DNA from: Candidatus Firestoneibacteriota bacterium
GTDB lineage: Bacteria; Oederibacteriota; D2-FULL-39-29; JBBTED01
Length of the DNA: 57,961 nucleotides
Assembly (NCBI GenBank): GCA_038042445.1
Contig: JBBTED010000136.1
Span: 1 to 57,961 of the forward strand
Direction: 5' to 3'
How positions within the stretch are numbered: position 1 is the first letter of the stretch; every line of letters begins with the position of its first letter. Positions 1 through 57,961 of the stretch are shown here, piece by piece. A program made the translations under genes and the position numbers. Under the pieces are notes generated by a model. It made no database searches. It was given only the letters and a program-made list of their open reading frames with translations, and was not told where the DNA came from.

Positions 1-974
1 AAGATTATTTTAGTGATGCTCTTAAGGGATTTTATTTTACTCTTAGTGAGTATCATATTCCAACAGATATAGTTATTCCTGAAGATATAGAAAGTGGATG
101 TCTTAAAAATTATTCTATTTTGATATTACCTAATGCAAAAAGATTAAACTCGAAAATAATAGAGTGTATTGAAAAATATGTGAAAAACGGTGGGGGATTA
201 GTTATGACTTACAAAACAGGCTGGGAAGATAAAGAAAACAGATTAATGAAATTTTTAGGTATAAAAAACCGTTTAGAAGTTATTAATAATTTAGAAAAAA
301 GTTCAACTGTAGGATTGCGTGGGGGCCCTAAATTTTTACCACATACATATTACAAAATATATTCTGAAGAGAAAATATGGGAAAAATTAAATAAAAAACT
401 TTTTTCATTTAGAGGTGGGTATATACAGTTGGAGACAGAAAAAGATGTTATTCCTATAGCACATATTTTGGGTTTTGATGATAGCCGCAGACATAGTGAC
501 CATTGCCTGATGGGAGGTTATCCAAGCAGTGAAATTAATCCAATGATATTGACACAAAAATTGGGTAAAGGAAAGATTTTGTATATAACTGCTGAATTAG
601 ATGCAATTTGTCATAGGTTTGGCTGCAAAGATAATATGGAAGTTTTAGTAAATTCTGTTTTGTTTGTATCAGAAAAAGATGTGCCTTTAAAAACAAATCT
701 ATCTGGTTCTGTAGAAGTAGTTACGCACATAAAAGGAAAAAATATTGCAATATTGTTGTTAAATCAGACTACCAATCAATTAAAGCCGTATTCAGTTGTC
801 CGATACGTAGTGCCAATAAATAACGTAGAAATAGGAATAAAAATAGGAAACAAAATTCCTAAAGAAGTGAAATTACTGAAAAATTCAAAGGTAAGTTTTA
901 AGAAAGAAAAAGACTGGCTTCACATCACATTAGAAAAACTTAATGAATATGAATGTATAATGATAGATTTATGA
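1..974 (+). CDS. 5'-truncated glycoside hydrolase-associated protein (beta-galactosidase trimerisation / GATase1-like domain)
   Basis: Frame is open from base 3 (DYFSDALKGFYFTLSEYHIPTDIV..YSILILPN) into ORF 120..974; 'YVKNGGGLV' and 'GKGKILY' are typical of GH42-like trimerisation domains. Confidence 0.6.
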   Translation, partial: DYFSDALKGFYFTLSEYHIPTDIVIPEDIESGCLKNYSILILPNAKRLNSKIIECIEKYVKNGGGLVMTYKTGWEDKENRLMKFLGIKNRLEVINNLEKSSTVGLRGGPKFLPHTYYKIYSEEKIWEKLNKKLFSFRGGYIQLETEKDVIPIAHILGFDDSRRHSDHCLMGGYPSSEINPMILTQKLGKGKILYITAELDAICHRFGCKDNMEVLVNSVLFVSEKDVPLKTNLSGSVEVVTHIKGKNIAILLLNQTTNQLKPYSVVRYVVPINNVEIGIKIGNKIPKEVKLLKNSKVSFKKEKDWLHITLEKLNEYECIMIDL

Positions 975-992
975 AAATGATAAGGAGATGAT

Positions 993-1772
993 ATGAACAG
1001 ATTTAGAAATAAATGTGCAATTATTACAGGTGCAGGCGGAAGTATGGGTATGAAAATTGCAAAAGATTTGATGAAGGAAGGAGCAAAAATATTTTGTACT
1101 GATTCAAATATTAGCAATCTAAATAAACTTAAACATAGTGTCCATAATAAAAATAACTGTATTATTGAAGTTGCAGATGTTACTAAATTAACACAAGTAA
1201 AGAATGTAGTGGGATTTGCAATAAAAAAATTCGGCAAAGTTGACATATTAATTAATACAGCAGGTATTGTCGGACAAAAAAATATTGAAGAAATTACTGA
1301 AGCTGAATTGGATTGTATGTTTAATGTAAATGTAAAAGGCACATTTTTCTTCATTCAGCAGGTAATATCCTGTATGAAAAAACAAAAGTACGGCAGAATA
1401 ATTAATTTTTCTTCGAAATCCGGAAAAACAGGTTCTGCATTAATGTCACATTATTCTGCTACTAAAGCTGCAATTATAGGTTTGACACAGGCATTAGCTT
1501 ACGAATTTGCTCCATATAAAATAACTGTTAATGCGATTTGTCCGGGAATTACTTCTAATACAAATATGTGGAATTCTGTAAATACTGCTTATGCAAAAAA
1601 TCTTAAGATGAATAATAGTCAGGTTTTGGAGAAATTTACAGAAAAAATTCCACTTAAGCGATTAGCAACACTTGAAGATATTTCAGCAGTTACACTTTTT
1701 TTAGCATCTGACGATTCTTCATATATGACTGGCCAGGCACTTAATGTTGATGGTGGTCGTGAAATGCATTAA
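993..1772 (+). CDS. SDR family oxidoreductase, sorbitol-6-phosphate dehydrogenase-like
   Basis: TGAGGSMG Rossmann motif, NTAG, SSKSGK..YSATK catalytic YxxxK, GQALNVDGG C-terminus; SD AAGGAG. Confidence 0.85.
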   Translation: MNRFRNKCAIITGAGGSMGMKIAKDLMKEGAKIFCTDSNISNLNKLKHSVHNKNNCIIEVADVTKLTQVKNVVGFAIKKFGKVDILINTAGIVGQKNIEEITEAELDCMFNVNVKGTFFFIQQVISCMKKQKYGRIINFSSKSGKTGSALMSHYSATKAAIIGLTQALAYEFAPYKITVNAICPGITSNTNMWNSVNTAYAKNLKMNNSQVLEKFTEKIPLKRLATLEDISAVTLFLASDDSSYMTGQALNVDGGREMH

Positions 1773-1848
1773 AAATCTTTCTATCCTCCTTAGCAGAAAC
1801 TTTACTTTTGAATAAAATTAATCCAGATGATGTTCTTGTAAAAAAACA

Positions 1849-1877
1849 TTGATTTTATATGTTATTTTATTTACAAT
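1849..1877 (+). promoter_or_regulatory. sigma70-type promoter, probably leaderless transcript of the MntA-like gene
   Basis: TTGATT-17 nt-TACAAT, ATG 8 nt downstream, no SD. Confidence 0.55.
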
Positions 1878-1885
1878 AACCACAA

Positions 1886-2284
1886 ATGATACAAAAATTA
1901 AAAGAATATTTTGCTGCTAATGATGATGTAACTCTTGTTTTTCTTTTTGGCTCTTATTCGGTAAATAGAGCCATGCAGGATTCAGATGTTGATATTGCAA
2001 TATGGTTTAAAAATCCTGATGATTTGAAAATTATTAATAAAATATGGTTAGATGTGGAGCTACTGCTTAATAAATCAGTTGATATTTTGAGATTAAATTA
2101 TGCATCACCAACTGTTGCTTGGACTTCATTAAGGGGTATACCTTTGGCAATCAAAGATTATAAATTATATTTAAAATTGATTCTAAATGTATCAGCAGAG
2201 GCAGAAGATTCTCAAAATTTCATTTTTGGGCTATGGAAATTACGTAATCAAATAAAGAGAGAACAAAATGTCACCATTAAATAA
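1886..2284 (+). CDS. mntA: MntA-like minimal nucleotidyltransferase antitoxin (type VII TA)
   Basis: LFGSYS-x-SDVDIA (GSx10DxD); overlaps a downstream HEPN gene. Confidence 0.85.
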   Translation: MIQKLKEYFAANDDVTLVFLFGSYSVNRAMQDSDVDIAIWFKNPDDLKIINKIWLDVELLLNKSVDILRLNYASPTVAWTSLRGIPLAIKDYKLYLKLILNVSAEAEDSQNFIFGLWKLRNQIKREQNVTIK

Positions 2285-2702
2285 TACTCAAAAAGAAAGT
2301 ATAATTAAAAGAATTTCATTTGTAGAGGAGGAAATAAAAGATTTGCAGGAATATAAAGATATAGATTGGAAAATATATGCTGAAAATCGCAAAAAAAGAA
2401 AAGAATTGGAAAGGACTATAGAAAATATTGCTAATGCTATAATTGATATTGGAAAATTGATTTTAGCTGGTGAAGAAACAATGATGCCTGAAACCTATTT
2501 ACAAATATTTTTTAAACTAAAAGAATTAGGGTTAATTAATGATGATGATGCAAAATCTATAACTACTTCAATTAAATTAAGAAATATACTTGCACATGAA
2601 TATTTGGACTTGCGATGGCCTATGATTAAACAATTTATAGATTTCGATTATAAAGTTATAGAAAAATTTATAAATATAATAGAAAATTGTATTGTAATTT
2701 AA
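2268..2702 (+). CDS. hepT: HepT-like HEPN ribonuclease toxin (DUF86)
   Basis: LRNILAHEY (Rx4HxY) motif; paired with an MNT gene. Confidence 0.85.
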   Translation: MSPLNNTQKESIIKRISFVEEEIKDLQEYKDIDWKIYAENRKKRKELERTIENIANAIIDIGKLILAGEETMMPETYLQIFFKLKELGLINDDDAKSITTSIKLRNILAHEYLDLRWPMIKQFIDFDYKVIEKFINIIENCIVI

Positions 2703-2721
2703 ATAGGGAGAATGAAATAGT

Positions 2722-4185
2722 ATGAGTGATATTTTAGACCAAAGACTATTGAATTTAAAGGAAATTATAAATATGGGGGTTGAGCCTTTTCCATATAAAT
2801 ATGAAGTGACACATAAGGCAAAAGATATTCTTGAGAAATATGGGAATATAGCAATCGGAGAAAAAGTTGCAGAAGTCATTGTTTCAATAGCTGGAAGAAT
2901 AATTACATCAAGAGAACACGGCAAAAGTGCTTTTGCCAATATAAAAGATATGACATCAAAAATCCAAATTTATATTAAACAGGATGAAGTAGGAGAAAAG
3001 AATTATGATTTGTTTAAAAAATTTGATATTGGTGATTTTGTTGGAATAAAAGGTACTATTTTTAAAACTCGGACTGGTGAATTAACGGTCAAAGTTTTAG
3101 AATTGACGTTTTTAAGCAAAGCATTAATGCCACTTCCTGAAAAATGGCATGGGTTAAAGGATGTAGAAATTCGTTATAGACAAAGATATTTGGATTTAAT
3201 AGCTAATCCTGAAGTGGCTAATACATTTATAACAAGAAGTAAACTTATTGCCGAAATAAGAAAATTTTTAAATGAAAAAGAATTTATGGAAGTGGAAACT
3301 CCAATGATGCAGCCAATTCCGGGTGGTGCTGCAGCAAGGCCGTTTGTTACACATCATAATGCATTAGACATAGATCTCTATTTAAGAGTTGCACCTGAAC
3401 TTTATCTGAAACGTTTGATAATTGGAGGATTTGAAAAAGTTTATGAGATAAATCGCAATTTCAGAAATGAAGGTATCTCAATACGGCATAATCCTGAATT
3501 TACAATGTTAGAGGTGTATCAGAGTTATGCGGATTATGAAGATATGATGAAATTAACTGAAGAATTATTTGCAAATTTATGCCAGGTGTTATGTGGGAGT
3601 TTCAAAATTAAATATCAGGAATATGAACTTGATTTTACTCCTCCTTGGAAAAAATTAACGGTATATGGTGTGATAAAAGAATATCTTGATTTGGATATTG
3701 AGAATAAGAGTGTTCAAGAGATACGGCAAGTTGCCACAAATTTAAATTTAGGTGTAAAAAATGAATCCACAAAAGGAGAATTAGTAGATTTGATATTTGA
3801 AAAATGTGTTCAGCATAAATTAATCCAGCCTACTTTTATTATGGATTTTCCTTTTGAGACAGCTCCACTTGCAAAACGCAAGCGTGGAAATCCAGAACTT
3901 GTTGAGAGATTTGAGCCATACATTTGTGGTCTTGAAATTGGAAATTCGTTTTCTGAACTTAATAATCCTGTTGAACAACGTGAACGATTTGTTGAACAGG
4001 CTAAAATGCTTGAAAATGGATATGAAGAAGCTCAGAAAATGGATGAAGATTTTCTTAAAGCATTAGAGTATGGTATGCCGCCTGCTGGAGGACTTGGGCT
4101 TGGTATAGATAGAATTGCAATGATATTTACAAATTCCAAATCAATTCGTGATGTTTTATTATTTCCTACATTGCGTCCTGAATAA
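2722..4185 (+). CDS. lysS: lysine--tRNA ligase (class II)
   Basis: PLPEKWHGL, RQRYLDL, GGAAARPF, YLRVAPELYLKRL, HNPEFT, GIDR motifs. Confidence 0.98.
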   Translation: MSDILDQRLLNLKEIINMGVEPFPYKYEVTHKAKDILEKYGNIAIGEKVAEVIVSIAGRIITSREHGKSAFANIKDMTSKIQIYIKQDEVGEKNYDLFKKFDIGDFVGIKGTIFKTRTGELTVKVLELTFLSKALMPLPEKWHGLKDVEIRYRQRYLDLIANPEVANTFITRSKLIAEIRKFLNEKEFMEVETPMMQPIPGGAAARPFVTHHNALDIDLYLRVAPELYLKRLIIGGFEKVYEINRNFRNEGISIRHNPEFTMLEVYQSYADYEDMMKLTEELFANLCQVLCGSFKIKYQEYELDFTPPWKKLTVYGVIKEYLDLDIENKSVQEIRQVATNLNLGVKNESTKGELVDLIFEKCVQHKLIQPTFIMDFPFETAPLAKRKRGNPELVERFEPYICGLEIGNSFSELNNPVEQRERFVEQAKMLENGYEEAQKMDEDFLKALEYGMPPAGGLGLGIDRIAMIFTNSKSIRDVLLFPTLRPE

Positions 4186-4187
4186 AT

Positions 4188-5072
4188 ATGTTTCTACAGC
4201 AGCTAATTAATGGTTTAACTCTTGGAAGTATTTATGCATTAATTGCACTTGGTTATACTATGGTTTATGGAATACTTGAATTTATAAATTTCGCCCATGG
4301 TGAAATTTATATGGTAGGTGCATATTTGGGACTTGCAATGATGTATATTTTAAATAATACTTTCTTATCGCACAATCCACTTTTGTTGATTAGTTTAACT
4401 TTTTTATTTTCTATGCTTGCAATAGCGGGTTTAGGTGTAATTATTGAGAAAGTAGCATATAAACCATTGCGAAATACCGGCAGATTAGTCCCACTAATTA
4501 CAGCTCTTGGAATATCTATTTTTTTACAGAATGCTGTTATGATTATAGCTGGTTCTGAAAAAAAATCATATCCTCAATTATTTCCAAGTGGAGGTTTTAA
4601 TATAGGGGATGCCCGGATAACATATCTTCAGATATTTATAATAATTGGTTCAATTTTATTAATGTTGTTACTTAATATTTTTATCAAGAATACAAAATTG
4701 GGAAAAGCAATGCGTGCGACAGCTCAAGATAGACGTACTGCAAGTTTGATGGGTATTAATGTTGACAAAATAATTTCTACTACTTTTTTTATTGGGTCAG
4801 CATTGGGTGCTGCAGCTGGAATTATGGTAGGAATGTATTACCGGGAAGTTAATTTTTATATGGGGTATTTATCCGGAATTAAGGCATTTACTGCTGCTGT
4901 GCTTGGAGGCATTGGGAATATACCTGGTGCTATGTTTGGTGGAATAATTTTAGGGGTTTTGGAAAGTGTTGGAACAGGTATTATAAGCGCAGAATACAAA
5001 GATATTTTTGCTTTTACGATTCTTATTTTAGTATTAATATTTAAACCATCCGGCTTATTCGGAAAAACGTAG
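4188..5072 (+). CDS. livH: branched-chain amino acid ABC transporter permease
   Basis: QQLINGLTLGSIYALIALGYTMVYG, INFAHG, KAFTAAVLGGIG. Confidence 0.95.
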   Translation: MFLQQLINGLTLGSIYALIALGYTMVYGILEFINFAHGEIYMVGAYLGLAMMYILNNTFLSHNPLLLISLTFLFSMLAIAGLGVIIEKVAYKPLRNTGRLVPLITALGISIFLQNAVMIIAGSEKKSYPQLFPSGGFNIGDARITYLQIFIIIGSILLMLLLNIFIKNTKLGKAMRATAQDRRTASLMGINVDKIISTTFFIGSALGAAAGIMVGMYYREVNFYMGYLSGIKAFTAAVLGGIGNIPGAMFGGIILGVLESVGTGIISAEYKDIFAFTILILVLIFKPSGLFGKT

Positions 5073-5088
5073 TTGCCGATTTATCGGC
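5069..5088 (+). repeat. GTAG-type REP-like palindrome
   Basis: GTAGTT-GCCGAT-TT-ATCGGC; an identical 20-mer occurs at 45007..45026; its TAG is the livH stop. Confidence 0.7.
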
Positions 5089-5104
5089 GTTGTTTTGAAA
5101 AAAT

Positions 5105-6019
5105 ATGAAGAAGTATGGTCAAAAAGTTAAAATAATTGTAGTGTTAGCTGCTGTATTTATCTTTCCACTTTTAACTAATTCGTATTGGACACATATTGCT
5201 ACACTTGCAGGGGTTTATATAATCTTGAGTCTTGGGTTAAATATAATACTTGGATTTTGTGGTATTCTTATGCTTGGATATGCAGCTTTGTATGGTATTG
5301 GTGCATATTTTGCAGCATTAGCAAGTACAAATTTGCATTTATCGTTTTGGCTGACATTACCAATAAGTTTTTTAGCCACTCTTTTTTTTAGTGTGCTTGC
5401 CGGTGCACCTGCAATTCGTCTTAAAGGTGATTATCTTGCAATTGTTACTTTGGGTTTTGGAGAAATTATCCGCTTACTTTTTAATAATTTGGATGTTGTG
5501 ACTAATGGGCCGAAAGGTATACGTGGAATTGCGCACCCTGAATTTTTTAGTTTCAAATTTTCATCTCCAACACATTTTTATTATCTGGTGTTATTTTTTG
5601 TTTTGGCTATAGCTTTTTTTGTATATAAGCTAAAAAAATCAAAAATAGGAAAAGCATGGTTTGCAATTAAAGAAGATGAAATTGCTGCGCAATCTTGTGG
5701 AATTGACACTACTTATATGAAGTTTTTGGCATTTGCAATTGGTGGTGGAATTGCAGGAATTGCAGGCTGCTTTTATGCACACTGGATAGGGTTTATAAGT
5801 CCTGAAAGTTTTACATTCTATGAGTCAGTATTAATTGTAAGTATGGTTGTTTTAGGTGGAATGGGTAATATAAAAGGGTGTATAATTTCAGCGATTATTT
5901 TGAGTTTACTTCCTGAAGTTTTACGTGGATTTCAATCATACAGAATGTTAATATTTGGAGCGCTTTTAGTTTTAATAATGATATTTAAACCAGAAGGTTT
6001 AATTTTAAAGAAGAAATAA
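5105..6019 (+). CDS. livM: branched-chain amino acid ABC transporter permease
   Basis: LKGDYLAIVTLGFGEIIR, TNGPKG, VVLGGMG. Confidence 0.95.
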   Translation: MKKYGQKVKIIVVLAAVFIFPLLTNSYWTHIATLAGVYIILSLGLNIILGFCGILMLGYAALYGIGAYFAALASTNLHLSFWLTLPISFLATLFFSVLAGAPAIRLKGDYLAIVTLGFGEIIRLLFNNLDVVTNGPKGIRGIAHPEFFSFKFSSPTHFYYLVLFFVLAIAFFVYKLKKSKIGKAWFAIKEDEIAAQSCGIDTTYMKFLAFAIGGGIAGIAGCFYAHWIGFISPESFTFYESVLIVSMVVLGGMGNIKGCIISAIILSLLPEVLRGFQSYRMLIFGALLVLIMIFKPEGLILKKK

Positions 6020-6020
6020 T

Positions 6021-6785
6021 ATGATGTTAACAACAAAAGCGCTTACAAAAAATTTTGGAGGAGTTATTGCATTAAATAATGTTGATATAACAATTGAAAA
6101 AGGTAAAATAATAAGTTTGATAGGTCCCAATGGTGCAGGAAAAACAACTTTTTTTAACTGCATAACAGGTATGTATCCACCAACATCCGGTAAAGTATAT
6201 TTTAATGCGAGTTCTGAAAAAAATAAAGATATAGACAGATTGAAACCAATGGAAATTGCACGTTTGGGTATAGCCCGGACATTTCAGAATATACGATTAT
6301 TTGCAAATATGACTTGTTTTGAAAATGTACTTGTTGGTAAAATATGCAGGTCAAAAGCAGGGCTATTTTCTACTTTTTTTACTGATTTTAGTAAAGAAAA
6401 AGAAATATCTGAAGAGGTATACGATTTACTGGAATTTGTTGGATTAGCAGATGTTGCAAATGAAATTTCACAGAATTTACCGTATGGAAAGCAAAGACGT
6501 CTTGAAATTGCACGGGCATTAGCTATAAAGCCACAACTTCTTTTACTTGATGAACCTGTTGCAGGTATGAATTCTCAAGAGATAATAGAAGTGATGGATT
6601 TAATAAAAAAAATACAAGGAAAAGGTATTACAGTTTTTTTTATTGAACATGATATGAAAATGGTTATGAATATTTCAGATAAAGTGATAGTATTAAATTA
6701 TGGAATTAAAATTGCAGAAGGTCCGCCTGAAGATATTCAGAAAAATGAAAAAGTAATTACTGCATATCTTGGCGAAGAGAGATAA
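6021..6785 (+). CDS. livG: branched-chain amino acid ABC transporter ATP-binding protein
   Basis: GPNGAGKTT, GIARTFQN, LPYG, LLDEP, AYLGE. Confidence 0.95.
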   Translation: MMLTTKALTKNFGGVIALNNVDITIEKGKIISLIGPNGAGKTTFFNCITGMYPPTSGKVYFNASSEKNKDIDRLKPMEIARLGIARTFQNIRLFANMTCFENVLVGKICRSKAGLFSTFFTDFSKEKEISEEVYDLLEFVGLADVANEISQNLPYGKQRRLEIARALAIKPQLLLLDEPVAGMNSQEIIEVMDLIKKIQGKGITVFFIEHDMKMVMNISDKVIVLNYGIKIAEGPPEDIQKNEKVITAYLGEER

Positions 6786-6800
6786 AGGAGGGGAAAGTAT

Positions 6801-7898
6801 ATGAATGTTAATATTTTATTAAATGAAATGCTTGATCAACAGGCATCTGATATTCATCTGAAAGTTGGGAGTCCGCCTCTTTGGCGTATTGATGGTAAGC
6901 TTATTAATTTCGGAGATGAGAAGTTAACGCCAAAACTTACTGAAGAGGTGGCAAATCAGTTAATGACTGAGCAACAGAAACAAAAATTTCAGCAAAAAAA
7001 CGAAATTGATATTGCTAAAGATTTGGGTGATTGGAGATTGCGCGCAAATATTTGCAGGCAGAGGGGGACTGTTGCAATTTCTTTAAGAATTATCTCGCAA
7101 AAAATTTTATCATTTGATGAATTAAATTTACCTGCTGTTCTCAAAGAAATAGCAATGGAACAAAGAGGGCTTATTTTAGTTACAGGTACAGCAGGCAGTG
7201 GAAAATCTACAACTTTGGCTGCAATGATAAACTATATAAATGAGAATAAAGCCGCTAATATTGTTACTATAGAAGATCCTATTGAATATATACACTCAGA
7301 TAAAAAAAGCTGTATATCCCAGAGAGAAGTAGGTGTAGATACAGAATCTTTTGCCTGTGCTTTGAAAAATATTTTACGCCAGGATCCTGATGTTTGTATG
7401 GTTGGTGAGATGCGTGATTATGAAACAATATCTGCTGGTGTAACAGCTGCAGAAACAGGTCATTTGGTAATGAGTAGTCTTCATACAATTGATGCGAGTC
7501 AGACAGTTGATAGAATAATTGATTCCTTTCCAGTAGAACAACAGACTCAGATAAGAGGTCAATTAGCTGCTACTCTTACTGCTGTTATTTCATTAAGATT
7601 GCTTGCAAAAACCGGTGGAGCAGGTAGAGTGCCTGGTGTGGAGATTTTACTTGCAACTCCAACTGTTCGTACACTTATTCGTGAGCAAAAAACCTCGCAA
7701 ATAAAATCAGCTATTCAGTCTGGCATAACACAATATGGAATGCAAACTTTTGACCAGAGTCTTCTTGGTTTGTATCAAAAAGGTTTAATAAAAATGGAAG
7801 ATGCATTGGCTGAAGCTACTTCAGCGAGTGAATTGAAACTCGCAATAGATGGAATAGTATCCGGTAGTGCAGGAACACAAGTAAAAATGAAACGATAA
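6801..7898 (+). CDS. pilT: PilT/PilU family type IV pilus retraction ATPase
   Basis: ASDIHL, GTAGSGKSTT, TIEDPIE, QREVG, RQDPD, GEMRD, AETGH, LHT, VRTLIRE, GMQTFDQ; strong SD AGGAGG. Confidence 0.92.
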   Translation: MNVNILLNEMLDQQASDIHLKVGSPPLWRIDGKLINFGDEKLTPKLTEEVANQLMTEQQKQKFQQKNEIDIAKDLGDWRLRANICRQRGTVAISLRIISQKILSFDELNLPAVLKEIAMEQRGLILVTGTAGSGKSTTLAAMINYINENKAANIVTIEDPIEYIHSDKKSCISQREVGVDTESFACALKNILRQDPDVCMVGEMRDYETISAGVTAAETGHLVMSSLHTIDASQTVDRIIDSFPVEQQTQIRGQLAATLTAVISLRLLAKTGGAGRVPGVEILLATPTVRTLIREQKTSQIKSAIQSGITQYGMQTFDQSLLGLYQKGLIKMEDALAEATSASELKLAIDGIVSGSAGTQVKMKR

Positions 7899-7908
7899 AT
7901 TTTATGTT

Positions 7909-7930
7909 GTAGCGGCGAATGTAAATTCGC
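7909..7930 (+). repeat. GTAG-type REP-like palindrome
   Basis: GTAGCG-GCGAAT-GTAA-ATTCGC between pilT and livF. Confidence 0.55.
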
Positions 7931-7942
7931 TAAATTCGTCCT

Positions 7943-8647
7943 ATGTTAAAATTAGCAGATGTTTGTGTGTCATACAATCATATTGAAGCACTTAAGGGTA
8001 TAAGTCTCGAAATTAAAAAAGGCGAAATAGTTACATTGATTGGGGCAAATGGTGCAGGGAAAACTACTACATTGATGGCAATATCCGGAATTGTCCAACC
8101 TACTTCTGGCGAAATAAAATTTAATGATATTTTGCTAAATAATATGTCTTCTGACAATATTGTTAAAGCAGGAATTTCACAAGTTCCTGAAGGCAGGCAT
8201 ATATTTTCAAAACTTACTGTGAAAGAGAATTTAGAAATTGGAGCTTTTTTAAGAAATGACCATAAAGAAATAAAAAATGATTTCGAGAAGATATATTCTG
8301 TTTTTCCGGTTTTAAAAGAAAGAAACAAACAAATAGCAGGAACATTAAGTGGTGGTGAACAGCAGATGCTTGCAATAGGCAGGGCACTTATGGCAAGGCC
8401 AATTTTGTTATTATTAGATGAACCATTACTTGGATTAGCACCGCAAGTTGAGCAAATGATATTTAAAGTTATAAAAGATATAACTCAAATAGGGACTACA
8501 ATATTTCTTGTAGAGCAGAATGTACATTTAGCTTTGAAAATTGCAAATAGAGGATATGTGCTTGAAACCGGAAGAATTGTATTAGAAGGCACCCCAGATG
8601 AACTTTTGAAAAATGAACGAATTCACAAGGCATATTTGGGTGAATGA
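7943..8647 (+). CDS. livF: branched-chain amino acid ABC transporter ATP-binding protein
   Basis: GANGAGKTT, VPEGR, LSGGEQQM, LVEQN, RGYVLETG, AYLG. Confidence 0.95.
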   Translation: MLKLADVCVSYNHIEALKGISLEIKKGEIVTLIGANGAGKTTTLMAISGIVQPTSGEIKFNDILLNNMSSDNIVKAGISQVPEGRHIFSKLTVKENLEIGAFLRNDHKEIKNDFEKIYSVFPVLKERNKQIAGTLSGGEQQMLAIGRALMARPILLLLDEPLLGLAPQVEQMIFKVIKDITQIGTTIFLVEQNVHLALKIANRGYVLETGRIVLEGTPDELLKNERIHKAYLGE

Positions 8648-8711
8648 AGACTTAAACTACGTATAAAATGCTTGACAAATCGCATTATATTTTGCATTAT
8701 ATTTAGTAGAT

Positions 8712-11081
8712 ATGTCAGAGTCACAACAGAATAATAGCAGTAATTCTTTTAATACCCATAACGATATTCACAATAATAATCACATAAAAACTCAAAATAA
8801 TTCCATGGAAAATCAAATTGATATTGATAGAAGAATACAGCAAGAGAGAGAAAAAGTGCTTCTTTCAACAATAAAGGGCAAAGATGAGGAATTAATATCT
8901 TTAAGGTCTAAAATTGCGATTCTTGAAAATTCTGTTAAATTTGATGTTGGTAAACATGAGGCAGAGCTGAAAAATTCATACGAAAAAATAGTGGTTGATG
9001 CTAAAAACTCAAAAGAAAAAATAGAAGAACTCGAAACAATTCTGGAAAGAGAAGATAAAAAATTTGCGGATATAGAAGATAAATTAAAAATTGAAAGGGA
9101 AGAAAAACTGCAATTATTGAAGAATAAAGAAGAAGAGATAAGTAAATTAAGAGAAGATTTGATTGTCCGCGAAAAGAATTTTAGAACTCTTACGGATAAG
9201 AAAGATAAAGAAACACAAGAAATTAAACTAAAAGTTGAAGGAGAATTTAAATCAAGGACTTTAAAATTTGCATCAGAGCGCGAAAATTGGCTATTGTCAA
9301 TTAAAATAAAAGAAGAAGAAGCAAAATCTTTAAAAGAAAAATTTTCAACTGAAATTTCTAAATTAGAAGAAAAACTTTCCAGAAAAGATCAAGAAGTTAA
9401 AGAGACAACTTCAAAGCTGGAAATGTCTGTAAAAGAACGTGAGAGAAAACTTTGGCAGGAGAGAGAGGGTTTAATAAAATCATATGAAGATCAGTTGTCT
9501 AAAAAAGATGTTCAGCTTAGAACTGGTCTTGAAAAGAAAGAAAATGAAATTAAAGAAGTACGTGAAAAGGCTGAAAATGAATCTCATGGGATGTTAGATA
9601 AATTGCGTGGAGAAATTGAATCATTACAGGTGGCAATACGTTTAAAAAATGATGAGATGTATAGCGTAAAAACCAAGTTTTCAGAAACACTGGCACAGGC
9701 ATTTGCGCAAATAAGAATAAAAGAGCAGGAATTTCAAAACGCATTAAAATTTAAAGAAGATGAATTGAATATTCAAATAAATAAATTGCGAAATGAATTA
9801 GCAGAAGGTGAAGATGGGTTTAAGAAAGACAAGGAGCTTTTGATTGGTGAATATCAGCAGGAATTTGCGAAAAAAGAATTACTGAGGCGTGGAGAAACTG
9901 AAATCAGAGATAAAGAGATTGCAAAATTGAGGACAAAAATTTTTGAACTTGAGGACGCAATCACTAAACAAGAAATAGAGTTTAAAGAACAAACTATTCA
10001 TTTTGATGAAGAAATTCGTGAAAAAGAACGTAAATTTTATTCTGGGAAAGAAGATATTAAAAGAAACTTTGAAGAAATGCTTAAACTTAAAGAACAAGAA
10101 TTTTATAGTAAAATTTCAGAACTTGAAGGAATGATAAAAACAAAAGAAGAAGAAGCATCTGCTGAAAAGGAAAAATGGAAAAACGAATTTAAAGTGGAAT
10201 TGGAGGAAAAAGACGAAGAGAAAGCAGGTATTGTTAATAAATTAAACAAAGAAGTCGATACGTTAAATACAAAATTATCCGAAGAACAGAAAAAATATTT
10301 TGAAGCAGTAAAGTCAAAAGATGAAGAAATAATAAATTTAAAGAAAGAATTTGATACTAAAGTTCATGAACTTCAGGTAATACTTGATACAAAAAAGAGA
10401 GAATTTATTTCATTTTCTGCAGAAATTGAAGAAAGGTTTAAAGAGAGCGAAAAAAAATTCTGGGAACAACAGGAATCAACGACAAAAGATTTTGAAAGTA
10501 AAATGGCACTTTACACAAAAAAATTTAGTGAGGAGTGGGCAAAAAAAGAGAAAGAAAATGAGACATTAAAGGTGCATTTTGAAAGTGAAATTGCAAATCT
10601 TAATAGTAAATTAGCAGCAGAGCGCGCTGATTGGAATCAGGTTTTTGAAGAACAGCAATCTACACATAAGAAAGTCAGAGATGAATTACTTGAGAGGATA
10701 AATCAGGCACATAGTTTAATAATTGATAGAGAAAAAGAGATAAAAATTTTGCAGGAAGAATCTGAGGAGAAACTTAATGAGATAGTGAAAAGAACTGAAG
10801 AAGAAAAAAATGGAATGCTTGAAGATCTGAAATCTAAAGAAGAGCAGCTTAGGGCATTTAAAATAGAATTAGTTCTTAAAGATGTACAGTTTAAACAGGA
10901 TATAGAAAGAAAAGATTTTGAAATAGGAACATTATTAGAGCAGATGGAAAACGAGATAAGAGCACGAGAACATAAATTTAATAAAGAGAAAGAAGAATGG
11001 TTTAAGTCTTTAAGAGATAGAGAGGACGAGAGCAAATCACTAAAGATGAGAATGACCATAAAAGATATAGTAGATAGTTGA
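8712..11081 (+). CDS. large coiled-coil hypothetical protein (789 aa)
   Basis: E/K-rich heptad composition, no Pro or Cys, N/H/Q-rich N-terminus, no ATPase motifs; TTGACA upstream at 8672. Confidence 0.8.
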   Translation: MSESQQNNSSNSFNTHNDIHNNNHIKTQNNSMENQIDIDRRIQQEREKVLLSTIKGKDEELISLRSKIAILENSVKFDVGKHEAELKNSYEKIVVDAKNSKEKIEELETILEREDKKFADIEDKLKIEREEKLQLLKNKEEEISKLREDLIVREKNFRTLTDKKDKETQEIKLKVEGEFKSRTLKFASERENWLLSIKIKEEEAKSLKEKFSTEISKLEEKLSRKDQEVKETTSKLEMSVKERERKLWQEREGLIKSYEDQLSKKDVQLRTGLEKKENEIKEVREKAENESHGMLDKLRGEIESLQVAIRLKNDEMYSVKTKFSETLAQAFAQIRIKEQEFQNALKFKEDELNIQINKLRNELAEGEDGFKKDKELLIGEYQQEFAKKELLRRGETEIRDKEIAKLRTKIFELEDAITKQEIEFKEQTIHFDEEIREKERKFYSGKEDIKRNFEEMLKLKEQEFYSKISELEGMIKTKEEEASAEKEKWKNEFKVELEEKDEEKAGIVNKLNKEVDTLNTKLSEEQKKYFEAVKSKDEEIINLKKEFDTKVHELQVILDTKKREFISFSAEIEERFKESEKKFWEQQESTTKDFESKMALYTKKFSEEWAKKEKENETLKVHFESEIANLNSKLAAERADWNQVFEEQQSTHKKVRDELLERINQAHSLIIDREKEIKILQEESEEKLNEIVKRTEEEKNGMLEDLKSKEEQLRAFKIELVLKDVQFKQDIERKDFEIGTLLEQMENEIRAREHKFNKEKEEWFKSLRDREDESKSLKMRMTIKDIVDS

Positions 11082-11224
11082 GCTTTTATAATTAATTGTA
11101 AGAAAAATAAACATATTTTTTACTTGACAGAATTTTAGTAATGCAATATATTATAAATAGAAATGCAAATAAAAGGGCTGTAATGGCCCGATAAAAATTT
11201 GTATAACAAGGGGGTGAAAAAATT

Positions 11225-11653
11225 ATGATGAAAATTTTTCGTAGGGGTGAAAAAGGTTTTACCCTTATAGAATTGATGATAGTGGTAGCGATTATTGGTA
11301 TTTTGGCAGCAATAGCGATACCTAAGTTTGCTCAAATGTTAGAGAAATCACGTGAAGGTGCTACGAAGGGAAATTTAGGTGCTATTCGTTCAGCTGTTTC
11401 AATTTACTATGGAGACAAAGAGGGTGTATGGCCAACTGATTTGACTACAACTTTTACCTCTTATCTGAATCCAATTCCACCAGCAAAAGCTACTCCACTT
11501 GGAAATTCAAGTGCTGTGTCTGCTTCAGCCGCTGTACCGTCAGCTACAGGAGTGGGTTGGGCATATAACAGTGTAGATGGTGCTTTAGGTGGTTCAGTTT
11601 GGGCAAATAGTACAGCAACAGATACTAAGGGTGCTTCTTTCACCACTTATTAA
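11225..11653 (+). CDS. pilA: type IVa pilin (prepilin N-terminal cleavage/methylation domain)
   Basis: KG|FTLIELMIVVAIIGILAAIAIP; own promoter (TTGACA about 11124) and two downstream terminators. Confidence 0.88.
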   Translation: MMKIFRRGEKGFTLIELMIVVAIIGILAAIAIPKFAQMLEKSREGATKGNLGAIRSAVSIYYGDKEGVWPTDLTTTFTSYLNPIPPAKATPLGNSSAVSASAAVPSATGVGWAYNSVDGALGGSVWANSTATDTKGASFTTY

Positions 11654-11666
11654 AAAAAGTATTAAC

Positions 11667-11697
11667 CGGGAGGGAATATATTTTCTCTCCCGTTTTT
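11667..11697 (+). terminator. intrinsic terminator after pilin
   Basis: CGGGAGGGAA/TTCTCTCCCG hairpin followed by a T tract. Confidence 0.7.
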
Positions 11698-11722
11698 ATA
11701 TTTTTCTGATTTTAAAGTAAGT

Positions 11723-11763
11723 TTAAACGGCGGGCTTTAAACAGCTCGCCGTTTAATTTTTTT
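11723..11763 (+). terminator. second intrinsic terminator-like hairpin
   Basis: TTAAACGGCGGGCT/AGCTCGCCGTTTAA followed by T7. Confidence 0.65.
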
Positions 11764-11785
11764 GAAGTACAAAATAGGTAGATTT

Positions 11786-12532
11786 ATGGAGATATATTTA
11801 ATATTTATTTTTGGTGCGATAATTGGAAGTTTTTTAAATGTTTGTATTTATCGTTTGCCTAAGGAATTATCTATAATTACACCACGGTCTTTTTGTCCAA
11901 TTTGTGAAAAAACTGTTAAATGGTACGATAATATTCCATTGATAAGTTTTATTGTGTTAAAGGGTAAATGTAGAAATTGCTCTACAAAAATAAATTGGCA
12001 TTATTTGATTGTGGAAATTATGAATGCTTCTATTTATGTTTTATTATACCAAAAATTTTCTTTAAACCTATATTTTTTTATTTTCGCAATTATATCTTCA
12101 ATATTTATAGTTATTACTTTTATAGATTTATTTCACCAGATTATACCGGATAAATGCAGCTATGTTCTTATAATTATTGGAATAATATTGAACGTGACTA
12201 AAGGAAAAGATGCAATATTAGATTCATTTATAGGATTACTTGCAGGTGGAGGGTTTTTATATCTTGTAGCAGTTTTGAGTCGTGGGGGTATGGGAGGTGG
12301 AGATATAAAACTTGCTGGAGGATGTGGAGCAATATTGGGGTTAAAAGGTGTTGCAAGTACTTTAGTGACAGCTTTTATATTAGGTGCAGTGGTTGGAATT
12401 ATTCTTATGCTTTTTAAAATAAAAGGAAGGAAGGATCCTATACCTTTTGGGCCATTTATTGTTTTAGGTGCATTTATTACAATATTCGGTGGAAATTTTT
12501 TAATTTCGCATATATTTCCATTTGTCTATTGA
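11786..12532 (+). CDS. pilD: prepilin peptidase (A24)
   Basis: GSFLNVCIYRLP, two CxxC pairs, IDL..QIIPD, MGGGDIKL, IPFGPF; ATG at 11786 preferred over TTG at 11762. Confidence 0.93.
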   Translation: MEIYLIFIFGAIIGSFLNVCIYRLPKELSIITPRSFCPICEKTVKWYDNIPLISFIVLKGKCRNCSTKINWHYLIVEIMNASIYVLLYQKFSLNLYFFIFAIISSIFIVITFIDLFHQIIPDKCSYVLIIIGIILNVTKGKDAILDSFIGLLAGGGFLYLVAVLSRGGMGGGDIKLAGGCGAILGLKGVASTLVTAFILGAVVGIILMLFKIKGRKDPIPFGPFIVLGAFITIFGGNFLISHIFPFVY

Positions 12533-12557
12533 CCTGGTATAAAAAATCGGATAGAAT
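12529..12557 (+). promoter_or_regulatory. sigma70 promoter of the tRNA gene
   Basis: TTGACC-17 nt-TAGAAT just upstream of the tRNA. Confidence 0.6.
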
Positions 12558-12573
12558 TACATCAGTTTATTCT

Positions 12574-12650
12574 GGGCGCGTAGCTCAGATGGTTAGAGTG
12601 TTCGGTTCACATCCGAAAGGTCACAGGTTCGATTCCTGTCGCGCCCACCA
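12574..12650 (+). tRNA. tRNA-Val(CAC)
   Basis: GGGCGCG acceptor stem, TAGCTCAG..GGTTAGAG D arm, TTCGG-TT CAC AT-CCGAA anticodon arm, GGTTCGATTCC T arm, encoded CCA. Confidence 0.96.
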
Positions 12651-12722
12651 TAAAAATAAAAAAAATTTTATACTTGATATTATTTGGAAATTTAGGTATA
12701 TTGTAGGATAGGATAATGGATA

Positions 12723-13427
12723 ATGAAAGAACAATTAGATATTCTTTTAAGCTTGCAGGAATTAGATAAGGCAATAGATGAATTAGAAGTTAAAAAAGCG
12801 GAAATACCTGTAAAATTAGAATCCTATCAGTTGGATTTAAAATTGAAACAGGATGGATGGCAAAATTCAAAAAAAGAGCTGGAAAATTTGCAAAAAGAGA
12901 AAAAATTTTGCGAAATAGATTTGGAATCAAAAAACACTAACTTGAAAAAATTCCAGACACAGCTTTATCAGGTTAAAAGTAATAAAGAATATAGTGCAAT
13001 CCAATTGGAGATACAAAATACAAAACTTGAAGTGGAAGAAAATGAAGAAAAAATTCTTGTAAAAATGCTTGATGAAGATAATTTTAAAAAGAAAATGTTG
13101 GAAAAACAAAATGAAGTTAAAGAAGCAGAGATGGTTTTAGAGAAAACAAAAAAAGAGTGCGATGTAGAATTAGATAAGTTTCAGTTAGAGCTAAATGCAA
13201 AATTGAACGAAAGAGAAGTTTTATCGCAAAGTATTGATCGTAAACTATTAGAGGTTTATGATAGGATACGTAAAGGTAAAAGTGGAATTGCAATTGTAAA
13301 AATAAAAGATGGAACATGTGGGGCTTGTTATATGACAATAAGGCCTCAGCTTCTTATAGAAGTAACAGGGAATAATAAATTTGTGCAGTGTGAAAGTTGT
13401 TCAAGAATACTGCATGGTTATAATTAA
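12723..13427 (+). CDS. C4-type zinc ribbon domain coiled-coil protein (DUF164/CT398-like)
   Basis: LQELD N-terminus, coiled coil, CGAC and CESCSRIL. Confidence 0.9.
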   Translation: MKEQLDILLSLQELDKAIDELEVKKAEIPVKLESYQLDLKLKQDGWQNSKKELENLQKEKKFCEIDLESKNTNLKKFQTQLYQVKSNKEYSAIQLEIQNTKLEVEENEEKILVKMLDEDNFKKKMLEKQNEVKEAEMVLEKTKKECDVELDKFQLELNAKLNEREVLSQSIDRKLLEVYDRIRKGKSGIAIVKIKDGTCGACYMTIRPQLLIEVTGNNKFVQCESCSRILHGYN

Positions 13428-13428
13428 G

Positions 13429-13800
13429 CCCTAAAGCATAAGTGCGACCGCATCTTTTTTTAAAAGATGAGGAAAGTCCGAACTCCAAAGGGTAGGATGC
13501 CCTGTAGTGCAGGGTAGGAATATGTTGTTAGCAGTGCTAATCATATTCTTAAGGAAAGTACCACAGAAATATACCGCCCACTTTATGGTGGGTAAGGGTG
13601 AAAAGGTGAGGTAAGAGCTCACCACCTTGCAGGTAACTGCAAAGGTTAGGTAAACCCCATCCGGAGCAATGCCAAATAAGAGGGGAATAGGTGGCCCGCT
13701 TTAAATATCCTCTCGGGTAGGCAGCTTTAAATGCAGGGTGACCTGCATTGTAAGATAAATGGTCGCTTTAAACAGAATTCGGCTTACTTTATGTTTTAGG
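13429..13800 (+). ncRNA. rnpB: RNase P RNA (bacterial type A)
   Basis: GAGGAAAGTCC, GGAAAGT.CCACAGAAA, GGGTGAAAAGGTG.GGTAAGAGC, GGTAAACCCC, GGAGCAA, ACAGAATTCGGCTTAC; complementary ends form P1. Ends approximate. Confidence 0.96.
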
Positions 13801-13821
13801 AGGTTTTAAAAGGAGGTAGAA

Positions 13822-14028
13822 GTGGAAAAGAAGGGCAAAGTGAAGTGGTTCAATGATGCCAAAGGTTTTGGTTTCATTGTTCCTGATGACGGCAGTGCCG
13901 ATGTTTTTGTGCACTATTCTGCGATTCAAGGCGATGGCTTTAAAAGCATTGCAGAAGGACAGGAAGTTAAGTTTGAGATAGTGAAAGGTGCAAAAGGACT
14001 TCAAGCTGTTAAGGTTGTTAAAGTATAA
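13822..14028 (+). CDS. cspA: cold-shock protein
   Basis: [35 protein letters not shown] start. Confidence 0.95.
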
Positions 14029-14056
14029 ATCGTTTGTGATTTTTATTTGACAATCC

Positions 14057-14091
14057 AAAGCCCCAGTAGTTGTTTTGCTGGGGCTTTTTTT
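14057..14091 (+). terminator. intrinsic terminator
   Basis: AAAGCCCCAG/CTGGGGCTTT hairpin followed by a T run. Confidence 0.85.
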
Positions 14092-14099
14092 AAAAAATT

Positions 14100-15374
14100 A
14101 TGTTTAATACAATAAAAGGAACACAAGATATTTTGCCTGATGAAATGGTAAAATGGAAGTATGTTGAATCTGTATCCAGAAAAATCTTTGAAAAATATGG
14201 ATACAGGGAAATACAAACTCCTATTTTTGAAGATACGGGTCTTTTTACTCGTGGCGTGGGAGAAATGACAGATGTCGTATCCAAAGAAATGTATTCTTTC
14301 AAAGATAGAGGTGGTAGAGATATAACTTTGCGGCCAGAAGGTACTGCTTCTGTTGCCAGAGCATATATTGAAGATAATTTAGGTATAGAAGGAAAAGTAT
14401 CAAAATTTTATTATGTTGGTCCAATGTTTCGATATGAAAGACCTCAGGCAGGCAGATACAGACAGCATTGTCAGATAGGATGTGAAGCTATTGGCTCTGT
14501 AAATCCTGCTTTGGATGTAGAGTTGATAAATATATTGCTCAATTGTTTTGAAGAATTAGGTTTGAGCGATTTGTATCCTCAGTTAAATTCACTTGGTTGT
14601 TTGGAATGCAGACCAAAATATCGTGATATATTAAAGGAAAATTTAAAAGATAAAAAGGAAAAACTTTGTGAGGATTGCAAGCTTCGCTATGACAGGAATC
14701 TCTTGCGAATTCTTGATTGTAAAAAAGAGGAATGCGGAAAAATTATTTTGGATATTCCTGAAATATTTAATTTTCTTTGCAAGGAATGTCTTGAGCATTT
14801 TGAAAAAACAAAGTATTTTCTAGATGAATTTAAAATAAAATATGTTTTAAATAAGCGGTTAGTTCGTGGGTTTGATTATTATACAAAAACTGTTTTTGAA
14901 ATAGTTTGTGCCAAACTTGGGAGTCAGAATGCAATAGCCGGAGGTGGCAGGTATGATAATCTAATTGAAACTTTAGGTGGTCATAAAACTGCTGCAGCAG
15001 GTTTTTCTATAGGTATGGAAAGGACAATTTTAGCTCTTCAAAACTATGGAATAAAATTTCCTTCTTCTTTGAAATCTAAAATTTTTCTTGCATGTATTGG
15101 AGAGAAAGCTTTTAATTTTGGTATAAAACTTTTGGCCCAAATAAGGAAAAATGGTATATTAGCAGAAATAGACTATAATAATAGAAGCTTAAAGAGTCAA
15201 ATGCGTACAGCAAATGATTTAGGTGTGAAATACGCAATTATAATTGGTGAAAATGAACTTGCAAAAAATTCTGTTTTAGTGCGTGATATGGAAAAAAATC
15301 AACAGGAAGAGGTTCCTATTGGTAATGTCATTGCGAGCGTAAGCGAAGCAATCTCTAAAAGAGGTCTAATATGA
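14100..15374 (+). CDS. hisS: histidine--tRNA ligase
   Basis: LRPEGTA, FRYERPQAGRYRQ, LVRGFDYY, GGGRYD. Confidence 0.98.
   Translation: MFNTIKGTQDILPDEMVKWKYVESVSRKIFEKYGYREIQTPIFEDTGLFTRGVGEMTDVVSKEMYSFKDRGGRDITLRPEGTASVARAYIEDNLGIEGKVSKFYYVGPMFRYERPQAGRYRQHCQIGCEAIGSVNPALDVELINILLNCFEELGLSDLYPQLNSLGCLECRPKYRDILKENLKDKKEKLCEDCKLRYDRNLLRILDCKKEECGKIILDIPEIFNFLCKECLEHFEKTKYFLDEFKIKYVLNKRLVRGFDYYTKTVFEIVCAKLGSQNAIAGGGRYDNLIETLGGHKTAAAGFSIGMERTILALQNYGIKFPSSLKSKIFLACIGEKAFNFGIKLLAQIRKNGILAEIDYNNRSLKSQMRTANDLGVKYAIIIGENELAKNSVLVRDMEKNQQEEVPIGNVIASVSEAISKRGLI
15326..15355 (+). repeat. GTCAT-family palindromic repeat arm inside the hisS 3' end
   Basis: TGTCATTGCGAGCGTAAGCGAAGCAATCTC, GC-rich, translated in frame as VIASVSEAIS. 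Confidence 0.6.
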
Positions 15375-17125
15375 GAACACAATTGTGTGCTAAAATAAAT
15401 AAGAATGATATAGGAAAAGATGTTTCATTGGTTGGCTGGGTTGCTACTCGCAGGGACCATGGTAGTTTGATTTTTATTGATTTGAGAGATGTGTCAGGTA
15501 TTATACAGGTAGTTTTTAATCCTGAAATATCAAAATCCGCTCATAAGATTGCAGGTGATATCCGCAGTGAATATGTAATAAATATTTGTGGCACAGTTTC
15601 TCCAAGGCCAGGAGGGACTATCAATAAAAATCTTCCTACAGGTGAGATAGAGGTTATTGCCAAGCAAATTGAAATATTAAATATTTCCAAAACACCTCCT
15701 TTTCCTATAGAAGATGAGATAAATGTTGCCGAAGATTTGAGGTTAAAATATAGAGTTCTTGATTTGCGAAGACCTAAAATGCAGAGGAATTTAATATTAC
15801 GTTATAAAATTTGTCTTTTTTTTCGAAAATTCTTTGATGAATATGGATTTATTGAAATTGAAACGCCGGCTTTAATAAAAAGTACACCTGAAGGTGCAAG
15901 AGATTATCTTGTTCCAAGCAGGGTAAATCCCGGGAATTTTTATGCATTGCCACAATCTCCACAGATGTTAAAACAGTTATTAATGGTTTCTGGTTTTGAC
16001 AGATATTTTCAAATTGCAAAATGTTTTCGCGATGAAGATTTAAGGGCAGACAGGCAGCCGGAATTTACACAAGTGGATCTGGAAATGTCATTCATAAAAG
16101 AAGACGATATTTTATCATTAATAGAACTTGTTTTAAAACGTTTATTTGGAGAAATTTTAAATATTGATATAAAAATTCCATTTCATAGATTACCGTATAA
16201 AGATTCTATGGAGAGATTTGGTACAGATAAACCAGATATGCGATTTTCTATGGAATTGACTAATGTTTCTTCGGAATTTCAGGATTCAGGGTTTAATGTG
16301 TTTAATGGAGTTTTAAAATCAGGTGGAAAAATTTATGGAATAAATGCAAGTGGTTGTAGTAGTTTTTCACGGCAGGATATAGATGAGCTTACAAAATATG
16401 TGGCGAATTTTGGAGCAAAAGGATTAGCATGGTTTAAAATGGGAAAGGAAACATTGGAGTCTCCAATTGCAAAATTTTTTAGTAAAGAAATTTTAGATAA
16501 AGTATCTCAAAAAATGAATGCTAAAGAAGGTAATTTATTGCTTTTTGTTGCTGACAAACAAAGTATAGTTTTAGATTCTCTTGGAAACTTAAGATTGTAT
16601 CTTGCAGAAAAACTTAAGCTTATTCCTGAAAAAGAATTCAAATTTGTATGGATAATGGAGTTCCCACTTTTTAAATATAATGAAACAGAAAAGAGATTTG
16701 AGCCAGAGCATCATCCTTTTACAGCTCCTATGGATGAAGATATACAATTTTTTGACAGTGATTTATCAAAAATGCATGCCAGAGCTTATGATTTAGTTTT
16801 AAATGGAATTGAGGTAGGTGGGGGCAGTATTAGAATTCACAAAAAAGAAATTCAGGAAAAAATGTTTAAATCAATTGGTATAGAAGATAAAGAAAGAGAT
16901 GAGCGTTTCGGATTTTTACTTGAAGCATTTGAATATGGAGCTCCACCACATGGCGGTATAGCACTTGGTCTTGATAGATTAGTTATGCTTATTTTAGGTG
17001 AGAAATCAATAAGAGAAGTAATCGCTTTTCCAAAGACTCAAAAAGCAGTTTGTTTGCTAACAGGTGCACCATCTAATGTTGATCCTAAACAGTTAAAAGA
17101 ACTACATATTAAACCGGCTGTTTAA
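15371..17125 (+). CDS. aspS: aspartate--tRNA ligase, probably non-discriminating Asp/Asn type
   Basis: RRDHG, STPEGARDY, ALPQSPQ, FRDEDLRADRQPEFTQ, GAPPHGG. Confidence 0.97.
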   Translation: MRTQLCAKINKNDIGKDVSLVGWVATRRDHGSLIFIDLRDVSGIIQVVFNPEISKSAHKIAGDIRSEYVINICGTVSPRPGGTINKNLPTGEIEVIAKQIEILNISKTPPFPIEDEINVAEDLRLKYRVLDLRRPKMQRNLILRYKICLFFRKFFDEYGFIEIETPALIKSTPEGARDYLVPSRVNPGNFYALPQSPQMLKQLLMVSGFDRYFQIAKCFRDEDLRADRQPEFTQVDLEMSFIKEDDILSLIELVLKRLFGEILNIDIKIPFHRLPYKDSMERFGTDKPDMRFSMELTNVSSEFQDSGFNVFNGVLKSGGKIYGINASGCSSFSRQDIDELTKYVANFGAKGLAWFKMGKETLESPIAKFFSKEILDKVSQKMNAKEGNLLLFVADKQSIVLDSLGNLRLYLAEKLKLIPEKEFKFVWIMEFPLFKYNETEKRFEPEHHPFTAPMDEDIQFFDSDLSKMHARAYDLVLNGIEVGGGSIRIHKKEIQEKMFKSIGIEDKERDERFGFLLEAFEYGAPPHGGIALGLDRLVMLILGEKSIREVIAFPKTQKAVCLLTGAPSNVDPKQLKELHIKPAV

Positions 17126-17128
17126 TAT

Positions 17129-17206
17129 GTAGCAGGTAGTAGGCAATAGGTTAGTAGAAAGTAGGTAGCAGAGAGGTTTTTCCTATCTACTATATGCTAT
17201 CTACTG
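17129..17206. repeat. imperfect inverted array of ~7-nt repeats
   Basis: (G)TAGxAG units followed by complementary CTATCTA units, intergenic. Confidence 0.45.
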
Positions 17207-17224
17207 TTTACAAGGGGGGATTGT

Positions 17225-18277
17225 ATGGGGAAAGTTGTAAAAGTAGGTGTTATTGGATGTGGTATAGGGTTTCATCATATCAATGGTTATAAAAGTGTAT
17301 CTGATGTAGAGGTTGTGGCACTTGCAGATTTGGATGAAAAGAAAGGCAGGAAAATAGCTTCAGATTTATGCATCCCAAATTTTTATACAGATTATAAGGA
17401 GATGCTTAAAAATGAAGAAATGGATGCAGTAAGTGTGTGTGTGCCAAATTTTTTGCACTCAAAAATTGCAATTGAAGTCTTAAAATCAGGCAGGCATGTT
17501 TTAGCTGAAAAGCCAATGGCAATGAATGTTAAAGAAGCAAAAGAAATGCAAGATATAGCAAAAAAGATGAAAAAAATATTAATGATTGGTTTTACTCATA
17601 GGTTTAGGGCAGATAGCCAGACATTAATGAAGTTGATAAATGATGGAATTTTAGGCAATATATATCATGCTCGTGCTTATGCATTAAGAAGAAGAGGGAT
17701 TCCAGGATTGGGTGGATGGTTTACTACAAAAGAAAAATCTGGAGGCGGTGGGCTTATAGATATTGGTGTTCATTTACTTGATTTGACAATGTGGTTAATG
17801 AAGAAACCAGAGCCTGTTTCAGTTTCAGCATCTACATATATGAAATTTGGGCATAAAAAAGATTATGTTTATGTTTCAATGTGGAGTAAACCTGTTTCTG
17901 GGGGAACATTTAATGTAGATGATTATGCATCAGGATTTGTAAGATTTGCAAATAATGCAACGTTGAGTTTTGAAGTTAGCTGGGCTGCAAATATAGAAAA
18001 AGATGTTTTCTATTCTGTTATACTTGGTGATAAAGGTGGTGCAGTAATAGATATGTCAAATGATTTGAAAATATTTACAGAATTAAATGGTAAATTGGTT
18101 GATGTTTTTCCAAAATATGCAACTGTAAAAACTACTGATTCTGAAATGGCGCATTTTATAGAGTGTGTTAAAACAGGTAAAGAACCAATTTCATCTGCAA
18201 AAGATGGTGTTCGGATCCAAAAAGTTTTAGATGCTATTTATTTATCATCTAAATTAAAAAAGGATATAAAAATATGA
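17225..18277 (+). CDS. Gfo/Idh/MocA family oxidoreductase
   Basis: GVIGCG, HVLAEKPM, GGGGLIDIGVH. Confidence 0.92.
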   Translation: MGKVVKVGVIGCGIGFHHINGYKSVSDVEVVALADLDEKKGRKIASDLCIPNFYTDYKEMLKNEEMDAVSVCVPNFLHSKIAIEVLKSGRHVLAEKPMAMNVKEAKEMQDIAKKMKKILMIGFTHRFRADSQTLMKLINDGILGNIYHARAYALRRRGIPGLGGWFTTKEKSGGGGLIDIGVHLLDLTMWLMKKPEPVSVSASTYMKFGHKKDYVYVSMWSKPVSGGTFNVDDYASGFVRFANNATLSFEVSWAANIEKDVFYSVILGDKGGAVIDMSNDLKIFTELNGKLVDVFPKYATVKTTDSEMAHFIECVKTGKEPISSAKDGVRIQKVLDAIYLSSKLKKDIKI

Positions 18278-19056
18278 AACTCGGAAGCAATATTTGGTCG
18301 TTTCACAAAGCAGTTAATGCAAAAAAAATAACACAAATTCAATGGATAGAAAAGTGTGCAAAAGAGCTTGACCATGACGGTATAGAATTACTTGATTATG
18401 GTTTTCCTACAACTAATATGGATTATTTGAAAAAAGTTAAAAAACTTGCTACTGATTTACATCTTGAAATTTATGCAATATCTTGTGCAAGTAGATTTGG
18501 AAAAGAAAATAAAAAAGAATTAAGAGAGCAAATTGAGTACGTAAAAAAATGGATAGATATAGGTTATTTTTTTGGTGCGCCAATAGTGCGGTTTTTTGCA
18601 GGGACTCCACAAGGTGAATTTGAAAAAGGCTGGGAAAATATGGCAAAAGCAACTATAGAATGTGTTAAGTATGCTCAAAAAAATGGTATTATACTTGCAG
18701 TTGAGAACCATAATCACGGTGGTTTTATGCAGACATCAAAAGAGGTTCTTAGATTGGCTAAGGAAGTAAACTCACCATATTTTAAAGTATGTCTTGATAC
18801 AGGTAATTTTAAAGATTTATATCCATCTATTGAGAAAACTATAAAAATAGCTGCTTTTGTTCATACAAAACTTTATGTGTTAGATAAAAATGGTGTTGAG
18901 AAGAAACTTGATTATGAGCGAATTTTTAAAATTCTGAAAAAAGCAAAGTATACGGGATATTTGAGTATTGAATTTGAGGGTGAAGAAAATGAATTTACCG
19001 CAATGAAACGTGGTTGTTCATATCTTAGACGTATGATAAATAAGTATGCTAAATAA
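18274..19056 (+). CDS. sugar phosphate isomerase/epimerase (xylose isomerase-like TIM barrel)
   Basis: DGIEL, LAVENH, CLDTGN, YTGYLSIEFEG. Confidence 0.88.
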   Translation: MKLGSNIWSFHKAVNAKKITQIQWIEKCAKELDHDGIELLDYGFPTTNMDYLKKVKKLATDLHLEIYAISCASRFGKENKKELREQIEYVKKWIDIGYFFGAPIVRFFAGTPQGEFEKGWENMAKATIECVKYAQKNGIILAVENHNHGGFMQTSKEVLRLAKEVNSPYFKVCLDTGNFKDLYPSIEKTIKIAAFVHTKLYVLDKNGVEKKLDYERIFKILKKAKYTGYLSIEFEGEENEFTAMKRGCSYLRRMINKYAK

Positions 19057-20437
19057 AGCAAAGGAAACAATAGAGAAATATAGAATGTTGGATGTGGGAG
19101 ATAAAGTTGCAATAGCAGTTTCAGGAGGGCCGGATTCTTTGGCCCTCCTTTTTATTTTACATCAATTGGCAGATGAGTTTAATTTGAAATTAACTGTTTT
19201 GCACCTGAATCATAAACTCAGAGGCAAAGAGTCAGATGATGATGAGACGTATGTCAAAAAAATATGCAAAAAATTAAAAATTCAATGTAGTGCAAAGACC
19301 GTTGATGTTTTAGAATATGCTGTAGCCACAAAGCTTTCTATTGAAGATGCATCTCGTAAGATTCGCTATGAATTTTTTGAAAGAGAATCAAAAAAAATAA
19401 AAGCTGATAAATTAGCATTAGGTCATAATTTTGATGATCAGGCGGAAACAGTTCTAATGCGTATTTTAAGAGGTGCAGGTTTAGATGGATTAACAGGTAT
19501 TCCACCAGTCAGAAAATTATCTTCCGTTCTTATTATAAGACCTCTTATTGAATGTCCACGAAAAGAAATAGAAGTATTTTTAAAGTCGCATAATTTAACT
19601 TGGCGACAGGATTCATCTAATTTGAAAGATATTTACTTTAGAAACAAAATACGATTAAAATTATTATCACTTATTGAGAAAGAATATAGTCCTGCAATTA
19701 AAAAAAATCTTGTCCAGCTTTCAGAAATTGCAAGACAGGACATTGATTTTTTAAAAGGCGAAGCAAAAAAAATATTCAAAAAATTGGCAATATTCAAAGA
19801 GGGCAAAGTTTTATTTGAGATTAAAAAATTTACAGTTATGCATTTGTCTTTGCAGAGGTTGTTATTGAGAGAGGCAATAATTAGTGTCTGTGGGAATCTT
19901 CTGGGAATAACTTATGAACATTTAGAACAAATTTTGGAATCAGTGAGAACTAAAAAAACAATAAATATTGAATTACCGCATCAGGTATATGCCAAAATTA
20001 GATACGGTAATATAGAAATTGGATTAAAGAAAGATATTCTCAAAAAAGAAGCTTTTTTTTGCCAGATAGAAATTCCAGGGGAATTCTATATACCGGAAAT
20101 TGATAAAACGATTTTTACTTCATTTAAAAATATAAAGTATTTAAAATTAAAAACTAAGAACAAAAAAAAGATTTTAGTTGATGCAGATAAGATAGATCTT
20201 CCACTTGTATTACGTAACAGACTAAATGGAGATAGATTTTATCCATTTGGTATGAATTTTAGCAAAAAACTTAAAATATTCCTAATAGATGAAAAGATTC
20301 CATTTGAATATCGCGATAAAATACCTATACTTGTTGATAATAGAGGTAAAATAATCTGGGTTATTGGATTACGAATGGATAATAGGTTTAAAGTAACACG
20401 GTATACACAAAATGCTTTGGAAATCAGTATTTACTAA
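19046..20437 (+). CDS. tilS: tRNA(Ile)-lysidine synthetase
   Basis: AVSGGPDS, HLNHKLR, GHNFDDQAET, IIRPL, DSSN, RNKIR, C-terminal TilS_C domain. Confidence 0.96.
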   Translation: MLNKAKETIEKYRMLDVGDKVAIAVSGGPDSLALLFILHQLADEFNLKLTVLHLNHKLRGKESDDDETYVKKICKKLKIQCSAKTVDVLEYAVATKLSIEDASRKIRYEFFERESKKIKADKLALGHNFDDQAETVLMRILRGAGLDGLTGIPPVRKLSSVLIIRPLIECPRKEIEVFLKSHNLTWRQDSSNLKDIYFRNKIRLKLLSLIEKEYSPAIKKNLVQLSEIARQDIDFLKGEAKKIFKKLAIFKEGKVLFEIKKFTVMHLSLQRLLLREAIISVCGNLLGITYEHLEQILESVRTKKTINIELPHQVYAKIRYGNIEIGLKKDILKKEAFFCQIEIPGEFYIPEIDKTIFTSFKNIKYLKLKTKNKKKILVDADKIDLPLVLRNRLNGDRFYPFGMNFSKKLKIFLIDEKIPFEYRDKIPILVDNRGKIIWVIGLRMDNRFKVTRYTQNALEISIY

Positions 20438-20546
20438 GTTGCCTATCCTATAGAAATTTTTGTAATATATGCATTTTTTGGAGGAATATGTAAATTTCTA
20501 GATTTGTGGAGTTTATCCATTTTTATGGAACTATGATTCATAATAT

Positions 20547-20579
20547 TGTCATTCCCGAAGTCTCAAACGGGAAGTCCAG
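20547..20579 (+). repeat. GTCATTCCCG-family palindromic repeat arm
   Basis: TGTCATTCCCG-N-CGGGAAGTCCAG, similar to copies at 22909, 25258 and 51722. Confidence 0.6.
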
Positions 20580-20755
20580 TGTTTTTTTAAAGTGCAGGGT
20601 CTTTTACGGTTTGTCGCCCAAACCCCTTTATTAGAATTTCAGAGTTGGGTTACCAACAAAATTCCGTTATTAGACCGCTGACTCTATTAATTTTGCCGAA
20701 AATACTTTCCTCTGCATTTGTAATCACTTTTTTGACCTCTGATACCATCACTTTT

Positions 20756-20869
20756 GCCAAAAAAGGTGGAGGGTATATTTATCATTCAGATCACAGTATA
20801 CCAAAAGATGTATCATTTGAACGATATTGTAAAATCATGGAAATGGTAAGAGAATACGGAAAATATTAA
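20756..20869 (+). pseudogene. C-terminal remnant of a uroporphyrinogen decarboxylase-family protein
   Basis: KKGGGYIYHSDHSIPKDVSFERY..V.EYGKY resembles the URO-D superfamily C-terminus; the upstream part of the ORF is unrelated and has no credible start. Confidence 0.65.
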
Positions 20870-20944
20870 AAAAAATATTGCATATTATTTCAGAATTAGT
20901 GTATAATTCACAATAATTATAATTGATAGAAAGGAGTGGAAAAA

Positions 20945-21466
20945 ATTAATAAAGATAAAGTAAGGATTAATAGGCAGATTCGAAGTAAGGAAGTAAGACT
21001 TATTGATAGCAATAGTAAACAAGTAGGTGTTGTTACTATAGAAAAGGCATTAGAACTTGCTCTTCAGGAAAATTTAGATTTAATTGAAATTGCTCCAAAT
21101 GCTAATCCTCCTGTATGTAAAATTATTGATTATGGAAAATATAGGTATGAGGTTAGCAAACGTGAAAAGGCTGCACGTAAGAAACAGAAAGTTGTTGTAG
21201 TTAAAGAAATAAAAATGAGGCCCAAAATTGATGAACATGATTTTCAAACAAAACGTAATCATATACAACGTTTTATAGAAAAGGGTGATAAAGTAAAAGT
21301 ATCAATAATGTTTAGAGGTAGAGAAAGATCACACTTAGAAATTGGTAGAACACATTTGAGTAGATTAACTAATGAAATAGAACAGCTTGGTGCAGTAGTT
21401 GAGTCTCCGCCACGTGTTGATGGGGCGAATATGGTTATGTTATTAGCGCCAAAGCCAAAAAAGTGA
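20945..21466 (+). CDS. infC: translation initiation factor IF-3 (ATT start)
   Basis: RINRQIR..VRLID, PPVCKIIDYGKY, KEIKMRP, GDKVKV..FRGRE; SD AAGGAG 8 nt before in-frame ATT at 20945. Confidence 0.95.
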   Translation: MNKDKVRINRQIRSKEVRLIDSNSKQVGVVTIEKALELALQENLDLIEIAPNANPPVCKIIDYGKYRYEVSKREKAARKKQKVVVVKEIKMRPKIDEHDFQTKRNHIQRFIEKGDKVKVSIMFRGRERSHLEIGRTHLSRLTNEIEQLGAVVESPPRVDGANMVMLLAPKPKK

Positions 21467-21475
21467 GTAAAAATT

Positions 21476-21664
21476 ATGAAACTAAAAACAAACAGTGGTG
21501 TTAAAAAACGTTTCAAGATTACTGGAAGTGGTAAGGTTATGAAACGAAAAGTTGGAATGCGTCACAAATTAACAAAAAAAGGGAAAAATAGAAAAAATTC
21601 GTTAAAACATAGTTCGGTGCTAAATACTATAAATGCTTACTATATAAAGAGGCTAATAGCATAA
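21476..21664 (+). CDS. rpmI: 50S ribosomal protein L35
   Basis: KLKTNSGVKKRFKITGSGK; conserved infC-rpmI-rplT order. Confidence 0.95.
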   Translation: MKLKTNSGVKKRFKITGSGKVMKRKVGMRHKLTKKGKNRKNSLKHSSVLNTINAYYIKRLIA

Positions 21665-21691
21665 AGAATCTAATAGCAAAGTGAGGAATTT

Positions 21692-22054
21692 ATGTCTCGA
21701 GTAAAAGGTGGAGTTACAACACGTAGAAGAAAGAAAAAAATATTTAAGCTAGCAAAAGGGTATTGGGGTAAGAAAAAACATTCTTATGTTTTTGCAACTG
21801 AAGCAGTAGATAGAGCTGGTAATTTTGCACATCGTGATAGACGTGCCAAAAAAAGAGATTTTAGAGGTTTGTTTATTGCACGGATAAATGCTGGAGCACG
21901 ACAAAATGGAATTAGCTACAGTAATCTTATGAATGGTTTTAAAAAAGCAAAAGTGTTAATTGATAGAAAAATTCTTGCAAATCTGGCGGTTTCTGACGCA
22001 AATGCATTTACACAGTTAGTCAATCTTGCCAAGTCCCAACTTGGTGTAGTGTAG
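21692..22054 (+). CDS. rplT: 50S ribosomal protein L20
   Basis: [33 protein letters not shown]. Confidence 0.97.
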
Positions 22055-22095
22055 CGGTTGAGCGATTGCCGTGTAGCGGTCCGCCTAGGCGGACT
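22051..22095 (+). repeat. GTAG-type REP-like palindromes
   Basis: GTAGCGGT occurs twice, the second with a GTCCGCC-TA-GGCGGAC hairpin; the first TAG is the rplT stop. Confidence 0.6.
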
Positions 22096-22115
22096 ATCTT
22101 ACGTTTCATCCTAAT

Positions 22116-22868
22116 ATGCCAAAATTATTAGATTCCTGTTTTATTATTGAAGGAATCAGAAGTATTGAAGAAGCTATTAATGATAACGTTCAAATAGTTA
22201 ATATATATTATACAGAGGATTTTTTACGAACCACAACAGGCAAATCGTTGCTTGATAAAATTCAACATAAAAAGATAAAAGCATTACAGATATCAAACCG
22301 CCGTTTTAGACATTTTGCAGATACTCAGACACCGCAGGGAATAATTGCAATGGCAAAAAAAATCTCTTTTACGGAACCTGAGTTTTTTAATGATGTTAAA
22401 GGAATAATGGTATTTTGCTATAAAATATCTGACCCGGGAAATTTAGGAACTATAATAAGAATATGCGATGCTGTAGGTGTTAATAGAATAGTTTTAAGTA
22501 AAGATACAGTTAATCAATATAATCCAAAAGTTGTCAGAGCAACAATGGGTTCAGTTTTTAATGTGCCAATATTATCTGGCTCTGAGATTATTGATTCTAT
22601 TGCAAGAATGCGGGAAAAGAAAATAAAAATAATAATGGCTGATACTACTGCAAAGAAAAATTATGACGTAGTTTCTTATTCAACACCCTGTGCGTTGTTT
22701 GTAGGGAGTGAAGCAAGTGGTTTGCCAAATGATATTCTAAAATACGCAGATGAGATAGTAAAAATACCGATATTTGGAAAAGCAGAATCTTTGAATGTAG
22801 CTGTTGCAACAGGAATAATTTTATATGAAATGGCTAAGCAAATAAGAAACTGCAAAACGAATGCTTGA
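22116..22868 (+). CDS. TrmH/SpoU family RNA methyltransferase
   Basis: DPGNLGTIIR, GSEASGL, IPI.G.AESLNVAVA. Confidence 0.93.
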   Translation: MPKLLDSCFIIEGIRSIEEAINDNVQIVNIYYTEDFLRTTTGKSLLDKIQHKKIKALQISNRRFRHFADTQTPQGIIAMAKKISFTEPEFFNDVKGIMVFCYKISDPGNLGTIIRICDAVGVNRIVLSKDTVNQYNPKVVRATMGSVFNVPILSGSEIIDSIARMREKKIKIIMADTTAKKNYDVVSYSTPCALFVGSEASGLPNDILKYADEIVKIPIFGKAESLNVAVATGIILYEMAKQIRNCKTNA

Positions 22869-22908
22869 AATTGTATATAGCATTTTATCTCATTCCTGTT
22901 TCTTTTCT

Positions 22909-22935
22909 TGTCATTCCCGCGAAAGCGGGAATCCA
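22909..22935 (+). repeat. GTCATTCCCG-family palindromic repeat (left arm)
   Basis: TGTCATTCCCGCGAAAGCGGGAATCCA. Confidence 0.75.
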
Positions 22936-22950
22936 GAGTAAACTCCAGTA

Positions 22951-23277
22951 CTAATGAATTTGTTGAAGAATTTTGACAACCCGTTTTCTATAGCTAACAG
23001 GCCGTTTTTTAACCAAAGAAATAATTTTCATGGTTAAAGTATCATATTTGGCAGGTTTTGGTGGCTTGTGAGAATCAAAAAGCTTATTCATCGGTATTTC
23101 AAGAGCATTAGAAACTAAATAAAGTGTTTCGATAGAAGGTTTATCTTTACCTCTTTCAATTTGGCTTAAATATGCCCAATCTCTATGACATTTTTCTGAT
23201 AATTGTTCTAATGTAAGACCTTGTTGTAATCTCACTTCTCTTATTTTCCTGCCAATATCTTTATATAAGGTTTTCAT
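22951..23277 (-). CDS. XRE-family helix-turn-helix regulator
   Basis: IGRKIREVR..GLTLEQLSE..YLSQIERGK..PSIETL. Confidence 0.9.
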   Translation of the reverse strand: MKTLYKDIGRKIREVRLQQGLTLEQLSEKCHRDWAYLSQIERGKDKPSIETLYLVSNALEIPMNKLFDSHKPPKPAKYDTLTMKIISLVKKRPVSYRKRVVKILQQIH

Positions 23278-23363
23278 ATGCTGTTTCAATATATAAAAAT
23301 AAACTTCAAAAGTGTATTATACATAGCAAATAATATTGATATTAACCATAGCAAAAATTTCTA

Positions 23364-23392
23364 TTGACACAGGTTTTTGAAAAGCATAGAAT
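23364..23392 (+). promoter_or_regulatory. sigma70 promoter of the nuclease-like gene
   Basis: TTGACA-17 nt-TAGAAT; CATAGCAAA direct repeats at 23322 and 23347 upstream. Confidence 0.65.
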
Positions 23393-23438
23393 TAAGTAGA
23401 AAATAATGTTTTTTTTGAACATTATTTAGGAGGAAATT

Positions 23439-24002
23439 ATGGAAGGAATATTTACTTTGCCTTATTCTGAATATGAAGCAATAAATCAATTACAGAAATT
23501 TTTTAAAAAGAAGAAAGGTTATTCAATTTTTATTCCAACTAGTAGGCAGCAAAAAGGAATAGATTTTATAATTATGAATTGTAACAATAATAAGATATTA
23601 AAAGTTCAATGCAAAAGTTCTCGTTCCTATTCACATGATGAAAAAAAAGTAGAAAAAAATAAAAAATATAGTCTATGGTTTAATAACTTTATAAAGAGAT
23701 ATAAGAAAGGAGTGGCAGATATATACTTGTTATTTGGACTCTATCCTGAATATACAGTACAGCATAATATTAAAACAAAAAACAAAATTTGGAAAAGTAT
23801 AATATTGGTTTTTGAAGATGCAGAAATGAAAGATATATTGCGTATGGTAAAAACTAGAGAAGGAAAAGTCGATAAATTTTTTTCTGTTAGATTTGATGAT
23901 GATTCGGCTGTTTATGGTGGTAGAGGATTTATAAATAATCATATAAATTCCACAAGATATTTACTTAAGAATAAAGTAAAGAATTTATTAAAAAAGTTAT
24001 AA
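23439..24002 (+). CDS. putative PD-(D/E)XK superfamily nuclease
   Basis: SE in the N-terminal helix, GIDF, then KVQCKS (D..QxK variant); basic protein; SD AGGAGG. Confidence 0.6.
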   Translation: MEGIFTLPYSEYEAINQLQKFFKKKKGYSIFIPTSRQQKGIDFIIMNCNNNKILKVQCKSSRSYSHDEKKVEKNKKYSLWFNNFIKRYKKGVADIYLLFGLYPEYTVQHNIKTKNKIWKSIILVFEDAEMKDILRMVKTREGKVDKFFSVRFDDDSAVYGGRGFINNHINSTRYLLKNKVKNLLKKL

Positions 24003-24018
24003 GCAATGTAAAAACATT

Positions 24019-24549
24019 ATGATAATGTTGAAATGGATTATGTATAAATGGGAAAAAGGAATATATTGGTTTGTTATTGTAATGATTATAGGTTTATTTA
24101 CAGGAGGCTGTAGAAGAGAAGAAGTAGAAAGATTGGCAATAGAAAACTCAAGTCTAAAAATAGAAAATGCCAATTTAAAAAAAGAAGTTATAATAATAAG
24201 AAAACAACTTGAACCATATCTAAAAGCACAAATGGTATTTAATAAAAAAATATCGCAAGATCCAGCTTATGCCAAATTAACTCAGTATGAATACGAAGAT
24301 ATTAAATTTGTATTTGAAAACGCGCCTATGGTAATAAGAATACTTATTGTAAAAAAAATGCCGGAAATAAATAGTTATGCTGATTTTTTGGATATGTCGT
24401 TGAATAAGCAGATAAATGCAATGAAAAAGTTTTTTTACACTTGGTTGGGCGAAAACATGAATGAGGATATGTTAATTTATGTTTTACAAAAACAATTTTC
24501 TCCATATCTGGACGGTGCATTAGCAAAAAAAATTGCAAAATACAAATAA
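24019..24549 (+). CDS. hypothetical lipoprotein-like protein with coiled coil
   Basis: Hydrophobic stretch ending FTGGC (lipobox-like) followed by a short coiled coil. Confidence 0.55.
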   Translation: MIMLKWIMYKWEKGIYWFVIVMIIGLFTGGCRREEVERLAIENSSLKIENANLKKEVIIIRKQLEPYLKAQMVFNKKISQDPAYAKLTQYEYEDIKFVFENAPMVIRILIVKKMPEINSYADFLDMSLNKQINAMKKFFYTWLGENMNEDMLIYVLQKQFSPYLDGALAKKIAKYK

Positions 24550-24568
24550 ATAATTATATAAAAGAAAT

Positions 24569-25252
24569 ATGAGAAAAATAATTTACAAACTTTATTTTTT
24601 GATTTTATTTGCATTGATTGGCGTTATATGTGAAGCTAATGAGGATATTGATTATTTTCCTTTAAAAATTGGAAATAGTTGGGGATATATAGTCTGTAAG
24701 AATGGTAAAATTCCTACGAAGGTAGAAGAAAGTAGTATGGAGTATGTTGATACTGTGATAAAAATTGAAAAGCAAGATGATGTTTTGGTAGCTACCCTAA
24801 ACCGTTCTTATTATATATACGGTCACCATACTGTTTCTGACCGTTTGTTTATTACATTTGATATTGATAAGAAAGGAGTAACAGCAGATGTTTTTCGTAA
24901 GCATTTAGAGTTATTAGCAACTGCCCAACGCTCTGATAGGATTGATACGATTAATTGGATTCTTTTTGATCAGATATTAAGACATGATTGGATTTTTTTC
25001 GGTGAATGGATATTATCACAATCTATGCTAAACTTTGAAATTATATCTATGAATAATGAGGTTAAAATAGGAGAAATAACACTTGCTAATTGTTTAGCTA
25101 TTAAGACACAACCTTGCATAATATATGAGAAAGAAGAATGGTGTATAATTTATTATTATGCTCCAAATATAGGAAGGGTTAAAATCATTGGGCGTAATAA
25201 AAATGGAGATGAGGTGCCATTGATTATACTTACAGACTATAATATAAAATAA
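24569..25252 (+). CDS. hypothetical exported beta-rich protein
   Basis: Signal peptide, DYFPLKIGNSWGY N-terminus, YYAPNIGRVK C-terminus. Confidence 0.65.
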   Translation: MRKIIYKLYFLILFALIGVICEANEDIDYFPLKIGNSWGYIVCKNGKIPTKVEESSMEYVDTVIKIEKQDDVLVATLNRSYYIYGHHTVSDRLFITFDIDKKGVTADVFRKHLELLATAQRSDRIDTINWILFDQILRHDWIFFGEWILSQSMLNFEIISMNNEVKIGEITLANCLAIKTQPCIIYEKEEWCIIYYYAPNIGRVKIIGRNKNGDEVPLIILTDYNIK

Positions 25253-25257
25253 TATTT

Positions 25258-25284
25258 TGAATTCCCTCATTCGCGGGAATGACA
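25258..25284 (-). repeat. GTCATTCCCG-family palindromic repeat (right arm)
   Basis: Reverse complement matches 22909..22935 at 24 of 27 positions. Confidence 0.7.
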
Positions 25285-25308
25285 TGGTGTTTAGTAAGGA
25301 TTTGCAAA

Positions 25309-25587
25309 TTACTTGAATGTTTTAAGGCAACGTTTAATATCGTCGTGATTCCCTAAACAAAAGAATTTAACCAGATTATTTTCGTGGAAATATGCTATAC
25401 GAAGATGAATATTTATCCTGCCTTCATATATTTTTTTAGAAAGTTTTTTGATTCTCAATCCATAAGGTGCGTTGTTTGTTTCCATATATTCCTTAATTCT
25501 CTCTAAAGTTTGAGTAATAAATTCTTGCTCGTGCTTATTGTAGGAATCAAATTTTTTTATAAATGAACGAAGAACAATATACTCCAT
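25309..25587 (-). CDS. RelE/ParE-like toxin
   Basis: 92 aa, basic; GLRIKKL..IYEGRINIHLRI..LGNHDD; coupled to an AbrB-type gene. Confidence 0.7.
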   Translation of the reverse strand: MEYIVLRSFIKKFDSYNKHEQEFITQTLERIKEYMETNNAPYGLRIKKLSKKIYEGRINIHLRIAYFHENNLVKFFCLGNHDDIKRCLKTFK

Positions 25588-25859
25588 TACTTCTTGATCC
25601 TTTTCTTGAAATATTTCATCATTGTTTCCCCTGTTTTGAATGTTATTTCCTCTTTAGGTAATCCTTTTGATAATACTTTTTCTGTTGCTTCCAGATATTC
25701 TTGTGGGTATTTATCCTCAAAAATAACTTCTTTGGGAAGCATTATAATTTTATTCCCTACCTTTTCTATTTCCATAAAATCACCTTTCTTTAAATCAAAA
25801 GCATTTGCAATATCGTAAGGGATAGTAACCTGATGTTTACTGCTTATTTTAACAACCAT
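25587..25859 (-). CDS. AbrB/MazE/SpoVT family antitoxin
   Basis: MVVKISSKHQVTIP..LKKGD..IIMLP; SD AGGAG. Confidence 0.85.
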   Translation of the reverse strand: MVVKISSKHQVTIPYDIANAFDLKKGDFMEIEKVGNKIIMLPKEVIFEDKYPQEYLEATEKVLSKGLPKEEITFKTGETMMKYFKKRIKK

Positions 25860-26049
25860 TTTTATCACTCTCCTGTCAATAGAGGTTGTTAAAAAAAGAA
25901 ACAATCTCTATAAAATTTTGTTTTTTTAAAGCCTACAATAATTCATATTTAGTAGTATTTCCTACTATCAGACTATAAGAATAGCTTTTTTCTTACTATA
26001 TGTCAAGAAATATTTATACAGGACTGGAACAAAATGGGTAATTTAATTA

Positions 26050-26574
26050 TTATTCTGGTAGCAATTCTCCGTAGACTTCAATTTCAGATAATCTTATCAT
26101 TTTATCTTCAGGGCCTTCTGTGAAAACTATTTGTATTTTTGTGCTTGTTATAGCGGGGAAAGAATAATTTCTTTCAATTTTAGTGTTTTCATCTTCAACA
26201 ATTATCCTTCGCCATTTGTTATTTGCTTCATCCCAGTATTCTAATCTGTATCCTTTTGATACATATTCTGTTATTTTTTTGTCTCCTGGAAAATATAATT
26301 TAATAGCATTAAATTTTGATTTTTTCTTAAAATCTACTGTAAACCAATGGTCTCTTTTTTTTTCAGAACACCAATATTTGGTAATATCCTGAGTAATGCC
26401 ATCAACAGCATTTTCCGGAAGAGTATCTTTGTTTAATGTTGAGTCTGTAGAAACTGTTGCATTTAATGCAATATTTTTTTTGTCTTTGTTTATATCACTA
26501 GTTTGCGCTATGGATGATGTACTAATTGATAAAATTACGATAGTTGTCAACAGCAAAAATATTTTATTATTCAT
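26050..26574 (-). CDS. exported discoidin (F5/8 type C) domain protein
   Basis: Signal peptide; NIALNA, NAVDG, WCS, WFTVDF, RLSEIEVYG. Confidence 0.85.
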   Translation of the reverse strand: MNNKIFLLLTTIVILSISTSSIAQTSDINKDKKNIALNATVSTDSTLNKDTLPENAVDGITQDITKYWCSEKKRDHWFTVDFKKKSKFNAIKLYFPGDKKITEYVSKGYRLEYWDEANNKWRRIIVEDENTKIERNYSFPAITSTKIQIVFTEGPEDKMIRLSEIEVYGELLPE

Positions 26575-26650
26575 ATATTTTACCCTCCTAAATTTGCAAT
26601 AGATTAGTTGTTCTAAAATATCTATTCATTATTGTAACTGCAGAGCGTTA

Positions 26651-26770
26651 GAGTTTGTGCCAAAACCCCATTTTGTCATCCTGAACGAAGTGAAGGATCT
26701 CGTTTTTAAAAGACTTTAAAGCGAGATTCTTCGGCTATCGCCTCAGAATGACACCTTTTGGCACAGGCTC
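26651..26770. mobile_element. 120-bp MITE
   Basis: 15-bp terminal inverted repeats (GAGTTTGTGCCAAAA / TTTTGGCACAGGCTC, 13 of 15 match), flanked by a GTTA duplication; internal GTCATCCTGA..TCAGAATGAC palindrome. Confidence 0.8.
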
Positions 26771-26983
26771 GTTAGCTCTGCTAAATATATAATCATAACA
26801 CTATAGCAAAGTTTCGCTTTGCAGTTGCAGTTGCATAAATTTTGTTTGTTAGTCAAAAACATTTTATGCTATACTATAAGTATATAACTAAAAATCATAT
26901 TTTGTCAATTATGCGTTTTAAAACGTCGTCTTGATAAATTCTGAATCCAGTGTTATAATATGTGAATAAAAGTGGGAGGGAAT

Positions 26984-27562
26984 ATGGGAAAAGCACTTAA
27001 GGGAACGAAAACAGAAAAAAATTTACTTGCTGCTTTTGCAGGTGAATCACAGGCGAGAAATAGATATACTTATTTTTCGAGTGTTGCAAAAAAAGAAGGA
27101 TTTGAGCAAATAGCAGGTATTTTAATTGAAACTGCTGAAAATGAAAAAGAACATGCTAAAATCTTTTTTAGCTATCTTGAGGGTGGAGATGTTGAGATAA
27201 CAGCAAGTTATCCTGCTGGTAGGATAAGCAATACAAAAACCAATTTAGAAGCATCAGCTGCTGGTGAGAATATGGAGTGGACGACCATATATGCAGATTT
27301 TTCTAAAACTGCAAAGAACGAAGGTTTTGGAGAAATTGCAAATTCTTTTGAACAAATCGCAAAAGTTGAGAAATTTCATGAATTAAGATATAGAAAACTA
27401 ATAGATAATTTAGCAAATAAAGAGGTTTTTAAGAAAAAATCTTCAGTTAAATGGCATTGTAGAAATTGTGGATATATATTTGATGGGGCAGAAGCTCCAA
27501 AAAAATGTCCAGCGTGTAAACATCCTCAGGCATACTATGAGGTTCTCGCAGAAAATTTTTAA
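26984..27562 (+). CDS. rbr: rubrerythrin
   Basis: [34 protein letters not shown]. Confidence 0.96.
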
Positions 27563-27595
27563 ATTTTAGGATCCTCAAAGAAGATAACAGGTTTT

Positions 27596-27628
27596 CCCCC
27601 TTTGAAAAAGGGGGATTAAGGGGGATTT
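27596..27628 (+). repeat. CCCCCTT/AAGGGGG palindromic repeat
   Basis: CCCCCTTTGAAAAAGGGGGATTAAGGGGGATTT; related copies at 45361 and 53759. Confidence 0.75.
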
Positions 27629-27632
27629 TCAG

Positions 27633-28706
27633 ATGAAAGACATTTCCGCAGTAATACTTGTTGGTGGTGAGGGGACACGGCTTAGGCCTTTAACTCTTCA
27701 TACACCTAAAGCATTAGTTCCAGTTGTAAATAAGCCACTTCTTAGTTATATAATTGAATGGTTTAAATATCAACACATTTACAATTTAATCTTTAGTGTT
27801 TGTTATCAGCCAGATAAGCTCAAATCGGTTTTTGGCTCAGGTTCTAAATATGGAGTCCATATTAATTATATTGTGGAAAAAGAGCCACTTGGAACAGGTG
27901 GTGCAATAAAAAAAGCTGAGAGATTTTTTAAAAACACTACAATAGTAATAAATGGAGATGTATTGTTTGATTTGGATTTAGCTTCAATGTTGAATTATCA
28001 TAGAAGTAAAAAATCTAAAATAACTATTGCATTAACTCCTGTTGAAGATCCTACGGCTTATGGTTTAGTAAAAATTGATAAATCAGGCAGAATTATAGGA
28101 TTTTTAGAAAAGCCAACGTGGGATGAAGTTGGTAGACAGAGAAATATTAATGCTGGAGTTTATATAATTGAGCCATCAATTTTAAAATATATCAAACCAA
28201 ATAAAATTTGTTCGTTAGAACGAAACATATTTCCTGAACTTTTATTAAAGAAAGAATCTTTTTATGGTTTTGTAGCAAAATCTATGTATTGGATTGATTT
28301 AGGCACACATGAGAAATATAGGCAAGCTCATCAGGATATATTGGAGGGAAAGCTTACCAATACAAAATATTTCAAAAAGTTTTATGTCAATAATGTTGCA
28401 ATAGGAGTAGGGACTAAATTATCTAAGAAAACTGAGTTGTATGGACCAGTTGTAATTGGTGAAAATTGTAAAATTGAAAATAAGGTTACTTTAAATGAAT
28501 TTACTGTTATAGGAAATAGGTGTCATATTGCTGAAAATGTATATTTGGAGCGATGTATAATCTGGGATGATGTTATAATAGAAAGTGGTGCCAGACTTAC
28601 TGGGTGTATTATTGGTAAAAATTCACATATTGGTTCTCATAGTTCAATTTCTGATGGAGTAGTTTTGGGTGATAACAATAGAATACAGCCATATAGTTAT
28701 TTGTGA
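27633..28706 (+). CDS. NDP-sugar synthase (mannose-1-phosphate guanylyltransferase-like)
   Basis: GGEGTRLRPLT..PK, EPLGTGG, NGD, FLEKP, C-terminal hexapeptide repeats. Confidence 0.9.
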   Translation: MKDISAVILVGGEGTRLRPLTLHTPKALVPVVNKPLLSYIIEWFKYQHIYNLIFSVCYQPDKLKSVFGSGSKYGVHINYIVEKEPLGTGGAIKKAERFFKNTTIVINGDVLFDLDLASMLNYHRSKKSKITIALTPVEDPTAYGLVKIDKSGRIIGFLEKPTWDEVGRQRNINAGVYIIEPSILKYIKPNKICSLERNIFPELLLKKESFYGFVAKSMYWIDLGTHEKYRQAHQDILEGKLTNTKYFKKFYVNNVAIGVGTKLSKKTELYGPVVIGENCKIENKVTLNEFTVIGNRCHIAENVYLERCIIWDDVIIESGARLTGCIIGKNSHIGSHSSISDGVVLGDNNRIQPYSYL

Positions 28707-30151
28707 TGCTTAAATATATCATATATATCCTTGTTTTTATAACTCCTTTAATACCTTTGCCTTGGGGTGCATATCGTTTAAAACAAGCTTCTTTAATTGA
28801 TTTTATCCTGATAATTCTATTAGTTATATGGAGTTTTAAATTATCTTTTGAAAAGATGAAAAAAACTTCACTTGATGCTTTGGATTTTGTGTATATAATT
28901 TCTCAAGCTTTAATTTTAATGATTATATGTGTTCTTACACCTTATGTTTTATTTTGGATGCCTATTTATGAACACTGTGGTTTTGGTGATCGTTTAGTTA
29001 TTGCTTTGAATAGAGATAGTATTTTAATCTTTATTTTTTATATTCTATTTTCTGTTTGGTGGATAATAGGTATGATTAGAAAATATTGGCAATTTCCTAA
29101 AACTAAATTGAATTTGCCGATAATTATATTTTTATTGTCTGTTTGTCTTTCACTTATCAATAGCCATAATCCACTTCTATCAATTTATTTGTTTAGGGCA
29201 TTTCTTACTGGAATATTATTCTACTATATCTTGATTTCAAACCCATTAAACAACAAAGAAATTCATGTTTTAATCTTATGTCTGGTATCTTCTTTAAGCA
29301 TTGTTTGTATTTTTGGATTCTTGCAACGATTCATCGGTTTTGGATTACTTAATCATTTTCCCGGTATGCAGGAATTTCATAAAATTAGTGAATTAACTGC
29401 TATTAAGGTACAGGAAATACCACGTATTGCATCTACAATGCAAAATCCAAATTTATTAGCACAGATTTTAATAGGTGGAATATTTCTTTTGCTTGGGTTA
29501 TCTGGCAGTATTGGATTTGTGAGTCAAAGTTTTTTTATGATAGTAATGTTAGCTGGTTTAATTTTAACATATTCAAGGAGTGTATGGCTTGCAACATTAA
29601 TTGGAATTACAATATTTTTTAGTATTAAATTGAATAAAAAATATAGAGCAATAATATACATAGTTCTATTATTATTTTTATTATTTGCAATATTCTTCCA
29701 GTTTTCTGCGACAGAAAGGATGAGGTCATCTATAAATATATTTACTGATGAAAGTATAATTTCCAGATTTGAAGCATGGAAATGTTCGTGGAAAATTTTT
29801 AAAGACAATATATTTTTTGGAACAGGGCTTAATACGTATGCGATAGTATATCCAAAATATAAGGGAAGTAATGCAATTCCAATGCTTGATGCTCATAATA
29901 CTTTTATTAATACAGCAGTTGAGATGGGAATTATAGGATGTATATCTTTAATTTGGATTTTTATAGGATTTTTGCGAAATATGTATGAGAAATCCAAAAC
30001 AACAGAAAATACTATTCACAAAAATATGTCCATTGCTTTATTTTCCTGTTTAATTGCATTGGCAATAGCAGGTTTGTTTGAGAACTTATGGTATGATCCA
30101 CGTATAATTCTGATTTTCTGGACACTATTTTCTATAGGTGTAGTGTTATGA
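28703..30151 (+). CDS. O-antigen ligase / Wzy_C family membrane protein
   Basis: Many TM segments, RIASTMQNPN, TYSRS, FGTG, AHN. Confidence 0.85.
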   Translation: MMLKYIIYILVFITPLIPLPWGAYRLKQASLIDFILIILLVIWSFKLSFEKMKKTSLDALDFVYIISQALILMIICVLTPYVLFWMPIYEHCGFGDRLVIALNRDSILIFIFYILFSVWWIIGMIRKYWQFPKTKLNLPIIIFLLSVCLSLINSHNPLLSIYLFRAFLTGILFYYILISNPLNNKEIHVLILCLVSSLSIVCIFGFLQRFIGFGLLNHFPGMQEFHKISELTAIKVQEIPRIASTMQNPNLLAQILIGGIFLLLGLSGSIGFVSQSFFMIVMLAGLILTYSRSVWLATLIGITIFFSIKLNKKYRAIIYIVLLLFLLFAIFFQFSATERMRSSINIFTDESIISRFEAWKCSWKIFKDNIFFGTGLNTYAIVYPKYKGSNAIPMLDAHNTFINTAVEMGIIGCISLIWIFIGFLRNMYEKSKTTENTIHKNMSIALFSCLIALAIAGLFENLWYDPRIILIFWTLFSIGVVL

Positions 30152-30208
30152 AACAATCATGTGGGTTAAAGTCTACACCAAACGAAATAAAAATTAAGAT
30201 TTGTTCGC

Positions 30209-30259
30209 GTAGGGGCGGGTTTACCCGCCCAAAAATAGGGCAGGCAAGCCTGCCCCTAC
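30209..30259. repeat. GTAG-type REP doublet
   Basis: GTAGGGGCGGG..CCCGCCC....GGGCAGGC..GCCTGCCCCTAC, two inverted hairpins. Confidence 0.75.
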
Positions 30260-30286
30260 AGAAACAATAAAAAGGGAGATTTTCAG

Positions 30287-31534
30287 GTGAAATTTACCGA
30301 AAAAAGTCTTGTAACACTTATTTCAAGAGTATTTGCTGCGATTATAAATTTGATTGCCGGAGTTTTGCTTGCAAGAGCTCTTGGGCCTTCAGGACGCGGT
30401 GAATATGCTCTTTTACTGTTAGCGCCATCTATACTGTCAAGTATTGCTAATTTTGGAATAAATACAGCAAATGTATATTTTATAGCTAAGAAAAAGCATA
30501 ATTTACGTGATACGGTTATAAATTCAATAGCATTTTCAGTAATATTTGGATTAATTTTTACTATAATTTTCTTATTATTTTTTGATTCATTTTATATTTT
30601 CTTTAAGGGAGTTACCCCGCAATATCTTATTCTTGCAGTAGTAATTCTTCCTGTTTTATTAATACATATGTATTTTAACAGTATATTAATTGGACGGCTT
30701 AATATGCTTGAATTTAATATTGTAACTGTTGTTCAACCATTTAGTTTGTTAGCTTTACTATATATTTTTATAATATTATTGCAAATGGGGGTCAAAGGTG
30801 CTTTTATAAGCTGGACTTTGTCTTATGTTGTCCCAACAGTACTTATGTCAGTATTCTTAATGTTCCAGATTAAGTCTAATAAGGATGTAGAAGTATTTGT
30901 TCCATATAGCTTTTCAAAGCAAATAGGATTAATGAAAGAATTATTGCAATTTGGAGTTAAAAGTTATATTGCTAATCTTGCAAGTTTTTTATCATATCGC
31001 ATAGATATGTTATTTGTAAATCTGTTTTTAGATGTTGCCACAGTTGGTTATTATTCAATTTCTGTTATGTTGGCAGAGATGATATGGTATATTCCAAATT
31101 CTTTTGCACTTATTTTATATCCTGTTGTTTCTTCATCTGATTCAGATACTGCTAATAAATTAACTGTCCAAGCTTGTAAACAAGTACTGTTATTTGTGAG
31201 TCTTGCAGCAATATTGCTGTTTTTATTTGGCAAACAAATAATTCTTTTGTTATTCGGGAAAAATTTTACACCTTCTATACAGCCATTATTATTTTTATTG
31301 CCGGGTATTATTGCACTAAGTGTTGACAAAGTTTTAAGTAGTTTTATAACAGGCAAGGGAAGACCTGAAATATCCGGATATATCGCTGGTACAAATTTAG
31401 TCGTAAATATTGGACTGAATATTTTTTTAATACCAAAATTTGGTATAATAGGTGCTTCTATATCATCGAGTATATCTTATTCAATAGCAGGAGTTATGTC
31501 TTTAATAGCTTTTTTAAGAATTTCAAAAAAATGA
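30287..31534 (+). CDS. Wzx-like oligosaccharide flippase (MOP family)
   Basis: ARALGPSGRG.Y, RIDMLFV, VGYYS, LIPKFGIIGA; about 12 TM segments. Confidence 0.88.
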   Translation: MKFTEKSLVTLISRVFAAIINLIAGVLLARALGPSGRGEYALLLLAPSILSSIANFGINTANVYFIAKKKHNLRDTVINSIAFSVIFGLIFTIIFLLFFDSFYIFFKGVTPQYLILAVVILPVLLIHMYFNSILIGRLNMLEFNIVTVVQPFSLLALLYIFIILLQMGVKGAFISWTLSYVVPTVLMSVFLMFQIKSNKDVEVFVPYSFSKQIGLMKELLQFGVKSYIANLASFLSYRIDMLFVNLFLDVATVGYYSISVMLAEMIWYIPNSFALILYPVVSSSDSDTANKLTVQACKQVLLFVSLAAILLFLFGKQIILLLFGKNFTPSIQPLLFLLPGIIALSVDKVLSSFITGKGRPEISGYIAGTNLVVNIGLNIFLIPKFGIIGASISSSISYSIAGVMSLIAFLRISKK

Positions 31535-31560
31535 GACTGAAAGGAATAGTGTAACCATAA

Positions 31561-32673
31561 ATGAAAATTTGTTATTTGGGTGCAGGAAATAGTGTCCATA
31601 TTAAACGGTGGTGTGAGTATTTTAGCAGCAGAGGATATGAAGTTTCTCTTATAACTTTGCATCCAGTTACTGAATTGAAAAATGTAAAAATATATCAAAT
31701 AAAATCCCGTTTAAACAGGTATATGGATATCGCATTTTTTTTGAATAGAAGAAAAATCCTTTCTATATTGAATGAAATAAAACCAGATATTTTGCATGGT
31801 CACTATTTGATAAATTATGGTTTTTATTCTGCGGCTTTGAAATATAGGCCATTGGTATTATCTACATGGGGTTCAGATGTTTTGGTAGCTCCTGTTGAAT
31901 CAATTCGGCATAGATTAATGCTAAAATATGCAGTTTCTAATGCAGATGTAATTACTGTTGAATCACAATATATAAAAAATATTTTAAAAGATAAATATAA
32001 AGTTTCAGAAAATAAATTAGCTATTTTTTCATGGGGTACTGATTGTAATGTTTTCTCTATAAGATATACAGAAGAAGTTGAAAAGTTAAGGAATAAGCTC
32101 GGTATACAAAATGGGCAAACTGTTATTTTAAGTCCGAGATCACTTTTTCCGATATACAATATTTATACTATAGTCCAATCTATTTCTGATGTTTTACAAC
32201 AAAACCCAGATACTGTTTTTGTTTTTTTAAGAGGTTCTTGCAATTTGGATTATGAAAAGAAAATCCAAAATTTGGTTGCCAAGTTAAATATAGAAAGAAA
32301 CTGCAAATTTATAGAAGATTTTTTATCTCCTTGTGAAATGGCAGTTTTATATAATTTATCCGATATATTTATTTCAATACCTTTTTCAGATTCTGTTTCT
32401 ATATCTTTGCTTGAAGGAATGGCGTGTGGTACTATTCCTTTAGTTAATTCACTGCCTGTGAATTGTGAATTAATTAAAGATGAAATAAATGGTTTGATTA
32501 TTCCAAATACTGCTAAAGATGAACTTGCAAAAAAAATAAATTATGCAATAAAAAATAAAAATACATTTAAAACAAGATTTGCAGATTATAACCAAAAATA
32601 TATTTTAGAAGAGCATAATTGGCACAAGAATGCAGTAAAAATGGAGGAGATTTACAAAAAACTTGTAATATGA
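31561..32673 (+). CDS. glycosyltransferase family 4
   Basis: KPDILHGH, WGSD, SLLEGMACG. Confidence 0.9.
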   Translation: MKICYLGAGNSVHIKRWCEYFSSRGYEVSLITLHPVTELKNVKIYQIKSRLNRYMDIAFFLNRRKILSILNEIKPDILHGHYLINYGFYSAALKYRPLVLSTWGSDVLVAPVESIRHRLMLKYAVSNADVITVESQYIKNILKDKYKVSENKLAIFSWGTDCNVFSIRYTEEVEKLRNKLGIQNGQTVILSPRSLFPIYNIYTIVQSISDVLQQNPDTVFVFLRGSCNLDYEKKIQNLVAKLNIERNCKFIEDFLSPCEMAVLYNLSDIFISIPFSDSVSISLLEGMACGTIPLVNSLPVNCELIKDEINGLIIPNTAKDELAKKINYAIKNKNTFKTRFADYNQKYILEEHNWHKNAVKMEEIYKKLVI

Positions 32674-33965
32674 AAAAAGCGCTTTTTATTGCATATTATT
32701 TTCCACCTTGTGGAGGTGGTGGAGTCCAGCGGACACTTAAATTTGTAAAATACATTTCAAGTTTTGGATGGACACCTGTAGTAATTACAGTTAAAGAAAA
32801 TGTTCATATACTTGAAGATGAATCACATTCTAAAGATGTGCCTTCACAAGTTAAAGTGTATAGAACGTGGACATTTGAACCCGGTTCTAAGGCAAAACGT
32901 TTTAGAGTTAAATTCAGGAATGCGACAGCAATAAATCCAATTACTATAATCAAATCATTAATTGCAAAAACCTTGAATTTATTAAGCGCAATTTTCCTTG
33001 TTCCTGATGCTCAAATTTTATGGGCGCCATTTGCGATACTTAAAGGCATTTCAGTTATAAAAAATGAAAAAATTGATATCCTTTATACAACAGGTAATCC
33101 TTTTTCTACGTATCTTACAGGTGTATTTTTAAAATTGATATTGTCTAAACCACTAATAGTTGATTTTCGTGACCCTTGGGTTACTGGTGAATATAGAGTA
33201 TGGGAAAGTAAATTTAGAAAAAAAATAGAGGGGATTTTAGAAAAGTTTGTTATAAAATATGCAGATAAAGTTATTTCAACAACAGAATTAATGACGATGG
33301 ATTTTACAAATACTTATCCAAATGAACCAGCAGATAAATTTATAACAATAACAAATGGATTTGACTCAGATGATTTTAAGGGAATATCTACGAGAAGAAT
33401 TGACAAGAAATTTACAATTACTTATGCAGGAATAATTTATGAATATTTACCTATGGAAAATTTTTTGAGAGCTCTTAAGGAACTTGTTGTGGAAAATACT
33501 GAGATGGCAGGAAATACAAGAGTTATATTTGTAGGAGAAACTAAGGAATTGAGAGAATATCCAATAGAGCAATTTGGATTAGCTTCTATAATAGAGTTTA
33601 CTGGTTATCAGCCTCATACAAAAAGTGTGGAATATTTGTTAAATTCCGATGTTTTACTTCTATTTAGAGATGCTCGCACAAAAAATCTTTATCCGGGAAA
33701 AATGTTCGAATATTTTTTTGCTAAAAAGCCAATTCTTGGTCTAATGGAAAAAGGCTTGGCTTCTGATTTAATAAATAAATTAAATGCTGGAATAATTATT
33801 TCGCCTAAAGATATACTCGCTATTAAAAGTGGAGTTTATAATTTGTACCAACAATATAAAGAAGGTAAACTTTCTGATATTAATAATCCTACAACACAGA
33901 ATTTTAACAGAAAAAATCTAACAGAAAAGTTAGCCGGACTTTTTGATAAAGTTTCTGCAAGCTGA
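32670..33965 (+). CDS. glycosyltransferase family 4
   Basis: YYFPP.GGGGVQR, DFRDPW, ITNGFD, PGKMFEY; ATG at 32670 overlaps the upstream stop. Confidence 0.88.
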   Translation: MKKALFIAYYFPPCGGGGVQRTLKFVKYISSFGWTPVVITVKENVHILEDESHSKDVPSQVKVYRTWTFEPGSKAKRFRVKFRNATAINPITIIKSLIAKTLNLLSAIFLVPDAQILWAPFAILKGISVIKNEKIDILYTTGNPFSTYLTGVFLKLILSKPLIVDFRDPWVTGEYRVWESKFRKKIEGILEKFVIKYADKVISTTELMTMDFTNTYPNEPADKFITITNGFDSDDFKGISTRRIDKKFTITYAGIIYEYLPMENFLRALKELVVENTEMAGNTRVIFVGETKELREYPIEQFGLASIIEFTGYQPHTKSVEYLLNSDVLLLFRDARTKNLYPGKMFEYFFAKKPILGLMEKGLASDLINKLNAGIIISPKDILAIKSGVYNLYQQYKEGKLSDINNPTTQNFNRKNLTEKLAGLFDKVSAS

Positions 33966-34991
33966 TATTACTTCTTCAACAGAAATATTATTTAAACATT
34001 TTACACTATTGAATTTGCATTTAAATTTTCGTATATGGAATTTATAACAAGGCGAACATTCAAGGTTCTTTCTTATAACTAAATTCCCTTTTCCATACGG
34101 AGCAGTACGTTTTTGGTCAGTTGGTCCAAATATAGCGATAACAGGTGTTTCAACTGTAGTTGCAATGTGCATAAGTCCTGTATCATTACTTATAAATAGC
34201 TTACACCTTTTAATTAAGGAAGCAGTTTCATCTAAAGATAATTGTCCTATTACAGAAATGAATTTTTTGGTGCATAAATTTTCTATATCCTTTGAAAGTT
34301 CAATTTCATTTGTACCACCAAAAAGAATTGCTTTTGCATTCATTTCAAGTATAAGCATATCAATTAACTTGGCAAATTTTTCTTTTTGCCATCTTTTTTC
34401 TTTAAATCCATCAGATGACCCAGGATGAATACCTATAATTATATCAGAGGGGGTGATATTGTTTTTCTTAAGCAGTATATCTACATTTTCTTCTGCATTT
34501 TTACTTAAAGGTATTTTTATAGAAGTATCAAATTTAGGGGGCTGTATACCTAATGGTTTCAGTAGGTTAAAGTTTTGTTCTAAATCATGCAAATTTTCAT
34601 TCACTGGAATTTTATTTGTGCAATTGCATTTTGATCTATAGCAATTCTTGCCACTATCGTTGGTATGCCCGATTATTTTATTAGCTCCAATAAGTTTTGC
34701 CAATAACACATTTTTTCTGCTACTTGGATATGTTAGTAATATTGACCCGAATTTTTTATTCCTAAGTGTTAAAATCAAATGTATTTTTTCATAAACAGAA
34801 TCAGCTTTATTATAAATTATAATTTCATCAATAAAATCAAGGTTTTTTAAAAGTTCTTCTGACCCATTTTTTTGCACCAAAACTGTGATATGAACATTTT
34901 TAAAACATTCTTTTAGTGCCTTAATCATAGGAACAGCCAATAAGCTATTTCCAATACCCTGCATACTTATTACAAGAACATCCATTTCCAT
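33930..34991 (-). CDS. glycosyltransferase family 9 (heptosyltransferase-like)
   Basis: GIGN, IHPG, KRW, ISNDTGLMHIA, IFGPT. Confidence 0.92.
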   Translation of the reverse strand: MEMDVLVISMQGIGNSLLAVPMIKALKECFKNVHITVLVQKNGSEELLKNLDFIDEIIIYNKADSVYEKIHLILTLRNKKFGSILLTYPSSRKNVLLAKLIGANKIIGHTNDSGKNCYRSKCNCTNKIPVNENLHDLEQNFNLLKPLGIQPPKFDTSIKIPLSKNAEENVDILLKKNNITPSDIIIGIHPGSSDGFKEKRWQKEKFAKLIDMLILEMNAKAILFGGTNEIELSKDIENLCTKKFISVIGQLSLDETASLIKRCKLFISNDTGLMHIATTVETPVIAIFGPTDQKRTAPYGKGNLVIRKNLECSPCYKFHIRKFKCKFNSVKCLNNISVEEVISACRNFIKKSG

Positions 34992-35063
34992 AAGAGCAGT
35001 ATACTGAACACATATTCAAAAATCAATCTAAAACATAGCAGTGCATCTGCACATTTTAAAATG

Positions 35064-35093
35064 TTGACACTGTTTTGAAAATAATGATATAAT
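35064..35093 (+). promoter_or_regulatory. sigma70 promoter, probably leaderless
   Basis: TTGACA-18 nt-(TG)TATAAT, ATG 7 nt downstream, no SD. Confidence 0.6.
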
Positions 35094-35100
35094 TTCTTAT

Positions 35101-36099
35101 ATGAGAAAGAAACCGATAATTTTAATAACTCTTTCTTGCCTTTTAATTAATATATTAAACATACCTATTTTATTTGCTGATGAAAAATCCAAATCAGGAA
35201 AAACAACAGTAGCTGTTATGAATTTGGAAGCAAAAGATGTATCACAAAGTGAAGCTGATACTGTATCTGATTTTTTACGATATGATTTATTAAATACAGG
35301 AAAATTTGATGTTATAGAAAGAACCAGTATGGAAAAAATATTGGCAGAACAAAAATTGCAGCTTACAGGGTGTACATCTACTGAGTGCGCAATTGAAATA
35401 GGTAAATTGTTAAATGCAAGAAAGATAATTATTGGAACTGTTAGTAAGCTTGGAACTAATTATTTTATTACTGGTAGAATAGTGGATATTGAAACAGGGA
35501 AAGTAGAGGTATCAGAGAGAGCTAAATGCGCAGGTTTGGAAGAATTAGAGATTGGTAGTAAATTAATTGCATATAAATTTGCAGGGATTCAACCTGATGA
35601 AAAAGTGTTAAAAGGAGATGCAAAATTAGTTATGCAACAAGAAGAGCAGCCTAAAGTTGCTCCTGTTACTCCTACTTATCAGCCTTATGTGGAATCTCCA
35701 TCCACTCCTCAGCCTTATATGGAATCTTCATCAGGCAGTATGAGTTGGCTTAATTGGACAGGTATTATAGCTGGTTCAACACTTGGTATTCTTGGTTTAG
35801 TGACTGCTTCAACTGCAGATGAAAAAGCATCGGGGTATTACACTGACTATTTAGCGGCTACTTCAGTAAGCGATGCAGAATATTATCATGGACGGGTGGA
35901 ATATTATGATAAACAGGTTGCTACTGATAAAACTATAGCTGCAGTGGGTTTTGCTACTGCAGGTCTTTTCATCATAATAGAAATATTGTCATCTGGTGAC
36001 TCAACAACTAACAGAGCTAGTAATGTTTCAGAAAATTTCAGGGTTAGTATAGCACCTGAAAAATCTGGTTTGAGGATTACAAATGAATGGACATTTTAG
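35101..36099 (+). CDS. exported CsgG/HfaB-like domain protein
   Basis: Signal peptide; VAVMNL, FDVIER, EQKLQLTGCTSTECAIEIGKLL, RIVDIETG; Pro-rich linker; aromatic C-terminal residue. Confidence 0.7.
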   Translation: MRKKPIILITLSCLLINILNIPILFADEKSKSGKTTVAVMNLEAKDVSQSEADTVSDFLRYDLLNTGKFDVIERTSMEKILAEQKLQLTGCTSTECAIEIGKLLNARKIIIGTVSKLGTNYFITGRIVDIETGKVEVSERAKCAGLEELEIGSKLIAYKFAGIQPDEKVLKGDAKLVMQQEEQPKVAPVTPTYQPYVESPSTPQPYMESSSGSMSWLNWTGIIAGSTLGILGLVTASTADEKASGYYTDYLAATSVSDAEYYHGRVEYYDKQVATDKTIAAVGFATAGLFIIIEILSSGDSTTNRASNVSENFRVSIAPEKSGLRITNEWTF

Positions 36100-36787
36100 C
36101 AAAAAAAAATATATTTTCTTAATATTAATATCTATAATAGCTATAGGTTGTTCTTCTAAATCTAGAACATGGACAAATCCTTATGACCCTGATAATCCAG
36201 ATTTTAACGCTTCTATATCAGGTACTGTAAAAAATATAGCGGGTGAGGCTATAAATGGAGTAACTGTTAGTACTACTGGGAAAACTGCTACTACAAATAG
36301 TAGTGGAGTATATACACTTAATAATCTTAGTAGTCCTACAGCTTTATATACGTTGACTGTTAGTAAAACCGGTTATACCTCTGGTTCTGGCAGTGCATAT
36401 CCTGGTGACACTAAAAATTTCACATTAAAAATATCAGGATGGACAGGCACCTGGTTTTCTGGAACTTTTGCGTGTAATTTTACATCCAGTGGTCCATCTG
36501 TAGGAACTGCAGATAGCAATACGGATCTTGACTATGATGGAGTAAATCTAACTAGTCCTATTCTGGGAGGTATACTATCATTAGGAACTATAAGTAGTTT
36601 GGATTCCATTGGAACAGTTGCTACTACTGGTTATACTGCTTCTGTAAAAGCGTATGCAGGTAATTGTTATGTAGTTAAAACAATAGAAGGAAATTATGTG
36701 AAAATACGTGTTACTTCCTTAACAACTAGTAGTACAACGATATATTTAGATTCAGTATATCAATCCAACGGTACTTCCCAGTTTTAA
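36083..36787 (+). CDS. lipoprotein with carboxypeptidase-regulatory-like domain
   Basis: IAIGC lipobox, NPYDP, ISGTV..GVTV..TTNSSGVY; Ser/Thr-rich. Confidence 0.7.
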   Translation: MNGHFSKKKYIFLILISIIAIGCSSKSRTWTNPYDPDNPDFNASISGTVKNIAGEAINGVTVSTTGKTATTNSSGVYTLNNLSSPTALYTLTVSKTGYTSGSGSAYPGDTKNFTLKISGWTGTWFSGTFACNFTSSGPSVGTADSNTDLDYDGVNLTSPILGGILSLGTISSLDSIGTVATTGYTASVKAYAGNCYVVKTIEGNYVKIRVTSLTTSSTTIYLDSVYQSNGTSQF

Positions 36788-36898
36788 ATAAGTAATAAAA
36801 TCACTAACAATATTTCTTGCAAAAATTCTTTCTGCCATATATAATAAAAACTAATTTATGGTCTGGTGGAAAAAATATCAACCATAAGGGAAAAAATT

Positions 36899-38167
36899 AT
36901 GAATATTCAAAAGTGGTTATATCCGGGTATTAGATTTAAAAGATGGGTGTTTCTTTTTGCATTGAGTTGCATTGTTCTTGGAGTTGGAGTAAGTGGTCTA
37001 CTTGGCAAAGTATTCACTGGAATACACTGGAATATTGAATTTGTAAATAAATCCACAGATTATTTAAAAGGATTAGTTACTATAGATATTTTTATGTTTA
37101 TCCTTGGAATACTCGGAGTGTATTTTGCATTTAGACGTGGGCTTTATGCTATTGGCACTATATTTATGCCGAACAAGGAAAAAGAATTTGTAAATATTGT
37201 ATATGAGAAGATTAAACTCAAAAGAGGTCCTAAAATTGTAGCTCTTGGTGGGGGTACAGGTCTTCCGACTTTATTGCATGGATTAAAAGAATATACGAGT
37301 AATATTACTGCAATAGTAACTGTGGCAGATGATGGTGGAAGTTCAGGTAAAATAATACGTGATTTTAAAATTCTTCCTCCAGGAGATATAAGAAATTGTC
37401 TTGTTGCTTTAGCAGATGCTGAACCATTGATGGCAAAATTATTTCAATATAGATTTAAGCAGGATACATTTGATGGACATAGTTTTGGAAATTTATTTAT
37501 CACTGCAATGACAGAAGTTGTTGGAGATTTTGGTAAAGCTGTCAAGGAATCAAGCAAAATTTTATCTATACATGGAAGAGTTTTGCCTGTTAGTTTGGAG
37601 AAAGTTGCTCTTGTTGCAGAGCTAAAGAATAAAACTTTACTTGAAGGTCAGAGCAATATTACAAAAAGTCCATCTCCTATAGAAAGAGTATTTTTAAAAC
37701 CGGAGATAATAAAACCTACTAATGAGGTTTTAAAAGCAATAGCTTCAGCAGATGCTATTGTAATGGGTCCTGGTAGTCTTTATACAAGTATTATTCCTAA
37801 TTTATTGGTTAATGGTGTAGTTGATACAATAGTAAAATCGCGCGCAGTAAAAATTTATATTTCTAATATTATGACACAGCCTGGTGAGACGGATAATTAC
37901 ACAATAAGTGATCATTTAAAAGCAATAATAAAACATAGTGTTAATCTTGGTGTAGTGGATTATGTAGTTGTAAATTCTGAGGATGCACCTGGTGAACTTT
38001 TAGAAAGATACAAAGCAGAAAATTCATATCCTGCAGTTTGTGATCCTGAAAATATTCGCAAGTTGGGAGTAACTCTTGTTAAAGCTAAAATATTATCTAC
38101 AAGAGATTACTTACGTCATGACCCTTTAAAACTTGCACATGCAATAATAAAAATTTTGGCATTATAA
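36899..38167 (+). CDS. yvcK: YvcK/GlmR family UDP-GlcNAc-binding protein with N-terminal TM helices
   Basis: GGGTGL, VADDGGSSG, PPGDIRN, GHSFGNL, GPGSLYTS, MTQPGET, RHDP. Confidence 0.92.
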   Translation: MNIQKWLYPGIRFKRWVFLFALSCIVLGVGVSGLLGKVFTGIHWNIEFVNKSTDYLKGLVTIDIFMFILGILGVYFAFRRGLYAIGTIFMPNKEKEFVNIVYEKIKLKRGPKIVALGGGTGLPTLLHGLKEYTSNITAIVTVADDGGSSGKIIRDFKILPPGDIRNCLVALADAEPLMAKLFQYRFKQDTFDGHSFGNLFITAMTEVVGDFGKAVKESSKILSIHGRVLPVSLEKVALVAELKNKTLLEGQSNITKSPSPIERVFLKPEIIKPTNEVLKAIASADAIVMGPGSLYTSIIPNLLVNGVVDTIVKSRAVKIYISNIMTQPGETDNYTISDHLKAIIKHSVNLGVVDYVVVNSEDAPGELLERYKAENSYPAVCDPENIRKLGVTLVKAKILSTRDYLRHDPLKLAHAIIKILAL

Positions 38168-38168
38168 T

Positions 38169-39527
38169 ATGGCTAATAATTTAATGATAGGGATTTCTGG
38201 TGTTCGTGGAATAGTTGGAGAGACTTTAACTCCTGAACTTCTAACACGGCTTGGCACAGCATTTGGAACTTTTATGAGGTCAGGCAAAGTTGTTGTTGGA
38301 AGAGATACAAGAGTTTCAGGGGCAATGGTAAAACATTCTGTGCTTGCAGGTTTGATATCAACAGGATGTTTGGTTATTGATTTAGATGTATGCACATCGC
38401 CTTCTTGTTCTCTTATGGTTGAAGAACTTGGCGCCAGTGGTGGCATAGTAATATCAGGTAGTCATAATCCTATTGAATGGAATGCTTTGAAGTTTTTAAG
38501 GGCAGATGGTGTTTTCTTAAATGACAGTGAAGGAAGAGAATTATTAAATATATATTATCAAGGGAATTTTAAAAAAGCAAAATGGAATGAATTAAAAGAA
38601 GTTAGAGAAGACAGAACTACAGATGAAAGACATATTAGCAAGGTATTGAAAACTGTAGATGTTTCATTGATACGGAAACAACATTTTAAAGTTGCATTAG
38701 ATAGTTGTAATGGTGCTGGTTCTGGTATCACTCCTAAACTTCTTGATGAATTAGGTTGTGAAGTTGTAAAACTTCATTGCACGCCGAATGGACTTTTTCC
38801 GCATAATCCTGAACCTATATTTGTAAATCTTCAGGAATTGTGTTCACTTGTGAAAAAGACACATGTTGATATAGGGTTTGCACAGGATGCAGATGCAGAC
38901 AGACTTGCATTAGTTTCTGAAAAAGGCGAATATTTGGGTGAAGAATATTCTCTGGCATTATTGGCTAATTTTATATTAAAGAAAAAACGTGGAGTTGTAG
39001 TAACAAACGTCTCAGCTACACGTGCAATAGATGATATAGCAGCAAAATATAAGTCCAAAGTAATTAGAACCAGAGTTGGAGAGGTCAATGTTGCGGAAGC
39101 AATGAAAGTGGCAAATGCAGTTATAGGTGGCGAAGGAAATGGAGGAATTATTGATCCTCGTGTGCATTATGTCCGAGATAGTTTAGTTGGTATTGCACTG
39201 ATTTTGGAATATCTGGCAGAATCTAAAAAAACAATTTCAGAATTATATTCTGCTTTGCCTGAATATCATATTGTAAAGCAAAAAATGGAGTGTCCTTCTG
39301 AGATAATTCCTGTAGTAACAAAATGGCTTAAGCAAAAATATCATAAAGCTAAATTTGATTGGACTGATGGCATAAAAATAAATTTTTCCGACAGTTGGAT
39401 ACATATAAGACCGTCAAATACTGAACCAATAATTAGAATATTTTCCGAAGCCAAGTTACAAAAAACAGCACAGAAATTATCCAGTGATGTTGTAAGTTAT
39501 ATAAATCATTTACTTAAAAAGCAATAG
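38169..39527 (+). CDS. glmM: phosphoglucosamine mutase / phosphohexomutase
   Basis: GRDTR, SGSHNP, DADADR, GGEGNGG, RPSNTEP; next to glmS. Confidence 0.85.
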   Translation: MANNLMIGISGVRGIVGETLTPELLTRLGTAFGTFMRSGKVVVGRDTRVSGAMVKHSVLAGLISTGCLVIDLDVCTSPSCSLMVEELGASGGIVISGSHNPIEWNALKFLRADGVFLNDSEGRELLNIYYQGNFKKAKWNELKEVREDRTTDERHISKVLKTVDVSLIRKQHFKVALDSCNGAGSGITPKLLDELGCEVVKLHCTPNGLFPHNPEPIFVNLQELCSLVKKTHVDIGFAQDADADRLALVSEKGEYLGEEYSLALLANFILKKKRGVVVTNVSATRAIDDIAAKYKSKVIRTRVGEVNVAEAMKVANAVIGGEGNGGIIDPRVHYVRDSLVGIALILEYLAESKKTISELYSALPEYHIVKQKMECPSEIIPVVTKWLKQKYHKAKFDWTDGIKINFSDSWIHIRPSNTEPIIRIFSEAKLQKTAQKLSSDVVSYINHLLKKQ

Positions 39528-39574
39528 GTTAGTATTAAAGATACTAAACCAGCAACTTTGGGAAAGGAGGGTAT

Positions 39575-39745
39575 ATGGCAAAGGAAATTGCAGTAAAAAA
39601 AGCAGCTTTCGGTGGAAAGACAATAAAGTGGAGTAAAGTAAAAGATGTAAGAATTGGAGAGATTTTTGGAGATAAGGATTGTGGTATGGGTGAACAGATA
39701 AAGTTAATCTGGGCATTTATAAAGAAGAATAAAATTAACGAATAG
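39575..39745 (+). CDS. small SWIB/MDM2-like protein (56 aa; not in the ORF track)
   Basis: SD AAGGAGG; MAKEIAVKKAAFGG..EQIKLIWAFIKKNKINE; followed by a terminator. Confidence 0.7.
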   Translation: MAKEIAVKKAAFGGKTIKWSKVKDVRIGEIFGDKDCGMGEQIKLIWAFIKKNKINE

Positions 39746-39769
39746 AATAGAAACATTCGTTATGTACGT

Positions 39770-39812
39770 AAAAAATAGGGACATCTGCCTAGTCGGATGT
39801 CCCTATTTTTTA
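39770..39812 (+). terminator. intrinsic (possibly bidirectional) terminator
   Basis: A6-TAGGGACATC..GATGTCCCTA-T7. Confidence 0.85.
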
Positions 39813-39885
39813 CTATTTTCCCAGTTCCACATGGGGTATCAAATTGCCTTGTAAATAGGTGGTTTATATGGTATAGTTAAAAACA

Positions 39886-39972
39886 ATGGAAATTAAAATA
39901 GATTTTCATCTTTTAAGAAGAGCAGAAGAACGTGGAGCTAATGAAGGGATATATTTTTTATGTGTGGAATAG
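39886..39972 (+). pseudogene. possible N-terminal remnant of a DUF4258-like toxin gene in the glmS leader
   Basis: MEIKIDFHLLRRAEERGANE.. placed 8 nt after a TATAGT -10 box; ends overlapping the glmS start. Confidence 0.4.
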
Positions 39973-41792
39973 TTGGTTATATAGGAAAGAAATTTGTTGA
40001 TTCGGTTTTATTGGTTGGCCTTGAGAGGTTGGAATACAGGGGTTATGATTCTGCTGGTATTGCAACTATTTCAAATGGTGAGCTTTCTGTATTTAAAAGA
40101 GCGGGCAAATTAAAAATTTTGGATACTGCTTTAAAACAGGAGCCACTTGGCGGAAATATTGGCATAGGTCATACTCGCTGGGCTACCCATGGTGAACCTA
40201 ATGAAATCAATGCACATCCTCATACAGATTGTTCTGGTAAGATAGCTATTGTCCATAATGGAATAATTGAAAATTATATACAACTGAAAGAAAATTTAAT
40301 TAAAGAGGGGCATATATTCCAATCAGAAACTGATAGTGAAGTAATAGCGCATCTTATTGAAAAAAATACTGCAAACAAAAATTTTGAAGAGGGGACACTT
40401 GCTGCTTTTAAAGAGCTTAAAGGTGCGTATGCTGTAGTAGCAATATCTGAAGCTGAACCCGATAAAATAATTGCAGGAAGAAAAGGTAGTCCTTTAATAA
40501 TTGGTGTTGGGAAAGAAGAAAATTTTGTTGCTTCTGATTTGTCTGCAATATTGACTCATACTAACGAAATTGTTTTCTTAAATGAAGATGAGATAGCAGT
40601 AATTTCCAATAGCAAAATAAAATTTTTAAATTTAGATGGGGTGGAAGTTGAACATCCTTCCCAGAGAATAGAAATGAAAGTTACTGACTATAGCAAGGGC
40701 GAGTATTCACATTTTATGCTAAAAGAAATCTATGAACAGTCGGAAGTTATAGATAGAATTATTCAAACGTATTTTTGTGAACGGAATTTACCTGTGAAAT
40801 TTGGAGGTTTAACTTTAGGACGGGAATACCTTGCGAAAGTTGGAAAAATAATAATTCAGGCCTGTGGTACTTCCTGGCATGCAGGTTTGATAGGTAAGTT
40901 TTTACTTGAAAAATATTCAAAAATACATACTGAAGCTGATATTTCTTCTGAATTTAGATATAGAAATCCAGTCTTAGAAGGCGATACATTGCTTATTGCT
41001 ATATCGCAGTCAGGTGAAACTGCTGATACTCTTGCAGGAATAAGACAGGCAAAAAGTAAATTCATAAAAGTTTTATCTATATGCAATGTGTTGGGTAGTA
41101 GTATCGCTCGTGAATCAGACAGTAATATTGAGCTTATGGCTGGTCCTGAAATAGGAGTTGCTTCTACAAAAGCATATACTGCTGAACTTACGATACTGTA
41201 TCTTTTTGCAATATATTTTTCACGATTGAAATGGGCAATACATCAGGAACAAATGGATCAAGCTATAGCTGAGATTTTAAAAGCACCTGATTTAATAAAA
41301 AAAATATTACAAAATAACAGTGCTATTGAAAAATGTGCTGAACAATATTGTAATGCAAAGCAATTTGTTTTTCTTGGTAGAGGTGTGAATTACCCAACTG
41401 CATTAGAGGGAGCATTGAAGTTAAAAGAAATATCATATATACATGCTACTGGGTATCCTGCTGGAGAATTTAAGCATGGTCCAATAGCTTTAATTGATGA
41501 GAATACACCTGTTATTGCAATAATTCCAAAAGGAGAAATCTATCCAAAAATGTTTTCAAATATTTTAGAAGTTCGGGCAAGAAAAGGAAAAGTTATAGCA
41601 ATTGCAACTGAGGGAGATGAAGACATAAAAAATATTGCAAATAATGTAATATATATTCCTGAAATTGATGAAGATTTGTCTCCACTTCTTGCTGTTATAC
41701 CATTGCAATTATTTGCATATCACGTCGCTGTTAAAAAAGGATGTGATGTAGATAAACCCAGAAATCTTGCAAAAAGTGTTACTGTAGAATAA
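39960..41792 (+). CDS. glmS: glutamine--fructose-6-phosphate aminotransferase
   Basis: MCGIVG, LEYRGYDSAG, GHTRWATHG, SQSGET, PRNLAKSVTVE. Confidence 0.98.
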   Translation: MCGIVGYIGKKFVDSVLLVGLERLEYRGYDSAGIATISNGELSVFKRAGKLKILDTALKQEPLGGNIGIGHTRWATHGEPNEINAHPHTDCSGKIAIVHNGIIENYIQLKENLIKEGHIFQSETDSEVIAHLIEKNTANKNFEEGTLAAFKELKGAYAVVAISEAEPDKIIAGRKGSPLIIGVGKEENFVASDLSAILTHTNEIVFLNEDEIAVISNSKIKFLNLDGVEVEHPSQRIEMKVTDYSKGEYSHFMLKEIYEQSEVIDRIIQTYFCERNLPVKFGGLTLGREYLAKVGKIIIQACGTSWHAGLIGKFLLEKYSKIHTEADISSEFRYRNPVLEGDTLLIAISQSGETADTLAGIRQAKSKFIKVLSICNVLGSSIARESDSNIELMAGPEIGVASTKAYTAELTILYLFAIYFSRLKWAIHQEQMDQAIAEILKAPDLIKKILQNNSAIEKCAEQYCNAKQFVFLGRGVNYPTALEGALKLKEISYIHATGYPAGEFKHGPIALIDENTPVIAIIPKGEIYPKMFSNILEVRARKGKVIAIATEGDEDIKNIANNVIYIPEIDEDLSPLLAVIPLQLFAYHVAVKKGCDVDKPRNLAKSVTVE

Positions 41793-41794
41793 AA

Positions 41795-42598
41795 ATGAAA
41801 ATCGTAGCCAAAATAAAAATAACTTCATTACTATTGATAGTTTCATCGATATTTATACCTATTGCTATTATTTTAGAGTTTTTACTAATGGAACTGAATC
41901 ATACATTTTTTGCAATATTGGCAACAGAAATTGGGTGTATCACTGCAATAACAATTCTTGCAATTTTAATGCTGATAAAAGTGGAGAATAGATTAGAAGA
42001 ATTTGTTAAATCAATTAAACCTTCAAATAAAACAGTGGTTTTTAATAAAAAAAACGATGAGATGGATATACTTCAAAAATCCTTTTGTGATATGCAACAT
42101 AACATAAAAGGTTTATCACAAGTAGCAAAACTTGATGTTATAGATACTCAGACAGGTTTGTATACACATAGCCATTTTCATGAGGTTTTGGATGCTGAAT
42201 TGAAAAATTCACAAAATCTATCTGTAGTTTTGATTGATATTGATCACTTCAAAAAATATAATACTAGCAAAGGGTATAAGTCAGGAGATAATATATTAAA
42301 ACAAATCAGTAATATTTTGAAAAATTTAATAAATGATAAAGGCTTGTTATTTAGATATGGTGGAGAAGAGATTGCTGGAATTTTTAAAAACTTATCAAAA
42401 GAAGAAGTATATAATTTGCTTGAAAACATAAGGAATATTGTAGAGAAGGATAATTCAATTGGTTTAACATTTAGTTGTGGGATTGCAGGTTATCCTGTTG
42501 ATGCGCAGGATAAAGATGATTTGCTAAAACATACAGGTGAAGCATTGTATATGGCGAAATATGGTGGAAGGAATGCAGTTTGTATTTATACACCATAG
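41795..42598 (+). CDS. membrane-bound GGDEF-domain protein (diguanylate cyclase-like)
   Basis: Two TM helices, DTQTGL, DIDHFK, RYGGEEI, ALYMAK..GRN. Confidence 0.88.
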   Translation: MKIVAKIKITSLLLIVSSIFIPIAIILEFLLMELNHTFFAILATEIGCITAITILAILMLIKVENRLEEFVKSIKPSNKTVVFNKKNDEMDILQKSFCDMQHNIKGLSQVAKLDVIDTQTGLYTHSHFHEVLDAELKNSQNLSVVLIDIDHFKKYNTSKGYKSGDNILKQISNILKNLINDKGLLFRYGGEEIAGIFKNLSKEEVYNLLENIRNIVEKDNSIGLTFSCGIAGYPVDAQDKDDLLKHTGEALYMAKYGGRNAVCIYTP

Positions 42599-42614
42599 AT
42601 TTTTTGGGTAAAAT

Positions 42615-43232
42615 ATGGATAAAAATAAAGTAACGATGGTTTTTTTAGGGCATATAATACGTCCGATAGTATATCTTATTCTTATACTAATTATATATTT
42701 TGCACTGCAATATTCAAATATAGTATCTGCTAAAATCTTAGATAAGACAGCATATATTTTAATTGTATTTGCATCTTCCTATCTGATTTCAAAAATATTT
42801 GGTGCTTTGTTGAGATGGTATTTGCATAGAATGGATGTAAAAACAACAGGTAGACTGGAAAGTAAATTTTTGCCATTTGCAGATAAAATCTCAATAATAG
42901 TTATTTGTACAATTGCAATTTTAATGACTCTCCAGCATTTTGGTCAGAACATCTCAGCTTTTCTTGCAACTTTAGGGTTTCTTTCGTTGGCTGTAGCGTT
43001 GGCTTTACAGGAAGTTATTGCTAATATTATTGCTGGTTTTGTGATAATGTTAGATGCTCCATTTTCTGTAGGTGATAAGATTAAATTATTGCCGTCTGGT
43101 GAAATAGGTGAAATTATTTCAATAGGATTGAAAAGTACACGATTGAAATCAAGTTCTGCTGATGTAGGAATTTTAGTTATTCCTAATGCAGAATTAGCAC
43201 GAACAAGAATCATTAATCTTTCAAAGCAATAG
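42615..43232 (+). CDS. MscS family mechanosensitive channel (short)
   Basis: ALALQEVIAN, PFSVGD, IGLKST, IPN; lacks the C-terminal cytoplasmic domain. Confidence 0.85.
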   Translation: MDKNKVTMVFLGHIIRPIVYLILILIIYFALQYSNIVSAKILDKTAYILIVFASSYLISKIFGALLRWYLHRMDVKTTGRLESKFLPFADKISIIVICTIAILMTLQHFGQNISAFLATLGFLSLAVALALQEVIANIIAGFVIMLDAPFSVGDKIKLLPSGEIGEIISIGLKSTRLKSSSADVGILVIPNAELARTRIINLSKQ

Positions 43233-43268
43233 GGGGATAAAATTAAAAAAATAAACAAAAAGGATGCA

Positions 43269-43616
43269 TTGTCTGATAAAGAACTTGCTGTTTTACTTGC
43301 TAAAGCTGTGGATGCTAAAAAAGGGTTAGATATCTTGATACTTAATTTAAAAAAATTTAATTTTATTCTTGATTATTTTATAATAGTTAGTGGGACATCA
43401 GATTCGCATGTTAGAGCTCTTGCTGATGCAATAGAGTTTGAGTTGGAAAAGAATGGATTAAGGTTAAAACATAAAGAAGCGGATAAAATTTCTAACTGGA
43501 TTTTGATGGATTGTGGAAATGTTGTAGCGCATATTTTCCATAAAGATTCGAGAAAATTTTATGCACTGGAACGGCTTTGGGGTGATGCGAAAACATTAGA
43601 ATATGACAATGACTGA
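43269..43616 (+). CDS. rsfS: ribosome silencing factor
   Basis: KKGLDI, DYFIIVSG, WILMD, HIF, FYALERLW. Confidence 0.95.
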   Translation: MSDKELAVLLAKAVDAKKGLDILILNLKKFNFILDYFIIVSGTSDSHVRALADAIEFELEKNGLRLKHKEADKISNWILMDCGNVVAHIFHKDSRKFYALERLWGDAKTLEYDND

Positions 43617-45327
43617 AAAGAATGGTTTAACCATATTTGAAATTAAAAATTTACTTGCAAAGTTTGTTGAAGATTCATTGTTAAAGGCAAAAGAAAATAA
43701 AGAAATAGAATTTAATGTTGGAATTTTACCTAAAATCCTTTTCGAACAGCCTAAAGATAAAAAATTTGGAGATCTTGCAACAAATTTTGCTATAGATTTT
43801 GCCAGAAAAACAAAGATAGCATCGCGTAAAATAGCAGAGATTGTTATTGTATTTCTTAAAGAATCAAACATAAAAATTATTAGCAAAATAGAAGTTGCAG
43901 GGCCTGGATTTTTAAATTTTTTCCTGAATTATACTGAATTAACAAAAGTTTTATTGGATATAGAGAATACACATGAAAATTATGGCTGTTTAGATTATTT
44001 TGCAGGTAAATCTATTAATGTTGAATTTGTAAGTGCTAATCCTGTTGGTCCTTTAAATATTGTTAATGCCAGAGCTGCTGCTGTTGGAGATTGTCTTTGT
44101 AGGTTACTTACTAAAGCAGGATATATCCAAGTTGTAAGAGAATATTATATAAATGATGCAGGTAATCAAATAAAAATTTTTGGTGAATCTGTTGCATCAA
44201 GATATAAACAAGCATTAGGTGTAGATGTTGTGTTTCCTGAAAATGGATATCAAGGTGAATACGTAAAAGATATTGCAAATTGGATAAAAGAAACGTATAA
44301 CGACAAATATTTGAGTTTTTCACAAGAAGAACAGGCAAGTATTTTGGGAAAGTTGGCATCTTTACGGATAATTGAGGAGCAAAAATCTGAGCTTAAAAAT
44401 TTCGGTGTTGAATTTGATGTATGGTTTTCTGAAAAAACTTTACATACTGTAAATAAAGTTAAAGATACATTGGATTTGCTTAAAACTAAAGAATGTGTTT
44501 ATGAAAAAGATAATGCAATATGGCTGAAGACAACACAGTTTGGTGATGACAAAGATAGAGTTCTTGTAAAAGAAAATGGTGATTGGACATATTTCCTTGT
44601 AGATATAGCATATCATATAGATAAATTTAAAAGAGGGTTTAATACTCTTTTGGATATATGGGGTCCTGATCATCATGGCCATATTATAAGAATGAAATCT
44701 GCTATGTCATCTTTAGGAATTGACCCTTCAAGTCTTGTAGTTTTAATAGCACAACAGGTGAATTTAATTCATGAAGGTGAAGTATTGGCTATGTCTAAAC
44801 GTGCAGGAAAATTTATAACAATGAAAGAGCTTGTAGATGAAGTTGGAGCAGATGTTGTTAAATATTTTTTCATAATGAAAAGTTTAGATGCGCATTTTGA
44901 TTTTGATATAGAACTTGCTAAAAAACATTCAGATGAAAATCCTGTGTATTATATTCAATATGCTTTTGCACGAATATGCAGTATCTTAAGAAATTCTAAA
45001 GAGTCAGTAGTTGCCGATTTATCGGCAAAAAATATATCAGAAGTAAATCTTGTATTGCTGAAAGAAGAAGAAGAACATGAGCTTATATTTAAATTAGCTT
45101 CTTTTCCTGAATTAATTTTAAATTCCGCTATATTTTATGCTCCACACTGGTTGCCAAAATATTTAGAAGAACTTGCAAGTATTTTTCATAGGTTTTATAC
45201 AGAATGCAAAGTTTTATCAGATGATAAAGATTTAACATTAGCAAGATTATTGTTAGTTTCTTCAACAAAAACCGTTATAAAAAACGGTTTAGATTTAATG
45301 GGTATTTCCACACCTGAAAAGATGTAA
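43603..45327 (+). CDS. argS: arginine--tRNA ligase
   Basis: FGDLATN, AGPGFLNF, EFVSANP, YYINDAGNQ, MSKRAG, NPVYYIQYA, PEKM. Confidence 0.97.
   Translation: MTMTEKNGLTIFEIKNLLAKFVEDSLLKAKENKEIEFNVGILPKILFEQPKDKKFGDLATNFAIDFARKTKIASRKIAEIVIVFLKESNIKIISKIEVAGPGFLNFFLNYTELTKVLLDIENTHENYGCLDYFAGKSINVEFVSANPVGPLNIVNARAAAVGDCLCRLLTKAGYIQVVREYYINDAGNQIKIFGESVASRYKQALGVDVVFPENGYQGEYVKDIANWIKETYNDKYLSFSQEEQASILGKLASLRIIEEQKSELKNFGVEFDVWFSEKTLHTVNKVKDTLDLLKTKECVYEKDNAIWLKTTQFGDDKDRVLVKENGDWTYFLVDIAYHIDKFKRGFNTLLDIWGPDHHGHIIRMKSAMSSLGIDPSSLVVLIAQQVNLIHEGEVLAMSKRAGKFITMKELVDEVGADVVKYFFIMKSLDAHFDFDIELAKKHSDENPVYYIQYAFARICSILRNSKESVVADLSAKNISEVNLVLLKEEEEHELIFKLASFPELILNSAIFYAPHWLPKYLEELASIFHRFYTECKVLSDDKDLTLARLLLVSSTKTVIKNGLDLMGISTPEKM
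45007..45026 (+). repeat. GTAG-type REP inside the argS coding sequence
   Basis: Identical to 5069..5088; read in frame as VVADLSA. Confidence 0.65.
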
Positions 45328-45360
45328 TGCGAGGTTATTCTAAAATTGTAGTGGGTTTTT

Positions 45361-45392
45361 CCCTCTTTGTAAAAGAGGGGCAGGGGAGATTT
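45361..45392 (+). repeat. CCCCCTT/AAGGGGG family repeat (variant)
   Basis: CCCTCTTT-GTA-AAAGAGGG-GCAGGGGAGATTT with compensatory change in the stem. Confidence 0.65.
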
Positions 45393-45395
45393 TAA

Positions 45396-45677
45396 GTGAA
45401 TACTGCAACACATATTTTTGTTTCAGGAATTGTACAAGGAGTGTGTTTTCGCGCTTTTGTATATGAAAATGCAAGAGCATTTAATGTTAATGGTTGGGTT
45501 AGAAACTTAAATGATGGCAGAGTAGAAGCATTTTTTGAAGGCAGTAAAAAAAATATTGATAAAATGATTGAATTGTGTAAAATAGGTCCATCAGGCGCAA
45601 AAGTAACAAATATAGACATAAATGATGAGATTTATACTGGAAAATTTAAAGATTTCACAATACAATATAGGGGGTAA
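45396..45677 (+). CDS. acyP: acylphosphatase
   Basis: SGIVQGVCFR, GWVRNL.DGRVE, GPSGA. Confidence 0.93.
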   Translation: MNTATHIFVSGIVQGVCFRAFVYENARAFNVNGWVRNLNDGRVEAFFEGSKKNIDKMIELCKIGPSGAKVTNIDINDEIYTGKFKDFTIQYRG

Positions 45678-45682
45678 TTACT

Positions 45683-45934
45683 ATGGCAATAAAAAAGAAA
45701 GTGATGTCATTTACTGTAGTATTTGAAAAAGCAATAGAAGGTGGATATATTGTAACTGTACCAATACTTCCTGGTTGCATGACACAAGGTGAAACTTTTG
45801 AAGAAGCAGAAGAAATGGTAAAAGATGCAATCAAATGTTATTGTGAGAGTTTAACCAAACATGGTGAATCAATTCCTGAAGAGAATGAAGAATTTATAGG
45901 AAAAGTTTCTGTGCCAGTGATGGTAGGGAAATGA
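45683..45934 (+). CDS. hicB: HicB family antitoxin
   Basis: GGYIVTVP.LPGCMTQGETFEEA. Confidence 0.92.
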   Translation: MAIKKKVMSFTVVFEKAIEGGYIVTVPILPGCMTQGETFEEAEEMVKDAIKCYCESLTKHGESIPEENEEFIGKVSVPVMVGK

Positions 45935-46155
45935 GTAATCGTCTTGGTAGCATAAAACCTAAAGAGTTTATTCGTAAGTTAAAGAAAGCTGGATTTTGGA
46001 TTGATCATCAAACAGGTAGTCATGTAATTTTACTAAATAGTAAGGAATGTCGTGTTGTAGTGCCGTATCATATTAAAGAAATGAAACGAGGACTTCTCTT
46101 CGGTTTGATTAAACAAGCAGGCTTTACTGTAGAAGAGTTTCAAAAATGGAAATGA
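45931..46155 (+). CDS. hicA: HicA family toxin
   Basis: L.KAGF..QTGSH, VVVPYH, IKQAG. Confidence 0.92.
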   Translation: MSNRLGSIKPKEFIRKLKKAGFWIDHQTGSHVILLNSKECRVVVPYHIKEMKRGLLFGLIKQAGFTVEEFQKWK

Positions 46156-46285
46156 ATTTTGAAAAGACAGATTTAGATTTGCGAATTAAGGAAGAATTAG
46201 TTCCTGTAGTTGAATCGGCAAAAGTATAAATGAAAATTTTTATATGTTTAATTTTATATTTTGACGATACTGTAAAAAGTTTTAT

Positions 46286-46334
46286 GTAGGGCAAGGCTTT
46301 AGCCTTGCAAAGCAAACCTAAAGGTTTGTTCTGC
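46286..46334. repeat. GTAG-type REP doublet
   Basis: GTAGGGCAAGGCTTTAGCCTTGC..GCAAACCTAAAGGTTTGTTCTGC; similar to 52496. Confidence 0.75.
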
Positions 46335-46362
46335 AAAACCATTTTAATTTTTAGGAGATTTT

Positions 46363-48456
46363 ATGAAAAAGATATTATTATTGTTTTTACTTTTTTCAGT
46401 TTCAGTATTTGCTCAATCTCAAGAGACAAAGAAACCAGAAAGGTTATTTATTAAAACTTTTGAAGTAAAAGAAGGAATTCCTGCTACGTTATCAGAATAT
46501 TTTCGTGATAAATTAGTTCTTTATTTTTTTCAGGAAGCAGGTGAGAAATACAGGGTTCTCTCTGAAGCGGATATAAATATAATGTATAAACAGGCAAAGG
46601 ATCTTTTAACAGTAGGATGTGATGCAGAATCATGTCTTATACAGATTGCTTATGCAATTGATGCTGATTTAATTGTTTATGGTAGGATAGAGAAGAAAGA
46701 AGGTAAAATTCATACTTTTGCCCAGACGATAATAAGGGATAGAAAAACAAATGAGCTTGAGAAAGGCTCTGTTGTTGAGGTTTCTTTTTACCAATCCCAG
46801 TTGGAGTGGTTTGCAAAAGAAATCGTTAAAAAATTAATCAATCCAAAATATTTAATTGATACAAGTAAGGCACCAACAGAAGTAAAGATAGAACTTGAGA
46901 TGAAAGAACTTAATCTTCCTGCCTTGAAAGGGCTTAATATAAGTATTTTGGAATTTAAGACAGATGATACAACAATAGGAATGATACTTGATTATTCAAA
47001 GCCTCTATTAGAAGAAGGGGATAACTATTTTAAAAGCAGGAATTATGAAATTGCGCTAAAAAAATATCAGCAGATTATAGAAAAAATTGAGACAAAACTA
47101 CCTGAATCAAGACAGACAAAACTTGCTACTTTTAAATCATCAATTGAAGATAGAATTATCTCATCTTATGGAATGTATTTTAAAGCAAGAATAGAGAAGG
47201 AAGATAGTATTGCAAAACAAGGGCAATATGAAAACGCATTAAGTGGATATGAGGATATAAAATACGAGCTCAATCAAATAAAAGATAAATATAAAACAGG
47301 GTTGAATGATCTATATAAAGTATTATCAGAGCGATTGGATGCTATTTATTTAATACAGGCAGAATATAATGAAAAGCAGGGTGATATATTTTATTCTGAA
47401 TATAAATTTAATGATGCCATATGGAAGTATGAAGAAGGCCTCTTATTTCTTTGGAAAATTTATTTCAAAAAAAGCCCTGAATATAAAAATTATGAGGCAC
47501 AACTTACAGAAAAAAAAGAAGTTGTGAATAAGACAGGTTATTCATATTTTAAAAACACAATAAAATCATACTGTGAATGGATTGATTATTATAATTTTTC
47601 TGAGCAGGAAACAAAAGCAAAAGAGACATTAACGACAGCAAGAGATTTTATGCTGAGAAGTAGATGGGTAAATGATTCTGATGTCCGAGAAGAATATAAT
47701 GAACGTGCAAAAATACTGCAAGAGACAGAAATAACAGGGATAATAACATTATCTGATACAAGTAAGATGAAGAATGTAGGTGGAATAGAATTTGTATTTA
47801 TACCAGCAGGTAGTTTTTTTATGGGCGCATCTGATAGTGATTTAGATGCAGGTATAAATGAGAAACCACAGCATAAAGTTAAAATATCAGGATTTTGGAT
47901 GGGTAAGTATGAAGTAACCCAAGAGCAATATAAAACAATAATGGGAAACAATCCAAGTTATTTTGAAGGTAAGAATAGGCCAGTTGAACAAGTGGGATGG
48001 AATAGTGCAAATGAATTTTGTGAAAAGTTCAGTAAAAAATATGGTATAGAATGTAGATTGCCAACAGAAGCAGAGTGGGAATATGCCTGTAGGGCAGGAA
48101 CAACAACAAAGTATTATTGGGGAGATAAGATAAGTGGAGATTATTGCTGGTATGATGCTAACTCAAACAGGGAGATGCATCCAGTGGGGCAAAAGAAACC
48201 AAATAGATGGGGATTATATGATATGACTGGTAATGTCTGGGAATTGTGCAATGATTGGTTTGATGATAAATATTATGAAAAGAGTCCTAAAGATAATCCA
48301 AAAGGACCTGATACAGGTTATTATAAAGTTTTTCGTGGCGGCTCGTGGTACAGTATTGCTAACGGCAATCGCTCCGCCTATCGTAACTGGAGTTCACCAG
48401 ACGACAGGAACGACAAGGTGGGTTTCCGTTGCGTGCTGAGTAGTGCTAATAAGTAG
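46363..48456 (+). CDS. exported CsgG-like + helical repeat + FGE/SUMF1 (CLec-fold) protein; candidate DGR target
   Basis: Signal peptide; GCDAESC; IPAGSFFMG, E.PQH.V, YEVTQ, RLPTEAEWEYACRAG, PNRWGLYDM.GNVWE, RGGSW, GFRCV. Confidence 0.9.
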   Translation: MKKILLLFLLFSVSVFAQSQETKKPERLFIKTFEVKEGIPATLSEYFRDKLVLYFFQEAGEKYRVLSEADINIMYKQAKDLLTVGCDAESCLIQIAYAIDADLIVYGRIEKKEGKIHTFAQTIIRDRKTNELEKGSVVEVSFYQSQLEWFAKEIVKKLINPKYLIDTSKAPTEVKIELEMKELNLPALKGLNISILEFKTDDTTIGMILDYSKPLLEEGDNYFKSRNYEIALKKYQQIIEKIETKLPESRQTKLATFKSSIEDRIISSYGMYFKARIEKEDSIAKQGQYENALSGYEDIKYELNQIKDKYKTGLNDLYKVLSERLDAIYLIQAEYNEKQGDIFYSEYKFNDAIWKYEEGLLFLWKIYFKKSPEYKNYEAQLTEKKEVVNKTGYSYFKNTIKSYCEWIDYYNFSEQETKAKETLTTARDFMLRSRWVNDSDVREEYNERAKILQETEITGIITLSDTSKMKNVGGIEFVFIPAGSFFMGASDSDLDAGINEKPQHKVKISGFWMGKYEVTQEQYKTIMGNNPSYFEGKNRPVEQVGWNSANEFCEKFSKKYGIECRLPTEAEWEYACRAGTTTKYYWGDKISGDYCWYDANSNREMHPVGQKKPNRWGLYDMTGNVWELCNDWFDDKYYEKSPKDNPKGPDTGYYKVFRGGSWYSIANGNRSAYRNWSSPDDRNDKVGFRCVLSSANK
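48334..48438 (+). other. putative DGR variable region
   Basis: 57% GC by hand count versus about 30% background, CGN Arg codons, NNC/NNT codons at the positions that vary in FGE-type DGR targets. Confidence 0.65.
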
Positions 48457-48530
48457 TTGAATATCTGAGTATCTGTAATCTGAATATCTGGAAAGAATAT
48501 TATAAGGTTTATGAAGTATGGAATTTCAAG

Positions 48531-48803
48531 TGTTTAATAACAGAAGAAACAAAAGTAACAAGTCAGCACCAGATTACGATTCCAAAACCAATATGGGAAA
48601 AACTTAAGTTGAGAGAGGGTATAAGATTTTCTATTTTTCTTACTGAGAATAATGATATATTAGTGAAACCAAAAGACGAGGTATTAGAATTATCTGATGA
48701 AGAATGGAGCAAACTTGTTTCACTTGCTTGTAATAAAAAAAATATCTCTAAAAAATTCAAAAAGACAAACGAAGCAATTAAGTATTTGAAAAGAGTATTA
48801 TGA
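48531..48803 (+). pseudogene. AbrB/MazE-type antitoxin lacking an in-frame canonical start
   Basis: LITEETKVTSQHQITIPKPIWEKLKLREG..ILVKP; upstream ATG/GTG is one base out of frame. Confidence 0.6.
48586..48630 (+). repeat. 45-bp direct repeat, copy 1
   Basis: Matches 49810..49854 with one mismatch. Confidence 0.85.
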
Positions 48804-48858
48804 GGGTGTCTCATAATCCAGATTTTGTTATTCAGACTGTGTGACAATTACATTTTTT

Positions 48859-48881
48859 CGCAGGCTAAAGCCTGCGGCTAC
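48859..48881 (-). repeat. GTAG-type REP (single arm)
   Basis: CGCAGGCTAAAGCCTGCGGCTAC; matches the right arm of 52496..52551. Confidence 0.7.
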
Positions 48882-49017
48882 CATAAATTTTTCCATTCAG
48901 TAAAATCCCAAAAAATTTCTTAAAAACTCTTTAACAATTTAGGATTTTCTGCTATAATAAAACAATCAATATGATATTTAAAGATTTTACAATACGATAT
49001 AGTTTGTAAAAGAAAGA

Positions 49018-49533
49018 ATGAATAAAACTGTAGAATTTAAAAGAGCTATCATGAAATTTAAATTATATTTAGATACATCTATATTAAGTGCTTACTTTGA
49101 TTATGGTAAACCGATAAGGCAATTAATAACTCAAAAATGGTTTGAAAATGAGGCGCAATATTATGAATTATATATATCAGTTATAACAATAGAAGAGGTT
49201 GAAAGAGTGCAAAATATTTCAAAAAAGGATAATATAAAAAAATTAATTGTCGATTATGATATGAAGATTTTAGAATTATCAGAAGAAGCGAAAAATTTAG
49301 CAAATGAATATATAAAAGAAGTCGCTATACCAAGGTCAGAACCTGAAGATGCATATCACATTGCTATTGCTGTAGTGAATAAAACTGAAGGGTTAGCCTC
49401 ATGGAATTTTAAGCATATAGTGAGTTTAAATTCAATAAGTAAGATACATAAAATTAACAAACTACTTAATTATCTCATAATTGAGATTGGTTCATTAGAA
49501 ATATTTGGAGGTGCAAAATATGGTAATTTATAA
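49018..49533 (+). CDS. PIN domain (VapC-like) protein
   Basis: LYLDTS, EDAYHIAIA, SWNFKHIV; true start may be 49051. Confidence 0.88.
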   Translation: MNKTVEFKRAIMKFKLYLDTSILSAYFDYGKPIRQLITQKWFENEAQYYELYISVITIEEVERVQNISKKDNIKKLIVDYDMKILELSEEAKNLANEYIKEVAIPRSEPEDAYHIAIAVVNKTEGLASWNFKHIVSLNSISKIHKINKLLNYLIIEIGSLEIFGGAKYGNL

Positions 49534-49702
49534 AAATGATTATACAAAAGAGAGAGATGAAACATTATGGGAATTGCATGAAATAAGAAATAAGTTATAT
49601 AAAGAATTAAAAGATAAATCTGTAGAAAAGATAAATCGTGGGGCAATAAATAAATATTTAAGTTGGCAAAAACAGAGAGGTAAAATTTTGGTAGGTAGAT
49701 AG
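49520..49702 (+). CDS. small protein, probable antitoxin partner of the PIN protein
   Basis: SD GGAGG, overlaps the PIN stop; LWELHEIRNKLY helix. Confidence 0.55.
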   Translation: MVIYKNDYTKERDETLWELHEIRNKLYKELKDKSVEKINRGAINKYLSWQKQRGKILVGR

Positions 49703-49809
49703 TTTTTGGTAATGCAAAAGTTAGGTAACAAAGCTCTGTAATTGATGAAATTATAAAAAGAGCAATTTTATACAATTTATTTTACACTACTCAAGGCAAA
49801 ATTGACAAT

Positions 49810-49854
49810 AACCAATATGGGAAAAACTTAAGTTGAAAGAGGGTATAAGATTTT
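49810..49854 (+). repeat. 45-bp direct repeat, copy 2
   Basis: Matches 48586..48630. Confidence 0.85.
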
Positions 49855-49899
49855 GATTGAAATTTTAAACTGAATAGTAAATAAACGAAAGGGGTTGTT

Positions 49900-50691
49900 A
49901 TGAAAATAGTTGCTTGTATAAAACAGGTTCCTGCAACAGATTTATGGATAAAGTTGACTGCTGATGAAAAAGGGATAGATTTCAGTGATTTAACTTATGT
50001 GGTAAATCCCTATGATGAATTTGCAGTGGAAGAAGCTTTACGGATAAAAGAAAAAAATACTGGGAGTAATGTGTTGGTTGTTTCTATGGGGACAGCAAAA
50101 ACAATAGATGCTATAAGAAGTTGTCTTGCACTTGGAGCAGATGATGCCATACATCTAAAAGATGAGTTATTTGAAGGAGCAGATGCTAATACTACGGCAT
50201 TTCTTTTGGGTGAAGCAATAAAGAAACGTGGGTTTGATTTGATTCTGTGTGGTAAGCAGGCGGTAGATGATGATAATGCGTCTGTTGGAATAATGCTTGC
50301 AGAAATTTTGAATGTCCCTCATATTGCAGTAATTACAAAATTAGAAATAAGCGCTGATGGTAAAAGTGCAGTTGCTCATAGGGAAATTGAAGGAGCTGTT
50401 GAAGTGATAGAATGTCCTTTGCCTGCTGTATTTACCTGTCAGAAAGGTTTAAATGAGCCACGTTATGCTTCTTTGACAAATGTTATGAAAGCAAAGAAAA
50501 AACCTGTTGAAGAAATAGATAAAGTGAAGCTTGCAATTGCAGATACATCTTTTTCTGCTAAAGAAAGTTCTAAAGCGAAAGTTATAAAATATTCAAGACC
50601 ACCAAAAAGAAGTGCAGGTAAAATTATTCCATCAGATAATAAAGAAACAGCAGTTCAGGAATTGGTAAAAGTTCTAACACCAATTATATAA
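49900..50691 (+). CDS. etfB: electron transfer flavoprotein beta subunit
   Basis: CIKQVP, NPYDEFAVEEA, GAD, CGKQAVD, NEPRY. Confidence 0.95.
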   Translation: MKIVACIKQVPATDLWIKLTADEKGIDFSDLTYVVNPYDEFAVEEALRIKEKNTGSNVLVVSMGTAKTIDAIRSCLALGADDAIHLKDELFEGADANTTAFLLGEAIKKRGFDLILCGKQAVDDDNASVGIMLAEILNVPHIAVITKLEISADGKSAVAHREIEGAVEVIECPLPAVFTCQKGLNEPRYASLTNVMKAKKKPVEEIDKVKLAIADTSFSAKESSKAKVIKYSRPPKRSAGKIIPSDNKETAVQELVKVLTPII

Positions 50692-50707
50692 AGAAAGTGA
50701 GGCATAG

Positions 50708-51691
50708 ATGAGTGGAATTTTAATTATTGCAGAATATAAAAATAACAATTTTAAAAAAGTCACTTTTGAAGCTGTAACTTGTGGAAGACAATTAGCAAAA
50801 GAATTAAATGCTGATTTACTTGTTGCAGTATTAGGTGACAAAATTGCAGATTTATCTCAGGAATTTGCAGATTGGGGAGTTAATAAAATTATACTTGCTG
50901 AAAATGAACTTTTGAAGAATTATACTTCAGATGGGTATGCGAAAATTTTATCTGACATAGTTGGTAAATACAAACCTGATTTAATATTATTAGGTGCTAC
51001 AGCATTTGGAAGAGATATAGCTCCTAAATTAGCAGCTAAATTAAATGTAGGAATAGCAAATGATTGTATTGCATTAAAATTTGATGAAAATAAAAATTTA
51101 GTTGGGACACGACCTATGTATGCAGGAAAAATCCTTGCAGATATTGTAATAGAGGGTATGCCTAAAATATTTACGATAAGGCAAAATGTATTTCCTGCAG
51201 AGAAAATGAGTGGAATATCTTCTACTATGGAAAATTTCGAAGTAAAGCTTTTTCAGGAAGATATCCACACAAAAATTAAAGAGGTTATAGATTCACTGGG
51301 CAACAAAATTGAGCTTACTGAGGCAGATATAATTGTATCGGGTGGTAGAGGAATGAAGGGGCCGGAGAATTTTAAAATACTTGACGAGCTTGCAGATGTT
51401 TTAAAAGCTGCAGTTGGAGCTTCACGCGCTGCTGTTGATGCAGGTTGGAAACTTCATGAATCGCAAGTAGGTCAGACTGGTAAAACGGTTTCTCCAAAAC
51501 TTTATATTGCCTGTGGTATTTCCGGTTCCATACAGCATCTTGCAGGAATGTCATCTTCAAAATGTATAGTTGCAATAAACAAAGATCCTGAGGCACCAAT
51601 ATTTAAACTCGCAGACTATGGGATTGTTGGAGATTTATTTGAAATTGTTCCACTTTTAACTGCAGAATTTAAGAAGGCGAAATCCCGTTAG
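50708..51691 (+). CDS. etfA: electron transfer flavoprotein alpha subunit
   Basis: [37 protein letters not shown]. Confidence 0.96.
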
Positions 51692-51721
51692 GAATTTTGT
51701 TTATCAATGTTTTAAAGACAC

Positions 51722-51748
51722 TGGGTTCCCGCTTTCGCGGGAATGACA
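51722..51748 (-). repeat. GTCATTCCCG-family palindromic repeat arm
   Basis: TGGGTTCCCGCTTTCGCGGGAATGACA, near-perfect reverse complement of 22909..22935. Confidence 0.75.
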
Positions 51749-51752
51749 AAAA

Positions 51753-52478
51753 ATGAATATACCTATATTGATGTATCACCATGTAAAAAATGATCCTGTG
51801 CCTTTTGAAGCTTCTTTTACTGTATCTATTGATAATTTTGAGCAACAGATGCAGTATTTGAATAATAAGAAATACAATATAATTACTTTAGAAGATCTAA
51901 TAAGTGCAGTAAAATCAAATGAAAAAATTTTGGCAAAAACTTGTGTTATAACATTTGACGATGGATATGAAAATTTTCTTGATTTTGCATATCCTGTATT
52001 GCAAAAATATAATTTTGTTGCAACCGTATTTTTGACAAGTGGGTGTATAGGAGATATTAGCAAGTGGGATGCAAAATATGTAAACGCTAAATTGTTGTCA
52101 AAGGAACAAATTTGTGAGTTATCTAAAAATGGAATTTCTTTTGGGTCACATAGCAAAACACATCCTCATTTTTCAAAATTAAACAGCGATGAAATTTTAA
52201 GAGAAATTGTTGAGTCCAAAAAAGAAATAGAAGGCATATTAGGTAAACGAATTAATACTTTTTCATATCCATACAACGAATATAATTTTAATATCGAAAA
52301 ACTTGTAGAAAAAGCAGGTTTTGATTGCGCTTGTGCAATTAGGTCACATAACAGGACTGTTACAGAAAATGTATATGCATTACGTCGTATCAATGTAAAG
52401 AATAGTGATAAACTTTTTCAGTTCAGCCGTAAAATTTCACGTTGGTATTTATGGTACCGCGGGATTAGAAGAAGATGA
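51753..52478 (+). CDS. polysaccharide deacetylase family protein
   Basis: PILMYH, ITFDDGY, GSHSKTH, FSYPY. Confidence 0.92.
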   Translation: MNIPILMYHHVKNDPVPFEASFTVSIDNFEQQMQYLNNKKYNIITLEDLISAVKSNEKILAKTCVITFDDGYENFLDFAYPVLQKYNFVATVFLTSGCIGDISKWDAKYVNAKLLSKEQICELSKNGISFGSHSKTHPHFSKLNSDEILREIVESKKEIEGILGKRINTFSYPYNEYNFNIEKLVEKAGFDCACAIRSHNRTVTENVYALRRINVKNSDKLFQFSRKISRWYLWYRGIRRR

Positions 52479-52495
52479 TAGGTTACCATTTCTAT

Positions 52496-52551
52496 GTAGG
52501 GCAAAGCTTTAGCCTTGCGATGAAAAAACGCAGGCTAAAGTCTGCGACTAC
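52496..52551. repeat. GTAG-type REP doublet
   Basis: GTAGGGCAAAGCTTTAGCCTTGC..CGCAGGCTAAAGTCTGCGACTAC. Confidence 0.75.
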
Positions 52552-52596
52552 AGAGAAACAAAAAATTTTAACATATTGTATTTGATGGAGGGGAAT

Positions 52597-53695
52597 ATGA
52601 TTGATGAATTATTAGAGGAACTCAAAAAATTGAATGTTAAAATTGGTGAAATAGGGAGGTGTCTTTGATGTAGAAGTAAAAGAAGCAGAAAGTAGAAATA
52701 TCGAAAAGCAAATTGAAACTCCAGGTTTTTGGGTTAATCAGGCAAAAGCTTCTGCATTAATGAAACAGCTTAATGATTTAAAACGAACCATTTTTGAGTG
52801 GCGCAAAGTAGAATCCAAATATAATGACCTTATCTCTTTAAGTGAATTATTGAAAGAAGAACCTGATTCTTCTTTAGAAAATGAACTTTCAAAAGAACTT
52901 TCCAGTTTAAAAAATGAAATTGAAAATTTAGAAATCCAGACTTTATTTTCAGAAGAATATGATAATCATAATGCTATTTTAAGTATTCATCCGGGTGCTG
53001 GTGGTACAGAATCTCAGGATTGGGCACAAATGCTTTTTAGAATGTATTCACGCTGGGCAGAACAAAAGGGGTATAAATTAGAGACAGTTGATTTATTACC
53101 TGGGGAAGAAGCAGGACTAAAAAGTGTTACATTTATGATAAGTGGAAATTATGCTTATGGTAGCTTGAAATCGGAAAAAGGAGTGCATAGGTTAGTTAGA
53201 ATTTCACCATTTGATGCTAATAAGAGGCGGCATACATCATTTGCATCTGTTGATGTTATACCGGAAATTGAAGATGTAGAAATCGAAATTAAAAGTGATG
53301 ATTTAAAAATAGATACTTTTCGTTCTTCCGGGCCTGGTGGTCAGCATATGCAAAAAACCGAGTCAGCAATCAGAATAACTCATATTCCTACAGGGATAAT
53401 TGCTCAATGCGAAAATGAACGGTCTCAATTCCAAAATAAAGTAACAGCTATGAAAGTTTTGCGCGCGCGAATTTTTGAGAGAATGCAAGAGGAGAATGCA
53501 GATAAAATGGAAAAATTAACAGGTCAGAAAAAAGAAATAACATGGGGAAGTCAAATTCGTTCCTATGTATTTCAACCTTATACAATAATAAAAGATCATC
53601 GCACAGGTATAGAAGTTGGAAATATTCAAGCAGTTATGGATGGCGAAATTGATGTTTTTATACGTGGATATTTACACGATAAATTTGAGAAATAA
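52597..53695 (+). CDS. prfB: peptide chain release factor 2 with programmed +1 frameshift
   Basis: ATG at 52597; AGGGAGG-TGT-CTT-TGA at 52653..52668; the +1 frame joins ORF 52760..53695 with SPF and GGQ motifs. Confidence 0.96.
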
Positions 53696-53758
53696 TAATT
53701 CTATCAAATAAAAATGTGACTTTTTTTTGTGTATATGTTAAAATTTTATCGTTTATTT

Positions 53759-53790
53759 CCCCCTTTGAAAAGGGGGAGTAAGGGGGATTT
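53759..53790 (+). repeat. CCCCCTT/AAGGGGG palindromic repeat
   Basis: CCCCCTTTGAAAAGGGGGAGTAAGGGGGATTT immediately before the purC ATG. Confidence 0.75.
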
Positions 53791-53791
53791 T

Positions 53792-54676
53792 ATGCAAAAC
53801 AATATAATACTTAAGACTGATTTGCAGGGACTAAAGTTATTCAAACGTGGCAAAGTCCGAGATGTTTATGATTTTGGAGAAAATTTATTGATTGTCGCAA
53901 GTGACAGAATTTCTGCATTTGATGTGGTGTTGCCAAATGGTATACCCAATAAGGGAATGGTGCTTACACAGGTTTCAAACTTCTGGTTTAACTATACAAA
54001 AGATATAATACCAAATCATTGTGTAAGTGTTAATACAAATTCTTTTCCAATGGAATGTGAACAGTATAAAAATATTTTGGATGGCAGGAGTATGTTAGTC
54101 AAAAAAACAAAATCTTTACCTGTTGAATGTGTTATTCGTGGGTGTTTATCTGGTTCTGCATGGAAAGAATATTGTAGCAATAACACTGTCAGTGGAATAA
54201 AATTAGAAAAAGGTTTGCTTGAATCTTCTAAATTGTCAGAGCCAATATTTACACCTTCTACAAAAGCACAAGATGGAGCTCATGATGAAAATATTAATTT
54301 TAACCAAATGGTTAATATTATTGGTAAAGAACTCGCAGAAAAAATACGAGTTCTAAGTCTAAGAGTTTATATAAAAGCAAGCAAATTTGCACAAGAAAAA
54401 GGAATAATAATTGCAGATACAAAATTTGAATTTGGAATATATAATGGTGAGTTGATGATAATAGATGAAATGCTTACACCTGATTCATCAAGGTTTTGGC
54501 AAAAAGATGAGTATAAAACAGGTGATTCTCCAAAGAGTTTTGATAAACAATTTGTTCGCGATTATTTAATTTCAATTAAATGGGATATGAAACCCCCAGC
54601 TCCAGAACTTCCAGAAGAAGTCATCAATAAAACAAGCGAAAAATATATGGAAGCTCTGAAGCGGTTGACTGGTTAG
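53792..54676 (+). CDS. purC: phosphoribosylaminoimidazolesuccinocarboxamide (SAICAR) synthase
   Basis: [47 protein letters not shown]. Confidence 0.96.
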
Positions 54677-54703
54677 GCGAGCTTTTACTAAAAGGAAAAA
54701 ATA

Positions 54704-55630
54704 ATGCCAAATTTAATTTCGCAGAAAACAATAGAGAAAAAGATATATTTAATAAGAGGTCAAAAAGTTATGCTTGATAGAGATCTTGCTGATTTGTATG
54801 GAGTAGAAACAAGAGTATTGAATCAAGCAGTAAGAAGAAATATAGACCGTTTTCCAGAAGATTTTATGTTTTCATTAACGAGAGAAGAAATAATGAACTT
54901 ATCACAAATTGTGATAAGTTCCAAAATAAAGCATGCTCCTAATGTATTTGTTTTTGCAGAACAGGGGGTTGCTATGCTTTCCAGTGTGCTTAATAGTAAA
55001 CAGGCTATTCAGGTTAATATAGGTATTATGCGAGTGTTTGTTAATATAAGAAAATTAGTATCTTCAAATAAAGAAGTTATTAACAGACTTAATCAACTTG
55101 AAGAAAAGGTGGAAAAACAAGGTAAAGAGATAAAAAGGGATATAAAAACAATTTTTGAGGTAATTCATAGACCTTTATTGCCTTCAGCTACAACTTTAAT
55201 CTCTCCTCTTAAACCATTTAGTAATAAAATGGCTATTTTTGATGTTATTAAATCCTGTGAGGGATATATTTACTGGATAGATAAATATTTTTCAAGTCTT
55301 GGTTTGAAATTATTATTACAGGCATTAGATAATGAAAAAGTTAAACAAATAAAGATTTTGACATCCATAGACAAAGTTGATGAAAAAATAATGGATTTAT
55401 TTAAAGATTTTAAGGTAGAGTTAAAAAACAAAGGAATTTCCTGTGAAATGAGAGTAATTACAGATAAAAAAATAAAAGCCAATATTCACGATAGATGGAT
55501 AATCTCAAAGGATAAATGTTTTAATGTTCCATCAACAGATACACTAGCAAGAGGACAATACAGCGAAGTAAAAGAAACAACAAATAAACCCCCATTTAAT
55601 GAATGGTGGGAGAGAAGCGAGAAACTGTAA
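54704..55630 (+). CDS. ORF6N domain protein with C-terminal PLD-like (HDR) domain
   Basis: IRGQKVMLDRDLADLYGV..RFPEDFMF..EQGVAMLSSVLNS; coiled coil; WIDKYF..IHDRWIIS. Confidence 0.85.
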   Translation: MPNLISQKTIEKKIYLIRGQKVMLDRDLADLYGVETRVLNQAVRRNIDRFPEDFMFSLTREEIMNLSQIVISSKIKHAPNVFVFAEQGVAMLSSVLNSKQAIQVNIGIMRVFVNIRKLVSSNKEVINRLNQLEEKVEKQGKEIKRDIKTIFEVIHRPLLPSATTLISPLKPFSNKMAIFDVIKSCEGYIYWIDKYFSSLGLKLLLQALDNEKVKQIKILTSIDKVDEKIMDLFKDFKVELKNKGISCEMRVITDKKIKANIHDRWIISKDKCFNVPSTDTLARGQYSEVKETTNKPPFNEWWERSEKL

Positions 55631-55708
55631 AATGGAAAAAATAAAAAGTTAAAACAAAAAGGTTGCATTTTAAACAGTATAGTTAAAATTTATAAGAAGG
55701 ATCAAATA

Positions 55709-56212
55709 ATGCCAAACTTAATACCACAGGAAAGAATAGAAAATAAGATACTCTTGTTAAGGGGACATAAAGTAATGTTAGATAGTGACCTTGCAGAACT
55801 TTATAAAGTAACAACCTTTAACCTTAATAAGTCAGTCAAACGTAATATGAAACGTTTTCCAGAAGACTTTATGTTTCAATTAAGCCCTGAAGAGTTTAAA
55901 TCTTTGATATTCCAATTTGGAATATCAAAAAAAGGAAGAGGTGGCAGACGATATCCTCCGTATGTATTTACAGAACAGGGTGTGGCTATGTTATCAAGTG
56001 TTTTGAATACTGAAAGAGCGATACATGTAAATATTCAAATTATGAGGACTTTTACTAAGTTAAGACAAATATTGGCTACGCATGAAGATATAAAGAAAAA
56101 ATTAGAAGGGTATGACAAACAATTTAGTGTTATTTTTTTAGAAATAAATAAAATCAATAGGTTGTTATCATCATCAGATAATGAATGGTGGGAGAGAAGT
56201 GAGAAACTGTAA
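55709..56212 (+). CDS. ORF6N domain protein (short, lacking the PLD-like domain)
   Basis: LRGHKVMLDSDLAELY..RFPEDFMFQL..GGRRY.PYVFTEQGVAMLSSVL; ends NEWWERSEKL like the first copy. Confidence 0.85.
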   Translation: MPNLIPQERIENKILLLRGHKVMLDSDLAELYKVTTFNLNKSVKRNMKRFPEDFMFQLSPEEFKSLIFQFGISKKGRGGRRYPPYVFTEQGVAMLSSVLNTERAIHVNIQIMRTFTKLRQILATHEDIKKKLEGYDKQFSVIFLEINKINRLLSSSDNEWWERSEKL

Positions 56213-56289
56213 GAAAATTAAAAATATTAAAAGGAAGAAAATGGATATTAAAATTTAGTTGTAAGATGAAGTAAAAAGGGAGAAAAATA

Positions 56290-57261
56290 ATGTCAGATTT
56301 AGCAGCACAGGAAAGAATAGAAAACAAAATATTTCTGTTAAGAGGTCACAGGGTAATGATAGATAGGGATCTTGCGGAACTATATGGTGTAGAAACAAAA
56401 TATCTAAATAGACAGGTAAAACGTAATAAAGAGCGATTTCCTAAAGAATTTATGTTCCAGCTTACTGCTGATGAAAAAAATGAACTGGTAACAATTTGGC
56501 ACCGGTTCAAAACAATGAAGCATGCTACTGCGTTGCCTTATGCTTTTACTGAACATGGTGTATCAATGTTAGCCAGTGTTTTAAATAGTGAAAGAGCTAT
56601 AAAAATAAGTATTTATATTATCAAAACATTTGTTAAATTACGTGAATTTATTGCGATACATAAAGAACTTGCACATAAGTTAAATGAACTTGAACGAAAG
56701 ACAGAAAAACACGATACAGATATTACAAGAATTTTTGAAGTAATTCATAGTCTTATCGGAACAAACCATAAAACTTTAATCGCTCCAGAAAGACCATTTA
56801 CTAACAAGAGGATTTTCTGGGATGCTATCAGGTCTTGTGAAGAATATATTTACTGGGTTGATAAATATTTTTCAAAAGTTGGATTAGAGCTATTATCACA
56901 GTCATTAGATGACAAAAAAGTAAGAAGAATAAAAATATTGATGTCTATAGATAAAACTGATGGAAAAATTAGAGAGTTATTTAAGGATTTCAGAAAAGAA
57001 CTCAAAAATAAAAAGATTGTATGTGAATTAAGAGTAATTACTAATACTAAAATAAAATCAGATATTCACGATAGATGGATAATTTCCAAGAATATATGTT
57101 TTAATATTCCTTCAACAGATACATTAGCAAGAGGACAATACAGCGAAATAAAGAAAACCATCAATGAGCCACCTTTTAATGAATGGTGGAATAGCAGTAA
57201 AGATATTATTAATGACTGGGATGAAATTAAAACAAAAAGGGTTGCATCTATAACAGTATAG
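56290..57261 (+). CDS. ORF6N domain protein with C-terminal PLD-like (HDR) domain
   Basis: LRGHRVMIDRDLAELYGV..RFP.EFMFQL..PYAFTEHG; WVDKYF..IHDRWIIS. Confidence 0.85.
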   Translation: MSDLAAQERIENKIFLLRGHRVMIDRDLAELYGVETKYLNRQVKRNKERFPKEFMFQLTADEKNELVTIWHRFKTMKHATALPYAFTEHGVSMLASVLNSERAIKISIYIIKTFVKLREFIAIHKELAHKLNELERKTEKHDTDITRIFEVIHSLIGTNHKTLIAPERPFTNKRIFWDAIRSCEEYIYWVDKYFSKVGLELLSQSLDDKKVRRIKILMSIDKTDGKIRELFKDFRKELKNKKIVCELRVITNTKIKSDIHDRWIISKNICFNIPSTDTLARGQYSEIKKTINEPPFNEWWNSSKDIINDWDEIKTKRVASITV

Positions 57262-57317
57262 TTAATGAATAATTTAGAATTCGTAAGGATAATATGTTCT
57301 AAAAGAGAGAGAAAAAT

Positions 57318-57961
57318 ATGAAAAAAGTAATTCTAACAATATTGTTTTTATCTCTAATTTCAGGTATCGCTTTTTCTGAAGTAACCAGAAAAATAACCCA
57401 AAAAGGGTACACAAAAGAAGCAATTTACTATAGCGGAAATAAAGAGATAGCGAAAGAAATATTTGATGAGAAAGGTAATATAAAAAGAGTTGGAAAAATA
57501 CCAAATGGAATAGTTAAACAATATTATGAAAGCGGAAAACTAGAGGCAGAGGTTAATTTTAAAAATGGCAAAAAAGAAGGTATAACCAAACAATATTATG
57601 AAAACGGGAAAATATGGGCAGAGTGGAATTATAAAGATGACAAATTGGAAGGTATACTCAAAGGGTATGATGATGAAAGCGGGGAACTGAGGTCAGAGAT
57701 TAATTTAAAAGATGGTAAACGGGAAGGCATAATCAAAACCTATTATGAAAATGGTAAACTAGAGGCAGAGGGGAATTATAGAGATGACAAACTGGAAGGC
57801 ATAGAGAGAAGGTATAATAAAAATGGAGAAATACTTGCTATAGATACTTATAAAAAAGGTATAAAAATAAATTCTAAAAAGTATGATACATTAGGTAGAG
57901 AAATTATGAATCAGGATTATCCTTATGAACCTGTTTTTACTGTTGAAAATATGGAGCAGGG
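57318..57961 (+). pseudogene. frameshifted exported MORN-variant repeat (YwqK-like) protein, runs off the window end
   Basis: Signal peptide MKKVILTILFLSLISGIAFS stops after 43 codons; the -1 frame from about 57390 is open to the end with YYE.G.L..E.N.KDGK.EG repeats. Confidence 0.7.

What the first reader, a model, noticed from the sequence alone, without database searches (positions are those of the whole stretch)
46363..48491. Orphan (remote) DGR target: FGE/CLec surface protein with a foreign-looking variable region
Seen: the last about 105 bp of the FGE domain (RGGSW..GFRCV) jump to 57% GC in a roughly 30% GC gene and switch to CGT/CGC/TCG/GCC codons. Non-conserved positions are mostly NNC/NNT codons (TAC AGT ATT, AAC GGC AAT, TAT, GAC GAC, AAC GAC), as expected from adenine mutagenesis of an AAC/AAT-rich template. 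Four ATCTG repeats follow the stop. Established: DGRs diversify this C-terminal segment of FGE-type CLec proteins, and remote targets exist. No RT, Avd or template repeat is visible in the window. Inference: a trans-acting chromosomal DGR diversifies an exported CsgG-like/helical/CLec protein.
Basis: partly seen in the sequence, partly recalled or inferred. Interest (0 to 1): 0.85.

Follow-up and report, generated by a model that had tools for sequence, protein, structure and literature searches.

The report
Orphaned hypermutation target, machinery deleted
An exported protein gene still carries the tail segment that a mutation-generating retroelement (DGR) rewrites in a relative. The retroelement's own genes beside it have been cut away, so it is most likely a frozen leftover, not a working diversity system.

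Summary
Window 48335-48439 is 56% GC in a 32% GC genome, in the top 0.09% of 105-nt windows. Four ATCTG repeats follow the stop codon, and this is the only such cluster in the genome.

The gene (46363-48456, 697 aa) encodes a signal peptide, a CsgG/LpoB-like domain, a helical region and an FGE/C-type-lectin domain. It is a genuine DGR-type target. In a Candidatus Firestonebacteria relative (G005), an intact cassette (target, avd, TR, RT) diversifies three FGE genes with adenine-only mismatches.

The window's VR 3' end, stop codon, ATCTG block, avd leader and avd start codon are 85% identical in nucleotides to that cassette. The homology stops two to three codons into avd, at about 48529. A MazE-like/PIN pair follows where avd, TR and RT should be.

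The 90%-complete MAG has no DGR reverse transcriptase, no Avd and no template repeat. Its only RT is a Drt3b defence enzyme. Contigs from three groundwater samples (two studies) carry the same VR allele and the same truncated junction.

Most likely (about 0.6) this is a decayed DGR locus with a frozen variable region. Diversification in trans by an unassembled DGR remains possible (about 0.25). Degenerate DGR loci are already described, so interest is modest.

The parts
46363..48456 (+). DGR-type target gene, 697 aa. Signal peptide (aa 1-20, inferred from the sequence MKKILLLFLLFSVSVFAQS), CsgG/LpoB-like domain (aa ~20-175), helical/TPR-like region (aa ~176-470), FGE/CLec domain (aa 476-691).
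   Evidence: ORF. Pfam FGE-sulfatase E 2e-53. Atlas look-alikes for aa 20-175. Weak TPR hits. Full-length relatives.
47788..48435 (+). FGE-sulfatase (C-type-lectin fold) domain
   Evidence: 182 bits, profile positions 4-254 of 255.
48331..48446 (+). Variable-region (VR)-like segment, adenine-poor at scaffold codons and 53-56% GC. Its cognate template repeat was not found.
   Evidence: Codon alignment to the TR and VRs of relative G005. GC rarity. TR scans of the own genome were negative.
48457..48491 (+). VR 3' flank with four ATCTG direct repeats. The block follows all three G005 VRs, which carry adenine-only differences from the TR, but not the TR itself. Probable target-site marker (inferred).
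   Evidence: It does not fold as a hairpin (DNA fold z +0.85).
48492..48529 (+). Remnant of the avd leader plus the avd start (ATG GAA T at 48519-48525). Homology to the intact cassette ends here.
   Evidence: blastn of window 48414-48529 against G005 L124 4134-4247: 85.5% over 117 nt, E 7e-26. Alignment. G005 Avd matches Pfam bAvd at E 7e-21.
48540..48803 (+). MazE/AbrB-like antitoxin reading frame at the place where avd-TR-RT would lie. No ATG/GTG/TTG precedes the domain; the first listed start is TTG at 48609.
   Evidence: Pfam MazE_antitoxin E 1e-6. Frame read. ORF list.
49018..49533 (+). PIN-domain protein, probable toxin partner
   Evidence: Pfam PIN E 3.2e-9.
45683..46155 (+). HicB-like and HicA-like pair directly upstream of the target gene
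   Evidence: Pfam HicB_lk_antitox E 2.2e-11 and HicA_toxin E 3.4e-14.

Best explanation
The gene is the target gene of a diversity-generating retroelement whose own machinery has been deleted from this locus.

Inferred history: the locus was once target-VR-(ATCTG block)-avd-TR-RT. The RT copied the TR RNA with errors at adenines, and the cDNA replaced the last ~115 nt of the FGE/CLec domain. This varied about 13 ligand-contact codons on an exported protein anchored by a CsgG/LpoB-like domain.

A deletion or replacement with its left end in avd codon 3 then removed avd, TR and RT. A MazE-like/PIN pair now abuts the stump. The VR is therefore frozen in its last state.

Its high GC content is the signature of adenine-free coding of the invariant scaffold residues. 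The loss is probably recent, because the VR, the repeat block and even the now useless avd leader are still well preserved.

Shown: homology to an intact cassette, the breakpoint, and absence of RT, Avd and TR from the assembly. Inferred: the direction of events (loss rather than never present), present inactivity, and the role of the ATCTG block.
For: 1. A bona fide DGR exists in relative G005 (same class, Candidatus Firestonebacteria MAG by the record title).
- Target 1 is followed by Avd (bAvd E 7e-21), the TR and a 338-aa RT (RVT_1 E 1.5e-26).
- TR-to-VR mismatches fall at TR adenines in 15 of 15, 15 of 16 and 20 of 24 cases, the last alignment containing a 3-nt indel.

2. Window 48414-48529 matches the VR1-avd junction of that cassette at 85.5% over 117 nt (E 7e-26). 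This covers the stop codon, the ATCTG block, the leader and ATGGAAT, and then homology ends. Over the VR itself, identity to G005's TR is only 68.5% over 124 nt.

3. The best full-length homologue (L011, 48% identity over aa 15-693) is also followed by an avd gene (tblastn E 1.3e-8). Its VR is 62% GC in a 36% GC contig.

4. The window's amino-acid differences from the G005 template fall on AAN codons: 10 of 13 against 2 of 21.

5. The own genome lacks the machinery.
- RVT_1 finds one hit only, on C132, which is Drt3b (E 4.9e-124).
- PF05635 and PF22296 give 0 hits.
- tblastn with 7 DGR RT queries and 6 Avd queries gives a best E of 0.35.
- An ungapped scan that tolerates any template adenine finds only the VR itself; the next best place has 17 non-A and 80 total mismatches in 121. 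60-mer scans are likewise negative.

6. Contigs spanning the VR and the breakpoint with 0 differences are X1 47600-48880, X2 48309-48880 and X4 (another study) 48377-48638.

7. Two further VR-like tails in the genome look more decayed. Both C18 and C27 lack the repeat block. C27 is 43% GC, and its protein lacks the rest of the FGE domain.
Against: - The MAG is only 90% complete in 181 contigs. DGR cassettes with repeated targets assemble and bin badly; in G005 the cassette sits on 6.9- and 11-kb contigs. A second cassette could therefore be missing.
- The VR keeps full adenine-free coding and 53-56% GC. The ATCTG block is nearly identical to that of G005's VRs, which carry adenine-only differences from the TR. 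This is what continued use in trans would also predict.
- The read evidence comes from assembled contigs, which drop minority variants. X1 may be the source sample, and X4 covers only about 60% of the VR.
- The cognate TR has never been seen, so adenine-specific mismatches for this particular VR are not demonstrated. Against G005's TR the window differs at 13 of 29 A positions but also at 19 of 73 non-A positions.
Confidence: 0.6

Rival explanations
1. The target is still diversified in trans. A complete DGR (avd-TR-RT, probably with its own target) lies in the unassembled or unbinned ~10% of the genome, or on a phage or plasmid of this population. It recognises the VR end plus the ATCTG block of this gene.
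For: - Remote and non-adjacent targets are documented, and avd, TR and brt work in trans from a plasmid (Wu et al. 2018, PMC5758913, passages read).
- Incomplete 'degenerate' loci diversified in trans are reported in Thiohalocapsa (PMC10907252, passages read).
- In G005, one TR matches three targets with adenine-only differences, one of them several kb away.
- The window VR and repeat block are well preserved.
- The assembly is 90% complete.
Against: - No RT, Avd or TR was found in 2.81 Mb.
- The ATCTG cluster is unique in the assembly, so no second target with this flank is seen.
- Contigs of three samples carry the identical VR allele.
- The locus itself shows that its own cassette was destroyed.
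- The avd leader, which has no role in trans homing (G005 VR2 and VR3 lack it), is preserved as well as the repeat block. Preservation is therefore better explained by recency than by selection.
Confidence: 0.25
2. The deletion is polymorphic. Some strains of the population still carry the intact cassette at this locus, and the MAG represents the deleted allele.
For: - DGR presence is sporadic among strains of a species (Wu et al. 2018, passage).
- The good preservation of the stump suggests a recent event.
Against: - The three contigs that cross 48529 (X1, X2, X4) all show the deleted form.
- No loose end at 48529 is among the rows shown, but 113 rows were not shown.
Confidence: 0.1
3. The gene was never a DGR target. 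It is an ordinary FGE-domain paralogue whose conserved C-terminus happens to be GC-rich, or whose 3' end was acquired by recombination from a foreign gene.
For: - FGE domains share the RGGSW...GFRCV ends regardless of DGRs.
- The third paralogue, on C133, has this motif without a GC jump.
Against: - The post-stop repeat block, the avd leader and the avd start codon are homologous to an intact cassette.
- Variable positions coincide with template AAN codons.
- The closest full-length homologue is followed by avd.
- Orthologues P0003 and P0004 are 87% identical outside the VR (575 of 661 columns) but 51% inside it (19 of 37).
Confidence: 0.03

Closest known systems
FGE-type C-type-lectin DGR variable proteins (e.g. 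Treponema denticola TvpA; name recalled, not fetched)
   Same: The VR forms the last ~35-40 residues of an FGE-sulfatase/CLec domain. The scaffold residues RGGSW...CRSA.R...P..R...GFRCV are kept, and the variable positions are Asn-type codons. The protein is exported and has N-terminal accessory domains.
   Different: No cognate TR or RT is present here. The N-terminal architecture (CsgG/LpoB-like domain plus a long helical region) also occurs with two other C-terminal heads in relatives.
The intact DGR of the Candidatus Firestonebacteria MAG G005 (contigs JBDRBU010000065/62)
   Same: The VR length is the same (34 codons from R of RGGSW to V of GFRCV). The 5' boundary is identical (TTCGTGGCGGCTCGTGG). 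The stop context, the ATCTG repeat block, the avd leader and the avd start are the same.
   Different: G005 keeps avd, TR and RT and has three targets. Its targets have a zinc-ribbon or other N-terminus rather than the window's scaffold. The window VR differs from G005's TR at 19 of 73 non-adenine positions, so its template was a diverged homologue.
'Degenerate' or incomplete DGR loci and candidate remote targets of Thiohalocapsa PB-PSB1 (Doré et al. 2024, PNAS, PMC10907252; passages read)
   Same: These are loci where key machinery is missing or pseudogenised beside a recognisable target.
   Different: In Thiohalocapsa, complete loci of the same class exist in the same genome, and most incomplete loci are still diversified. 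Here no complete locus is found.
Remote targets of chromosomal DGRs (Wu et al. 2018, NAR, PMC5758913; passages read)
   Same: The target gene has no adjacent RT.
   Different: Remote targets are defined by A-to-N-only differences from a TR in the same genome. That criterion cannot be met here.

Membership tests
DGR target (variable protein) gene | VR at the C-terminal end of a C-type-lectin/FGE fold | tested here: met
   Pfam FGE-sulfatase covers aa 476-691. The VR-like segment 48331-48446 aligns codon for codon with the TR and VRs of G005.
DGR target (variable protein) gene | A cognate template repeat in the genome that differs from the VR (almost) only at template adenines | tested here: not met
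   BLAST and ungapped adenine-tolerant scans of all 181 contigs find only the VR itself. The assembly is 90% complete, so absence is not proven.
DGR target (variable protein) gene | Target-site elements at the VR 3' end (IMH-type end and flank) shared with VRs of a working DGR | tested here: met
   The stop context and the four-ATCTG block match all three G005 VRs and are absent from G005's TR. Their function is inferred, not tested.
DGR target (variable protein) gene | Population-level hypervariability confined to VR codons | tested here: inconclusive
   Only assembled contigs were available. X1, X2 and X4 show 0 differences across the VR parts they cover. Contigs hide minority variants.
Complete DGR cassette | DGR-clade reverse transcriptase | tested here: not met
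   RVT_1 gives one sub-threshold hit, on C132, which is Drt3b. tblastn with 7 DGR RT queries gives a best E of 0.37.
Complete DGR cassette | Accessory protein Avd | tested here: not met
   PF05635 and PF22296 give 0 hits. tblastn with 6 Avd queries gives a best E of 0.35. Only the leader and the first two to three codons remain at 48492-48529.
CsgG/LpoB-like lipoprotein domain (N-terminus) | Sequence or fold match to PF03783/PF13036/PF11684 | tested here: inconclusive
   Pfam gives only DUF3280 at E 0.044. Atlas features score 0.95 and structure TM is 0.74-0.76 to CsgG/LpoB clusters. This is a lead without an E-value. There is no lipobox cysteine in the signal peptide (sequence).

The most novel reading that the evidence does not exclude
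The four-ATCTG direct-repeat block is the target-recognition element of a Firestonebacteria DGR lineage. It would take the place of the hairpin/cruciform known from the Bordetella phage system (recalled, not read here). Its intact state would mean that this stump is still addressed in trans by a DGR on an unassembled element, so a gene that has lost its own cassette stays hypervariable.
Probability: 0.15. Interest if true: 0.55.

Novelty: new member of a known kind. Interest (0 to 1): 0.3.

Why it matters
It gives a clean, datable example of how a DGR dies. The breakpoint lies inside avd codon 3, the target and its homing signals are still intact, and older wrecks sit elsewhere in the same genome.

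It explains the GC island mechanistically, as adenine-free coding of scaffold residues. That makes the island a usable sequence-only signature for present or recent DGR targets in AT-rich genomes.

It also points to DGRs in Candidatus Firestonebacteria. One full-text search found no paper that combines the two terms.

It does not reveal a new kind of system.

Tried and rejected
- Exact-pattern scans for close copies of the VR (genome contigs: 0) and for the VR flank gave little: genome contigs found only G005, viral contigs 0, metagenome contigs 0. No same-species sequence is held there, or it is left out, so these collections cannot supply the TR.
- An adenine-tolerant IUPAC scan of public collections was considered and dropped for that reason.
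- Run X5, a strain about 3% diverged in the flanks, has no contig laid on 48352-48539. Its contigs are 116-251 nt at 3-5x depth, so this hole says nothing about a different VR or an intact cassette.
- X2's contigs break at 48309-48336, just before the VR. This could be a graph branch or low coverage, and I did not interpret it.
- Hairpin or cruciform downstream of the VR: not supported. The DNA fold is -2.3 kcal/mol with z +0.85.
- The C132 RT as the missing DGR RT: rejected, because it is Drt3b.
- C18 and the window VR sharing one TR: unlikely. They differ at 54 of 128 positions, which would need far more template adenines than the 29 of 102 seen in G005's TR.
- Rfam (0 hits at gathering score, 44000-51000) and tRNA search (0 in 40000-57961) show no RNA gene or tRNA integration site near the locus.
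- Earlier notes of this scan held nothing on this locus or on look-alike DNA.

Full report
**What is there**

The window is contig C136 of a 2.81-Mb, 181-contig MAG. It is 90% complete, 2% contaminated and 31.9% GC.

The finding's coordinates hold one ORF, 46363-48456 (+), of 697 aa.
- Pfam finds an FGE-sulfatase (C-type-lectin fold) domain at aa 476-691 (E 2e-53).
- The N-terminus has a signal-peptide-like start.
- Residues 20-175 resemble CsgG/LpoB/DUF3280 domains. This is a lead only: Atlas feature score 0.95 and TM 0.74-0.76, with Pfam DUF3280 at E 0.044.
- Residues ~176-470 give only weak TPR hits.

- Window 48335-48439 is 56.2% GC, a value reached by 0.089% of all 105-nt windows of the genome.
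- ATCTG starts at 48463, 48471, 48478 and 48486, against 0.055 copies expected in 40 nt. No other cluster of four within 45 nt exists in the assembly.
- The flank does not fold into a hairpin (z +0.85).

**A working DGR in a relative**

No close relative of this genome is held. The nearest genomes are of the same class. One of them is G005, titled a Candidatus Firestonebacteria MAG.

G005 has an RVT_1 hit 1 kb downstream of an FGE domain. Its contigs C65 and C62 carry, in order:
- target 1 (zinc ribbon plus FGE);
- Avd (Pfam bAvd, E 7e-21);
- a 118-nt TR;
- a 338-aa RT (RVT_1, E 1.5e-26);
- target 2 and a second, shorter avd-like ORF;
- target 3, a few kb further on.

TR-to-VR mismatches lie at template adenines in 15 of 15, 15 of 16 and 20 of 24 cases. 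The last alignment contains a 3-nt indel.

G005 is 32-33% GC on these contigs, yet its TR is 49% GC and its VRs are 54-57%. The GC island is therefore a property of this DGR lineage and not evidence of foreign DNA.

My reading, which is an inference, is this. Residues that must not vary have to be written in adenine-free codons (CGT GGC GGC TCG TGG, GCT, TGC, GCC and so on), and in an AT-rich genome that forces GC upward. In the window, the 21 scaffold codons hold 6 A in 63 nt (codons printed).

**The window locus is a stump of such a cassette**

The window VR has the same length as G005's TR (34 codons from R of RGGSW to V of GFRCV) and the same 5' boundary (TTCGTGGCGGCTCGTGG). Its amino acids differ from the template-encoded ones at 10 of 13 AAN codons, against 2 of 21 other codons (p 1.1e-4).

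The flank is the decisive evidence.
- Window 48414-48529 is 85.5% identical over 117 nt (E 7e-26) to the VR1-avd junction of G005.
- This stretch runs through the VR end, the stop codon, the four-ATCTG block, the avd leader and ATGGAAT, the first two codons plus one base of avd.
- After that the two sequences are unrelated.
- All three G005 VRs carry the ATCTG block, and the TR does not. This is what one expects of a target-site marker.
- The avd leader is shared only with VR1, the VR that really precedes avd.

In the window, what follows is a MazE/AbrB-like frame (E 1e-6), with no canonical start codon ahead of its domain, and then a PIN gene (E 3.2e-9). A HicB/HicA pair lies upstream of the target.

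The best full-length homologue of the window protein is L011 (48% identity over aa 15-693). It is also followed by an avd gene (tblastn E 1.3e-8), and its VR is 62% GC in a 36% GC contig. The ancestral arrangement for this protein family is therefore a cis cassette.

**The machinery is not in the assembly**

- RVT_1 finds one sub-threshold hit in the genome, on the 2-kb contig C132. PADLOC identifies it as Drt3b, a defence RT (E 4.9e-124).
- Avd profiles PF05635 and PF22296 give no hit.
- tblastn with seven DGR RT queries and six Avd queries taken from the loci gives nothing better than E 0.35.
- BLAST finds only the VR itself. An ungapped scan that forgives any template adenine does too: the runner-up has 17 non-A and 80 total mismatches of 121 and lies in A-rich sequence. 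60-mer scans that allow for indels are also negative.

**Population data**

Only Logan contigs were available, so minority variants are invisible.
- X1, possibly the source sample, has one contig over 47600-48880 with 0 differences.
- X2 (same study) has one over 48309-48880 with 0 differences.
- X4 (another study) has one over 48377-48638 with 0 differences.
- All three cross the breakpoint at 48529 in the deleted form.

The junction is therefore not an assembly artefact, and the dominant VR allele is the same in three samples.

**Other wrecks in the same genome**

- C18 69790-71271 is the architectural counterpart of G005's target 1. It has a 53% GC VR-like tail but lacks the ATCTG block.
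- C27 97725-99569 (-) is a sortilin/BNR-type beta-propeller protein whose last ~45 residues are a VR-like tail alone (43% GC), without the rest of the FGE domain.
- Its homologues are 690-760 aa and none of the 120 listed carries PF03781. Homology to the nearest one ends at an Asp-box (S-DDGGTTW) exactly where KVIRGGSW begins.
- A third FGE paralogue, on C133, shows no GC jump.
- None of these tails relates to another as a TR relates to a VR.

**Is this family diversified elsewhere?**

- Orthologues P0003 and P0004 are 87% identical outside the VR (575 of 661 columns) and 51% inside it (19 of 37).
- Among 80 genome-contig loci with related FGE domains, self-BLAST finds adenine-biased repeat pairs in 4: L045, L072, L084 and L086. 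A DGR-type RT is found in the same four loci.
- Among 77 metagenome loci, an RT is found in 4 (L140, L189, L190, L203) and clear TR/VR pairs in 2 (L140, L190). Three further short hits (L150, L158, L170) were not examined.
- Many contigs are too short to show a cassette, so these counts are lower bounds.
- Other multi-target DGRs in these loci also keep lineage-specific short direct repeats after their VRs, for example the T-rich TTTTTAC-type repeats in L086 and L190 and the CAGYAG repeats in L072. The ATCTG block is therefore one variant of a wider habit.

**Verdict**

The proposed mechanism, a remote target served by a trans-acting chromosomal DGR, is not supported. The locus carries the scar of its own deleted cassette, and no machinery is found.

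I put 0.6 on a recently frozen relic, 0.25 on continued diversification in trans from an unassembled DGR, 0.1 on a polymorphic deletion and 0.03 on no DGR history.

**Literature**

- Remote targets, and trans function of avd, TR and brt, are described in Wu et al. 2018 (PMC5758913, passages read).
- 'Degenerate' loci with missing machinery, some still diversified in trans, are described for Thiohalocapsa (PMC10907252, passages read).
- Roux et al. 2021 (PMC8144416, passages read) classify DGRs as active or inactive from VR SNVs. My term search found no 'orphan', 'remnant' or 'decay' in its main text.
- One full-text search for 'diversity-generating retroelement' together with 'Firestonebacteria' returned 0 papers.
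- The hairpin/cruciform element of the Bordetella phage DGR is recalled from memory and was not read here.

This is a new member of a known kind, of modest interest.

Noticed in passing
G000 contig C27 97725-99569 (-), = L206 826-2670: A BNR/sortilin-type beta-propeller protein ends in only the ~45-residue VR-like tail of an FGE domain (SKVIRGGSW...GFRCVQAVK). Its homologues are about 100 aa longer and lack FGE. The junction sits at an Asp-box (GGTTW in the homologue) that resembles RGGSW. This suggests a microhomology-mediated fusion or deletion, or less likely an off-target homing event.
   Followed up: partly
G000 contig C18 69790-71271 (+): This is a second orphan VR-bearing FGE gene, with a zinc-ribbon N-terminus like G005's target 1. 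Its tail is 53% GC, but it lacks the ATCTG block, and no RT- or avd-like ORF was seen nearby.
   Followed up: partly
G000 contig C132 3-1364 (+), = L007: A reverse transcriptase cut at its 5' end by the contig start matches Drt3b (PADLOC E 4.9e-124). It is an anti-phage defence RT and is unrelated to the DGR question.
   Followed up: partly
window 48859-48876 and 52529-52546: A GC-rich hairpin (CGCAGGC-TAAA-GCCTGCG) lies after the MazE-like ORF. In metagenome contigs, 48822-48915 has 300-400x summed depth against ~9x nearby, with many loose ends. It is therefore a short repeat shared by many contigs, REP-like.
   Followed up: partly
window 46363-47770 (aa 1-470) and proteins P0002-P0011: The N-terminal scaffold (signal peptide, CsgG/LpoB-like domain, long helical region) occurs in relatives with three different C-terminal heads. 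These are FGE/CLec, DUF5122-type repeats (PF17164), and a short C-terminal region that carries no precomputed Pfam domain. It looks like a modular display protein.
   Followed up: partly
window 48540-48803: The MazE/AbrB-like frame has no ATG, GTG or TTG ahead of its DNA-binding strand; the first start listed is TTG at 48609. The same rearrangement that removed avd-TR-RT may also have clipped its 5' end.
   Followed up: no
L124 (G005 C65) and L125 (G005 C62); L072, L086, L190: G005's DGR has three targets and two avd-like ORFs. In several unrelated multi-target DGRs, the sequence just after each VR holds lineage-specific short direct repeats (ATCTG; T-rich TTTTTAC-type; CAGYAG) and no strong hairpin.
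   Followed up: partly
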